Assembly (NCBI GenBank): GCA_036172245.1
Contig: JAYWIR010000011.1
Coordinates: forward strand, 2,976,001-3,040,000
DNA length: 64,000 nt
From: Raillietiella orientalis
Lineage: Eukaryota
Direction of reading: 5' to 3'
Part shown: positions 1 to 64,000 of the stretch, piece after piece
How the letters are laid out: the number at the start of each line of letters is the position of its first letter
Numbering within the stretch: position 1 is the first letter of the stretch
Notes under the pieces: model-generated
What the model was told of the DNA's origin: nothing
What the model saw: only the letters and a program-made list of their open reading frames with translations
Databases searched by the model: none
Made by a program: the position numbers and the translations under genes

Positions 1-1698
1 AGCAGTCGATTCCTTACGATCTTGAAAGCGCGTGCACTTCACCTTGGAAAAGATGGTGATGGTTTCCCCTTGCCGGTCATTTCTGTTCTGCAAACGCATC
101 AGAAAAGTGCAAGCTACTTGTTTCTTAGAAATGCGTCAGTCCACTTCAACCTTGTAAGGACAGCAAGCTCAAAAATGTGGGAAAAGGCTACAGCGTATAA
201 CTCTACAGCTCTCATCATGCTGCGTTGTTAAAAAAAAAAAAAAAATAGATATTTTCTAAACATTACCATTGATGTAGATGTGCGCAGCGATGTTGCACAA
301 CGTCAAGTTCCATCTTTTGAAGGGATAGGGCAGTGTGGCCAGGCCTCGCTAGTTCTTTGGTCAGTGCACCGATGACCGCCAGACCTTGCTTCGCCGGCAG
401 CCAACTGCCTTTCCTGTTTCGTAGAGCTGAGTTCCGCCTGCCCGGCAAGAAATTGGGTAGCTTTGTATTTCCTTCTAAACTTGGCGTGGAGAATACGGTT
501 TAGTATTAATGATAGAAAAGACATTGCATCGTATCGGTTTCGTGAAGGATCGTCTGCACAGCAAAGCAGTGTCTGCCACAAGCTGCTGTCCTACCACCCT
601 GACGGGTGGTTCTTACGTTCATTTCTCCAGACTGCAAACACACCGACTCGACCATCTCGACCAGCCAAACATTTTCGGAAGACTGAACTTTCCAAAATGA
701 GGTAGTCCTTCCCCGAGGGCAAAGAAAGCTAACTGGAATTGAGCTGCACACTCGCAAACCCAACTAATCGAGGAAGTCATTCGAGGACTTTCTGAAGTTT
801 TGTCGGCAGTGTCTTCGCAACACCTCAGTGAAGTATAACCCACAGAGTAAGAATGAGAGCGTGCAACCGCAGAGGCGAACCCAACTGGACCACACTCGCT
901 GAGAGGCGAGCCACGATGCAGACCTCTTTCGACATTCCAGAGATTCGTTTCGTCTCAGAAGAGGGCACGTAGAAGGCGGCGCCATCACACCGTTTCCCTG
1001 TGGTTTTCCCATAGACGAGCGTCGGCCACGAGTGGCTTCGATTGCGCGTGAGCGATTATTTCGCAAAGACAACTGAGTAGATTCGGTTTTGTATGTGTCC
1101 GTCGCAGCATCCACGCCTCCGATTTTCAAGGCGGGTCCTCATTTCCTACCGATGTGGAATCGATTTTGGTTTTATTTGTAGGGCATCTTCTGTATTATTG
1201 GGGAATGGTTTGATGTCTTACGTGTAAGGATGTTTTTAGTTTTGGCGTGTTGTTATTGTACACTGCAGTGTACAGTGTGTGTATGTGTGTGTGTGGGGGG
1301 CAGAAGTCTCAGTCTGCAGGAAAGCGCAAGTCCACAGCGGTTTCCTGTTTACCAATAATTGTACGTGACAGAATTTCAATTCCAGGCTCCCCATACAAAG
1401 GGTCGGAAAAAAAAAAAAAATTGCGCCAGTGTTTCTTGTACAGCGTCGCATTGAAAGTTCAGTTTGTTTGCATTGAATCAGTTTCCCTTTAAGTGACTTT
1501 CACGATTGATTTCCCTTATATCATGGGATGTGACTTACTAGCGCCCTCCATCAGTAATTTGAGCACGTTCAACCGCTCGTGTGTGGCACACTGTGCCTGC
1601 AAATGGTGTTCCGACATGCTAATGGCGTGCCTGTCCCGATGACGACACACTTCACTTAAATCAAAGTTTCCGTTTTAAACTCTGTCGTTTATTCGTAG

Positions 1699-4600
1699 GA
1701 AACGGTTTGCTGCTCAACTGGAATCAGCTCTCACAGCAGCTGATAGCTGCCGGCGATGTCCATTGGATAAGACTTTGGGATCTGCAGAAAGAATTGAAAG
1801 TTGCTGATTTTCCGACTGGAGCAAACTGTTCCGTCACAGCATTAGCATCTCATGAAGATGGTAAACTCCATTTTTCTTTCTTTCTTTTTTCCTTCCCCCG
1901 TTTGATTTGATGGTTTGCCGGAAGAGTTTCGATTGGTGAGCTTGGACAGTCGTTTCGCCCTGCGGCCTCTCCAATGAGGAATGCAGTCGTGTGTTGGTAA
2001 ACTTTTCCCGGTTTTCGATGTAATGAAATTCGTGATCACGCCGAATTCCAACTCTGATAACTTTCCAAATGTTTGCCGCCTTGAGTAATCTTTTCAATCG
2101 TGAAAGTCAAGTGAACGTTGGAATCATCATTCATTTTGCTTGAGGAGAATCCTTACTACTTCCTTGCAAGCTTCCATTCATGACGGTCCTCAAACGAGAT
2201 GTCCTCAAACGTCTGTTTGTGGAGCATTGTGCCTTGCCATTATAAAGCAATTTCGGAAGCTGTGGCTGATCCGTCCCGTGAACTGGCGATTTTTTGATTC
2301 TGGTAGTGAAGTAGGGGGTTTCAGGGATTTTCTCGCTTCGTTTAGGACTTGGCTGTCTGTTTACCGCAGTTGAGCTTCAAGGAATACTTTGAAACAAGTA
2401 GGGTGGTTATTAAGAGGAATGTTATGATTTTTTTTTTGTTTGTTTTTGTTTTTCAAGTGCAGTTTTGAAAGTATGTCACGTAATTTCGAAACTTCCAGAG
2501 TCATCGATATTCACGATCGGATGTGCAGATGGTTCCGTCAGACTGTTCGATTCTCGTTTGTGCCCATCAAATGCTCGCGTGATGACATGGCGGGAGTTAC
2601 AGAGCTGGACCGTGGAAGTTTACTTGACACGCGAATCACCACGCAAGCTGTTGGCAGGAAGGTAACATTTTCAGATCGGTACTTGCATTTTCCATCCCCT
2701 AATTGGACGTGTTTCTGCCGGATGTACCACTTTACCGCTTTTAATAGGGACAATGAATGATAGATAGGCAAGCATACCAAATCGGTTTGTTCGGTAAGCT
2801 TATCGATATTCGTGTTGCTCCAGGTTTTCTTCAAACTGAAATCCGTTGGGTTTAACTCGTACCTTGCTTCATTTTCAACAACTTGACGCAGCCAGTCATT
2901 TCATGTTTCAAGACGTCACATCCGCAATTAACATCTGCTATGCTAGTTTCCATTTTCTTTTGGAGGAGGAACAGTTTCTAATTCTATCGGTAGAATGAAC
3001 TCCACGATTAGTCTGTTGTTTCTCGAAAGCACCCGCTCGCAATTTGATTTTTCTTTTACTTATGAAAAGTGTTATTTATTTACTGAACGGAGGGTGCTTG
3101 ACAGAGTCGATGTACTTTGCCCTATTGCGGATGAGACGCTTGGACCAACTCTGGATGTCCCGTCATTCGTCTTCAAATCATTCTACCGATTCGTTGCTGC
3201 TTATTTCTGTGCAATGTAGGACTGCCATCATTTTCATCTTATCTTTTTAATGGTTGCCTTTTTGAACTGAAGAGCTGTGTCGAAGATATGCTCAATCTTG
3301 TATTTCTTAGCTGATTCTTTTTCTGTTCAGGGATCACTAAAGTGTTTCCCACATTTAGAAGACAGCTGAAAGCTCTTCCGGGATGGATTCGATTTATTCA
3401 TAATCCAGTGTTTGGGATCTTTCCTATACAGAGCCGAACCTTTCTCACAAACATTTTCACACAGAACTTCTTCGAGTACTTAATGCCATTTTTTTTTTTT
3501 TCTTCTTTTCCTTTTTTCTACCGGAATGACGTTTGGGCCCCTTTTCTCAATTTGAACTCACCAAGTTGAAATGGAGTGATGTAGTTTCGAAGTTCTCATG
3601 GATCTAGTCTCATAACTTGCAGTCTCGTTTCCATGCAGAGAAGAGAAAGGACAACCCGTTGAACGAGGTGGTCACCCAAACTGAACCCGTGCTTCCAAGT
3701 ACACGGGAACATTCCACGTTAACGCTTCTAACAAACAAGAAATTTGCAGATTTGTGCATTTAGCTCTGTGCGTATATACGTATCGGATTTCCGTGGATGC
3801 CTGTATTTATCGGCAATTAGTTTTTGACATTTCAAAGCTTCAGTTTTTTGGAAAGTTGTCTGAAACAGAGTATAGGATGTCAGTCAACGGTGGTCATCTC
3901 TTGTAGCGTAAAGCGCTGCATGTCTGTTGCAGAAGTGTGCAGCAAGTCTCTCAAGCTTAGGAGCAACGGATGACAATTTCTGATAGTTTCAATTCATAAT
4001 AGCAGATTATTATTATTATAAAAGTTCATACGTGCAAGTGCATACTTTTGCGAATTCTAATATGACCCACACCAACAAACATGGATCTCTTAATTGTTCT
4101 CATCTCTTCATGCTTTATACTGCTGCTACCCTTGGTAGAGTTTTACGCCCACCAACCGGACTACGTGCCAGTCCCACGTTCTCTAATACGTTCGCAACCT
4201 TAGATCCGACCTCAATAAACCAGTTGCCTAGCATAAGACGAAATCACTGGATTGATACTCCCAGCCATTTTGATCTCAGGCTCATGTAAAAGTTTGCCCT
4301 TTGTGCCACCAGCTTAGCAAAAGAAGCGAAATACCGGACCACTCGGTCCTCAGGAGACTGGAAGGATTTGCCATGGCAAACCTTACGACGATGAGGGAAG
4401 CAGCCGTCACCAGGTCGAACTTGATTAGAGGGGATCCTTTAGGCGAAACATTTTTGTATTTCATCTTCATGAGCATGAGCTTTTAAAACACCAGTGATCG
4501 TTAGTTTTGCTGGAAATACTAGTTGGATTCTTCATCTGTGGTTCAGAGCTCCCAGTAAATTGTTCTTCAAATGCTGGTTATATTGCCCTGGCAATTCTTT

Positions 4601-5769
4601 CAACTGCACACGGCTTTCCGACAGTTTCTTAAAAGTAAAAGTTTTAAATTATATGCAGGTAAATTTTTCATTTTTTTCTCTTTTCTTTTTTTTACTGTTT
4701 TCTTGTGCATCGTCCGTGCGAATCGCATTTTTTGTAACTATGTTATGTTTTCAGTTGAAAGTAGAGTGGTGGTATACCTAGTTGCTTCCTTTGGCTCAAG
4801 CATTTTTTGTAACAGAACTTCTCCATGGAGCATTTTAAATTATACACCGTGTTCGAAACCACTACCCCTGACTTACCGACTCCTTAACCACTTCGTGTTC
4901 AAAGACCGCAAACTCGAAATTTCATTTCGCCTTCCCGTCAAAAACCACGACATGCCTTGTCTGCCTTGTCCACACACATGACCCGAGCCGGCGGCGACCG
5001 TTTGCGTGGCCTTGTGGAACATCACGTTAGCACAAGAAAGCCACACTAGAATCTGTACACGTGTTGCTCAGCATGGATGGTGAGGCCGTCCCTCTTCCAA
5101 AAGTCCGCGTAATATGCTGCAGTGTTTGAGAGAAAGGCGGTTGCTGCCGGATTGCGATAGAAGAAGAATTCCAACTTGAAGTAACATAACGAATCCTTCT
5201 TTGGTTTCAGTATCAATGGCCACGTTATTGTTTGGGAATTGAGAAAGCAAAAGTCCTTGTTTGCTTGGGAAACTTCTTCTGCCATGACAGCCATGGCATC
5301 GCATCCTCATGCGGATATAGTGGCCTGGTAATAGTTTTTCATATTCAATGTTCTGCCAGTTGGCATCTTTTCTTTCGAGTAACAAATGGGCAAAGCATGA
5401 GGCCTTTTCACGAATGAGTATCTGAAGGGGATCAGACAGTGACCTTCTATAAAATAGATAATGAATCCCCTTCTATAAAATGAGTTCGATTCGAAGATTC
5501 CATGCGATATGCGAGAAATACGCGTGAATTTTCCATAAGGGCCAAAAATAAATCGGTCTTTTTTTTCTTTCAGTGGTTCTGTGAATCAGTTTATAATAAC
5601 GTACGATATAACCGGCAAGGAGTTGAGCCTGATAAAATATTATGATGGATTCATGGGCCAGAGGATTGGACCAGTTGGTTGCATGGCATTTCATCCATTT
5701 AGAATATTGCTTGCAGCTGGAAGCACAGATTCCTACATCAGTGTGTACTCTCTAAGCACAAAAAAATAA
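1699..5769 (+). CDS. RPTOR: Regulatory-associated protein of mTOR (raptor), last four exons (C-terminal WD40 domain); 5' part lies outside the window
   Basis: Exons 1699-1860, 2499-2661, 5211-5327 and 5574-5769 join in frame through GT-AG introns: GNGLLLNWNQ...GDVHWIRLWD...DFPTGA / GCADGSVRLFDSR / SINGHVIVWELR...HPHADIVAC / GSVNQF...IKYYDGFMGQRIGPVGCMAFHP...GSTDSYISVYS. This matches the raptor C-terminus. Confidence 0.95.
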
Positions 5770-8700
5770 AAATAGTTTTCCAAATCATTTTAAAGGTGAA
5801 AATTTCAGCCTCTTATCTTTAGTGCTGCATCAAATCGAAGTGTCTCCGATTTTGGAATTTTTTTTTTCAACAACGGACTGTTTTACTCTTCACTTTTATG
5901 CAGTTTTGAGGGAGTTGGGTATTTTCATACAACAACATATGCATTTCTCATTTCTAAATTACAAAATTGGAAAGCATTATTACTGGAACTCTAAAATATA
6001 TAGATTCGAGGATAATGCGTTACCCTTAAGAATTAACAAAAATTTACGTGCCAGAGAGGGACTAAAGAAGTCACTTTCTTTTCACAAGTGAGTAAAAAGT
6101 TTGCACATGCTGTTATTCAGTAGTTTTCTTTTAAAAAAAATTCTTAATTCATGTTTTGTAAAACTGCATACCCAAAATGTACCTCACCAATATATTTCTG
6201 TAAAGTAATTACTATTTGTATGAATTGTTTTGACATTATGCAAAACTTTTTTTAAATGATTTTCTCCAGTTTCGTTTCCTGGTATGTAAATCAGAACATT
6301 CCAGTTATTTCAACCTATGCAGTCAGGTACAGAAAATTGAATTTTACGAAATCAGCAAATGAACTGCACCTTGAACAGCAGCCTCTTGCATACACGTTTA
6401 GTGGCATTTACCAGCATCATAGATTACACTTATTCAGAACTCCAGTATTTAGCTCGGCAGTATTTTATGCTTATTGCATAAGGCCATAATGTTGCTGCCA
6501 ACTTTATTCCAATTATGTAACTAAACAAGGTTTACACCTTATTTTTGTTCAACTTATGTCATTTTTCTTTAGGAGGCCACTCATGGCCTCATTGCATAGT
6601 TTTAGTTATTCCTACTGTATTGGTCTCCTCTGTTGGAAAATGAATTTACATATACGAAAAATCGTTTGGCTGATTAAGTGAATACTTGGAGTTCAATCAA
6701 AATGTTTAAATCACCACATATCTTGCACTACAGAATACTAATAATACTTAATGCAATAATTTTACATTTTGGTTACTCTTTGATGTGAATGCAGGCTGTG
6801 TTTTTTAACCAAATTTTTCTCTTGCATTGCTTCTGTGATGGCAACTTTCTACTTCTAAACCAAATTGAAACGGTGTTATAACATTACTTTGAACACTGAA
6901 CATTTTTTTGTCAGTGAATGTTTCCTGACAGCATTATAATTGAAATTAATAACAAACACGTAACAATTTCCATTTTGTGAGTAGTTTCAGTAGATTTAAT
7001 CTGCTCTGTAAATAATTTCAAAAGTGCACTTTTTTCTCTTCCTTTGATTTTTACAGGAGAGCATGCTAACACTTTTGTTAACTTTTGACTACGCTGGCAA
7101 GTAATAACTATAAATTACTGGTGCTTATTTTTCCAAAGATATGAGTAATTTTCCGAGTCAAAGGAATCACTATCATAATCTTCCACTGGTTTAACAACTT
7201 TGGGTTTATTACGATCTATTCTCTTTTGCTTTTCTCCTTGTGTTAACGCAGACATGTCGAAGGGTTCCTGCAAAAAATCATTGAGAGCACCATATCTTGA
7301 AACATCTTAGACTTCCGAATCTTAAACGTTGAAATATTACACAAATGCGGGGTATTTGACCGGTCAAATCGCTCGATAAGATTTACATTTATGTCAATGT
7401 AATTAAGCTACGGTCAGATACATACATCATGAAAGATTACATCACCTATCACAACATGCTACACGGCTACGGGAACGAATGAATACAAATTCTTTGTCTT
7501 ACCATTAGCATAATTCTCGGTTCTTTATAACGTATCCTAATGCTTGCACCATTGTTCAAGACAAAATTCACCAGGTAATTTAAAGCAAAATTTTTTCTAT
7601 TCACTCTACCGAATGATGCTCGTAAGCTGTTAATGTTACGGATACTGTGTGCATATATTATACGTGGGGAAAGCATCAGTCACTAAAGTTTCCACATCTA
7701 CAAGCACAGACCACTCATGCACACTTTTCCAACTTCCAAGTGAACATGTGAAGCCGTAACAGGCTTGTCAAATGTGCAAAGGATTTACAGAACGCATCGA
7801 AAATAATAATTACATTTGCTACAAGTACCTAAAGATGTTGCAATGCATTATGGTTTCAAAAGCATGCTTTCGTTTTCCATGCTTTCATTGACTTTTTTTA
7901 CAGTGAAACGTAACCATTGTTTCATAAATATAACAGGGCTTCATAGATATTATTGCACATCCATTTCTAGGGTGCGTGTTTGGATGCATACCTCTCGAAG
8001 GGCAATGCATTGACTGCGTAGTCTAAGAATTTCAGGACTAAATAGTAAGCAATCAAAGGTTCAGCCAATTATTATTGGATGCGAATTAAGAATGAATGGT
8101 AAATGTGGTAATAGATTTCTTGAAGACTTTGTAATCGTGTTTCCGTTGTATGCATTATTCCATTCCCATATGAGCAAAACTAAATTTCTGTTGTTATAAT
8201 ATTTATAACTTTCCAACAAAATATCAAAAGGGGTAGTCAAATGAAGCAGATTAATTTTTTTCCATCCCAATCTACTTCTATTTATCACTAGTGAGTACAT
8301 GTGGTTTCTGGAATGTCAAGTGCATGTGTATGGAGTTCCTCGAATCAATAACCTGTACTACAAATCCTAAAAGCTTTATAAAATATATATAACCTTATGT
8401 ACGAAATGTGGACTTCTTAAAAGTGCTGCCAACCAGGATTAAGCCACCGAACGTGACAAAAATGAGAGAGGACACATTGTAAAGTATCACTAGAGACTAG
8501 CATCAATTGGGAAGCCTTGAAATCAATATCATTGTTTGCGATTATAGAACCTACATATCTGTGGTTCATGGGAAACGCTCCTACATCTTGGGGAAAATTG
8601 GAAGCAAGGCATTTCAATTGAAGTGCTGCCAGTATCACAAACAGTAAACATGGAAAATTGAAAAGCACTAGGGTAGTACTGCGAATTTTTGCCGAGGAAT

Positions 8701-8899
8701 ACACAAATCATATAGTGCCCAACAGCCCTCCTTAGCTTACATCTTCCGTGAACACTTGGGGACCTGTGGTTACTGATCAGAGGAACTGGATTCTTGACTG
8801 ACAATTCTAAAGAAGAATTTAGCAAGAAAGCAATAATAAACAAGAGTTTGTTTTGATACAGCAGCCACACACGTAATCCGACGAAATGAACACGTGGGT

Positions 8900-11400
8900 A
8901 TGAAAATAGGTGTTATCGAAAAGTCCGTTTCATGTGTTTTCCGACTTCGCACACATTCGCTGATTTCGAACAGCAGTGCGTACTCTGCACACGAAGAGGG
9001 ATATTTTTTCCGAGCTTAGGAAAGGACAAAAGGACGTGTGAGCTTCTCCAGATCAATTTCGGCGGCATCAAAACACACGAAGGAAAAAAAAAAAACGTCA
9101 CGAAAGCTTCCAAATTTTCACGCCGTGGATGTCCACAAACGGAAGCTGAAGTGATGGCACTTCATCTCGACATGCTCTCAGCAAACGAGACTTTGAATCA
9201 GACGAGGCGAAGAGAATGCAAGGATGCTGGATGAGATAAAGGAGCGCAATCTGCAGCCTTGAAGGAAGATTCCTCCAAGACTTCCTCCAAAATCGACGTC
9301 GGAATGCCTATGCCAAGCAAAATGATTCCTAATTAAGCATTGCAGCTTTTTTTCTCGTTGAAACGAATTCTGCAATACAGTCTCCATCAGGGATCGATTT
9401 CGGAGTCCGCCTTAGCGTCCCTGTGACTGTTCAGATGCCACGACGTCCATTTTGACCTCCAAAGTCATCTTCGTGCTAGAACCAGCCGTCCTTCCAAAGT
9501 ATAGAAAAAAACCCTTGGTCCAAGCGATGCTAAGCAGCCAAGGACCTGCCGATGAGGCTCAAAGGCCAACCACAAACCTCTGCTGATGTAGTGCCATACA
9601 GCCACACTCCAAACAAGCAGTCAGCCGTCAGTAAAATACAAAATAACTGCAGATTGTGGTGGAATATCTTGGAGCTCCACGGTCAACCCCTGCAGCTCCG
9701 TCATCCCTGTATAAAGTACCCTGCCTACTGTAGTTCGGTAGACATGGCGAATGGGAGAATGATGCCTTTTATTCGACATAAAGAATTCCAGCCATTTCAA
9801 TAGACAGTCGTTCTTGGAGCTCGGGGGGCGTAGGTGTTAAGCATCTGAAGTGACGTCATTAGACTATTTGGACACTTGGGCGATGAGATTTACAGTGATT
9901 CCATCGAGATCTGCACTGATTCCTACATTTGTTGTGAACGTTACTTTCCTTACTTACTCGGGCGTGGTACTGTTGCTGATCAGTAGAAGCCAAGAGACCA
10001 GAGAGGATGCCGCGTTTCTTCCTTGTTCTTTTTTTCGTGATTCTCTGCAATAGTGAGTACAATTTGCATTTTGGGAAGCAGTGAAGGTAGAAAGATAGAA
10101 AATATCCTTCCTCGAAGTGAAAAGCTAAAGAAAAGTTTGCATCTTCGTGATGCTGTAGATTGATTGCTTTCTTCCACTTCTCCTGGTTGCCCGAATGTGC
10201 CTTTTCGAACCTGGTTTGCAGCACGAGGTGTTGGTTTCACTTCCTTCCTACTGGGTTACCTTCCCAAAATCAGTGGCTAATGTATTGTCTTGCTTTCGAA
10301 GTGCTGCAAGATGGCAAGCGGCAGGTAATGGGAGCCCCAGCAAAAGACGAGGAATTGATGAATATGAAAGAATGCGGGTAGGATCGCAAGTTAAGATACT
10401 TCGAGAATGGATGATCTGTTATTAGGCCGGATGCTACATTAGAAGAAAGAAAGAGTTGCTTCATTGACATCGGTCCATCTGCAGCTCCTACTCTGGGGAG
10501 ACTGCCGATTTCCTTGCAGATGCTGCTGCACATGGGTGTGCTGATTTCAGTGTACTTATTTTTGTAAAAAGTTCGGATGGAATTTGCAAATTCGCTCGAA
10601 AATGAATTTTCTGGAGCACTGTGGTGTAACAATTGCATTAAATTACATTCTATGGAATTCTGATCTTTTCTGTTGTGAGAATGAATGCGTGTGAAGGGTG
10701 AGAGTATACGATGTGCAGTGTTTTGCCCTTTCCATGTACCCATAGGAGCATTTCTAGAAGCATCGCTTTTGGCTTTGCATTTTCATGATCTTATTTCATC
10801 TGGGATGAAACATGAAATGAATGAAGAGTGCTCCTTTGCTTTTCTAACAGACAAAGCAAAGGGATTGCAAATCACCAAGTTGCTGATGCTTCTGTTCGTA
10901 CTCAGGAGAATGCTGTAGGTTTCCTTGCTCCTGCATCCATAAAATCACAATTTTTTCATACTGGGAGTTGCGGGTTGGGATTCGAAAGCTTGGGTGCAAT
11001 AGAAAGAACCCCGAATGAGATGCTATAAGAGTCGTCGCCTTTTCATGCCCCTTGCTCTTGGGTTGACATCTGAATCGGATGACCTCTGCAAATGAAAGTC
11101 GAGACTGTAAGATTCGCAAAATGGCTGTATGAGCTGGTATTCCTTTTTCTCATGTTCTGCGCCAACCACGGCTGGAACTGTTCTTTATTCCCATCGAGCC
11201 ACCCATTCATATGGAATGGAAATGTGAAACGCAGTTTCAGAACTACGGGGTTTCCATTCTTCTTTTTGTCATTAGAGGATAGGTGGGGTGCAGTTGCTTG
11301 GAGAAGAGGTCATGGTTACATTGAAGGCATGGTGAACTCCTGGGACCGCCAAGAATACAGTGCAACAAGATGCAGCTTCATTTTTCGTGCTTTTGTGCCG
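8900..11400 (-). mobile_element. Heavily decayed Ty3/Gypsy pol remnant (RT/RNase H to integrase linker)
   Basis: ORF 10270-10743(-) has FANSIRTFYKNKYTEISTPM, LITDHPFSKYLNL and FIFINSSSFAGAP, resembling Gypsy FANYYRRFIKNFSEIAAPL, LLTSAPVLKYFD and IxTDASxxAIGAVL. Many stops and frameshifts; boundaries approximate. Confidence 0.45.
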
Positions 11401-13419
11401 CTTCGATTAAAAGTAAATAAAAGTGCGAAACAAAAACACACGTGATTTTGCCTTCCGTTTACATTTTTTATTTATGCCGACAAAGGGGATTTGAAGAGAG
11501 CTTTGTATCTATTTGTTCCGTGTTGACTTTTTCCCGAAGTCTCTGTGATGGGAAACGTAAGAGTGGTGTCTCCGTTAGTCTGGGTTGACTCTCCGTTCCC
11601 ATGCTGAAAGCCAAAAAGTAACTTCAGTCTTATTCTGCTTCTTGAAGTTGAAAATCGAAACTTTCTCGGAATTTTCCTTCACACCCGTCCTGTAGTCGGT
11701 CTTGAAAACTGACTTCAAAACAGGCAGAAATTATTTGAAATAAACTGATGGAATTCATTTATTCTGTGCACGTCCATTGCCACGAATGTTCTTGATGGCT
11801 GACAGTTCATTCCTGAGCGGACTATTTAGCTCCATCTTATAAAAGTGTAGCTTCTCCTTATCTCCATAATAGGTATTCAATACCTATGTTTGCTTCGCAA
11901 CATGGTACCTACGAACCCCTGGTCACAGAATGCGTGCAGCTTCCACTGCACTGCTTGCGAGGGAGTTTATGAACACAGGTGGAAAACTTTTTCATGTTCA
12001 CTAGATTCAATGAGGGAATGTATGGATACTTGTTTGCTTGTTGCACTCAGATACCAAGTGTACAAAACAAAAGATTGCTTCAAATCCAGAAAAAGACGTC
12101 GCTTGTTCCCTTAGAAAGGTCAGATCATCGCTGAACTGTTTGCTCTTCAGAGCATTAGTCTGAAAGATCCACGAATTTTCATTCCCCATCGTCCGCCATG
12201 TTTCTTTCCTATGGAATAAATAAAGTATGCCACTGACTCAGAGTCTTTGCGTTTCTGTTGATGGGATGGCTCTGAAACATTGGTAAACATCTCTTTAACA
12301 CGCAGCATGTGATGCTTGAAACGAGTATCACGCTGACTTTCCGTATGCACCACGAGATATCGTTGGTCATGACAGCTGGGCCTCTATACTCTGAAACAAC
12401 TTTTTCACCAGTAACTGACGTTGCAGTTTTAGATTCTCGAGGAAGATGGAAAAGTTTTTTTATTGTTATTATATATCCAGAAAGGAAAAGCCACTGTGAG
12501 CTTTTCAGGCGACTGGTTATTGCACTGCAAAGTATCTTGCCCGTAAGGATCTATCCAATCATCGAAGTATGCCTTAGAACTTGGCTACATTTCCATCACC
12601 GACTCACAGTCGTCTTGTGTTATGCTGTCAACCCATCGTCGTTTGGTAGAAACCGTCTAGAATGGAAACGATCCCCTAATGAAGCGATAGTTACAGAAGG
12701 ATGCAACCGCACAAGGAGACAGAAGGAACGCCCGAAAGTTACTTGCCGCATGCCTTGTCGATCTCTAAGCTTCTCTCAAGTAATCCTTGACTGCTTTTTT
12801 AATTGGTCTTTAGTCTCATCGATCCCTTTTTCTCCGTTGCCCCTTGAACTACACTGCAACTACTTTCCAAAAATACCCACGTATTTCGGAAAGTAGCTAT
12901 ATTTCTATGAACTATGCCCTATCGGAAACATCAGTGACCCTCAGCATGTCTACTTTCTCTATCATTGCAATGGTATTCCAGATGAGTCCATCATACAGAA
13001 CCTGACATCCTGCTAGCCACGTCTGCTGTTCAGAGAAGGGCATGGGGATACAGAGAAAGAGAGAAGCATTCCAGGTTCTCCAGAAAAACGAAACAAAGTG
13101 GTTTGGTTATTTACTGAAGGTGATATGACATGGGGAAAAAACAGGTCTTGCTACTGCTCTATAAATTCCTGTAATAACAGCATCGCTGATTTTTTAATTA
13201 CTTAGCAACACTACATGACGTCAAACATCAAATGTGGTTACGGGAGCTCAAAAAAAGTGCTACTTGCTGCACGAAAATCCCAATATTACAAATTACGAAA
13301 GATTGATAGAATAGAAAAGTTCTAGAAAATACTATTCAAACAGTAGCATCTTGGTCAGTCTAAAAACATTGTCTCCGTTTTTTTAAAGTAGATATTCCTT
13401 GCTTGTTCATTTTTATTCC

Positions 13420-14600
13420 CATTTCTCCGGGGACTTAGGATCGACTGGGGACCGTGCTCAAAGGCTGTTCTCATGGAACCCTTCTCCACATCAGACCACC
13501 AGGATCTCACTGGAGTATTTGCTACTACCACCAAGATCTGCGCCGACGGCGGCTCCAAGCGAGCTCGCGCCCAAACCCTTCTGCGCGCACCGTCGCGACT
13601 CTCCTACTCTCCGGAACCTGCCGTCCTCCGGAACGCGTCCGGAAGACAGGAACGGCTCTGTCCCGGCATTTGGCTATAGGCTCGACGCTTGAGTGCCATC
13701 TATTCTCAGGGATAGTTGCTTCGGCAGGTGAGTCGTTACACACTCCTTAGCGGATTCCGACATCCATGGCCACCGTCCTGCTGTCCACAGCAACCAACAC
13801 CTTTCATGGGATCTGATGAGCGTCTCACCGGTAGCTCCGTAACAAAAAGGTTGAGTTTATCCCACAGCGCCAGTTCTGCTTACCAAAATTGGGCCACTGG
13901 GCGCTCATGAATCCGACAGTCCGAGCTTCAGCTTTCAAGCATGCCGGGCTTCTTACCCATTTAAAGTTTGAGAATAGGTTGAGATCGTTTCGGCCCCAAG
14001 ACCTCTAATCATTCGCTTGACCGGATGAGACTCCGTTCTTTTTCCGCTCCAGGTATCCTGAGGGAAACTTCGGAAGGAACGAGCTACTAGATGGTTCGAC
14101 TCGTCCTTCGCCCCTATACCCAGCTCTTACGACCAATTTGCACGTTAGGATCGCTGCGGACCTCCACCAGAGTTTCCTCTGGCTTCGTCCTGGCCAGGCA
14201 TAGTTCACCTTCGTTTGGGTCCCAGCGTGCGCGCTCCAGGTACTCTCCGACGGCGATCGCGCGTTACGGAACGTCCCGGGAGTGCTCCGCGCTACGGCCG
14301 CCGAGCCAGCGGTGGGCGACGAGCGCGCTCGCAGGCGGATCTTCCCGGCTTGGCGCGCGATCGGACACCCGCGATAGCACCACACGCGACCGCCGACGCG
14401 CCGGGACTCCCCGACCGCCGACGGCGCGCGAGGGCGACACGGACGGGGCGCAGAGACCGACGCGCCCTGCGCGACGGGAGGGGGGAACCCGCGGGGCCGT
14501 CGTCGACGCCGCTCCCTTTCATTGCGCCTTCGGGTTTCGCCAACTTCCCAGACGACTCGCGCGCCTGCTGGACTCCTTGGTCCATGTTCTAGAACTGGGT
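13420..14600 (-). pseudogene. 28S (LSU) rRNA gene fragment, from the D2/D3 junction to D7a; decayed copy outside an rDNA array
   Basis: Reverse complement of conserved LSU blocks (GACTCCTTGGTCC, GTATCCTGAGGGAAACTTCGG, ACCCATTTAAAGTTTGAGAATAGGTTGAG, TTTGCTACTACCACCAAGATCTG, CTTAGGATCGAC). Substitutions occur in normally invariant positions (e.g. GGTCCATGTTCTAGAACTGGG vs GGTCCGTGTTTCAAGACGGG). No 18S, 5.8S or ITS flanks. Confidence 0.93.
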
Positions 14601-15102
14601 ACACAAACGTATGCATCAATTTCCTTGTACACGTGATCTCTGAAGGGTGCAAATTATGTTTTCAGAATGTACTTTAACTGTGACGACAGATGCAGCACAC
14701 CAAACATAATATTCAAGTGCAATGTTACAGCAGACACTTCGTGACAGCTTCCTGATGCTCAAGTTCTTAGAACTGTGTTAGCCTACTTAATGAAGTTTCT
14801 GCATCTAGAGCCCTCAGATTGGAAATTTCTCATACTAACAGGCATGGAACATATAGGAAGTTCACCACCACAAAACCAGAATCATAGATTTCATCACCAC
14901 AAAACCAAATACGAAAATACCCTTATTGCAAGGTACAGAACCATTGCAAACAAACTGACAAAAATCCCAATCCATGAGAACCTGCAACGGATTTCATAGC
15001 AGAAAATTCTGAAAAAATTAGGGGTTATATATTGGAATGTGCTGAAATATCACAGTAAGCTATTCAAATAGACACAGTAGTATGCATACTTTATTCAATG
15101 AT

Positions 15103-17539
15103 TTACATCTTCTTCACGGAATTCAAACCTAGAAGAGCAAGAATGTTGCCCATGACTTCAGAAGTAGCTTCACAGAGAAGCAAACGACCCATGTCCACAT
15201 TAACAATTCTTCCACTACTGCCTTCCCGCTGTATACAGTAACAGGTTTCATAAAAATCAGAAAACAGATTGGCTAAATCATACAGGTAATCACACAACAA
15301 ATGAATGTGAAGTTCTTGCGCAGCTCGATTTATTACTTCCACGTAATGCAACAATGCCTGCAGATACAAATGTGAAAAAGTGCGTCTACTCAGACTTACC
15401 TTGGCCAGTTTCAACTCCTTAGGGTGATTAACTGAAACATCTGACACATGTACAGACTGACGAATAATAGAACTTGAAACCTGAGCAGCAGACAAAATGG
15501 AGTGAATCCGTGTCAATGCATATAGGATGTAAACAGCAGTGTTACCCTTGTCTTCCAGCATCTGAAGTCAGCAGAAAAATATAAATAAACAAGTAGAATG
15601 CAAATGGTACCTTGCTAAATGAGAATACATATTCATGGTTGCGATTCTTGGAAAGATCAGCATACTTGATACAGCCATATGCTACAGCCTCTTCTGCTGC
15701 TTGCATTTCTTCAGTGCTTAAGACAGCATCCCGGCTCTTCTTAAGTAACTTTTCTTGAGATCTGCGTATTCCTTCGTCAAGGAGATCTAACAGTTTCACC
15801 GTGTTGCCTTCCCTTGTCTTGAATTTTTTCCCATCCTCGCCCAGCACAACCCCAAACCCACAATGGTTCACTCTAACCTTCACTGGATCCCAAATACCAA
15901 CTTCAGCAGCACATGCAAAGATGGTTTTAAAGTGCTGTGCCTAAAAACCACTAACCCTCCTGATGCAATAGTAACAGTTTTATACCTGCCCAGCATCAGT
16001 CACATAGATGATCCAGTCAGCATGTTCCTCTTCAATACGGTACTTCAAGCAAGTCAAATCTGAAGTATCATATGTGAAAGCACCATCTGATTTCACAAGG
16101 GTCAAAGGCACTTTCATTCCAGAAGCAAACAGAACTTTCCGTCCTTCATCTTCTTGTAACACTCCTGAACAGAGCATAAGTGCAATGAAGCAACAACTTA
16201 AATCATATACCTTGCTGATCAAGTGAGGAGACCAACTTTTGCATTCGACTTTGGTAGAATGATTCTCCTTTTTCATGTACGACAATCTGTAGTCTATTGT
16301 ACACTTTCTGAAATTCTGCCAACACTCAAACTAAACCCAAAAAACCAATTCACCTTTACGAGATTCCTCACATATCAACTTCCAAGCATTCACAGTGGAA
16401 GGATCTCCAGACTGCAACTTCACAACAAAAGAATATGCCTTCTTTTTGAATGCAGCATCTGCATCAAAGTGCTCTTTTGCTTCCTATCAAGACCAAACTA
16501 CACATAAATCATAAGTTCTTCCGGAAAATTCCAACCTTGTAAAATGTCTGCAGATCTCCAATAGGAGGACTTTTTTTCTCGTAATCAGGAAACTCCTCTT
16601 GCAGGTGAGCAATGAGCATACCAAACTGAGTACCCCAATCACCCACATGATTCACCCGAACCACTTCATGACCCAAATATTCCAGCAATCTAGAAATGCT
16701 ATCACCAATGATAGTGGACCTACAAGAGCATACATTCCATTCAAGCAAAAGAAATGCATCTGACCTTAAGTGTCCAACATGCATCTGCTTAGCTATGTTT
16801 GGTGAAGAAAAGTCAACAACAACTTTCAATTTTCTACGGATTTCCGGAGGAAGAGCACCATATACAATTATTTTCTTTACTTCATTCTGTACAAAATCCT
16901 TTCTGATAACAATATTCAGAAAACCTGCTCCAGCTACTTTTACACTTTCACAGATTTCATTTTCTGGTAAAAGAGACTCAAGTTTCTGAGCAACTTCGAG
17001 TGATGAAACTGTTATTCCTTGGCTTCGGAGTACTTGGGATAAAGTCAAACTTGAGTTGAACTGATAATCACCAAATTTGGCATTGGATGCAGGAACAACA
17101 GAAACTTGGAAACCAGATACTGATGGATATGCAAGCTTTATAGCCTCAGTAAATAACTGTGACAGCTTGGCAATTGGAGATACAATGCGCTGATGAGCTT
17201 CATCTTTTCTTCCAAGCTCACATTTAAGAATTGCCTGTAACCAATTCAGACTGATAAAATCATTCAATTAAAACACTAATCTATGATAGCCAATCAAATC
17301 TTTCACCTGCCTCTTTCAAAATATTGATCCGATACTTCAATTTTTCATGTTCACTTCTCAAGTCAGCAATGTTGTTATGGCCCTCTTCATGGCGAATTAT
17401 ATGATCACATTTGTGTTTTTGTTTCATTTCTTGCAAGTGATTAAACTTCATAATTAGCTCATCCAGGTGGCTCTCCTTAAAATTCCTTCATTAATGCAAG
17501 CAACTCTAAGAGTTAACACTGATTCTAAACTTGAACCAT
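15103..17539 (-). CDS. RARS1: Cytoplasmic arginyl-tRNA synthetase
   Basis: Exons 17475-17311, 17234-16765, 16719-16536, 16483-16354, 16315-16211, 16164-15986, 15940-15611, 15561-15400 and 15357-15103 total 660 codons including the stop. Motifs: [24 protein letters not shown] (HIGH-like), [38 protein letters not shown]-terminal KLKYRINIL. The start exon is uncertain (candidate ATG at 17539). Confidence 0.96.
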
Positions 17540-18515
17540 TTATGACTACAAGACTTTGATCTCTAAGTCAATAGATAAACTGGCAAGAACAAGTAAACTG
17601 AGAACACATTGAAAACATTTTCCTGACAAATGAGAAGTGACCAGGTACCATGAAGTTCAATGTATTCCGATTTCCACGCTTAAATAAAATACTTGAATAT
17701 AAGTATAATTGAGTTATGGGAGGGAAGAGAAATCTCAGATTACAACCGGCTTCCCTTCCGACCCAACGCACTCCAACCCTAAATAAGCTTAGAAACTTTT
17801 TGGCGTCTCTTACAATGTGAAGCGTATGAACTCACATTTTCTTTTCTTATATCCGTCATTTGGCCCAACGGGAAACAAGAACTACTGGACATCTTCAAAC
17901 CTGCAAGTCATCTGCAAATAGCGCATGCTTCCTGTTGCCAACTCTCGATTGCCAACAGAAGCGACGGCGACTCAAAACCTCTCTTTCGGCATAGAACGCA
18001 ACATGCAAGTAGCAATAGTAGCAATAATTCCCCCTGTGTAAATTAACGAACTCTGTTCATATCTAACACATCTGGTGTATTTCTTTCAAACTATTTCGGT
18101 ATTGCAATAGATGATTCATGACTGTTGATGATCTGTTCACACATAACATACACATAGAGCATAATATAGAACTCTTATCTTGACTCTACGAAATTTCGTT
18201 TTACACGCTTCAAATCCAACAAAGGGCAAAACCTACAGCTGATTTGGAAATACAAAATGTAAGTGCACCCCCTCTAAATATTTTAGATTCAAACCAGTTT
18301 TTCAAACCCAAGCAGGACTCTTAGCCAGTGAGTCTCTTTGTGGGACCCATAGTTCTAAATTCATTTCGTTGATACTACATTTTAGTTCTCTCACTCTAAC
18401 GATCATAAATATTAAAAATTATTAAAGGGAGACATTTCCATTGCCAAAATGTAATGATGTAAGGATTCTTGCATTTCCTTTGCCAACGAGTATGTGATCC
18501 AGCTTTACGTGCTGC

Positions 18516-18592
18516 ATAGTCATGGACATCGTATGATGTTCCATATAGATAGTTCCATATAGTCATGGACATCGTAGGATGTTCCATATAGA
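18516..18592. repeat. Local tandem duplication (about 34-nt core, 43-nt period)
   Basis: ATAGTCATGGACATCGTA(T/G)GATGTTCCATATAGA occurs at 18516 and 18559 with one mismatch. Confidence 0.85.
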
Positions 18593-19499
18593 ACTAGCAA
18601 AGAAGTCAGGAGTATTTCTCCAAGAGCGCGAACACTGTGCAAACAATAGTTTCACAACCCCTTGGGTTTTCCCTGGACACGGTTCGCTCCTCAAGGGTTG
18701 CAAATGTTGTGTAGTGCTTCAGAGTGAGGATCCCAACATAGAAGCTTCCCAGAACAAACGTGACTCCCAGATGTTGTCCATCGCCTCGACGACAGCTGAT
18801 GTGACGGCTGATTTGGCTGCAGTGTCCACCTATCCGAGTTGATCGGCCAGAGAGAGAGCAGATGAGTGAATAGCTAGGTTGTCCCCGTCGGAGCGTCGCA
18901 CGAGAGAGCCAAATCAAATCCGCCTCGAGATCAGTGAGGGCAAGATTTATCCGTGGACCTTGAAGCGTGGATGAATCCTGCGCTGCAGAAGCGTGGTGCA
19001 CATGTCTTCGAAGACCGGAAATAAGTTGTGCCTGTTCCTGTCGCTCATTATGGAAGGGGTCTCTGTTTCTAACTCGTTCATTGCCTCCCTCTTGCGATCC
19101 ATATTTTTTTGTCTTTTTCCTTACTCCTCCGCTGTGAGGCAAGAAGAACGGCTGATGGACTCTTCAAGGAAGAAAGTCCTTGAGGATGTTCTGCACCCTG
19201 AATTAATGCTCAAAAACATTGCTGCCTCACGCTATCCTCAGGCACAGCAGTCTGATTCCTTGGAGGATGGAGCTGCAACTCCCCTCTCGAAGACTGGCTC
19301 CGATGGAGAAGCTCCGGTGAGAGCAGCATCGGTACTGCTCTACTCATCGCATTGTGCAGAAGAAAGCCGGTTGCTAGAGACTGGTGCCTCTTCTGCCTCG
19401 CGACGGGAAACTGTTGGAGATGTTGAAGTTCCTTCCGGAAACAGCCTGGGTTCGCAGTGGCAGGAAACGATTTCACATTCGCCCGCAGCCCCATGAACT

Positions 19500-20150
19500 T
19501 CCATGCTTGGTCATAGTGGACAAATTATAGTCCTTCCCCTTGTGTGGGGCTCTTCCGTGTTTCCCTTCGGCTGCAGCATGTGAAATGGTTCTAACTGCAC
19601 TGTTCGCTTCCAGTGCAAGGAGAGTTTGCATCTTGCGTGTCTATAGGGACCGTCATTCTGGTGTTCCAGTGGTGGGATGATCACATCGCTCCCGTTGATT
19701 CTTTTCACAAGGCTGCTCCAGGGAGTTTATTTCAATCAAAAAATAAATCAACATTAAAGAAGCAGCGTAGTTCCTTGTGATTCATAGATGAAAAAGAGGA
19801 AGACAAAAGGAGTTCAACTGGGGAGGGCTCGCCGACACAGGGCAACAAAAGAAACTGTTTGTACTGAGGAGGAACGGCGATGAACTAATAAATAATAGGT
19901 GGCTGGGGATGGGGGGCGCCGGGATTGGTGCCTCACTTCTAGATCCTCAGTGCAATGCTGGATGATTTCCCTACTCGCTTCCGGTTTCAGCTGCCTTCTT
20001 CGGGATTGAGTGCCTTCTTCAGGAAGGCCATAGCAAGCGCAGGCAGCCTCCCGTTGCCGCCGGTGCAGCTCCAGAGAGTCCCAGGCCGTAGGGATGCTGC
20101 GGATGCGTGGCCATGCGTAAATAATCATGTATGCATGAAACAAACAAAGT
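19500..20150 (-). mobile_element. Possible decayed Gypsy integrase C-terminal fragment
   Basis: PPLEHQNDGPYR...LEP resembles the GPY/F motif region. Weak and fragmentary. Confidence 0.3.
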
Positions 20151-22086
20151 CCTCTCAAATCCTGCATAGCCTTGAGAAATACAGAAATCAAGCAACTGTA
20201 AATAAATCCAAGAAACGTGGATAAATTCGGAAAACCTTATATCAGAGGGATATTTGGTAGTTCGCTATATAATATGACAATAAGAGGCTAGCGAAAACTG
20301 TGAAATTTGTACTTCTGAGTTCCGCATAAAAGTTTGCAATGTTTCCATTGACTGCATTTTCCACTTTTTTAATTTTTCACATCTCAAGTACAAAGTCAGC
20401 TAAATTACAAAATAAGATATGGACAGCTGCACATGACCATGTCAAAACGATTTCGTGAATCCAGCAGCACATACTGATAAGGAAAAGATTCCCACAATCC
20501 TGCATCTAACATGATTCTGTACATAATTCTGTACTCCGTACTGTCAGATTTTCATAATCCGAAATAGCAGGGTACATTTTTCAAGTTGTTGAGGATCATG
20601 TAATTCCTAAATGGACTTTTCTGAAATACTGAAACATTTCCTTTGCAATGCAATAGCTCATAGTGAAATATTTGAACAGAAATGCCAGTTTCCAACAAGT
20701 AGCATCTAGGTGATTTATTCTCCTGTTCGAGGTTCCGGCTTTTCCGTGTCTGATCATCCTCAGATAGCATTTCGAAAAATTCGTAATGCAAATATCCTTG
20801 TTTATTTGTACGAAGTATCGCTTGGAGGACTGTGTGGGCGCAACATTTGGTTTCTTCTCGGTAGGAGCGATGAAGATGCCGGAAAACGGAAGAAAACCTC
20901 CTCAGTTATACCAACACCTTAATCTGTAGAATATGAGCAAAAAAATATCTTGCGTATATTTGCTCTATACTTATTCGTAATGACGTTCTCAATGATGCCT
21001 GGTTTGCTGTTTTTCCGTTTTTGTTTGTGTGTGTGTGTGTGTGTTTTTTTTCCCATTGCAGAGTAAAGCAATGCGTATCGTACACGAAAATGGGCTCACC
21101 GTGTTGCCACGAACTTTGGACTTTCTATTTTACTTTCGCGATCTAGATGATTGCGGTCATCCAAGCAATCGTCAGCTGGATTGTCTTGGATTTCCAAAAA
21201 AGTTGTTTTGTTTCCGCTTGCCGGATCATATTGAAAGGGATGCTGCCTCCGACCGGGAGGGTTCAACATTGTACTCAAAGTGGCTGTAAGTTACCTATTT
21301 TGTGTGTTGTTCTTGCGGTTCTTGGAAATTAGTCGTCTTCATGCCTACGAATCGGGAATTTCCCTTATTGCGTGAATAAGCCAACTGTAGGAAATGGATT
21401 CAAAACTTTCGTGTTTACAGGTATCCTTGAAAGGGAAGTTTTCCCTCCAAATAGCATTATTATTTGGGCTTGGTTCGTGAGAAAGTCGTTACTTTTAGTA
21501 TACTGTAGTTAAAAACCCGTAGCTGGCGGTATATTCGTCACAAGTGATAAATGCGCGTGATTTCCACAAGGATTTTCAGTTGGTCTTGTGGAATGAAAAA
21601 TAGGATTTTGCCTTCTGGACCAATCTTCTGTTGAAATTTTTGTTTTGTTTTGCTTATAGTGCAGTCATTGTGACAACGTAGTGAAACCTGTCGCTCTACA
21701 GAATGTAGTAATGCTTGTGCATAGGTAAGTAACTGTGGGGCGGACAATTAAACAAACATGTAATCTATCACTCGAGTACATGGAAATGAAATTCATATAG
21801 GTATATCGAATCTTTATCTGCATCTATACACAAATATGTAGATGCAAACACTTGACTGAGATTGAAGAGTTAAGTGTGTAAGTGAATCGTAGTGCATATC
21901 ATGTAATCCCAGAGATTCAACACATTTTGACTCTGAAACTGTCTACATATGTTAATTTTATGCATTCTATTGGTATGAAAAATTCAAACACAAAATACAA
22001 AAGTTTTTTTTTTTTTTTTTTTTCCAGAAAGAAAATACATTTTAAGCTTTAATAAAGCTTTAAAATCAAAATTAAAATTTCTCATT

Positions 22087-22976
22087 ATGGGATGCTGCCT
22101 TAATGTTTTTCTAAAATGTTGCTTGGGTGTGGAAAAAAAATATAATGATCAGGTAATGAAAAAGTTCACAATTGTGTGAGGACCTATCCCTTTATTGATT
22201 TGATCCTATATGAAACAATTGAATCTTGTTATTGGTGATGCATATTTTCATTACATTTCTACCCTTTTTAAGGAAATTTATGCAAATGAACACACAAGAC
22301 TCTTAGATAGTTCTGTAAATAACAGTATTCTCCATAATACTCTAACGAGGCAAGTAATCCAATTGAAACTTTTCAAGAATCATATGCTGTAGTGCTGACT
22401 ATGAAGCAGGTCATGCTGGAATGTCCTTAGCAAAACAAAATGATGAGAATGCAGAACTGAATAAGATTTTACAAGAGACCCTGTCTCGAGTTATTGATGT
22501 ATCAGCTCTTGACCTGTACAACCTTGAACAGCATGAATATGCTGACCGCCTTCAACTTTATTCATATAGGTAAGTTATCATTGATACATCATTTGAATTA
22601 CATCTATTAATGTCACTGTATCCATAAAAGTATATTGGAAATTGTTTTATGTTTAGACAATGTTGAAAAGGTATTGCAAGTTGTTTAACTAACATTGTGA
22701 TTGTTTTTGAGACTCCAGTGCTTCACAAATGACTCTGTTGTTGGTAATCCTCTGCCATCAAATAATGTTCCTTTAAAGGATATGCCTGTCATGGGAAATT
22801 TAGAAAACTCTTTTCCTGAAGACGATATACAAGAAGTAAGGAAATTGGCTTTTCTCTTAATGTTCACTTGCTTTAATTAATTTAAGATACTCCAAATAAG
22901 CAGCAGGATAGCTGAAGCTTTTCATGAAATCAAGATTGTATCAGAGGAACCACTAGTACTACCACTGGATATATGA
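22087..22976 (+). CDS. LAMTOR1: Ragulator complex subunit LAMTOR1 (p18), 177 aa
   Basis: Exons 22087-22152, 22273-22349, 22393-22569, 22712-22835 and 22887-22976. N-terminal MGCC acylation motif, EHTRLL dileucine-like motif, DENAELNKILQETLSRVIDVSALD...LEQHEYADR...YSYRL, C-terminal EIKIVSEEPLVL. Confidence 0.92.
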
Positions 22977-23256
22977 AGAATTTTACCTATGTGATGTTAC
23001 ATTGTAAGTTTCATAAGAAAATAAAACATGAAAGTAAATTGTTGTGAAAATCATTTTATGAATAATTCAAAGTGCCTTTACAAACATGCTAGGCAATTCA
23101 CATACACTCTTTAGAATGTATACATTCTCACTGATTAACCAACAACTTAATTTACATGCACAAACACATACAGTTGAATCTTGGAATTGTTTCTTCTAAT
23201 TCACAATTTTATCCATAGCCTAATGATGCACTCTGCTCAGATTTCCAATATCTGTT

Positions 23257-23514
23257 TTAATCTTCTGGTTTTTCTGGTGGTGGACCACAAGGCTGAAGCA
23301 TTTTTTCCATCAGATTAAAACGAACTCTTGCTTTTGTTTCATTCTCAGCTATTGCAAAAAAGTTCAGCATATCAAAATGTCCCATGAAAGAAGCATAAGA
23401 ATCCCGGTGCTGATTCACAACCCAATCAAACTTAATGGTGTCTGCATGTCCAGTGCCAATGTATTTGGACTGCAAATGTTCCAACTGACTGTGAATGTTG
23501 TATCTATCACCCAT
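23257..23514 (-). CDS. SF3B5: Splicing factor 3B subunit 5 (SF3b10), single coding exon, 85 aa
   Basis: MGDRYNIHSQLEHLQSKYIGTGHADTIKFDWVVNQHRDS...ARVRFNLMEKMLQPCGPPPEKPED, nearly identical to the animal SF3B5 consensus. Confidence 0.98.
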   Translation of the reverse strand: MGDRYNIHSQLEHLQSKYIGTGHADTIKFDWVVNQHRDSYASFMGHFDMLNFFAIAENETKARVRFNLMEKMLQPCGPPPEKPED

Positions 23515-26167
23515 GGAAAACTGTGCAACTAGTTTTTCATATTAAAAGATCTGAATAGAAATACACATTTGAGGTTACAAATCACAAAAATTCATCTTCA
23601 CATTATTCATAAGTAACCACGGATATGGTTAATTTCATTTTTACGTTAGTGCTTTATTCACAAATTCATGCATGCACACTATCTCCCCATCGTAACGCAA
23701 TTTTCGGATTCCAGTTTAAGGTGAATTGAATGGAGTCCATGTATTCCCCCAAAATTGGCACTTCTTTAAAACAATCACGACAGCGTTAACTGCACTTTCA
23801 CCAGTTACTTAATCAAATCATGCACACCCGAATATAGCTAAAGTACTTAATTTTCCGCAAATGGAGTGAATTCCACATAACTTACTAACAACATATGCTA
23901 AACAATTTAAAGTGCCGTGAACATACTTAAACATGGGTATCTGCAGCGAACAGTGAGATATTTGAAGGATCTAAAGATACATTCATATGACTTTCCCAAT
24001 GAGTTTTCCCCACAGACGAAACATGCAATACACGAAATAAAAAAGAAAATGCACACAAGGTTGGGTTCACTTTTTCCGCGATTTCCTTTCGCAAACTCGC
24101 ACGAAATACTCGAGGGGGGGGGGGGGGAGTTCTGCACCCTTGACTCGGTGTGGAAAAAAGCTGTTCCACGGGCAGCGTCTGTCCCAGAAACGCAACTTAC
24201 ATTCCAGTTCCGAAAGCCACCACAACTAATGCTGGGAAACCACAACAAAATCAACACGGGGGAAGCAAACTTGTGTGGATGCAAAACGAAACTCCCTGTA
24301 TCAGACACAATAAGGACGAGGAGAACAAGGGAACGTTGGATGTTTGTGGGAAGCAACTGGGCCAACCACACCGTGCAAACCGGCTACCACCGTTGCAGCA
24401 GCAGCAGCAGCAAGCTGACCCCGTTTCAGCTCGTCAGGACGGCCTCTTCCACGCCAGCGGCTCATCTACCACGTGCTGCCTCTCAACACGAAAGTCGTCC
24501 ATTTCCTGACCAAGGATTCATGTGCAAGGCTTGAAGGACTTATGCAGAAACCCCTCCATGATGAAGAGGGTTAGCGTCCCGACTTATTTCGACAGATAAC
24601 GGATGGTTGGGGAAGAACGTTCCACCCGTGGTCGGAAAAATACCAAGGGAGACATGGCCACTGTCAACACGGATGACTCCTGTAGATGCAGAGTTTACCT
24701 AATCGGTGAAACGTCCTTGTAAAATGAACAAGTGTCTTTTTGAAATTCACAATCCGATGCCATTGCTATTTCTTTTTTTCGTTTTTTATGCATCGAGGAA
24801 ATTAAGCTCCCCATTTTCTGGCTGGAAGTTTGGCATGATAATTGAATAAACTGCAATGAATCCCTCTCCTCTAAGGTGCAGCAAACTCCCCAACGCGGAA
24901 ACCTTACCCCATGATATAAACTGCTGAACCAGATTGAGGAATTTCTGAGTTGTACTGAGATTGTGAATGTAAATGAACTGTGAAAAGGATCACTCTGTAC
25001 ACGTGAAAAGAAATGGATGATAATATGGAAATGTATCATCCAATGTGTTGGTGGTAACGATAAGCAATAGTGTCTATGTTCTTCTTATAGCTAAACCATT
25101 CCGTGCATTCCAAATGCTCCACTAGAATGAACTTGGAAAAAGTCATTTTACTCAATGGTCCAAAATTGCAAACGAAAGATGGGAAGAACAAAAAACAGAG
25201 CAAAACAAAAAAATGGAATAATTGAATAGGAAGGTCTCGAATGATGTGAAATGAGAAACCATTAACACAATATATTGGTACTTTTACTCATACCAATTTT
25301 GCGTTCGTAATTCCTTTTTTTTTCTTCATGAAACTTTAGAATGTGTGGCATGCATACTGTAATACAGCATGTATGCTGTAATAATTCACGACAGGAAGTC
25401 TTTTTCCCGACTTCTTAGGCTGCGAAGTCACGTCATGTGCGGAGAAATTTAATTCTCAGAAGCTACAAATGATGCAGCTAGACTATTGGAAAGCATTTTG
25501 GAACAAGAAAATCCTTGGGAACTAATTGATGATTACGCTCATGAAGATGATGAATGTTGATTACATTATAATTGCAGTATTTTCATAAAATCGAGAATTA
25601 AAAATAAATTATCATTGAAGAGCCTTGAATCTTAAATGTAATGGAGCAACCGTAAAGATTATAGGTCCTTCTCACTCCATATTGTTTTGGAAAATGGGAC
25701 TTTGGTCGATGTTTTCTGATGCATTGGGAAATCGCGCTGGCCAGCCGCAAATACAAATTTCAATCTTTGCATGGTTAGTGTAGCATACGTTGATGATGCC
25801 CCCCATGTGTGCGCAAAACATAGTTGGTTTGTTTGTTTTTTTTTTGAATCCAAAACGCTAAGAATTTTCTGACTTACATAAGAGGAAAGGCCCACCACAT
25901 ATTGGGATTTCCCAAAAACAATAACAGTTGGCAACACCGCAAGGCGGAAGCTTTCAACCTGCGAATTCGTTTTATTTTCATCCGACTGAACTTAGGTGAC
26001 CACATTGAGATATCTTTTCTTGGCACAGCTGGCAGAAGTTTTCTTTTCTGTAGTTACCATAAAGACCCCTTACATTATCAAAATGACCAAAAGGTTTCAG
26101 CTGCCTAAGTTTTCGATGCTTGTCTTTGCTTTTCTTTCCTTGAAAATTATTAGCACATCAAACGTTT

Positions 26168-26560
26168 TTAATTCATGTACCTTCTACGCCTTTCATACAC
26201 AATTTGTTGCTGATAGAACAAAGCATTTTTCAAGTAGTTCTGGATCTGCATTAACGATGGCACTGCATCAGTTAATAAATTTACAGTCTCCAGAGCATAA
26301 TCCAAATCATAAATTGTTCCTTGTAGCTTGTCTCCGAGTTGGACTTGTTCCTGCTGGCATTCGATATTTGCTGGCAGGGTATGCAGTACATGTTCATGTA
26401 TACAGCAAAGTGCTAAGGATGGTTCATGTGCTAGTAATAGCAAAATTTCTGATGTTCTACATGCCACTAAAAAAACTGGAATCACCTCAACAGAGTAAAC
26501 CACGTAATCACCTTTTTCAATTCGTTTTTCCAATTGGAGATCAGTAGCATGTGCCTCCAT
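26168..26560 (-). CDS. BORCS8: BLOC-1-related complex subunit 8 (MEF2BNB), 115 aa
   Basis: Exons 26560-26512 and 26466-26168 with a 45-nt intron. KVACRTSEILLLLAHEPSLALCCIHEHVLHTLP...LQGTIYDLDYALETV aligns with BORCS8 [33 protein letters not shown]...QGAIYTVEYA. Confidence 0.85.
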   Translation of the reverse strand: MEAHATDLQLEKRIEKGDYVVYSVEVIPVFLVACRTSEILLLLAHEPSLALCCIHEHVLHTLPANIECQQEQVQLGDKLQGTIYDLDYALETVNLLTDAVPSLMQIQNYLKNALFYQQQIVYERRRRYMN

Positions 26561-26682
26561 TACAAGAACACTTTGAAACTACACTTTCAATAAATGTTAA
26601 TGCAAAATACCTAAAGAAAAAAACGAAGTGAATCTAAAACTGTGATGATCCCTTCCCAGATTTATGTTCTTATTTGCAATTT

Positions 26683-28317
26683 TTATTGCAGTTTGTTAAA
26701 GGCTGTAGGAGATCCCAAGTTATTTTCTGACAAGTGGTGTTTTTCTTGAAACTGCCGATGAACAGCATACTTTAAAGCAACCAAGAACTCGGAAAATGAT
26801 GCTACTGGTCCAGAAAGATATAAAGCATGGGCAAGAAGGGGAAGCTTCCGTAAAGTGCGACCTCCTAAACCTTTACTCTCCCTTTTCGAAAACAAAACAA
26901 AATAATTCGGAATAATTCAAATAAATAAACAAATTACTTTGCTAATTCCCTCAGTTGGAGACTACACACTGATGACATTGCATCTAAATTGGACATCTGC
27001 AAATATGATAATGACAGAATGGGTACTTGAGGATAAATGATTCCTTTCTGCATTAAATTCACCATTACATATTAGTCAATCCTTTCCTTACCTTCATAAG
27101 CTCTCGCAATGAAGATGCATAAATTTTATAAATAGCATCAGCACTAGGTAGTCCAACATACTGACGTATATCAGCACGATCCACAAATGCAATATCAATG
27201 GTAGCAGAAATATTTGATGTAGTCAAAATCAGCACATTAGGGTACCTGAAAAGAATTTAATAAATAACAATTACTGTATACTGACCTCCTAATCTGGTCC
27301 AGTTGTGTTAGTAATGCATTTACTACTCGGACGGCATCAGATGGATCAGCACCTGAACTACATGATAAGCGAGACCGTGTTAAACTTTCAACTTCATCTA
27401 TTAAAACAAATACTAAATCCTTGTTATCAACCATTAACTCTTGGATCTTGCTAAACATCTTTAGGACTAGTTTGCCACTCTATATAAGTTACATCAGTAG
27501 ATATTTAATACGAATATTTACTTGCCTCAGAAAACCACTTTGAAAATAAGCTATGGCTGTTAATTTCAATAAGCTGTCCATAAGAAAAACGATGACTCAA
27601 ACGGATGGATAGTTTCTGTGCCAGTGCTTTGCAGAGAGTTGTTTTTCCAGTCCCAGGTGGACCATGAAGCAACACAACTTTACTACAGGACACCAAATTA
27701 GGATCAACATTCTGATCAGCAAAACACAATGTGGAATTCACAAAACTAAGCAGCTAAAAGCAATCAGAATTTCAAATGCTTCATGCATCTCTTCTGACCT
27801 CACTTTTAATATCATTATCATAAATCAATGATTCCCACTGATGATGAAACTCAAGATTGGGTAAAATCCAATGACGTGCTGCAGGAATTTCTTCTTCATC
27901 TTCAATTCCCTCCATGTCACTACCATGAGGATCCAATTTATATACATGATATTGCACTTGGGTATTTTGAAAATCAATTTCCTATGCAACATCAGTAAGA
28001 TCTAAGACACAATAAACATGTGATGCTTACTTGATGGTGACACTTTTCTGAGACAGTAATGTGAATTTCCACAACATGCTCTTTAAGTACAGGATGAGAA
28101 AATTCCGTTATTATCACTTCATTCATGGGGTATTTTTGATCTTTGAACACTTCTTCAGCTATGTTTCTTAAATTATCTTTAATATATACACTGAAAAGCT
28201 TCATGTGTTTATGAATCTTAAGCTACATTACCTGTTTAATTTCTGTAAAATTTCGACGTGGACAACAGGAATCTCTCCATCTTTCTTGATACAATCACCA
28301 GATGTATCAGCTCCCAT
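26683..28317 (-). CDS. TRIP13: Pachytene checkpoint 2 / TRIP13 AAA+ ATPase, 437 aa
   Basis: Eight exons: 28317-28232, 28190-28031, 27981-27799, 27753-27526, 27479-27286, 27245-27092, 27047-26938, 26881-26683. Walker [41 protein letters not shown], Walker [39 protein letters not shown]. Confidence 0.97.
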
Positions 28318-28480
28318 ATTAACAAGATCAAAACTAGTAATTACCTGAGAAAAAGTTTAAAAATCATATAATTCTAATTTTTCCAATAGTAACACGTTAA
28401 AGAGTGACAATATCCCCAGGAACCCATCAATGCCACTATCCTTTTCAAAATTAAACAGACTTGCAGAATTGTCATTAATT

Positions 28481-30542
28481 TTATCGTCTGAAAAAAATAG
28501 TTTTTTTTTCCAATATAAGTTGTTCATCATGCATCCATAATATTTCACATAAATCATTCAATATTTGTGCTGACTTATGGAAGTTTTCTTCTGAATTAGA
28601 ATACTTATGAGAAGCTATTAATATTGGTATTTGATGTACAATACTAAAATGATACATTTCTGTCATTACAGAAGTGTCAGTGTCAGAATCAGGCCTAAAA
28701 AAATACAAAGTTCTCAAAAGTCTGAATTCAAGAAACGTACAAATGATTCAATTTTACAACTCTCAAGAAGCTAAATACACAAACACGGATTTTATTATGT
28801 ATGTATGATTTCTCTGTAAAATGGTACTGCCACAATATATCAAGCTGAACTTAAGATAGAAATTTAAGACTTTAAGCTGCTTATACTGTGATTATTCAAA
28901 AATACTGAATCACAAAATAATAATAACTGGAAAGTCCGTGGAAGCTTTTTCAAAGTAAACCATTTCTGTCATTAAAAATTGTAGTTCAAAAATCAGCAAT
29001 ATCACAGAATAATGATACTAATACAAGGATGAAAACTTATAGAAACAATGAGGGCAACTAATAACTATTACCTGACTACTGCTAACACATGTGCTATATT
29101 TGAGTGCACCTGCTGATTTTGTTTCACAACAGAATTCATTTCATCAAGACCTCTCTGGCTTGCTTCTACTAAATGCACACAAAGGTCAGCATTCTCTGCA
29201 CAAGACTAACAAAGACAGACATTAACTAATGTTCTGATCATAAAATTATATTTTAGATAAACTGCAAAACAGGCATTTAAGCAATCATGTACTACTTATA
29301 TTAGAACCATATAAATAGTAGAAAGCATAATGATAATATCTTGAAAAGATAATGCTTGATTTTTGTTGATTAAAAACCTAATAAAGATAATAAACAAAAA
29401 ATACATTCTGATATGTCATTCTCTGGGTTGAGAAATTAAAAACACCAGTATAATTATTCATTTTAACAGATACTCATTATAAACATCAACACAAAATTCC
29501 CTAGGAATTGAGAAATATTCTAGGAAATCATTCCTAACATTCAACCACAAAATAATCTGAAAACCTAACCATCCAATGGCTACCATGCAACAAAACAATA
29601 TTTGCATGATGACAGCAACACGTATTAGTTATTCATTTACATTTTACATGTTTTAAGTTACTTCATAAATTCAAAATCATAAGATGCTGAATGCTTTGTA
29701 AAATCAGATGAGATCTAATCCAATTAAAATACATGCTCACATTGTGAATGTATTCATATCTTTTAGAGGCAGCTGTCCCAGCATCCCAGAACTGAAGACT
29801 GAATAAAACTACCTGTTTATTAATTGTAACTGGCCAATGAATATTTAATACTTGTATACCAATAGCTTCTGTTTGTGTTGTCTCTATGCAATTACCTGAC
29901 AACTTATTTATGAACTCCGTTTTTCCAATATCAACATCTCCTACAAAGATAAAGAACCATAAACATATATTTCACTTCTGCCTTTATTCACCTCTTAAAA
30001 ACAACTTATATTGTATTTCACTGATTCCTGGATACTTAATGGGTACATCAAGAAGGCCTGAAATTTCAAACTTATAAAAGCACATCCTGGAATAAGAGGA
30101 AACTCTATTCCCTGCTCAGCATCTTTTCATACGTACTTGTCGCACAAGTACGTATGAAAAAATGGGGAACGCCTTGATATACAAATACCATTATTGGCAA
30201 TTCAGCTGTAAAACCAATCAAAACTTCCAAATCATATGAAGTCCAATTTAGCTTAAGGGTCGTACAAAATACCAATGCTGTTGGAATGTAATAATTAATT
30301 GTAAATACTGTTTGGATGGATACCGCAGATGTAACACATAATGAAAACCGTATTTTTCAAATGAAACTTTTTGAAAACATACCAAATGCTTTTTGCTTAA
30401 AAGCATGCCCAGGTTCAGCTAAGCCATCATAACGAATGTCTTTCAAATAACCTTTCGCTTCTTCTGATTTATACCAATTTCTATCAATGAGCTTTCTATT
30501 TACCCTAAATTCTTGAAACGGGTTAACTGCAGTCTCATTCAT
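28481..30542 (-). CDS. CPLANE2: Ciliogenesis and planar polarity effector 2 (RSG1) small GTPase, 257 aa
   Basis: Exons 30542-30383, 30057-29992, 29940-29741, 29205-29072 and 28694-28481. FGLL..., YKLFLRGDVDIGKT (P-loop), GIQVLNIHWP, LQFWDAG, C-terminal AQILNDLCEILWMHDE, matching RSG1 AHILNGLAEQLWHQDQ. Confidence 0.85.
30124..30160. repeat. Perfect 17-bp inverted repeat (3-nt loop) in CPLANE2 intron 1
   Basis: TTTTCATACGTACTTGT-CGC-ACAAGTACGTATGAAAA. Confidence 0.95.
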
Positions 30543-31699
30543 TATGATTAATACGGAAACACTGCAGAGTTGAAGTTGTACACTTGGATGGATATCTAGC
30601 AGTCAACTGAGTAAAATTCAAACTACATTCTTTATTTAGGCAAATTCTCAAATATGCGACCAACTACAATAGGCAGATCAAGCTCAGGACAATGAACAGC
30701 TATATGATGAAGAACAACATCTGGCAAATTATATTTAATCATTCCTGGCCCAATTCGGTAGATCTTTAACACGAACGATTTAAAAAAGCGCTACGCTTCG
30801 AAACTTCAACGAAAGCAATTCGAATAACAGACATATCAAGGCGTCACCATAAAGAACAAGTATTCCGAGAGATCAAAAGGAATTTCAAAAGCAATTTGAT
30901 CATGAGCTCATAACTTTTAAAATTCATCATAAACAATTAGGTCGTTTATGATTTCATAATTTTTGACCGACTAGTGCTGAAAATAAATTACAAAATCAAT
31001 TCTTCAAAGTCAGTTGTATTATTAAATGAATATCAGAAACAAAAGGAAAAAAATCGAAATTTTAATTCGTGATAATACGCGTTATAGTCAATCACAAGAA
31101 TTCTGCAATATTTGAATCCTATTATCTGGCACTATGCATTCATGACTACTTTTTTCGAATTAGACTTCTAGTAAAGATTAGAATATTTTTATTTTTTTTA
31201 TTATTCCTTCAGATTAGTATCACGCTTTCGGAGAACCAAAAATGTACTTTAATGAACTCCAAGAATTCTTGCATTACACATGATTGATGCTTCTTTTCAT
31301 ACTGAAATACACAGTGACCCTTATTAAGGTATAATAAGCATTTATAAGGATTCTGGAACATGAAATTTTCATGATGAGATATCTTCGAATGCAACTAGAT
31401 GAAATCAGTACCAAACCATCTATACTGATTGGAAATATCAAAGAATTTTGATTTTTAAGTGAAATTTAATGTGGAATTCATTAAAATAGCTCTGCACGCA
31501 TGAAGCCGATTGCAGAGATACTGCTTATATGAGAAGCATAAATGCTGGAGTTTCTGAACTCAAAAAAGCTGTAATTCTTTCGTGGTCTCTGACCTACAAT
31601 AGTGTCTAGTTTTATTTTATTTTTTTTCCAATCTAGGCCAGTTTGCTAGAAGCCCCAGATTTAAATCAAACTGATGATGGACAACAGTGAATACGACAG

Positions 31700-33750
31700 A
31701 GATAGAAGTCGTCAATACCTACAAAATCAAATAATAGAAGGAAAATAGGTACCGGTAAGGCATGATCTTGAGTCGGAAATAAATAACCTTCTTCATGAGA
31801 AACAATCTGGAAGCAGGTCTTTCTAGTAATTGGCAGGAAAGCTAATCATTTCTATTTCTGGCACAAAATGAAATGCTATCATTAAGATTAGTGTGTATCA
31901 AGAAATAATATCACTTTGCCATCAGCAAAGTGGTCTTACTGAGGACGCCAACACATAGTGGAGATTAGAAATTCAGAATATTTACCGAAGAGAGAAGTTG
32001 AGCAAGAAAGAATCTTTCAAGTCCTTTTGTAAAATGAGTCGCACAAAGAATCCATCCAATCTCGTTTTCATCACTGAACGTTCATCAGGAAAGATTTAAT
32101 GGCACTGACTGATTTTCAGAATTTCAAAAAGGAATTTTATTATCACAGCGTTCAGTTTGGTTATGACTTGAAAGTTTGTGCCATTCTAATTACAGCCACT
32201 GAACATTCTCCTATGCTATTTGGAAACACTTAGAGAGCAGCGTAAAAATTTTGGAAAAAGTCATTCGTTATTTATTGCAGAGTTATACACTCATTATATG
32301 TCTTTCAGGCCACCTCGATGCAAGTGTCTATGATGTCTAGCTTAAGTTTGTTTTCACACATGCCTGAATTTATCTGGAGATCGGATTTCAAGCTCCGAGT
32401 ACAGATCTGTTTGGAAAGGCGAATCGGTCCTTGTGTGTTCTCTGATATGGGTTCGAGGAATGCTGTTATCCAGGAGATTACGTTTTCCAGTTTCTTTTAG
32501 CGTTGTTTCTAGGTCTTCAAAACAAATAAGGACTCTTCAGCAGTATAAGTGCGAGCTCAGAGGTCATCATGTTTGTTTTCTCCAAGTATTCTGAGTTTGT
32601 TGACAGACATGTACTCAGTTAGCACACATATTTACATTCGTTTTTTTATTTAGACAAGAAATACTTACAGATTAGAAACAAATCCAGAACGACTCAAAAG
32701 ATCTTGCAGATTACCTCTCGTTCATAGAAGATTTGAAAGATATCTGCCGGCAGAATAATGACACTTTTGGAAGCAATGCAAGCAATGCTGATTATATCGC
32801 ATTATTTTTTATTTTATGTTATTTGTAGTAAAAAAAAAACCTTTCATATATAATTGAAAGCATTGATTTCAATGGATGATGAGGTATTTAAAATCCATGC
32901 AATCTCATGAATGATGAAGAGTGAGGAAAGAAAAGTTTTGAAGATATTAGTTACCAAAGTGAAACAATGAATGCTGTTTTCTTTTCTCTTATTATTTGTG
33001 CTTTAAACTAAGAATATATTGTTTTCCTGATCTCCGATTTAGATAAAGAAGCTAACCGAACGCCTTTTACTAATGGGAAACCACAATCAGATTCCACAGT
33101 CTGATTATCGTGGAAGATTTCATATTCTGCAAAGATGAAAACATTTTTAAATACGTTAATGATGAATTACTCTCAATGAACTTTCTCTGACTTTTTGGAG
33201 CATAGCCTTTATTCGGATCCATTAGCATCATTGAAGGTGATTTGTGTCTCTGCAGAATATCAATCATATGATGGCTATAATTTTGCAGTAAAGATTTTTA
33301 AAGTTTTTTTCCCAAAGTGTACAGATCTTTTTGCAAGACAGTTTAAAAAAAGATGAATTCTTCAAGATATTTGAAAATCTTTACGAATGAGAAAATAGGT
33401 CATGTTAGACTTGTTTGCTAAGTCATGAATTGTAATCATTTCGGTAGTTGCTCTCATAATGTGAACTTTAAGATTTCAAGGCTAGCATCTACCAAGATTC
33501 CAGAGTATCTTCTACACTACTGTACATATGCTTAAAATCTAGTGCCAGACTGTTGTCTCAAAAGTACATACCTTGATAGAATCTTCTTACAAATGGCCTA
33601 ATGAGTTATTTTCTGAAAGAATTTTTGTTTGTATCATGGAACTTCCTGGTAGAGTTAGCCCTCTTTTATGGATCTCAAACTCATAAAGGAATTTCAATTT
33701 TATGTTTTTTGTTATTCCGTCTCAGCAAGTCTTTTACCTGGCTGCATCTT
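31700..33750 (+). mobile_element. Decayed hAT-type transposase remnant between divergently transcribed CPLANE2 and NAA35
   Basis: Scattered frameshifted motifs in hAT order: FRGH-like near 32300, IQND near 32685, and a dimerisation-domain-like RIFLT...SERIF...RV...HK segment at about 33575-33690. Confidence 0.4.
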
Positions 33751-34861
33751 TTCGATAAGAACGAAAGCAATATTGAACATTATAAAATAATGAATGCATG
33801 TATAAGAAATTCATCCTTCATGAAACCATTCTGTGTCCATAAAATAATATGATTTCTACAAACGGCATTCGATCAGAATAAAAAAAAAACAAATGATGCG
33901 AAGTGATGAAATTTATGACTCTTTACAGTTTGCAATCGCCCTCGTGTTTCCCTGGTAGATGGAGTCAATCAAAGAAAAACTATTGATATTCTAATTAAGT
34001 ATGCCTTGAGAATAACCTCGTTCATGCAGTTATGCTGTTAATTGAAAGTTGAGTTCATCTTATTTTGTACAAGTATTTTTAATCAATGCAAATGCCACAG
34101 TTCCTAAAAATTTCTGTTTTTAAGAATATTTTAGAAGTTTTTCAATACTATGCATGTCTGATACGGACAATGATTACTTAATTTATAATTTGCACTGCTA
34201 GATAGCATATAATTACCTATCATTCTGAATTGTGAAAGAAGTTCAGTATCGGAACTTCAATTCTAACTTCCGATGATTAGATGATGTATAAATGTTACTT
34301 TGTAACTAATATTTAATAATTTATAGCACTAACTTAAGTCTACCTTTAGGCAATTGCCTGTTGAAATGTGACACAAATAAACTACACAAAACTCAAAGTA
34401 TCATAAAATAAAGCTAGTTAACCAATTCTAAGTATGACAAAGAATTTAACGAAAGAGATAAATGCCTAAACGATCGAGAAATTATTTTCAAATGTATAAA
34501 TATAATCTTAATTTGTGTTTCTCTTAGAAATGAAAGTAGATCAATTTCTTTGAGTATCCATCGCTAATAAATAAAATGTCATGCATGGTTAGATAACCTT
34601 GAGGCAAAGCAAAATATGCTATGTAATGAAATCGAATGTTGGTAGTCTTGTTTACTTCGTTTGCTAAAGGGTCTTGTGCAGCTGAGAAGTGTGCATGTTT
34701 GTGTGGATCAATTAAAACCATGCCCAATGGATTAAATATGTTGGAGAGAACAGTCAACCGTTGAATTAGTACGCGAGTTGACCAAAGCGGCCGATTATGT
34801 GTTTATTGGATATGAAATAGTAAAATTGTCTGTGCGAAAGTACATATTGGCAGAGTTTGTT

Positions 34862-37762
34862 ATGGGAACTACAAATGCAGTTGAGGCTCAGAAAAGCGAT
34901 GCTGAACATGTTAATGACAGTGATGATGCAAGTAGTATGCTGCATAATTGGATTGATATTACCTCAGAATTTTCTAAAGCATGTGAAGGTAGTACAAGTA
35001 GCAAGTTATATTCTGCAACTGCTTCATATGATTCTTTTTTGAGCTTCTCAGTTGTTTATTTAGAAATACTAATTCTCTTTTGTATCTGGTTATTTATAGA
35101 TCTTGCTCTGGGTGAACTTGTGCACGATGAAACATTTGGATTATTTGAAGCCATGTCTGCAATTGAAATGATGGATCCCAAAATGGATGCTGGGATGATG
35201 GGCCATAAGGAAAATTATAAATCTTTGGATTTTGACTCTGCTTCAAAGGTTCTGTAGTTTTGATATCTAATGATCCATTGCATGGGCTATCAATGCTTTG
35301 GTGGCCCATGCAGGTGTTTTTGTGGAAATTTTTCATATGGATATTATGAAAAATTTTGATTGAATAATATACTTGTTGTGGGTGTAAATGTTCATTGAGA
35401 ATAGCTCTTGGACTAATTACAAGGCTACAGGTTTATTCCTTTCACTAATGCTGAATTTGCATCAGACAGGAAAATTAAAACTAAAAGATTTGACTGCTGC
35501 AGAAAAAATAAGTATCATGGATCATTCTTGGAGCTGTTTAGTGACATGGCTGGAGGGTCATACTTTAGCCCAAACTGTGTTCATAAATTTATATTTTCAT
35601 AAGCCTCATGAAATTCATGATCGCTGTATTAGAGCTTTCAGTTTTGCATTTCTGAAAATGGTAGATTTGATCAGGGAGTTTGTTATCAGGTAATCATGCT
35701 ATAATAAGTGGATGTTATGTTTGTGAGTAGAGCAGGAGTCTATGAAGAAGAGGATTTTCAACCCATGTCTTATGGCTTTAAGTTTGCACAAGACATTCTT
35801 GAGATTAAAGCATGTGCTATGTTAAGGGAAGTTGAAGAAGAGTGTTTTCGAAAACTGAAATCAACTCGTAACAAGCAAGGAGAAGTATGGGATCGAAAGA
35901 CACAGCAATTAGTGAGTTGCTCGATGCTTTAAAGGATTCATTTTTTTGTATCAGCATGAAGATGCTACAGCTCTTCATGCACGCATCAAATTTTTACGCT
36001 TGTTATATCAGACTCTGCTTTCCTTTAATCGCAAGGATTGTGCTGGTGTACCTGATGCTGAACGATTTTTGGTCACGTGTTTAGAGCTGAATGAAGTTAT
36101 GCAGACAACCATCAACAAAGCAGGGGCATCCATTGTTCAAGGAGATAGTCTGTGTGCATATTACATTGGTGACATTATGATGGAATTCATTAGGTATCCA
36201 CTTTCAATTAATGGGTTTTGAGCCCTATGTGAACCAGCGGATGCTTCCTCCCACTTTCCCACGCTACACAAACATTAAAAGTGTTGAAGAGAGCCTAAGT
36301 TATTTAGAAGGATTAATTATTCGTTTACGTAAAGTTTGTGAATTGGTTGATCTCATGCAGTTTCACCAAGCTCTGGTAGGCATCGATTCTTTGGATGGGA
36401 ATAATGTTTGGCATAAGGAGTTTTTTTGGGACTTTGGTCAGAAGCGTCCCTGTGTTCTATCGCGATCCATACCACAGATTCTGTATCTGCCACAAGGAAC
36501 TTGTGTTTTTGGAGTTCTCAGTTTTACTGGTGTCCTCAAGGATGCATGCCGAAACTTCATATGCCCTCCAGCACTATCACCAAAATGTGCTCTGATTAAC
36601 AATCTTCAAGTATGTGAATTATGTTGATTGTAAGTTTTCAATTCTTAAACTTGCATTCCTCAGTGCCGAGAAACTATAGAGACATTTCTTGAGCACTGTG
36701 TGCAGCCTTTTGTCAGCCTTATCCAGATTTGTGGTCATAATCGTGCTCGACAAAGAGACAAGCTGGCTAACTTGTTGGAGGATTTTGCATCATTGCAAGA
36801 AGAGGTAACATACACAGAATAATGTGGTTTGGTAATAAGGAACTCTAGGCAGACAAGTTGGATGCCTTTTTGCACCAAATGGCAATGAAAAGTGACAATC
36901 CGAAACCACATTTGGCTTGCTTCAGCACATGGATTCTGTATCATACCATCAAGATCATGATACAGTATTTACTGATTGGCTTTGAATTAGAGTTGTACAG
37001 TCTGCATGAATACTACTATGTGTATTGGTAAGTTTGTATCACGGGGGATTCAATTTTCGTAGGTATTTGTACGAATTCTTGTATGGTTGGTACATTTCTG
37101 CCTTGAGCCGAGCAGATGCTTTTCTTATGGAACAGGAGCATGTTCAGGATGCTGGACGGGGAAGTAGCAATAGAAAAATGAAAGGAAAAAGAAAGAGAGT
37201 GAGGCCATTCGGAAGAGAAATTGCCACTAGTCAGGGATTACAGAATCTTTGTGCTGGCTTGTATAAGGTTACCATAATGTTGTGAAACATTTTTCAAGGT
37301 TTTGAAGATGTTACTAGGATTACGTTTTGGGAATAGGATTCCAAAACCACGACCAGAATTCAACAACGAGCAGGTTCGTTATGAACATCGATTTCTTCCT
37401 TTTGCCAGGATTGTAACGCCTCCCATGATTCCATACATGCAATTTCAAGAGGCGATTGATCTTTTTCAAATGCAGTGGCAAAATTCAATAGAAGAATGCT
37501 TTTTTTCAGCCTGTAAAAGTTTTCATCAGGCAAAGACTCATTTAGAATCAATTAGCAATCCTTCTTTAGAAGTAGATATCGAATGGCATGCATGAAAAGA
37601 TTTATTATTTCTCTCTCCTTGCAGATTGAGAATATTCTGAAGATTGTGAAAACAAATTTTGTGGTCGCAAAGTTGTTAAGTGGAGGACACAAAAAAGAAT
37701 CTGTTCAAATCCCGTTGTTTGATTTCTCTCTGCATTCTTCATTTCCTGTAATTCGCCTTTAA
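34862..37762 (+). CDS. NAA35: N-alpha-acetyltransferase 35 (MAK10), NatC auxiliary subunit, about 724 aa
   Basis: Twelve exons: 34862-34988, 35100-35248, 35466-35689, 35731-35911, 35955-36147 (or -36153), 36194-36375, 36418-36609, 36664-36804, 36849-37027, 37063-37267, 37308-37571, 37625-37762. Motifs [81 protein letters not shown]. Confidence 0.97.
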
Positions 37763-38399
37763 TCATATCCCGAAGTCGTAAGATCAGATTTTTAATACTT
37801 AGGTATTTCCATATATTGCTGTACATGACTACCTGGTCCAAAACCAATACTGAAAAATAAATGCTTACGTATCTGCAAAAACTGAATGACGCAGTTTCAG
37901 CGATCGGTCATGTAGCTTCGGGTAAGCCTAACATGACATCAAGCATTTCGACTTGTTTGAGTAAGTAGATTCATCCAAACTGGATTTGGAGACGTCTGGG
38001 GAAAAGTTTTCGTTCTATAAGATTGCGCAAGGCAGCCTGCTTTCGAAAGTACACGGAATACGATGTACACGTTTGCACCTGCGTTCGAAAGCAGGTGCCT
38101 GTGTGTATACATCGCATCGCATCGAAATTTATCCTTGGAAATTATGGGCCTGCTTCACTTTTTTTTTCGACGGGAGATGTTGCGATCATGTTCTAGGGAA
38201 ACCCACAACAAGATCTCGTTAATCTTGTTATACCAGTGCTGCTAAGCACAGTTTACATTCCTTTAGACACATGAGGCAGTGAACGATTCCTTTAATAACA
38301 AGCGGGTTATCATCAAAATACGCGACCTTTGTCACCCAGAGGCTTTGTACACTTTGTACATACTTGAGATCCACTTACTATGGATTGATTGCTTCGGCA

Positions 38400-39900
38400 C
38401 TGGAACATTCTGTGAATTCGCGTTCTCATCAGATCCAGCGTTTTGACAACACAGTTCGTAGCTCTCACTATGTTACCAAATAGGATGCTGCTGTCATCTC
38501 TGTTCGTTGGGTACCAACATCAGGATTTGCGTTTAGGTGAGGATCTGAAGTTCAGAGGCTGTTCAGTTTCTGCATTTCATGTTCATGTGCCATTTAAAAC
38601 AATCCTTAAGAATAGGGTTGGGCAGAGCTCGTATCTGAAGTTCTATTTTGAGTGTCAGTTTTTGGCCCCTTGGGAAGTGAACAGTGCTCAGGAGCTCTTG
38701 GAAAAGCGTGGTGTCTACTCTGGGTTTGCAGATGGTGCCCTGCAAGCAGTCATGTAACTTGCTGTAGGCGCCATCGTCCATACTTTTTGCTCTGCTTGCA
38801 CTTTCTTCTTTGTCATTGAGCGATGTGTTCATCATTTCCGCAAGAGACCACTGCTTAGCAACCTTGCTGGCATTCATTGGCTTAACTTTTCCTCCCTGTC
38901 AGTACTTTGCTGGGTCTCAGCTTGCATCTGCGTGAAAGAACACTTTAATGAGTTCAGTTGACTTTGGTTGTTTGTCTGCTGTCCAAAAAGGTTTGAGCAA
39001 TGATTCGCACCTTTCCATCAATCTCTTAAGGTTCCACTTTTTCGTGATGCTTACGATTCGCTCTTGGACTTCGAATGCTGCCACATTTTTTCCTTTCTAG
39101 TTGCCAGGAGGGTACCAAGGAAGATACAGCTTTTTCGAAGGATGCTTGTTACCTCTGATTCTCAAGGAAATTCGAACGCTAAAGCATGTGGTTTCCTTAC
39201 TATTCGTTGTACACTTTTGGGAGTTTCGTAAGTGGATGGGTAACTGATTTTAAGAAAAAAGAGGCATCTCGACAACTATGCTGTGCCATATCCAATCACT
39301 GCTGCGCCTGCTACAGTGTGATTTCCATAATTTGCTCGTACTTGTGGGTAATTGTTCTCTGATGTACAGATACTGCATTTAGAAGCAACGATTGCAGTGC
39401 CATTTAATTTCTTTGCATTGATCAAGGGGGATATTTCCTTAAGAACTCGACTCCGATGAATTCAAATGCACAATAAATGATATCGCAGATCGGAAATTCT
39501 CCAGGGTTCGAGGAAAGCTTGCATTTCTTACGCCTCTTTGATTTGGAGAGACACTGGTTCAACGCACTAGTTGCACCAATGTTCTCTCTTCATCTCTTCT
39601 GTCCATAAAACGCGTTCTGTCCATAAGCAATCACATCATTAAGACATCATGCGCTTCCTTCAGAGTGCACGAGGCCCATGGCCATCCGTTTCTCTCCTTA
39701 TGCAAGAGATAAGCATTCTGGCACGCGGTTTCATGAAACAGGTCTCTGGAATTAGGGATCATTGCGTGTCAGTTGCCAAGGGACCGTTCCCCGAGTTGAG
39801 GACAGCCTTCTGCACAGGTGAGCTCAAGTTTGCAAGCGTGAAAGTCCTCTGTTTCATCCATGTGGGAAACGACCTTAAATGCCCAATTTTTTTATTCGTC
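38400..39900 (-). mobile_element. Decayed Ty1/Copia pol remnant (integrase end to RT start)
   Basis: Minus strand reads KSCIFLG near 39120 (Copia KCIFLGY), followed downstream by STVHFPRGQKLTLKIELQIR (Copia WxLVxLPxGxKxIxxKWVxKxK). The INT-before-RT order fits Copia. Boundaries approximate. Confidence 0.45.
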
Positions 39901-40091
39901 TCATATCGTATTCGTTCTACGGGTCCGATTCTGGAATATCCAAACGAGATTTAGGCCGAATTCTCAGTGTGCGAAGGAGCAGCCGTTGTTTTCCGAGGGC
40001 TACATGTTTTCTGTTTTTATTTTCCCTTCAAGAGACAAGGAAGACTACCGAATCTCAGAAAGGTATCTTCGACCATCATCTTCAGTCGGTT

Positions 40092-43000
40092 TCATTGGCA
40101 TGCATGCGGATATTGGTGAAGTCCTTTGACTGTTGTGTAACCGTTGAAGAACGTACGAAAATCGTCGGCTTCATTCAACTCTAGTATTAGTAGCTTTTCC
40201 AACGATCTTGAGTGGTATTTCCCAAACGTGCATGTATAATCTTCGAAAAGAGGCGTCCGCTCTTTCCAGTAATAGCACTCCCCTCGCAGTCGGAGAGATG
40301 GGATGAATTCAAAAATGTTCACTGTATCACAGAAATTCATCAGTACGAAAATTCCTGGAAAGAAACGCCATTACAACATTGGAAAGGAGTGCACGGAAAG
40401 ATTTCAGGTGCTGGCAATAAAGTCCAGACCATACAAACACAACCGTATGTACAGTGCATCCATGTAAATCTCTATTTATTTATGGATGCATAATGATATG
40501 CAATTTATTTTACGCGTTGCAGCATAATCATATCTTTTCAAGACATTCGACGAAGGAAGTTAAAAAAAGTCAAAAGTGCCTGAATGCGTGGACACCAGAG
40601 ATGAGGAATGTTTATTTTGGGCCAGTGATCGTCCCAGTACTGCGGGATGGGTGTACCACCAGCCCACACATCGCTTTGACCATGGCCTCTACTTGCTTTC
40701 AAAGCACTGTTTTGACCTGGGCATGGAAAAGTAAAGGCAGTACTCGGAACTTTGTGCAAGTTGCGAGAAGATGCAAGTATATTTTTTTCCTGTGTTGTTC
40801 ACGGAAAAAAAAAAAAAAAAAACGGGGCAACGGCAAGCCGAAATAACTAAGGAACGTCTCACAGGAACGTAGACGCCTCGTTCACTTACGAAATTTAGAA
40901 AAGTGTGCAACGAACGAACACTAAAGTGAACCCCGAACTGCATTCCATGCATGTGAAGCGAGCGGCAGGACGAAAATTGCCCCCGGTGATGCTGAATCTA
41001 CGAGAACGCCTGTAAGAAAAGCGAGCATCTGGACGGCAACTCTCGTAGTGTACAAGGTCAGCTTTTTTTTCCTGGCAAGATCCATGCGCTAGATTGTGCA
41101 CACACAAGACGCGGCACAGAGGTGGACAGCACACGCCACATGTGTTTGTAGACCATTAGATGGACGGCAGTTCGAGTACTGCAGGAATCGTCTCATTTCA
41201 TCGGAAGCCAAACTAGGTGCAACTGGTTGGAAGGTGCAGGAGCGAAACGCTTTCCGTCTTTTACCTGGACACGTGTTCCCGCAAGACATCTCGTCCGGCA
41301 CACTCTATGGATGCAAGCGGGTGAAATCAATGGGACGCAGGTCCATGTGAGCTTCCTCCGCGAATCGTTCTCTTTAGAGACGAAGGTAAGAGAACTTGCG
41401 AACTTGGGAAGAGAACACACAGGCGACTCATTAAGGAATAGGAGTTGAAGACGGTGTGAATGGAATTCTGGGTATACACGTCCTCAGGGAGGGAGGCAGC
41501 ATACTGATTAGTGATTGCGTTGTTGCAGGACACTGTGGACAAAAAAATGGGAACAAAAGCACATGTGCATGCGATCCGTCTTGATTCCCTCTCACCCATC
41601 CTATTCCAGCGTACAAGCAGCGTGCACATGTAAAACCTGACTTCACATGCGGAAATAGGCCTGTCCGTTCGATGAGAGCAACCAGAAAGAAAGCCACCGT
41701 GGGTAGTCGAAGGACAGAGAAATAGATACGAAATAAAGCACCGAGGATAGAAAAAAAAAAAAAAAAAGACGAACCCCGTCGAGTAAATGTGAGGCTGGAC
41801 ACACGCATGGCAGCTGACCTGAACCGGAAACGGCGAACGCATTGGTTTGAACTCTAGTGTTTCGAGGCTCACGAAGGATCTTTTTTTTTTTTTTTTTCTT
41901 TTTTGCGGCAAACAAGGAGGAAGCCAATCCGTTTGGCGGAGAACCCTTTCCGGGTGCTGTTGCGACAGAAGTTGGTTTCAGAGTGAAACTGGGGGGAGGG
42001 AAGGGGCAATTGTCCTTACCCAAGAGGATCTAACGCGGAAACTCGGCTTGTGTTCGAAAGCTTGAGCGTTCCTTTCCAGCACCAAGGCAGTTAAGTAAGG
42101 GGCACTCCTACTGTTATCTCATTTAACTTCATGCATTCGCACCTCCAAAGGACGACCAGCTCTCGCTGCAGGTTGCTGCCTTCGCTGCTAGCCATCTTGG
42201 CTGCATGGGCGGAAGGTGTCCGCGCGTCATCGTAAACGGGGGGGGGGGGATGCACCCATCAAAGTGTGCGCAAGAGGCATTTCAGTTGTGCGGAAAAGTA
42301 CCGCAGGTTGCTCTCAAACGATCCCAATCGATTTGAAATACGTCTCTTGGTCACGATGTGTATTTGAGAGATCCTGCAGGGACTGCAGAGGTGATGGCGT
42401 TTCTGTGCGCGAGCGATGTATGCTGCAGCATTTTCGAACCCCAGGGCCCCAGGACGACGTGCGTCGTTTCGGTTAGGGAAAGGGCTGCTGTGTGGATTCT
42501 TAGCAAAGACCTCTTGAAAAGAAACCTGTGCTAAGAGATCCTCGCGTACTGTGTAAATCTTCTGGTGCAGCAGCCGCCTGCGCAATTACGGTGATCTCTG
42601 AAGTGTGATCCTTCTACCAGCTGGATTTTTTCGCCGGCACGCCAGAGAAATGCAGAACGGGCAAAGCGGTAGCGGCGGCTATTGAAGCTCAGTAGTAGGG
42701 GAACATAAGGATTCAACCACCGCGCGCCGAGCCATTCGTGTGGGAACGTTACCGAAAGTTTGTTTGAGGGATACGTGAAATTCGCGACAGGGAGCCTGGT
42801 CGTGGGCTTCTGCCATAGAAAGGAAAAGTGAAGGAGGAATGCGTTGACGTTTCTTAACGTCCTGAAAAAGAGGAACTACCCAAGAATCCTGTTGTAGGTG
42901 GCTTCATGATCAAGTGATTCTTGTTGAACCGCACCAAAACCTTCCAAAGTTCCCAAATGATTGGAGGATCCAAAAAATAAGCTTCCTGATTCGGAAAGAG

Positions 43001-44243
43001 CTTTCGGAACTCTTCGTAGGCACGGAGCGTCTTGAATGGAAGCGCGTTCCTTTGCTGCAGCATCTGAAAAGAAGATCCATGCTTACTTTTTTTTTGAAAC
43101 TTCTACGAACAGTGATCATCATCTGCGAAGCTCGACAGGTGCCTCTAAGCACAAGCAACGCGTCAGATCTCGTGCGGTACACGAAGACAGGCTGCTCCGG
43201 GGCACACGTACGGATTTTCGATTTCGATTACCAAAGCTTACGCACGCAATGAGTTTCCAAGAGCACCCATGTCGCGGTGCAAGCGAGGTGGTCGAGAATT
43301 ATGCTTGGCGAGAGCCGAGACCGCCCGTGAATCCAATGTTCCCGCAAACACCCATTTCCGGGAATGGGGAACTCCCTGCGCTCCGTTGGTCGGTTTCGTG
43401 GCCGTGTGGCCCTTGCGAAGGAGCAGCGTCGAAAGAACGTTCTCGTGCACGAGCTGGCAAAGTGCTTCCGAACGGTGACCAGCTCTTTAAACTAATTCAT
43501 TCTTTCCCACTGCGCCACCGTTTTTTCCTAGGAAACATTTTCGAAAAGTCTTCACCTCCTCCAAAGATGTGTTGTAAAAAGGGACTTCGTAGACGAGAAT
43601 AGGTGATATCCTGTAGAGATAGGTCATTAGAAATCCTATCGGGTCCGCTCCAACCAGCATGGAGTTCAATATGCGAATATCTGTCTTCGATCCCACGTCC
43701 TTCTCGAAGCCGGTGGTCGGTCCTTTGTTCAAACGCATCACGATGTCGTGGGAATCTAGAAATGAAGCAGCCGGTCACGGAGAACGGTCACAGAACTCTT
43801 TGCATACCTATGAAGCTTCCCAAAGAGGAATTCAGCAATGAGGCTGAATTCATGACAACTGCGCAGGTTTTGAACTTTTGTCCTTCGAAAAGATGCTCCT
43901 TGGGATAATACCGCGCCCCTTCGTGTAACGCCTTGTCTTTTGTGAGAGTGCGGAAACCGATCTTTCGCAATACACAGATGATATCTTCTTTCGTTCTCAG
44001 TACGGCGGGGTCCAGGATCGCTTTAGCTAGTTTGTAAAAGTCCTTGGCTACTACAGAGCGAGTATTCTTGAAGATGTTGATCACATTAGTTTTGTGATTT
44101 TGGATCCGATGCTGCAAACTGATAAGTTCAGGGTTTTCCATATGTGTGGTTACGAATTCACAAATGGTTAAGAACACCAAAGCAGCACAGACAGATCCGA
44201 GGAAGACGACGAGGCCTTTACAGTTTGATAAATTGGAAGCCAT
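40092..44243 (-). CDS. Beta-galactoside alpha-2,6-sialyltransferase-like (GT29), paralogue 1, 360 aa
   Basis: Exons 44243-43808, 43755-43556, 43063-42880 and 40354-40092 are in frame. N-terminal signal anchor; sialylmotif L [44 protein letters not shown]; motif S PPTTGFLGIFVLMNFCDTVNIFEFIPS; motif III CYYW; VS YHSRSLEK; ST6Gal-type tail GYTTVKGL. Confidence 0.92.
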
Positions 44244-46599
44244 GGATCCAGGAACCAGGCTCCGTTTACTTATTTCTTCCCTATGATCCGGGGTATACCA
44301 CCCTAGCATCGAACAGATGCGGTTTCGAGGTTCCCGACGTCGCTAAGAGAGGTTTGTTCTGCTGTCCTGAAACGAAAGGTGAGATTAAGAGCACGGAATT
44401 CCCTTCCCACTCCCGGAGCATCTTCGCCAGGTGGGTGGGAAAGAGAAAGTCAAGTCCCCCGAAAGACGCAAAGCGCAAATCCGCGAGACCAACGTGCGTG
44501 CCCACCCCCCTTCTGGCGGTTCTTCGGAGACTGCTGCAATTCTCTGTTCGCCTGCACAGCCACTCCTGCTGTTTAGTCGCCTCCGTTTTCGATTACTTGG
44601 TGGACGACCTTAAGCCGTTGAGTAGTTCTTTGTTAGGTCCCCAGGAGCTAGGTGGCTGTGCGCAGAGTCTTCAGGGAAAAGTCCTCACGAACGTGCGGCA
44701 GACCGAGTGTCAGTGGTTCACAGAAACAAACTTTGCTGTGTAGACAGATTGGTTCCGTTGGGCACGACGCGAGAGAGATTTCGCTTCCGTTTTATCGCTT
44801 GCTCGAAAGAGGCACCGGCGATCCGCCGACTCCGAAGAAGAGATGGCAGGCAAACGAAGAAGCCTGGAACGAAGAGGCAAAGATGAAGCTGTTGGGTCCA
44901 TTGGAAACCATGCATCACACACTCTTCGTTTTGCCTCTAGATTCTTTAGTTCCTCTAGTTCTTAGATTTGCATGGGAACTGAGTCTGGTAGCGCTTTCGA
45001 GCACTGAGGCGCGGTGCAGGAGACCGTCCGCGTAGTGCTGGAGTGCCCGCACACGTGATGGAGGACGGCTGCCTCACACTTCAGCTGCTGATCTCGCTCA
45101 AGCACATCTTTTATCTCCATATTCTGCCCACTTCCCACTCAGATGGTTGGGAAGCGCTTGAGATTCATACGCGCTTTTCAAATTTCGGTTCTTCTTGAAG
45201 CCTTGATTCTTTCCTTTTCCAAACGTGAACCAGTTAAGGAGATCCGAACCCTCCGCCTAAGTCGAGTCAACCATAACCTAAACATCTTGGTGCACGTCCT
45301 CGAAACTCGTTTCTAAGCTCGTTTCATATTTCGGCAGCAGTCATCCCTTTCGAAAGCACCACCGATGCAGGTCCTCTTGCAACAGCGAGGCTGTAGATTG
45401 GGCCTGCATTTCCAAAGTGCAGCAAGGTAGTGACATAGAAGTGCAAAAGGGCAGGCTACTGCCCAGAGTGCCCTGCATCAGGTTCAGGTAAATGGAGACC
45501 AAAATAAACGCGTTCTGTGGTTTGCCTTCAGATAGGAAGTTTAGGTCCACGAGGAGCGTTCATGCTGTTGCCGAGGCTGCATCTAGTTTTCTTTTTTTTT
45601 TAGAGGCATAATTGCATGCACTGCAGAAGTCACGTTGCATTGACTGATCTCACGCAGCAGCAACTACAGGAAAGACGCCGTGATTAATGCAGTACAACAC
45701 CGTGCAAAGATGCTCTTTCCGAGCCGTGATGCGTGTACTCTTGGACAAAAGGAGCTTCCTCGCATTTCTAGGACATCTTCCTTGCATCTAGGCACGAGGC
45801 TCATTTCAAAGTGGAGCTTTGAATTTTCTAGGCGACTACCACGTCCTCCCGCACCTCCAGAAGTGGCTCAACGATTCGAGGGGGGAAGTGAGGAGTTGAC
45901 AACTGCAGTGCTGGTGGACTGGCTGAACTTCCAGGCGGCGGAATTTCGTGCAAATGATTGAAAAAAGCTTCTTCCGCGGTATCAGAAGTGTTTGGAAGAA
46001 AATGGTAGTTGCATGAAAAAATGACATGGGGATGCATGTGTTTGGAACCACGAATACATTTTTGTTTCTCTTCTTTGTTCTTTCTCCATATCCGATCCGC
46101 CCTTACTTTTGAAATGCACCTCGTAAGCAAAGAAATGTCTGGGCTGTTGTCAATGGACAGAGGGTGACACGGCCTCGTGGATGATGGATTTCTTGGTCTC
46201 GTTCCTCTTTTGCCGAAGAAAAGAGGTGCTTCAGAGCTAGGCGACACGCAGCCAGCTCAATCCAGTTGCATCCAAGGACGAGTCCCTAACGCTTCCTATC
46301 CCAAAAGGAACTTCACGATCCGCGCTCCTGCTCTCGCATCCACCAACTCTTTTTTCAGAGTAGGCAATCCACCACCTGGTGGAAGAAGGTGCAGAGAACG
46401 TCCCGCGAGCTCAGTCCGTAGTATCATGATTGCTGCTGTGAACGCTGGCGGCGAGTATCTGGGAAATGAAGAGTTCGTAGTTGAAGGCATAGCCCAGATT
46501 GTCTCACTGCAACAGGGAGCTTCTGGATATTTGCTCCTCGATTTTTCCAATGAGCTAGGGGAAAGAAAAAAAAAATGGCTTCGATGTCCTAACGGGTCA

Positions 46600-48400
46600 A
46601 TCGTGCGTCCTTTTGCAAACCGTTGAGAGCCCTTCAAAAGTGCTTGCCAAAGACTTGCAAGCGGAAGATGGAGGCCTTCCCGGAAGTGGGGTTGACGAAT
46701 TTTTCCGTGCTTTTCAGGAACTGCAAACAAGATGTCCGCGAGGAACTACCGACAAGCAGCAGCCAAGAGTCTTTCCGAAGAGTTGTATCAGATCGCATTC
46801 TCAGTTTCGTCCTCAATCACAACTTTTCATCTTGTGGGTTTCTCCGAGTGACGGTGCATCATTAGCTGAGAAGATGTGTCAATCATCGGTGCTGCACGGG
46901 CATCAGGAGATGGAAGAAGCGAAATGGAGGGAAGATTGTCGATTCAATATGGTAGCAGATGCAGGAATAGCTGCTGCGACTACTAGACGTGAATCGGACG
47001 TTCCCAGAACCAATTATCAAAAGACACTGTCGGAGACCTCTCCACCACTTCCTTCTTCTTGCATGCATATTGTAGGGAAGTCCAGTCTTTCCGTGGACGC
47101 TAGGATCGTCTCAACTTCAATGCAGGAGAAGGACGACTTCCTTTGGGGTTTTTTATTCTTCCTACCCATGGATTTTATGTCCCGGAAGGTTTCAGGACTC
47201 CTGGATGCACGGCATTCCCAGAGATTCTGGCTAGTAAATGCCTCCGGCAGAAGCTAGGAGACAGAAACTGGAGATCGGCTTCTGACCCGAAGGCAGCGCG
47301 TGCGCATATTCCATTCATGGCAGAACTCCAGTCATTTTGAACTTCGCTCCTCAGGCCTTCCTCCTGCTGCTAGGCCATCGGAGGACCAGGCCTACAGGCA
47401 GCTTGTAGTTGTCCACTCTTTGAGGTTCTCTCTTTTGGGAGAGTTCTATTCCATCGCGCCTTGGCAGCTTATCTGCCAGACTGTTTTCTTGGTAGTCCCC
47501 AGTAAAAAAGTTCACCCACGAGAGAGAAACAGGAGTTTTCCGGCTGCAGTTTCCCAATATGGAAATTTTTCCCAAAGACGTGCATCCGGAAAGCACCCTT
47601 GGTGACGTGTCTTTGGCGAGGTGGGCATGGGATAAAAACGAGACCGATGGCTTCCGTTCTCTTAGACTTTCGGGTTGCACTCTGGGTTTTTGGCTCATTC
47701 GTCACTCACGAGCTGTCCCTTCGGAAGTTTTGCTCATTTCCTAGGGTCTTCTTTTCGGGAGCCGTTTCGAAACTTTGCAGCACGTTGCACGGTTGGGTGA
47801 TCTGCGGGATTTGTGCGTGACTCTTGAACTGCTCTCGCTGAATTTGCACGAGTACAAGCACGTACAAGCAAGTTTCGCAGAAAAGGGGTGACTCGGGAAA
47901 GTTTCTTTTTTTCCGGAACACACGAGATGAGCGGAACTTGAAAGGCAACGCGAACGAGTTTTTCTTGCGGAGGAAGCGGGAGACCAACGGTTGAATTTTC
48001 ACCGCATCTTCTTGGTGGCAACCTTGGGTTGCCTGGATCGCTCCTCACGCAAGGCGCCAAAGGGAAGGCGTCGAAAACGCTATTTTTGGAGAGCAATCCT
48101 GCTTTCAATCATCGGCTTCTAAATGGATTTGTGAGAAAGAAGAGACCAAGGAGATTCCCATTGCATGATTCCTCGACATCAGCGCACCAACCCTCTGTTG
48201 GCTCCGTTCTCCCACGAAAAGTCTTGCGTGCCAGGATTTGTAAGCCGTTGCACAACTCGTGCTTATGCCATATTTTTCTTGCGCGCTTGGGACGAATCAT
48301 TCCAGGCTGATGATGTCTCGTGAGCTGGACCTCCGCGTGAATTTTGCCATTCTTTTTTCTTTTGTCTTCTCTAAACGAATCCACATACGGCGCTCCTGCT
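46600..48400 (+). mobile_element. Possible highly decayed non-LTR (LINE) reverse-transcriptase remnant
   Basis: PGSGVDEFFRAF (cf. PGPDGxxxEFF) and LSVDAR (cf. SLDAEKAFD) occur in the expected order. No intact YADD seen. Confidence 0.25.
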
Positions 48401-50109
48401 CGCGCATACTCTGGACTGTCTTCTGGAAGTGGTAAAAGGGCATGACAGCATGCCAAAGCTACTACGCCGTTCGCGTCCCACCAATCTCAGAAGAGACTCT
48501 TCCTGGGGACCGTAGCCACCCCAACCGCTGGCTGACGGCTCCTCTGCAGATCAGAAGCAAAGCAAGGTTTTCCGTTACGCCCTTGAGCGTCTCGGAGTGA
48601 GGATAATCATCAAGATTACATGCAAGCTGTTTGTCTCTGGGACGTTTCATGGAATGGCGTCATGGAAACTTATTGGTTACCGGGCAATCGGGGATTAGTG
48701 CAGCTACGAAAATTCTCGAGCATCCTTGATCGCTGTGCCTGACCGATGAGGGAAACGTTGAAGATGACACGGACACGAAGGGTGTTTTGCGTTTCCAGTT
48801 CGCCCACTTTGCCAAGGAACGCGTGTCATTGTTTTGGAATGAGCAAAGCGCCCGCCTCCCTGGTTTCCCAAAGTCACAGTGGGTCTCACGCAGCAGGGGA
48901 AGCAGAAGCGAGAGGAAGCAACCGGGCATGCCGACTAGGATTGCACAGCGTCGTGGGTTCAACGGATGCTGAATCACGAATCTCTGCAGCAGCCGAGATG
49001 GGTCGCCGATACGGATACGAGACTGATGCTGCGGATTCACTTCAGAGGAGCGCAGTGTCCAAGTCCGCGAAGGAGGAGGAGATCGCCTGCTGCGAAACCG
49101 AATGAGGAAGGGAGGAGGAAGGGATCTCTATGCAGCGAAGTGCCACCGAAGGAAGAAGGCGGGGGGCCGCGGCGGATCGGGTCGGCATTGGTTCCCACAC
49201 TCACAATCGAAACAAATCCGAAGGATTTCGCCCCGGAAGCATCAGGGGTGACACGCCCGGAGTCGGATTTCAAGGAAGACCGGAATCCCGCAAGGCTCTC
49301 CTCCCCGTTCGGCGCCGCCCAGAGTCAGGAAGGAGCTCTCGCCCCAAACTCCTGCGATGCTCACGTAGGACGAAACCCTTTCCTTCACCGGAATGCCAGT
49401 TGTGAGAGAAGGCTTGAGAGATCACGTGGAAGTTTCAACTGGCGTTCGTAATATCTGCCAAGAGGAAAGGGGATCATTTCTAAGGGTCCTTTCTCCCGAA
49501 ATTGTTTCGCGTCACTAGGCTGCAACGGATCATCCCTTTTCACGTTTTTCCTCTTCTTCCCTTTTTCAGATTAAACCGAGATTCGTTCCGAGTTTCCTCT
49601 AATCTGATTGTAGGAGAGTGAGGAAGTGCGAAAGAATTTTTCACGGTCGAGGTGACCCCTTTCCAGACCTCCAACTCAACGCGCATCTAAATTCGGCAAG
49701 CGCTCGATCAAAATGCAGGAGGAACAGGTGGGCTGGCAGCTGCGAGTACAAGACTCGGTTGTCGTCCGAAGGCGGTTTACGCACTTCAACCCGCTTCCTT
49801 GGAGACCACTGTCCGTGCTCTTCAAGGTAGGGTGAGACTCGCCAAACTCGGCGGATACTTCCGTCTCTGGGCATCGTCGGCAACGAGTGCCGCTAGCAGG
49901 TCGTTTGCCAAAGCAGCAGTCCACTTCCTGGACTCTGTGTTCACCTCGAGTTGGGCGAGGACACGAGCAGCGGCCCTCAGGGTCTCCTAGTCCCCAAAAG
50001 GAGGAGGAATGCTTTCAGGGATCCGTCGCCGCCCTTTGGCAGGTGCGTGCTCGTGGCGAATTTCCCTCGCACAGTTGACTTCCCCCTCCTCTCGGAAGTC
50101 CAACGTTGA

Positions 50110-50545
50110 CCCGCTTTGGAGGCTATGTGGCTGCGATGTCCGCGCGCGGCGCCAGGCATCGTGGGTTCGAATCCCGCGGCGATCGACTCCAAAGAAATGG
50201 GTTTATAGAGGGTTTCGAGTTTCTCCTGCAAGATGACGCTGGTTGGCCTATTCGGGTGTGCGGATCCGGAAAACCCCGGATGCCCCCGTTGACTGGCCGG
50301 GATCGGAAGTTGAGCCTCCAGGGTTTTTCCAGGAACTAAGAAGCCGGTTCATTTGGGGATTCCATCTCCAAAGCCCTTCCTAGATTCATAGGTTGTGCCC
50401 CTTTGGGGTTGTCTTTCACCTTGAGGAGTTACCACACGCACCCTCGAGTGGCGCGAACAGCGTCGAAGAGCTTCATCAGCCCCAAGACAATCGGTTCTTG
50501 AGTACTTGGAGGACCAAAAGGGAAAGACGGAAGGAAAAGGAAAGA
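50110..50545 (+). mobile_element. tRNA-headed interspersed repeat (SINE-like), internally deleted copy A
   Basis: B-box GGGTTCGAATCCC at 50163-50175. The sequence aligns by eye to the reverse complement of 52760-53030 and of 52240-52370. Confidence 0.7.
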
Positions 50546-51129
50546 GATGCAGCGCGTGGTAACCGGGCTTGTGGCTGGCGCAGCAGCACCCCTCCTCGCA
50601 TCCCACTCTCTCCCTTCGCCCTGCTCAACCGAGCGAAGGGTTCCGGGGGTCGCATGCCTCACGTCTTCCCCGTCGGGAGGCTGTAGCACCCGAGGTGTTC
50701 CCAGCATGTGGCAGCAGCGCGCCAGAGAGCGATGAGGAGCCTCTCCCGCTCTTTTTCAGGTGCTCTGCTCCGTCGCGTGACACATCTGGCCGCAGACAGA
50801 TCCACGTTGCGTGCGCCACTCTCTTGCTGACCTCCATGCTGCTGCTGCTGCTGCTGCTGCTGGGTTCCCTTATTGATGACACATCCGAACTCTCTGGCAC
50901 GCTTGCATGCGCGCGCGCGAGTGCGCGCTATTGGGGGGGAGGGGGGGAGGTGCGCGCGCACACATCAGAGATGAATGCAGGAATCAAAAAGAAAAAAAAC
51001 ACTTCGGAAGCCATCTTCGGGATGCGCGAAAACACGCACGGATGCACGCGGGCAAGCGACACGGCGAAAAAACGCGCACGTGACAGACACGGATATTGAC
51101 TCGTGGACGATCGGAAACTCCCCGGGAAA

Positions 51130-51420
51130 TCCTTCATTTCGTGAGTGCTTCCTGAAGGACCTCTTGTGGACGCGTCTGGCGTCTGGAACTGCGCTGCGCG
51201 ACCTGCCCGGAACACAATCGACGCGATAGCTGCACTCCCCTTCGCTCCCACACGTTCGGAACAGTTCCAGGAGCTTCCTCAGAGGCGCCACCTCCCACCC
51301 CACGGTCCACGTGTGCAGGGAGGAAGCAGGAGTTTTCCCATCGTCCGCCGAGCCACCTGCGCTGTTCGGCGCGCACCCACGTTGGTGGGAGCGCAGCCAC
51401 CGCACCTCGGGTGCGGTGGC
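51130..51420 (+). mobile_element. Possible decayed Mutator-like transposase C-terminal fragment
   Basis: GVWNC, LRDLPGTQ and SHPTVH are spread across frames and resemble WN...LPRTNN...HPTIW of animal MULEs. Weak. Confidence 0.25.
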
Positions 51421-51654
51421 TGAGGAAGCGGTTGAAGGGAGAGATTTACATCCTGCTGGCTGCTCTGATCCACGAAAGGTCCCTCCCCCCCCCCCGGACC
51501 GATTTTTTGGTTCTTCTCTGGCCACCACAACTCCTCTGGGTCCGCTTCTCTCCACCGCGCACCGCGTCCTCGGACGGAACAGACTCCTCCACCGTTTGTT
51601 TGCTTGCTTTTTCGAAGATCAATTGCAATCTCATGGGAAGATCGTTACTCTCTG

Positions 51655-53035
51655 CCTAGGGCAATGGAAATCCCTTGAGATACTCTTCTGTTTCGCTGCT
51701 TCCCTTCCAGCTTTCCTTTTTTTGGTTCGCCAGGTGCCGAAGAACCGTTCGTCTCTTCAGGGAGGAGGTCCACCACGGAGGGACCGCCCTATGAATCCAG
51801 GAAGCTCTCCAGAGTAAGGGGTCCATTCAACTCTTACGCTTGGGAGGGACTCTCCAAGGAAACCTCTCTCTCATTCTCTCTAAACAAACCCCCCGGAGAT
51901 GTCCAATCTTCGTATCTCCTCCAGAGGGAACCCGCAAGTGAACCGCTCCTTGTTTATTCCCCTGTAGAAACCCCAAAGGGACGCTTTCCCGAAGAGTACA
52001 GCGAGCTTCTTACACTCTGGAGAGGCAACCTACCAGGGGAGGAGGGGGAGGGGAACGTCGTCAACCAGCTCCATGGTACGAACTCTATTTTCAAAACCGG
52101 AAGGAAACTGGATCCTGGGTTCAAGGAAGGAACCCGGAGGGTAAACTCCCTATCCTGACCAGACGACGGGGACAGCCGGCTCCTACCAGTACTGACGCAC
52201 CCGCAATGGAAATCCTTTTGGTTTCCTTTTTGTCATCGTCCTCTTCCTTTCAGCTTTTTTTTGGTTCGCCGAGTACTTCAAGAACGGTCGCGCCCCTGGC
52301 AGCGGCTCACGCAGCTCTTTGCCGCCGTTCCACGCCACCCGAGGGTGCATGTGATTCTTCAAGATAAAGGGTGGCTCCCTCCAGAGGCACCCTTTATCTA
52401 TGGATCACCTATGAATCCAGGCAGGGCTCCGTAGAAGGGAGTCCGTTCCTCTCACTCCTGGGGAGGAATCCCTGAAGGGAACACCTCCACTTTGGTTGTC
52501 TCCGAAGGTAACCCCAAAGGGAATCCCCTTCCTTATTCACTCCGGAGGAACCCCTCGGAAGGAATCTTCACTCATTTCTTCACCGGAGGGCACCCTCAAG
52601 GGAACCGCACCTTTTTACTCCTCTGAAGACAACCCCGAAGGCACGCTTCCCAATTTTCTCTGAGGGGCTCTCCCCGAAGGAAGTGGCGCTCTCCTTAACA
52701 CTCTGGAAAGGCAAACCCCCGAGGGGAGTATCAACCATTTCCGTACTACCGCCTCATTCTCGAAACCGGATGGGGAACTTCGAAGGGAAGCGGCTCTTTG
52801 ATTCCTGGAAGGAGCCTGGAGGGTCGACTTCCCATCTCGGTCAGTCAAAGGGGGTATCCTGGGATTTCTCGCCTCCTTATCCGAGGTCTGCTGGCCAGCT
52901 AGCCTCATCCTGCAGGAGAAGGGGAAGGGCGGGGAATTGAAACCCCATTTCTCGGCGTCGATCCTTCCCCGGGAGGGATTCGAACCCGCAACTCTTGGTT
53001 GCCACGAGCGCAGACAGTAGCAGCCGCAACGCGTG
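51655..53035 (-). mobile_element. Two head-to-tail copies (B, 5'-truncated, about 51655-52172; C, about 52200-53035) of the same SINE-like repeat
   Basis: Shared blocks GCAATGGAAATCC (51661/52203), TTTTTGGTTCGCC, CCTATGAATCCAGG and AAACCGGA. B-box (reverse) at 52975-52987. Confidence 0.75.
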
Positions 53036-55399
53036 CAAAAACCTCCACCGCGAGGCCCCCACATGGGGTACGGCTGCTGACCAAGCTGCTCTAAAACAAC
53101 GCGTTTGGACTTCGACACGGGAAATGTATTCCGCGAAACCGCAACTGAGAACAGGGGAAGCTGGGCTCACGATTCCTCGGTTTCGGGGATGGAACCAGGT
53201 TCCGTGTAGCTTCACCCGAGGATCTCAAACATCATCGGCACGATCCGTGTACGACTCCTAGGACAGACGAGTGGACGATCCAGCATCTTATTTTGTCTTC
53301 CTTTATCATCGAGCCTAACCCTTGGATTGCGAAACTGCAAACGCTAAGAATCATCAGCAAGCACGATGACGGTGTCAACCACATCCGTCAAAAGATAAGA
53401 TAAATGCCAATATCTGAAGGGGCTGTCACATGACTGCAACGCATCTCGGAAGCAAAATCCTCTTCCCGAGAAAGTCCCTCTCTCCCAAAACGCGCACCCC
53501 ACTCCATTCGCGACGCATCGCAGCCTCGACTCACTCAGCCACCGAATGTTGACGTCGAGTTACATCCGAGGCACGGGAAAACCTCCTACCTTTTCTGGAA
53601 GAAACGGTGCTCCACGAAGCAGTGCCGACTTCTCCCGGCGCATCGGGGGAGAACACAGAAGGAGGGGGAGAGCAGGTGTTTTGGTTTGTTTACCAGCCGG
53701 CCTGACCCCCGCCGATTGAATTACCGCGTTCGGTTTCCTGGATCCCTCGCAAATGTTCCTCGGGAGCGCTCCGGGAAGGTGCCGAGGAATGCAGACTCTC
53801 GCCCGTGCCGAAGACACCTCGCACTCGGTTCCTCCTCCTAGGCTGCCGGCGCCTCTGGAAGATTGCAGGCAACCAACCCGCACGTGGGACGCAGCAAGAA
53901 GTTTCGAGACTCCAGCGAGCACGGCCCCAGACTTCGAGACTCAGCCGAGACTCGAGCTGAACAAACAAGGGCGGCAAAGATGCCTGGCTCTGTGCAAGCA
54001 GCCACAACAAATGCTGATCCTCAGGTCGACAAGCGTCACGTGATCGACCGTTTGCTGTGCTCAGGGGAGTAGGGGGGGAGAACAAACGAAGAAAAAAAAA
54101 TCTCAGGAATGGATATGAGCCGATGCTAAATTTATTCCTGGATGGGGTGTTCAAATAGCCCACCAGCTGGGAAGGGAAAGGGAGGAGAAGGAGGGTAGGG
54201 AAGGGGGGGGGGTTCCACTTGCTCTGTGGATGACGCAATCTTTGCCGAGTCGCCATCGAGCTCACTTTGGAAGCTGGAAACCTCCAGCGCCACACATTCC
54301 CACCTCGTTCCCATGGCAGCTGGTTCTATGTAGTGTTACGTTCGTTCGCATGGAAACAACTGGAGACCCGAAACAAACATGAACCCGATTCTGAGTCATC
54401 GTATGTACCGATGTGAGAGTTCCTGGCTCGTGAAGAGGATGTTTTCTGTCAGAGACTCCGTCCGAGCTCACCCGTCCCCCACCCCATGAGTAAAATATCA
54501 CTCTCGTGAGGGAACAACGTAGTGCCTTATCACGTCTACGAGCTCTCTTCATCCACGCGGGCGGCTGCCCCATTTACTCGATAAACGCGCGTCTTCGCAG
54601 CCCCTCCTACTGGTTTACGCGAATGAGACGTCACTCGCGCAGTCTTTGCCTATCTCCCGCCGATGGCGCTCCCTTCGACCACATTCGGTGGGCGTTATCC
54701 GCGCTTCCCCCCTCACCATCGTCACGGGAGAGCGTTTGCCGGAACAGATAAAGAAGGGCGGGGTGAAGGACCGACCCGCTCTTTCTGTCAAGCCCGGTGC
54801 GCAGCCCGTCGCCTTCGTTTTTTTTTTTTTCCACTATGGGTCACCACCCTTTTTGCCCGTCTGGAGGGGAAAAAGGGTGACCATTGAAACGGCTGGCTAC
54901 AGGTCGGGGGAAGTCCTGCCTCTCTCCTTCTTGGCAGGGAGAAGAGGCGCCGACCTCGGACCAAACTTCGGCAGGGGATCTCCAGAGTGCGCAGGCAGCG
55001 CTGCCGAGGCGCGAACGCAAACGCGGTGCCCCCGTATGCACTCCAGGACGGAAGGGGGCTCATAGATCGCCACAAATCGGGCCGCGATGGAGTCTCCGAC
55101 CGTCAGGAGTCCATTGCCCTGCGAGCACAGATGAAGGGAGAAGCGGCCCTTGGGCCCGGACAGGACGTCTGATCCCGGTTTCTTCCCTTAACGAGCGTTC
55201 GATTCCGTCGAAGCCGCGTTCCCCGAAGCGAGGAGGAGTTTCGCTTGCTGGAATTGCGAGCGCCAGTCTCTTCCCAGGAAGGGCACAGCGTGATCAGTGA
55301 AGACGGCCCAGATCACCGCACGGAACTCGCTCCGTGCGTCAATCGAGTGAAACGTCCCAATGATGCTGGACGGCGTATCGAACGTTCTTGGGATTCAAG

Positions 55400-58300
55400 C
55401 TCTCCAGCCTCTCGTGGATCAAGCCCGAGCGCAGCAGGAAGCTGCCCTCTTTCTTCCGGCAGCGGAGGGATCATTCCTGTGATCTAGACCGTCTGCACCG
55501 CTCACGCTGTGCCTTCCTTGGGAAAGACTCGCGCTCGCAATTCCAGCAAGCGAAACTCCTCATCGCTTCGGGAAACGCGGATTCGACGGAATCGAACACT
55601 CGTTAAGGGAAGAAACCGGGATCAGACGAATGTGCCCCCTCCCTCCCCACATCTTCCTCCTAAAAGAAAAGAGTAGAATCCGCGGTGAGAGGAAGGGTGT
55701 GTGCGTGAGAGTCGACGAGCACCGGAAGCCACGCCCACCTCGGCAAACCGGAAGAGTCCGTGCGAGTTCGGGAACAAATCGAACCAGGGAACGCGTGTCA
55801 CCTCGCGAGACGCAGATCCCGTTTCCCGTTCTGTTACGCGCGCATGACCTCTCAGGTAGTCAGGTAAAAACACGCTGGAAGTCGCCTCCGCCATAGCGGG
55901 ACGCGATTAGTCACCTGAGGATCTCCCCTCACCGTCTCTAGGGAACCATGCTGCCTGAGGCAAAGCATCTCGGGTCTCCAGATGAGACCCTAGATGGCGT
56001 GTCAACTTGACGTGCACTCATTCGGGACAGAGGACCTTTCCTCCCCACAGAGTGGTGGCTTATCGGCATTCACCCGGAGGAAGCCGAACGGGCAGCGAGC
56101 CGAGGTCCTCTCCGTCTGCGTCTTCCGAGGATGGGTGACGCTGCGTTTCGGACTGAAGGCCGGTTTTCAGCAGCCCTCCCCACACGAACAGCAGGCGGGG
56201 AGGCCCGCTCCCTTCGGTCCAGCTCGGCTTCCCGGCACGGGCCACTTTCCTGGAGAATCCACTTCGGGATAGGGGTGGAGGGAAGGGCAGAACGCACGTC
56301 GGGGAGGGTCAATTAGCTGACCGCACCTCCATCCTCGCGCCGCATTTCGCCGGAGTCGAGGTGGGGCAGGCTTCACGTGGCTCGGTCCCCAAGAAGGGCA
56401 GAAGCGTGGGGAGGGGGCTCTCTGAGTCCGGGTGCTGCGCGAGAGAACGGGGTGAGGGAAACAAACGTGTGAGGACAGACGCAGAGGGAGGGCAGAAGCC
56501 CCGCGGCGCAGTTCGGTTTGGACGCAACCAAGCAGTGCAGCAGGGGATTCCTAGCCGGAGGAGGGCGCCGCGTCCTACCAACTTCCTAGCGTAGGCAGGG
56601 AAAAGGCCTCCTTCTCACCCCATAGCACAGACCGGGGGAGAATCCGAGAGAAGAAACCGAATGCGTACAGGATAAGGACTCTGCCCGATGGGTCGGAACG
56701 CAGCTTCTCAGCATCTTGCCCTGCTCCGCGGAGACAGGGCCGAGAGCAGCCACCGACGAGGCTTGGCAAGATGGTCGCCGGCCGCTCCAGAGAAGCAGGG
56801 AGGCCGATCTCGTGTGCGAACCAGTCGGACCAGCGGCCACGGTAAGCCGGAGCCGCTGAATCCCGCTCTCGGTGCGGGAGTTCCCCGGCTGACCTCCTCC
56901 ATGAAGATGGGCTGCTGCTACTCTCGTGAGCGCGCGCTCGGCGCGTGCACTCTCAGAATCGCCGACTCCGACGGAGGAGGCGGGTGGGACAGAAAGCTAG
57001 AGGGAGAGAGGGAGGACGACGGTTCAGGAGATGCAAGTTCGGGAGATGAGGCAGGGGCTGTTTCCTTGGGAAGAAGTGACTGCCCTCCGGAGAGAATGAG
57101 GAAGGAGATTCCCTTCGGGGTTCCCCTTCGGAGACAACCAGGGTGGGAGGTGCGATCCCCCCCGTACGGGGGAATCCCTCCCCAAGCGTGAGAGGAACGG
57201 ACTCCGAGCCCTTCCGCGAGGCACGCGACCGGCTATGAGGTACTTAGCGAACCAAAAAAAAGAAGTGACTGCCCTCCAGGCTAGGTGGCGTCCACGAGTC
57301 GAACCCGCGATTTCCAGCCGAGAAGATCTTCTCGTTCTTCTCTCTCTTCCTCCAGTAAAAGACCATGTGGAGATGATTCTGGATCAAGGAGCAGGGAGGA
57401 TATGCCGAGGGTGCACAGCACAGTAGGAATCTGCGTGCGTGTGTCCCGGACCAATGCATCTGCAGAGATCCTCTGATGTTGCTGGACAATACGGGGAGGT
57501 GGCTTGCTTAGAAAGGCTGGGAGCCGGCGTTTTGCAGCAGCCAGATCCGGACTCGACTCTGCAAGGGGAGAAGGACGAGATGTCGTCCACCTCCTCCGAA
57601 AATCTCTAGGTGGTCCTGGAGGAGAGAGAAGAGAGGAGGAGGAAGAGGAGGAAGTGCAAGAGAGGAGAGAGAAAAGGGTAGGAGGAGGACAGAAGCGACG
57701 GAAAGAGAGACGATCGCAGGCAATTGGCTCTTTGCCCGAAAGGTGCCCGTGCCCGACGGGACCACTCGTCAAGGGATTTCGCGGATCTTGGGAGCGGAGA
57801 GCGGTGCAGCGCTGAGAGAGAGCGAGTGTTTCACTGCACAAGGTCCAGTGCGTCCTGGATTTTCCATAATGTGTCCTGAAGCCGGCCTCCGGGATGCCAG
57901 CCACAAAGCGATGACGTCCTGCGGACTGCTCTCTCCTGGGTAGCTCGAGAAGTGGACGAGGGAAAACAAAAGGCATGGCTGCAAAAGTTCCCCCCCTTCC
58001 TCAACCTCAGTATGCCGGAAGGCATCGAAGTGACCTTCAAGATCAGGAAACCTCTCAAAGCTTCGGCTTTTGGACGGTCGACGGGAGCGGCTATCAGCAC
58101 TCGTTGTTGAGAAGGGAACGGTGTCCTTGGAATCCTCCTCTTCTCGAAGTTTCCGGAAGGAAGGTCTTGTCCGGTCGCAAAGAGTCGCGTGCTGCTGCCG
58201 GACCGGTCTGGCCGCCCCGCCTCTACTCACACCGCCGCTGACATCCAAGGAACCTCGAAAAACGTGGCAGCGCCGGTGGACAGGACTTCCGTGACCGTGG

Positions 58301-58700
58301 AATTCTCGAGTGGGAGCCGCGGCTCTGGCCCCAAGCAAGAAAACCCATGACATGCCCCCAGCATCCCATGACCCGGCGAGTCCGAAGGACCTTCCAGGCT
58401 TGGTTTCAGCGGGAATTGGGAGCGAGAGACTTTCCATCCGTCCAAGACTACACGCTTTGCCGCACTGCCAGGTGGCGCCGAGTGGTGGCGCCCGCTCCCG
58501 ACCGCGGAGGCGGAGTTTTCGCTTCGAGAGGTTTTCCTGACTCCCGTCGGGTGGCGTTGCGTGACGACCTTCGGCGGCCGGGACATTGGAAAGCCGCGTT
58601 TTTTCCTCTAGCTCCGAAGTGAGATGCGCTCCAGAGGCAGCAACCAAAATCGCCGGAGGGACTTCAGAGAGAAGCAGGCACCCCGCGATCTCGACGAAGC
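55400..58700 (-). mobile_element. Decayed GC-rich Ty3/Gypsy pol remnant, interrupted by repeat copy D
   Basis: Frameshifted RT-like segments in order: QFPLKP, FLLGARAAAPTREF (cf. MPFGLxNAPATFQ) and RPKAEALRGFL (cf. PxxxxxLRSFLG). Boundaries approximate. Confidence 0.35.
57040..57265 (+). mobile_element. Partial copy D of the SINE-like repeat
   Basis: GATTCCCTTCGGGGTTCCCCTTCGGAGACAACC...GTGAGAGGAACGGACTCC...GTACTTAGCGAACCAAAAAAAAG matches the reverse complement of about 52250-52530. Confidence 0.7.
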
Positions 58701-61274
58701 CGTTGCTTCGAACGGGCGCCTCTGGATCTTCGAACGCGCCCACGAGAAAATTCACTCCAGTTCTTACAAGGAGTAGGAGAGCAAAGACGAGGGAAGTGGA
58801 AGTGCAAAGGGAAGGAATCGCTAAAAGGAGGAGGAAGAATGGTGGAGGAAGAAGAGGAGGAACGGTGAAAGAATTAAAAGAAGAGGAAAGATGATGAAAG
58901 GTCGAGAAAAAGAAAGAAAAGGGGAGGAATGGACAGAGAGGAGGAGCAGGAATGTTAGAGCTCCGTTCCATTCTCACTGCTCCTCTCATCCTTGGCGTAC
59001 CAGCACGACCCAGAGCATGTTGAGACGCAGGGTTTCCACTCCTTCCCTTGCTGAAGCGGAGGAGAAGGCGTGACAGCAGCCAATCCGCGGCTCCATTTGG
59101 GCCTGAGAAGGGCGTCCCGGAGGACGCACAGGATGACCGGAAGAAAAGGGGGGAAATACCTCACAGGAGGGGTGTGCGTGTCTTGCCGGAACTCCCGAGT
59201 CGGGGGGAGCAAGAGCCTCTGTCGCTGCCATCCCGCTACCCTGTGCCTCTTCCCTGGACGTGAGAGTGGCCGTAGAGGGGGCAGGAGGAGGAAGTTCGCG
59301 AGGTCACACGCTCGCTCCACTGGGAGCGTGGCCTTCTCCCTCTCAGCCGCGGATGTCTCCTGGAAAAGGGAAGAGGAGGAGAGAAGGGATAGACTCCGTG
59401 GGTGGCACCGCCGGATAAAGGGCAGGGCGCACGTCCAGAAGATTTCTGGAGCGCCTGGGAGAAGTCGCCCCACTCTTCTGCGTCCTCGGCGGCGTCGGTA
59501 CCACGGCAGCGCCCTCCCTCTGAGAGGAAAGGTCCAGCACGCCCGAGCCATGACGCTTCCCGGAGGAAGCGGCACGGCTCGGGCGCGTTTCCTCGGAGGA
59601 GGGGACACGGAGTTCAGGAACCCTCCACATGCCGCGGTGCCACTGGCGCTTCTTCGAGGGCCGGTCGCTGCAAGGTGAGGGTCCCTTCCTCCCTCTTCGG
59701 CTCTCGGTCTCCATGGAAGGACGGAACAGGGGAAGGAGCGGCAGGACAGCCTAGGTGACCCGGCCCACCTGTCCGGAGCGCGCGCCCGCCAGGCTCGGCA
59801 AATGCAGAGGTGGCGGAAACGCCGCTGCCAGGTGACGTTACCTGCCGAGAGGCGCGCGCCGCTGCCGCTCCCCTGTTATGACTCATCGCTTCCCTGATAG
59901 GTTTCCGGCGCGGAGGCTGCGAACTGGGGTTTCAGTCCGGGGCTGTGAGGCCGCAGGACCTTTCGTTCGAGACTTCCTCCCGGGTGGGGACCTCCCCCCT
60001 CTGGAAAAACTCCCTCCGGCGCTGGGTCGAGCTCGGATCCTGGGGTCGTTCCGCGCCGGTTCCTGCTTCGGTCACGCTGTTGCGGTTTAGTCTTCCGGGA
60101 GTCGAGGCCGTGATGAGAGAGTAGCGCGGAGTTCCGCGAGATGACGTTCTTTCGAGAGAGGAAACAAAAGAAGGCGGAAGCGCCATCTCTCTGCGAGCCG
60201 ACCCGTTACCAGCGTCCCGCGTCCTTCTCGCCGGGCTCAGCCCGGGGCACTGCCAACTCCAGCCGGGACTCATCTCAAGAGAGCGCGAGTGCGCTCGTTG
60301 ATTTTTTTTTTTTCATTTCTGTTTTAATTTTTTTACACGGCCGATTTGGAAGCGGAAAAGTCATCCGAGGCCCTCCCGAGGGCGAGCAGCTATGGAGTCT
60401 CCCTAGGATCTCTTGTTATAACGATCCATGTCTACAGGATGACGTCCTCGCATGCGCGCCTCCCTGCATCCACGGCATCTCCGCCAGATGCCGTCGAAAG
60501 GGGGCGTCTCCTGAGCGATCGAGCTCCCCCTCCTTCCGCGCACATCGTGGCGTCAGAAGCTCGGGGAGAGAAAGCGCCTTCCCCTCGAGCACGAATCCGG
60601 AATCTCAAAACATTCAGGGAGGAAGGGGAGGGGGGAGAAGCGGAGAACACGGCAAGTTTGTGTGCGGGAGCCGACGGCAGCGAAGAGCAGGAGGAGATGC
60701 GGAGACGGCAACGAGTGACGATGGCGGCGACGCCAAGAATGGGTCCCGGGGACCACATTTCCGACGGGGACAGCGGGAGCCATTCGGTACAACCCCCTCT
60801 TCCTTCCCTTCTCTCTCTCTGAATAGGGAAAACGCTCACGCAGATCTTGTCTGCCTTTCTTCTTTCCCTCCACTCCTGGAGGCTTCGGCTGAAGGAGGGA
60901 TGCAAGGAGGCAATGCTCCCCACTGCTCCGAGCGGCGTTACCTGGGGATTGGGAGGACACGGAACGGGCTCAGGTAGCCTTCTGGCGAGCCCCGCAGGAA
61001 GCTCGACCTCTCTAGATGCACTTAGCGCACGCACGCACGTACGCAGAGGCGCACATGTGGCGCCCATCTGATTCCATCCCGCTTGCTCAAGGACTTCTTC
61101 CAGGGGAAAAAAAAGTCCCGGTTCAATGAGCCGGAATCCTACAGGGAGAAAAAGAGAAACCAATGGGTGTGCGAGAGCGCCTGCATCCCTCCTCTCCTGT
61201 AGTACGTGGATCCTCCTGCAGGCGGAGGCACAAGTCGATGCCCGTCCTTGTCCTCCTCGGATTCGCCAGCAAGC

Positions 61275-61500
61275 GTCATAGGGGTCGGGAGAGGAGGAAG
61301 GAGGGTGGGAAGAAGGAAGAGGAAGAGAAAATAAAGAGGGAAAGGATGGGGAAGAGGAGGCGCCAGAGAGGAGGGAGGAAGGGAAGAGGAGGAGGAAGAA
61401 AGGAAGAGGAGGAGTTCCGTGATAATCCTACGATATCAAAGATCCTCATGAAGTATGATCCCAATGAAGAAGAGGAGGAGGAGGAGGGAGAAAAAGGGGG
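61275..61500. repeat. Purine-rich (GA/GGA) low-complexity tract
   Basis: Long runs of GAG/GGA/GAA with very few pyrimidines. Confidence 0.8.
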
Positions 61501-61923
61501 CGGATAGCCACCGCTCCCTTCGAAGCATGACATGTGCAGCTGCAGCGCACGAAACGCCCCGACCCAAAAAAGGCCATCCACGGACGGAGGACCCATATTG
61601 GCTTGCGCTAGGCTCCCCGCTGTCCCTCTCTCCGCTTCCGAGGTCGTGCTGGAAGAGAGATGGACTTGTGCAAGCGGTGCAACATCTGCTAGATGCGGTT
61701 CCTCCCCCTACTCTGTCTGCTTATGGGTGCCGCTCAGGCGTCCTAAAGTGAGGCAGAGCCGAGACAGGGTCGCGGGGCAGACTAAGGACTCTCATTTGCT
61801 CCGAGAGCACACTCTTGGCACGGGGAGACCGAACTAGGACCCTTGCTCCTCCTTTCTGCTCCCTCCTCGACCCATTCCCTTCCTGGGAGTCGTTCCAACA
61901 CCTCTCTCGCGGGCTCGGCTCTT

Positions 61924-63960
61924 TTATTCGTTTCCTCCGCGCGCAGAGGTCCCCACGGGTGTAGACGTCGGTCGGCACTTTCTAGAGCGCAGCCCCCGTA
62001 CCGTGACGAAGCCGTCCAGGAAGGCGTTCCTCTCAGTGCCTTCGTTGAGGAGCAGCATCAGCAGTTGCTCTACGCTCACGCTCTCTAGGGACGTCCGGAA
62101 GCAGCCGAACTTCCCTCCGGCCCAGGAGTTCGACGTCCAGTAGTTACATCCTGTCGTCGAGCGGACGGAGGGGATGAACTCGAAGGCGCGGACCCACTCG
62201 CAGAGGTGCATCAGGATGAGGACACCTGGAAGGAGGCGCGCCGTGAGGATCCCCCGGGGGAATCGCTGTGGCGGGCAGCGGCGCAGGCACGACTTCTCGA
62301 GGCCTCCCCTCCTCCCCTTCTGGAAACCCAATGTCCAGGAGCGGATGATCCCACCCGTTCCTTCAGAGACGCCTCTGGAATCTCAGGGAAAGGGGAAGGA
62401 GAGAGAACAGGCGAACGAAGAAGCAGGTCTCCTCGCTTCCTCTGGGAAGAAGCACTTTGACCTTCCATCGAAGCTAAGGAAGACACCGCCGGACGAGGGA
62501 CCGAACGGAGTCCAGGAGCTGCGGCAGAAACGAGCGGAACTCTCCCTTCCCACTCCTGCATCCCTCCTCCTGCTCGTCCCTCTCTGTAGAAGAAGGGCCG
62601 GAGGCTCGCGCGCGGGCGGGAGGGGGAGAAGCGCTCTTGAAATACGAAGAGGGCGTGGTGAGTGCGGAGAGTCGCACGCGGCCGTGTCCGCCTTGGAGGT
62701 CGAGAATGCACGGCGTCAGCAGCAGGGGGGAGGGTGGGGACTTCAGCTAGCCTCCGGCAGCACTCGACCACCTCTTTTCTCCTTCCTCTTTCCTTTCCTC
62801 CCTCTTCTCGATCCGACTTTCGGGAGCTCGAGGGTCCTTCGTTTCCAGTTGCGGGGAGAACAGAAGGCCCGTGAGCCTCCAGGAAGGCGCGCGCGCTCCT
62901 GACGGACGGGAGGTGCACCACCTCGCTGCCAGCGCCGCCTCCGCCGCACGCAGCGAAGTACCGTAAAACTCGATGGAGGGGAGGCGCAGCCCTGGTGCTA
63001 TCTTCCCGAGCTCCTCCTCCTCACCCAAAAGACTCCCGACCTTCCATGCGAAGAAAGGGTCCAGGAAGTGCAGTGCCGCGTCGGGGAACTCGCGCTCGAG
63101 AGTCCGATAGGCCTCCAGGCATCTGCGCAGAGACCGGCTGTCCTAGAAGAGCATCTGGGGGAACAAACTTTCCAGTGGGCATTCCCCCACCCACATCTGG
63201 ACCTCATCTGCAGAAAAGGGGCAGCAGGTTGGCGCGCTCTCACGGTCTCTTTCCGAGCTGGGAGTGCGGCGACACTGCGTGACCTCTTTTTCCCCTTTCT
63301 CCTCTTCTCCCATTTCGAACTACCAGGAGACCAACATCAGCAGGATTGTCATCTTCCCCTCTCCATGTCTTCCTTCTTCTTCGAAGGCGATCTGGAGCCG
63401 GATCTCACGGAGAGAAGAGAGGGGAACAAGGTGTGGAACCGGGGAACTGCGAGGAGAAGGCGCGAGCCATGAGCAGCGAGAGGGTGGCTTCTTGGAACTC
63501 GCAAGATGGTTGGACGGACACCCAGGGGCCTACTGCATCCCGCTCACCCCTCTCCGGAAAAGACAAAGGCAGAGTGGAGAGGCAAAGGATGGACTGAGAC
63601 TCGTTGACCTTGGTCAGAGTGGGGAGAAGAGGGTGGACGCTGACTGGGTCTCCTGTACTCCCGTCAGAGTGGGAGGAGAGCAGGAAGAGGCTCGCGATCC
63701 ACTCGCCTTTCAGGCAAGAGGATCACCTTCGGAGTCCGGAGGCGGGGAGCCAGTTCGTACCTGGCTCAGGTCACTTTGGTCTGTCGGGAGGGCGAACACC
63801 AGCAGCGAAGCGTTCCCATAGACGGCTCTGTCCCGCGACCACATCCTCCGGAAGCCAGGAAGCAGAGCGTTCATCAACCTGAACGTCGTTTTGCTTCCCA
63901 CGTCGCGCTCGTGGTTGGCCACTGGGTGGTCGCCGAAACGGAGGACCACGTCATGGGAGT
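61924..63960 (-). CDS. ST6Gal-like sialyltransferase paralogue 2, last three exons (exon 1 beyond the window); divergent catalytic motifs
   Basis: Exons 63960-63761 (200 nt, same length and phase as paralogue 1 exon 2), 63142-62962 and 62225-61924 are in frame: DSHDVVLRFGDHPVANHERDVGSKTTFRLMN; HFLDPFFAW; LPSIEFYGVLILMHLCEWVRAFEFIPS; CNYW; GFVTVRGLRSRKC. Confidence 0.9.
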
Positions 63961-64000
63961 CTGGAAGCGGTTCCCACTGCGTGTGTTTGCGAGCCTCCCC

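Follow-up and report, generated by a model that had tools for sequence, protein, structure and literature searches.

A compact CPLANE2-TRIP13-BORCS8 cluster with acceptor-like sites in its spacers, possibly an operon resolved by spliced-leader trans-splicing

Three unrelated genes in close succession on one strand

Within the 64-kb window (the whole stretch of DNA that was analysed), a CPLANE2-like gene, TRIP13 and BORCS8 are arranged head to tail, all on the minus strand, and exon models leave spacers of 163 nt and 122 nt between them. The three are unrelated animal genes. This layout, with the same two gaps, had been proposed in an earlier sequence-only reading and was borne out by reading the minus strand and by the exon models. 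The other intergenic regions had been described as far longer, which is also the case: elsewhere in the window, genes are separated by about 0.7, 2.65, 4.3 and 4.7 kb, a comparison that covers only seven genes in one window. The features of the cluster are listed in the direction of transcription.

28481..30542, minus strand: CPLANE2-like gene, four exons (30542-30383, 29940-29741, 29205-29072 and 28694-28481)
28318..28480, minus strand: spacer 1, 163 nt, with one CpG and a candidate donor CAA/GTCTGT at 28460
26683..28317, minus strand: TRIP13 gene, eight exons, with Pfam AAA and TRIP13 lid domains
26682..26687, minus strand: AATAAA overlapping the TRIP13 stop codon
26561..26682, minus strand: spacer 2, 122 nt, with one CpG but neither an ATG nor a usable donor
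26168..26560, minus strand: BORCS8 gene, exons 26560-26512 and 26466-26168, one 45-nt intron
26167..26172, minus strand: ATTAAA overlapping the BORCS8 stop codon

For the CPLANE2-like gene, exon 2 matched one PDB chain only, 7q3e_D (E = 2.9e-7), which is entered as "Ciliogenesis and planar polarity effector 2", and the gene shows a weak Pfam match to the Roc domain (E = 2e-5); its introns measure 442, 535 and 377 nt. TRIP13 was identified by its lid domain (Pfam E = 6.8e-13), with AAA also matched, and is interrupted by introns of 41, 49, 45, 46 (GC-AG), 40, 44 and 56 nt. The identity of BORCS8 rests on a Pfam match with E = 5e-21, and the spliced model is colinear with the homologue P0001 in an alignment. 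The neighboring SF3B5 was recognized in the same way (Pfam E = 1.2e-38). No tandem repeats with a score of at least 200 and only two internal repeat pairs were found in the window; the spacers are thus not repeat copies.

In all four minus-strand genes examined, the stop codon is overlapped by a poly(A)-type hexamer (GATAAA, AATAAA, ATTAAA and ATTAAA), and RARS carries an AATAAA 10 nt past its stop. A poly(A)-like hexamer had been claimed at the upstream stop for each spacer. For TRIP13 this stands, the AATAAA being located 71 nt from the AG of the following acceptor-like site; for CPLANE2 it does not hold in the canonical form, as its hexamers are all non-canonical (GATAAA at 28485-28480 and TTTAAA at 28361-28356).

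Insect dicistronic genes and the cholinergic locus are also built from tight same-strand ORFs, which in these cases share one promoter; they rely on reinitiation or on a cis-spliced genomic leader exon, and such an exon is only hypothetical in the present cluster. The cluster might yield an unprocessed di- or tricistronic mRNA whose ORFs are translated in the manner of the insect dicistronic genes, through reinitiation or leaky scanning, with the pyrimidine tracts of the spacers being incidental or poly(A)-related U-rich elements. The short spacers, the lack of an ATG in spacer 2 and the one promoter-like CpG zone described below fit such an mRNA, but it would carry strong poly(A) signals at internal stop codons and gives no reason for a motif that is common to both spacers. 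Furthermore, long upstream ORFs make reinitiation inefficient, and those in question comprise 235 and 437 codons. We therefore regard an unprocessed polycistronic mRNA as quite improbable.

A composite acceptor-like signal in both spacers

The pyrimidine-rich acceptor-like sites that had been reported for the two spacers, at 28345 and 26611, were found as described. The first, ACTTTTTCTCAG, ends at 28345 with the TRIP13 ATG 27 nt further, and the second, TTCGTTTTTTTCTTTAG, ends at 26611 with the BORCS8 ATG 50 nt further. A third site of this kind, caacttcaactctgCAG, is located in front of CPLANE2.

28339..28364, minus strand: composite site 1, a pyrimidine tract followed by CAG/GTAATT, AG ending at 28345
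26605..26630, minus strand: composite site 2, a pyrimidine tract followed by TAG/GTATTT, AG ending at 26611
30562..30581, minus strand: moderate acceptor-like site, 19 nt before the CPLANE2 ATG

Acceptor strength was determined as the number of pyrimidines at positions -20 to -4. The sites at 28345 and 26611 contain 13/17 and 15/17 pyrimidines, respectively, compared to 7-12 in 11 real acceptors of local genes, and the site before CPLANE2 (10/17) falls inside the range of the latter. In 12.2 kb of local intergenic DNA, of which both strands were used as background, YAG sites scoring at least 13 occur at a frequency of 0.98 per kb per strand (24 sites), and those scoring at least 15 at 0.12 per kb per strand (three sites, none of them on the minus strand). 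Measured against this local background, a site of the observed strength would arise by chance with a probability of about 0.15 in spacer 1 and of about 0.015 in spacer 2.

The similarity of the two sites extends beyond the AG. The pattern Y7-AGGTAWTT, which was drawn up after inspecting both of them, matches just these two sites on both strands of the 64 kb, with 0.02 matches expected, and two matches were obtained in none of 100 shuffles. GTA directly after the AG is present in two of 45 strong YAG sites, and these two are the spacer sites. The GTAWTT following both AGs looks like a donor and is not predicted by a plain acceptor model. Between acceptor and start codon, the 5' regions of TRIP13 and BORCS8 are both free of ATGs; spacer 1 contains three (28475, 28427 and 28367), all upstream of the acceptor. 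The GT at 28344 was also considered as the donor of a 5'UTR intron and was rejected, since the start codon supported by the alignment with TRIP13 N-termini would be spliced out, and the ATG that comes next is not in frame. In spacer 2, the T-run is located 54-68 nt beyond the AATAAA and could alternatively represent a U-rich element that follows the poly(A) site.

As to possible donors for these acceptors, the TRIP13-BORCS8 spacer had been said to contain no good one, and this is correct: its only GTs would lead to introns of 30 nt and 14 nt. The description of the donors in the CPLANE2-TRIP13 spacer as only weak was too strong, because the donor at 28460 has a PWM score of 5.9, within the range of 5.1-9.8 obtained for true donors (8/10 correctly placed donors in a leave-one-out analysis, an eleventh entry being off by one base), and would give a 116-nt intron into 28345. 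The acceptor of TRIP13 is therefore not strictly unpaired.

A donor of normal strength that leads into 28345 speaks for a use of the acceptors in cis, for which two variants are conceivable. In one, transcription from the CPLANE2 promoter would begin with a non-coding leader exon that is alternatively spliced to the CPLANE2, TRIP13 or BORCS8 acceptor, following the logic of the cholinergic locus, and the regenerated donor-like GTAWTT might permit recursive re-splicing; in the other, each downstream gene would start within the upstream gene and have a short 5'UTR intron for which these sites are the acceptors. The last TRIP13 exon contains two donor-like sites, one at 26770 (score 6.5, 160 nt) and another at 26731 (score 3.7, 121 nt), and SF3B5 is of the same design, with an acceptor of its own and a possible paired donor that would define a 51-nt 5'UTR intron. 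The consensus of recursive splice sites is a juxtaposed acceptor and donor; YnAG/GTAWTT fits it, and the pattern is confined to the two sites. However, the recursive sites we know of belong to very long introns and not to introns of 2-4 kb, the leader exon or upstream start site is hypothetical only, and the second variant would require promoters within CpG-depleted gene bodies. The first is compatible with the single CpG-retaining zone. Taking both variants together, cis use of the acceptors appears rather unlikely.

The shared motif can also be read as a promoter element. TRIP13 and BORCS8 would then be transcribed separately from compact promoters of their own, which would be situated within the upstream gene's 3' end or overlap with it, the 3'UTRs would be very short owing to the poly(A) signals at the stop codons, and the Y-rich AGGTAWTT would be a core-promoter or initiator-region element. 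The hexamers at the stop codons favor this explanation, leaving about 100-140 nt free in each spacer, and a 15-nt motif unique to both 5' regions is what would be expected of a common promoter element. In addition, the BORCS8 copy resembles the Drosophila "Ohler motif 6", agreeing at 10/12 positions with what we take to be its consensus, and a trans-splicing machinery need not be assumed. On the other hand, RGTATWTT is not enriched at the 5' ends of other genes, its 18 matches being scattered over both strands of the window, and two successive gaps of this size contrast with the 0.7-4.7 kb found elsewhere in it. The 5' regions of TRIP13 and BORCS8 are moreover without retained CpGs, unlike those of CPLANE2, SF3B5 and NAA35 (see below). 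Separate promoters, which would make the locus an ordinary, locally compact gene island, are a serious alternative, if a somewhat unlikely one.

CpG depletion and the proposed transcription unit

CpG depletion can be read as a mark of germline gene-body methylation, with unmethylated promoters retaining their CpGs. The whole cluster from 26168 to 30542, including the spacers, shows a continuous CpG depletion with an observed/expected ratio (o/e) of 0.37. In the 600 nt preceding the four stand-alone genes, CpG o/e values of 1.15 (CPLANE2), 1.02 (SF3B5), 0.88 (NAA35) and 0.72 (RARS) were found; the 300 nt before the ATG have values of 0.36 for TRIP13 and 0.52 for BORCS8. The high value for CPLANE2 coincides with the following feature.

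30756..30866, minus strand: ten clustered CpGs, located 215-325 nt ahead of the CPLANE2 ATG (o/e 1.15 for 30543-31142)

The gene cluster has no other promoter-like zone with retained CpGs, and we regard this one as a putative promoter. A single such zone and an unbroken depletion through the spacers are compatible with one promoter upstream of CPLANE2; the CpG landscape thus lends this arrangement indirect support. At short range the CpG contrast is weak, as RARS likewise contains only two CpGs within the 300 nt that precede its start codon. The pattern further implies gene-body methylation, as far as this can be read from base composition.

Taken together, we propose that CPLANE2, TRIP13 and BORCS8 may form one transcription unit, the promoter being situated about 200-300 nt ahead of CPLANE2. 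Its polycistronic precursor would be cleaved at the poly(A) signals overlapping the stop codons of the upstream genes, and TRIP13 and BORCS8 would be capped via spliced-leader (SL) trans-splicing at the two composite sites (AG ending at 28345 and 26611), so that their 5'UTRs beyond the leader would comprise 27 nt and 50 nt, respectively. This reading presupposes that the three genes are co-transcribed, that both sites serve as acceptors and that an SL RNA exists, and we assign the SL-resolved operon a probability of roughly 0.38. A search of the 64-kb window for an SL RNA with Rfam, which has few SL families, returned only an LSU rRNA fragment at gathering score and E <= 1.

A more far-reaching version, in which the composite signal Y-tract-AG/GTAWTT resolves true polycistronic operons in a gene-body-methylating lineage without a sequenced close relative, possibly a crustacean-like arthropod, seems doubtful. 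The donor-like half would in that case represent a mechanistic variant, for instance leader re-splicing or U1-assisted site choice; the operons of nematodes, tunicates and chaetognaths are not known to use such a variant.

SF3B5 had been suggested as a possible further member of the unit. It probably does not belong to it, being 2.65 kb away, with a CpG-retaining zone upstream and with the acceptor and possible donor of its own that were mentioned above.

Relation to known operons and to the animal of origin

The SL2-type operons of Caenorhabditis elegans resemble the proposed operon in that co-oriented unrelated genes are separated by a poly(A) signal, a short gap and a U-rich acceptor before the next ORF. 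They differ from it in three respects: the AG of the present sites is followed by the donor-like GTAWTT, CPLANE2 is without a canonical AAUAAA, and an SL is only postulated for this cluster. In addition, C. elegans to our knowledge lacks the gene-body methylation that the CpG pattern implies for this window, and the same is true, as far as we know, for flatworms and bdelloid rotifers. Ciona possesses trans-splicing and gene-body methylation together, which is the pairing the proposed operon would need, and as in the operons of Ciona intestinalis and Oikopleura dioica, one SL would serve operonic and other genes.

A distance of about 100 nt from poly(A) signal to acceptor had been regarded as typical of nematode, tunicate and flatworm operons alike. 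This applies to C. elegans, with about 100 bp between cistrons, but not to tunicates, for which excerpts of the same source give medians of 1 bp (Ciona) and about 31-33 bp (Oikopleura) (PMC7986045), as compared to roughly 45-120 nt past the presumed poly(A) sites here. Tunicates are also absent among the best 120 RARS matches.

In the chaetognath Paraspadella gotoi, genes on the same strand with less than 250 bp between them were counted as operons, which were validated by splice leaders; they include 18% of the genes and are enriched for housekeeping and germline genes (excerpts of PMC12460157). The gaps of 163 and 122 nt in the cluster would fall under this definition. The same excerpts describe P. 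gotoi as being without gene-body methylation, which differs from the strong gene-body CpG depletion in this window, and report that transposons have become the new target of this methylation in nematodes, chaetognaths and ctenophores, all of which trans-splice (PMC12460157). Its loss in several trans-splicing lineages, set against the gene-body-methylation signature found here, lowers the prior for an SL operon.

Should the animal prove to be a crustacean, it would belong to a group with a known SL system, SL trans-splicing being described in copepods and amphipods (PMC4664967; passages of PMC7986045). Operons are given as unreported in these animals as of 2021 in the passages of the latter (PMC7986045), and our literature search for copepod or amphipod operons found no later report.

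The DNA had been assigned to an arthropod-like animal, and no confirmation of this was obtained. Among protein-library matches to the RARS fragment, identity does not exceed about 56% (best 120 matches; best 150 representatives), and the trees give no resolved placement. In a FastTree analysis of 120 RARS fragments, the query groups with P0122 and P0129 weakly near hexapods (SH-like support 81-89); a quick IQ-TREE tree of 33 RARS rows is star-like with no starred clade, the query pairing with a wasp at an SH-aLRT of 85. Nine of 20 representative clusters looked up could be named, comprising Drosophila, Owenia, Biomphalaria, Sphaerothecum, Seison, Priapulus, two nematodes and a fish. Protein searches gave one match for BORCS8 (43% identity) and zero matches for the NAA35 exon. 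A metagenome scan with TRIP13 exon 4 yielded 80 loci that were kept, the best with a full-length identity of 54%; CPLANE2, BORCS8 or SF3B5 was found beside TRIP13 in 0/80 of these.

SL-resolved operons have several independent origins in animals and a patchy distribution, and trans-splicing has been tied to lineages that lost gene-body methylation (excerpts of PMC12460157 and PMC7986045). Should the proposed operon prove true, it would be located in a lineage that keeps the gene-body-methylation signature and would represent an independent data point on operon evolution, the more so where only a leader, or nothing, has been described for the lineage so far. It would also bear on whether operons depend on the loss of methylation. 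The common 15-nt composite motif provides a concrete handle, as its occurrences upstream of start codons can be counted genome-wide.

Composition and spacing of the gene cluster

The cluster comprises three genes, for which exon models were built from the sequence:

30542 to 28481, minus strand: CPLANE2-like gene, four exons, introns of 442, 535 and 377 nt
28317 to 26683, minus strand: TRIP13, eight exons, seven mini-introns, 40-56 nt long and including a GC-AG intron
26560 to 26168, minus strand: BORCS8, one intron of 45 nt

BORCS8 was identified by Pfam (E = 5e-21), and its spliced model is colinear in alignment with P0001, its only database homologue. TRIP13 matches the Pfam lid domain (E = 6.8e-13) and AAA. 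Exon 2 of CPLANE2 has a sole PDB match, chain 7q3e_D ('Ciliogenesis and planar polarity effector 2', E = 2.9e-7), and exon 1 has no match in PDB. Introns differ in size between neighbours, all seven in TRIP13 being 40-56 nt versus 377-535 nt in CPLANE2; TRIP13 intron 4 (27525-27480, minus strand) is the 46-nt GC-AG intron (GAG/gcaagt...atatag).

The exon models return the same spacer lengths as the sequence-only reading, 163 nt (spacer 1, CPLANE2-TRIP13) and 122 nt (spacer 2, TRIP13-BORCS8). Pfam scans covered 126 of the 198 ORFs of at least 75 aa from 1-50 kb (the remainder being set aside manually). They also took in the overall 20 longest ORFs and, from three adjoining intergenic stretches, 118 ORFs of 45-74 aa. 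Only four other genes were found in these ORFs:

15106 to about 17410, minus strand: RARS (Pfam)
22367-22570, plus strand: LAMTOR1 exon (Pfam LAMTOR, E = 6.1e-11)
23257-23514, minus strand: SF3B5 (Pfam)
about 34860-37600, plus strand: NAA35 (Pfam)

For the seven genes compared, the remaining gaps are approximately 0.7, 2.65, 4.3 and 4.7 kb, and the two short spacers are therefore outliers within the window. The observed tight cluster is real and non-random, and a co-transcribed three-gene unit is its most economical reading. None of 80 metagenomic TRIP13 loci encodes the neighbouring genes. Intercistronic medians reported in PMC7986045 are about 100 bp in C. elegans, 1 bp in Ciona and 31-33 bp in Oikopleura, and in PMC12460157, which takes gaps <250 bp as the criterion, operons contain 18% of chaetognath genes. 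Copepod spliced leaders (SLs) are the subject of PMC4664967; a full-text literature search found no report of SL-resolved operons in an arthropod.

The LAMTOR1 exon and SF3B5 converge, with about 0.7 kb between the exon and the SF3B5 3' end. The exon lies near BORCS8, another lysosome-positioning gene, which is probably a coincidence.

Acceptor-like sites and candidate donors

The two pyrimidine-rich acceptor-like sites were exactly reproduced, ending at 28345 (before TRIP13) and 26611 (before BORCS8). Acceptor strength was measured as the pyrimidine count at positions -20 to -4 (17 positions). The spacer sites score 13/17 and 15/17, compared with 7-12 for 11 real acceptors of the cluster genes. 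Over 12.2 kb of nearby intergenic sequence (both strands), 24 YAG sites score at least 13 (0.98 per kb per strand) and three at least 15, none of these on the minus strand; the chance of such a site in a spacer of the given length is about 0.15 for the 13/17 site and about 0.015 for the 15/17 site.

Both AGs are directly followed by a donor-like GTAWTT (CAG/GTAATT and TAG/GTATTT), which is absent from the earlier reading. Among 45 strong YAG sites at 15-38 kb on both strands, GT comes next after six and GTA after two, the two spacer sites, against a base rate of 43/2652 for GTA after AG. The pattern Y7-AGGTAWTT has two matches in the 64-kb window, both at the spacer sites (expectation 0.02; 0/100 shuffles reach two), and a narrower version behaves in the same way, but these statistics overstate significance because the pattern was drawn up after the sites were seen. 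TRIP13 and BORCS8 clearly have in common a specific 15-16-nt element just 5' of their start codons. A plain operon model does not account for its donor-like half, the loose end of greatest interest here. GTA also follows an acceptor-like site at 31718 (minus strand), ttgattttgtAG/GTATTGAC, which has 12/17 pyrimidines and is situated 1.2 kb 5' of CPLANE2; no recognisable ORF comes after it.

Candidate donors were scored with a weight matrix built from known donors (11 entries, one mis-set by one base). In leave-one-out scoring, eight of the ten correctly placed donors reach 5.1-9.8 and the other two about -2. The scan found no candidate donor in spacer 2; the nearest ones, at 26770 (score 6.5) and 26731 (score 3.7), fall within the final exon of TRIP13. 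Spacer 1 contains CAA/GTCTGT at 28460, which scores 5.9, within the range of those eight donors, and would give a 116-nt intron. Thus, of the two acceptors described as unpaired, the description holds for BORCS8, and that of TRIP13 is not strictly unpaired. A rival reading, in which a leader that is shared or lies upstream is joined in cis, could draw on the donor at 28460 and those in the last TRIP13 exon; we consider it unlikely.

Promoters, 3' ends and resolution of the proposed unit

CpG-poor gene bodies are a hallmark of germline gene-body methylation; promoters that stay unmethylated retain their CpGs. CpG observed/expected (o/e) is low in the gene bodies (RARS 0.35, SF3B5 0.20, BORCS8 0.42, TRIP13 0.40, CPLANE2 0.33, NAA35 0.41), 0.62-0.92 in intergenic DNA, 0.82-0.92 in the flanks of the 15000-38000 stretch and 0.72-1.15 in the 600 nt 5' of four stand-alone genes. 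This pattern is a signature of germline gene-body methylation and provides a usable promoter map for the genome. The cluster (30542 to 26168) forms a single CpG-depleted block (o/e 0.37), and each spacer contains one CpG; o/e in the 300 nt before the ATG is 0.36 for TRIP13 and 0.52 for BORCS8, and ten CpGs are crowded at 30756-30866, upstream of CPLANE2. Against the methylation background, this depletion suggests one promoter for CPLANE2, TRIP13 and BORCS8. It is not decisive, since the spacers are short (two CpGs observed in both together, about six expected at o/e 1) and RARS is likewise CpG-poor next to its ATG.

Four minus-strand genes in a row have a poly(A)-type hexamer overlapping their stop codon:

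28485-28480, minus strand: GATAAA at the CPLANE2 stop
26687-26682, minus strand: AATAAA at the TRIP13 stop
26172-26167, minus strand: ATTAAA at the BORCS8 stop
23259-23257, minus strand: SF3B5 stop, overlapped by ATTAAA

RARS has AATAAA 10 nt past its stop. The 3'UTRs are therefore evidently very short here, which is consistent with an operon whose intercistronic regions span about 45-120 nt and also leaves 100-140 nt where a compact promoter could sit. Separate compact promoters with the motif in common would use this room, and the CpG-poor spacers suggest a single promoter instead; separate promoters are the least unlikely of the rival readings. A polycistron left unprocessed agrees with a single promoter, and would leave the internal hexamers and strong acceptor-like sites without a role; it is quite improbable. 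Of the readings weighed, resolution of the unit by SL trans-splicing is the likeliest, with a probability of roughly 0.38. Rfam detected no SL RNA nor any other small RNA in the window.

SF3B5, proposed as a possible further member, is unlikely to belong to the unit: its upstream o/e of 1.02 argues for a promoter of its own, a 2.65-kb gap separates it from the cluster, and it has a possible 51-nt 5'UTR intron. This candidate intron would join a possible donor AAT/GTGAAG (about 23601) to the strong acceptor tgtatttctattCAG (23551-23565, minus strand), 36 nt before the ATG; the remaining leader contains a 3-codon uORF.

Affinity of the animal and other features of the window

The RARS fragment is 47-56% identical alike to fish, frog, insect, tick and coral orthologues among the matches listed. 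FastTree gave it a weakly supported position beside hexapods, and the tree under a better model (quick search) was star-like; on these sequences an 'arthropod-like' affinity is possible. By the gene-body methylation argument, the CpG signature counts against flatworms and bdelloid rotifers. It also argues against nematodes, chaetognaths and ctenophores, because methylation in these three phyla is described as retargeted away from gene bodies (PMC12460157). The long RARS ORF (16512-17267, minus strand) has about 13 extra residues between HVGHLRS and TIIGD. These are apparently the read-through of a mini-intron kept in frame, taken as intronic on the strength of the conserved motif.

A eukaryotic LSU rRNA fragment (Rfam, 628 bits; model positions 665-1888 of 3401) lies at 13277-14581, minus strand, some 520 nt past the stop codon of RARS. 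Since Rfam found no further rRNA segment and no 5S gene in the window, an rDNA pseudogene or captured fragment is the probable explanation.

GC climbs from about 33% to 58-61% in about 40000-64000, with CpG o/e of 0.88-0.92. Many long ORFs of up to 463 aa occur there on both strands, and 0 of 18 tested have a Pfam match. The region has no tandem repeats scoring 200 or more and only two pairs of internal repeats, a 152-nt inverted pair (55166-55316 / 55479-55628) and one of 122 nt (57084-57205 / 52438-52548).
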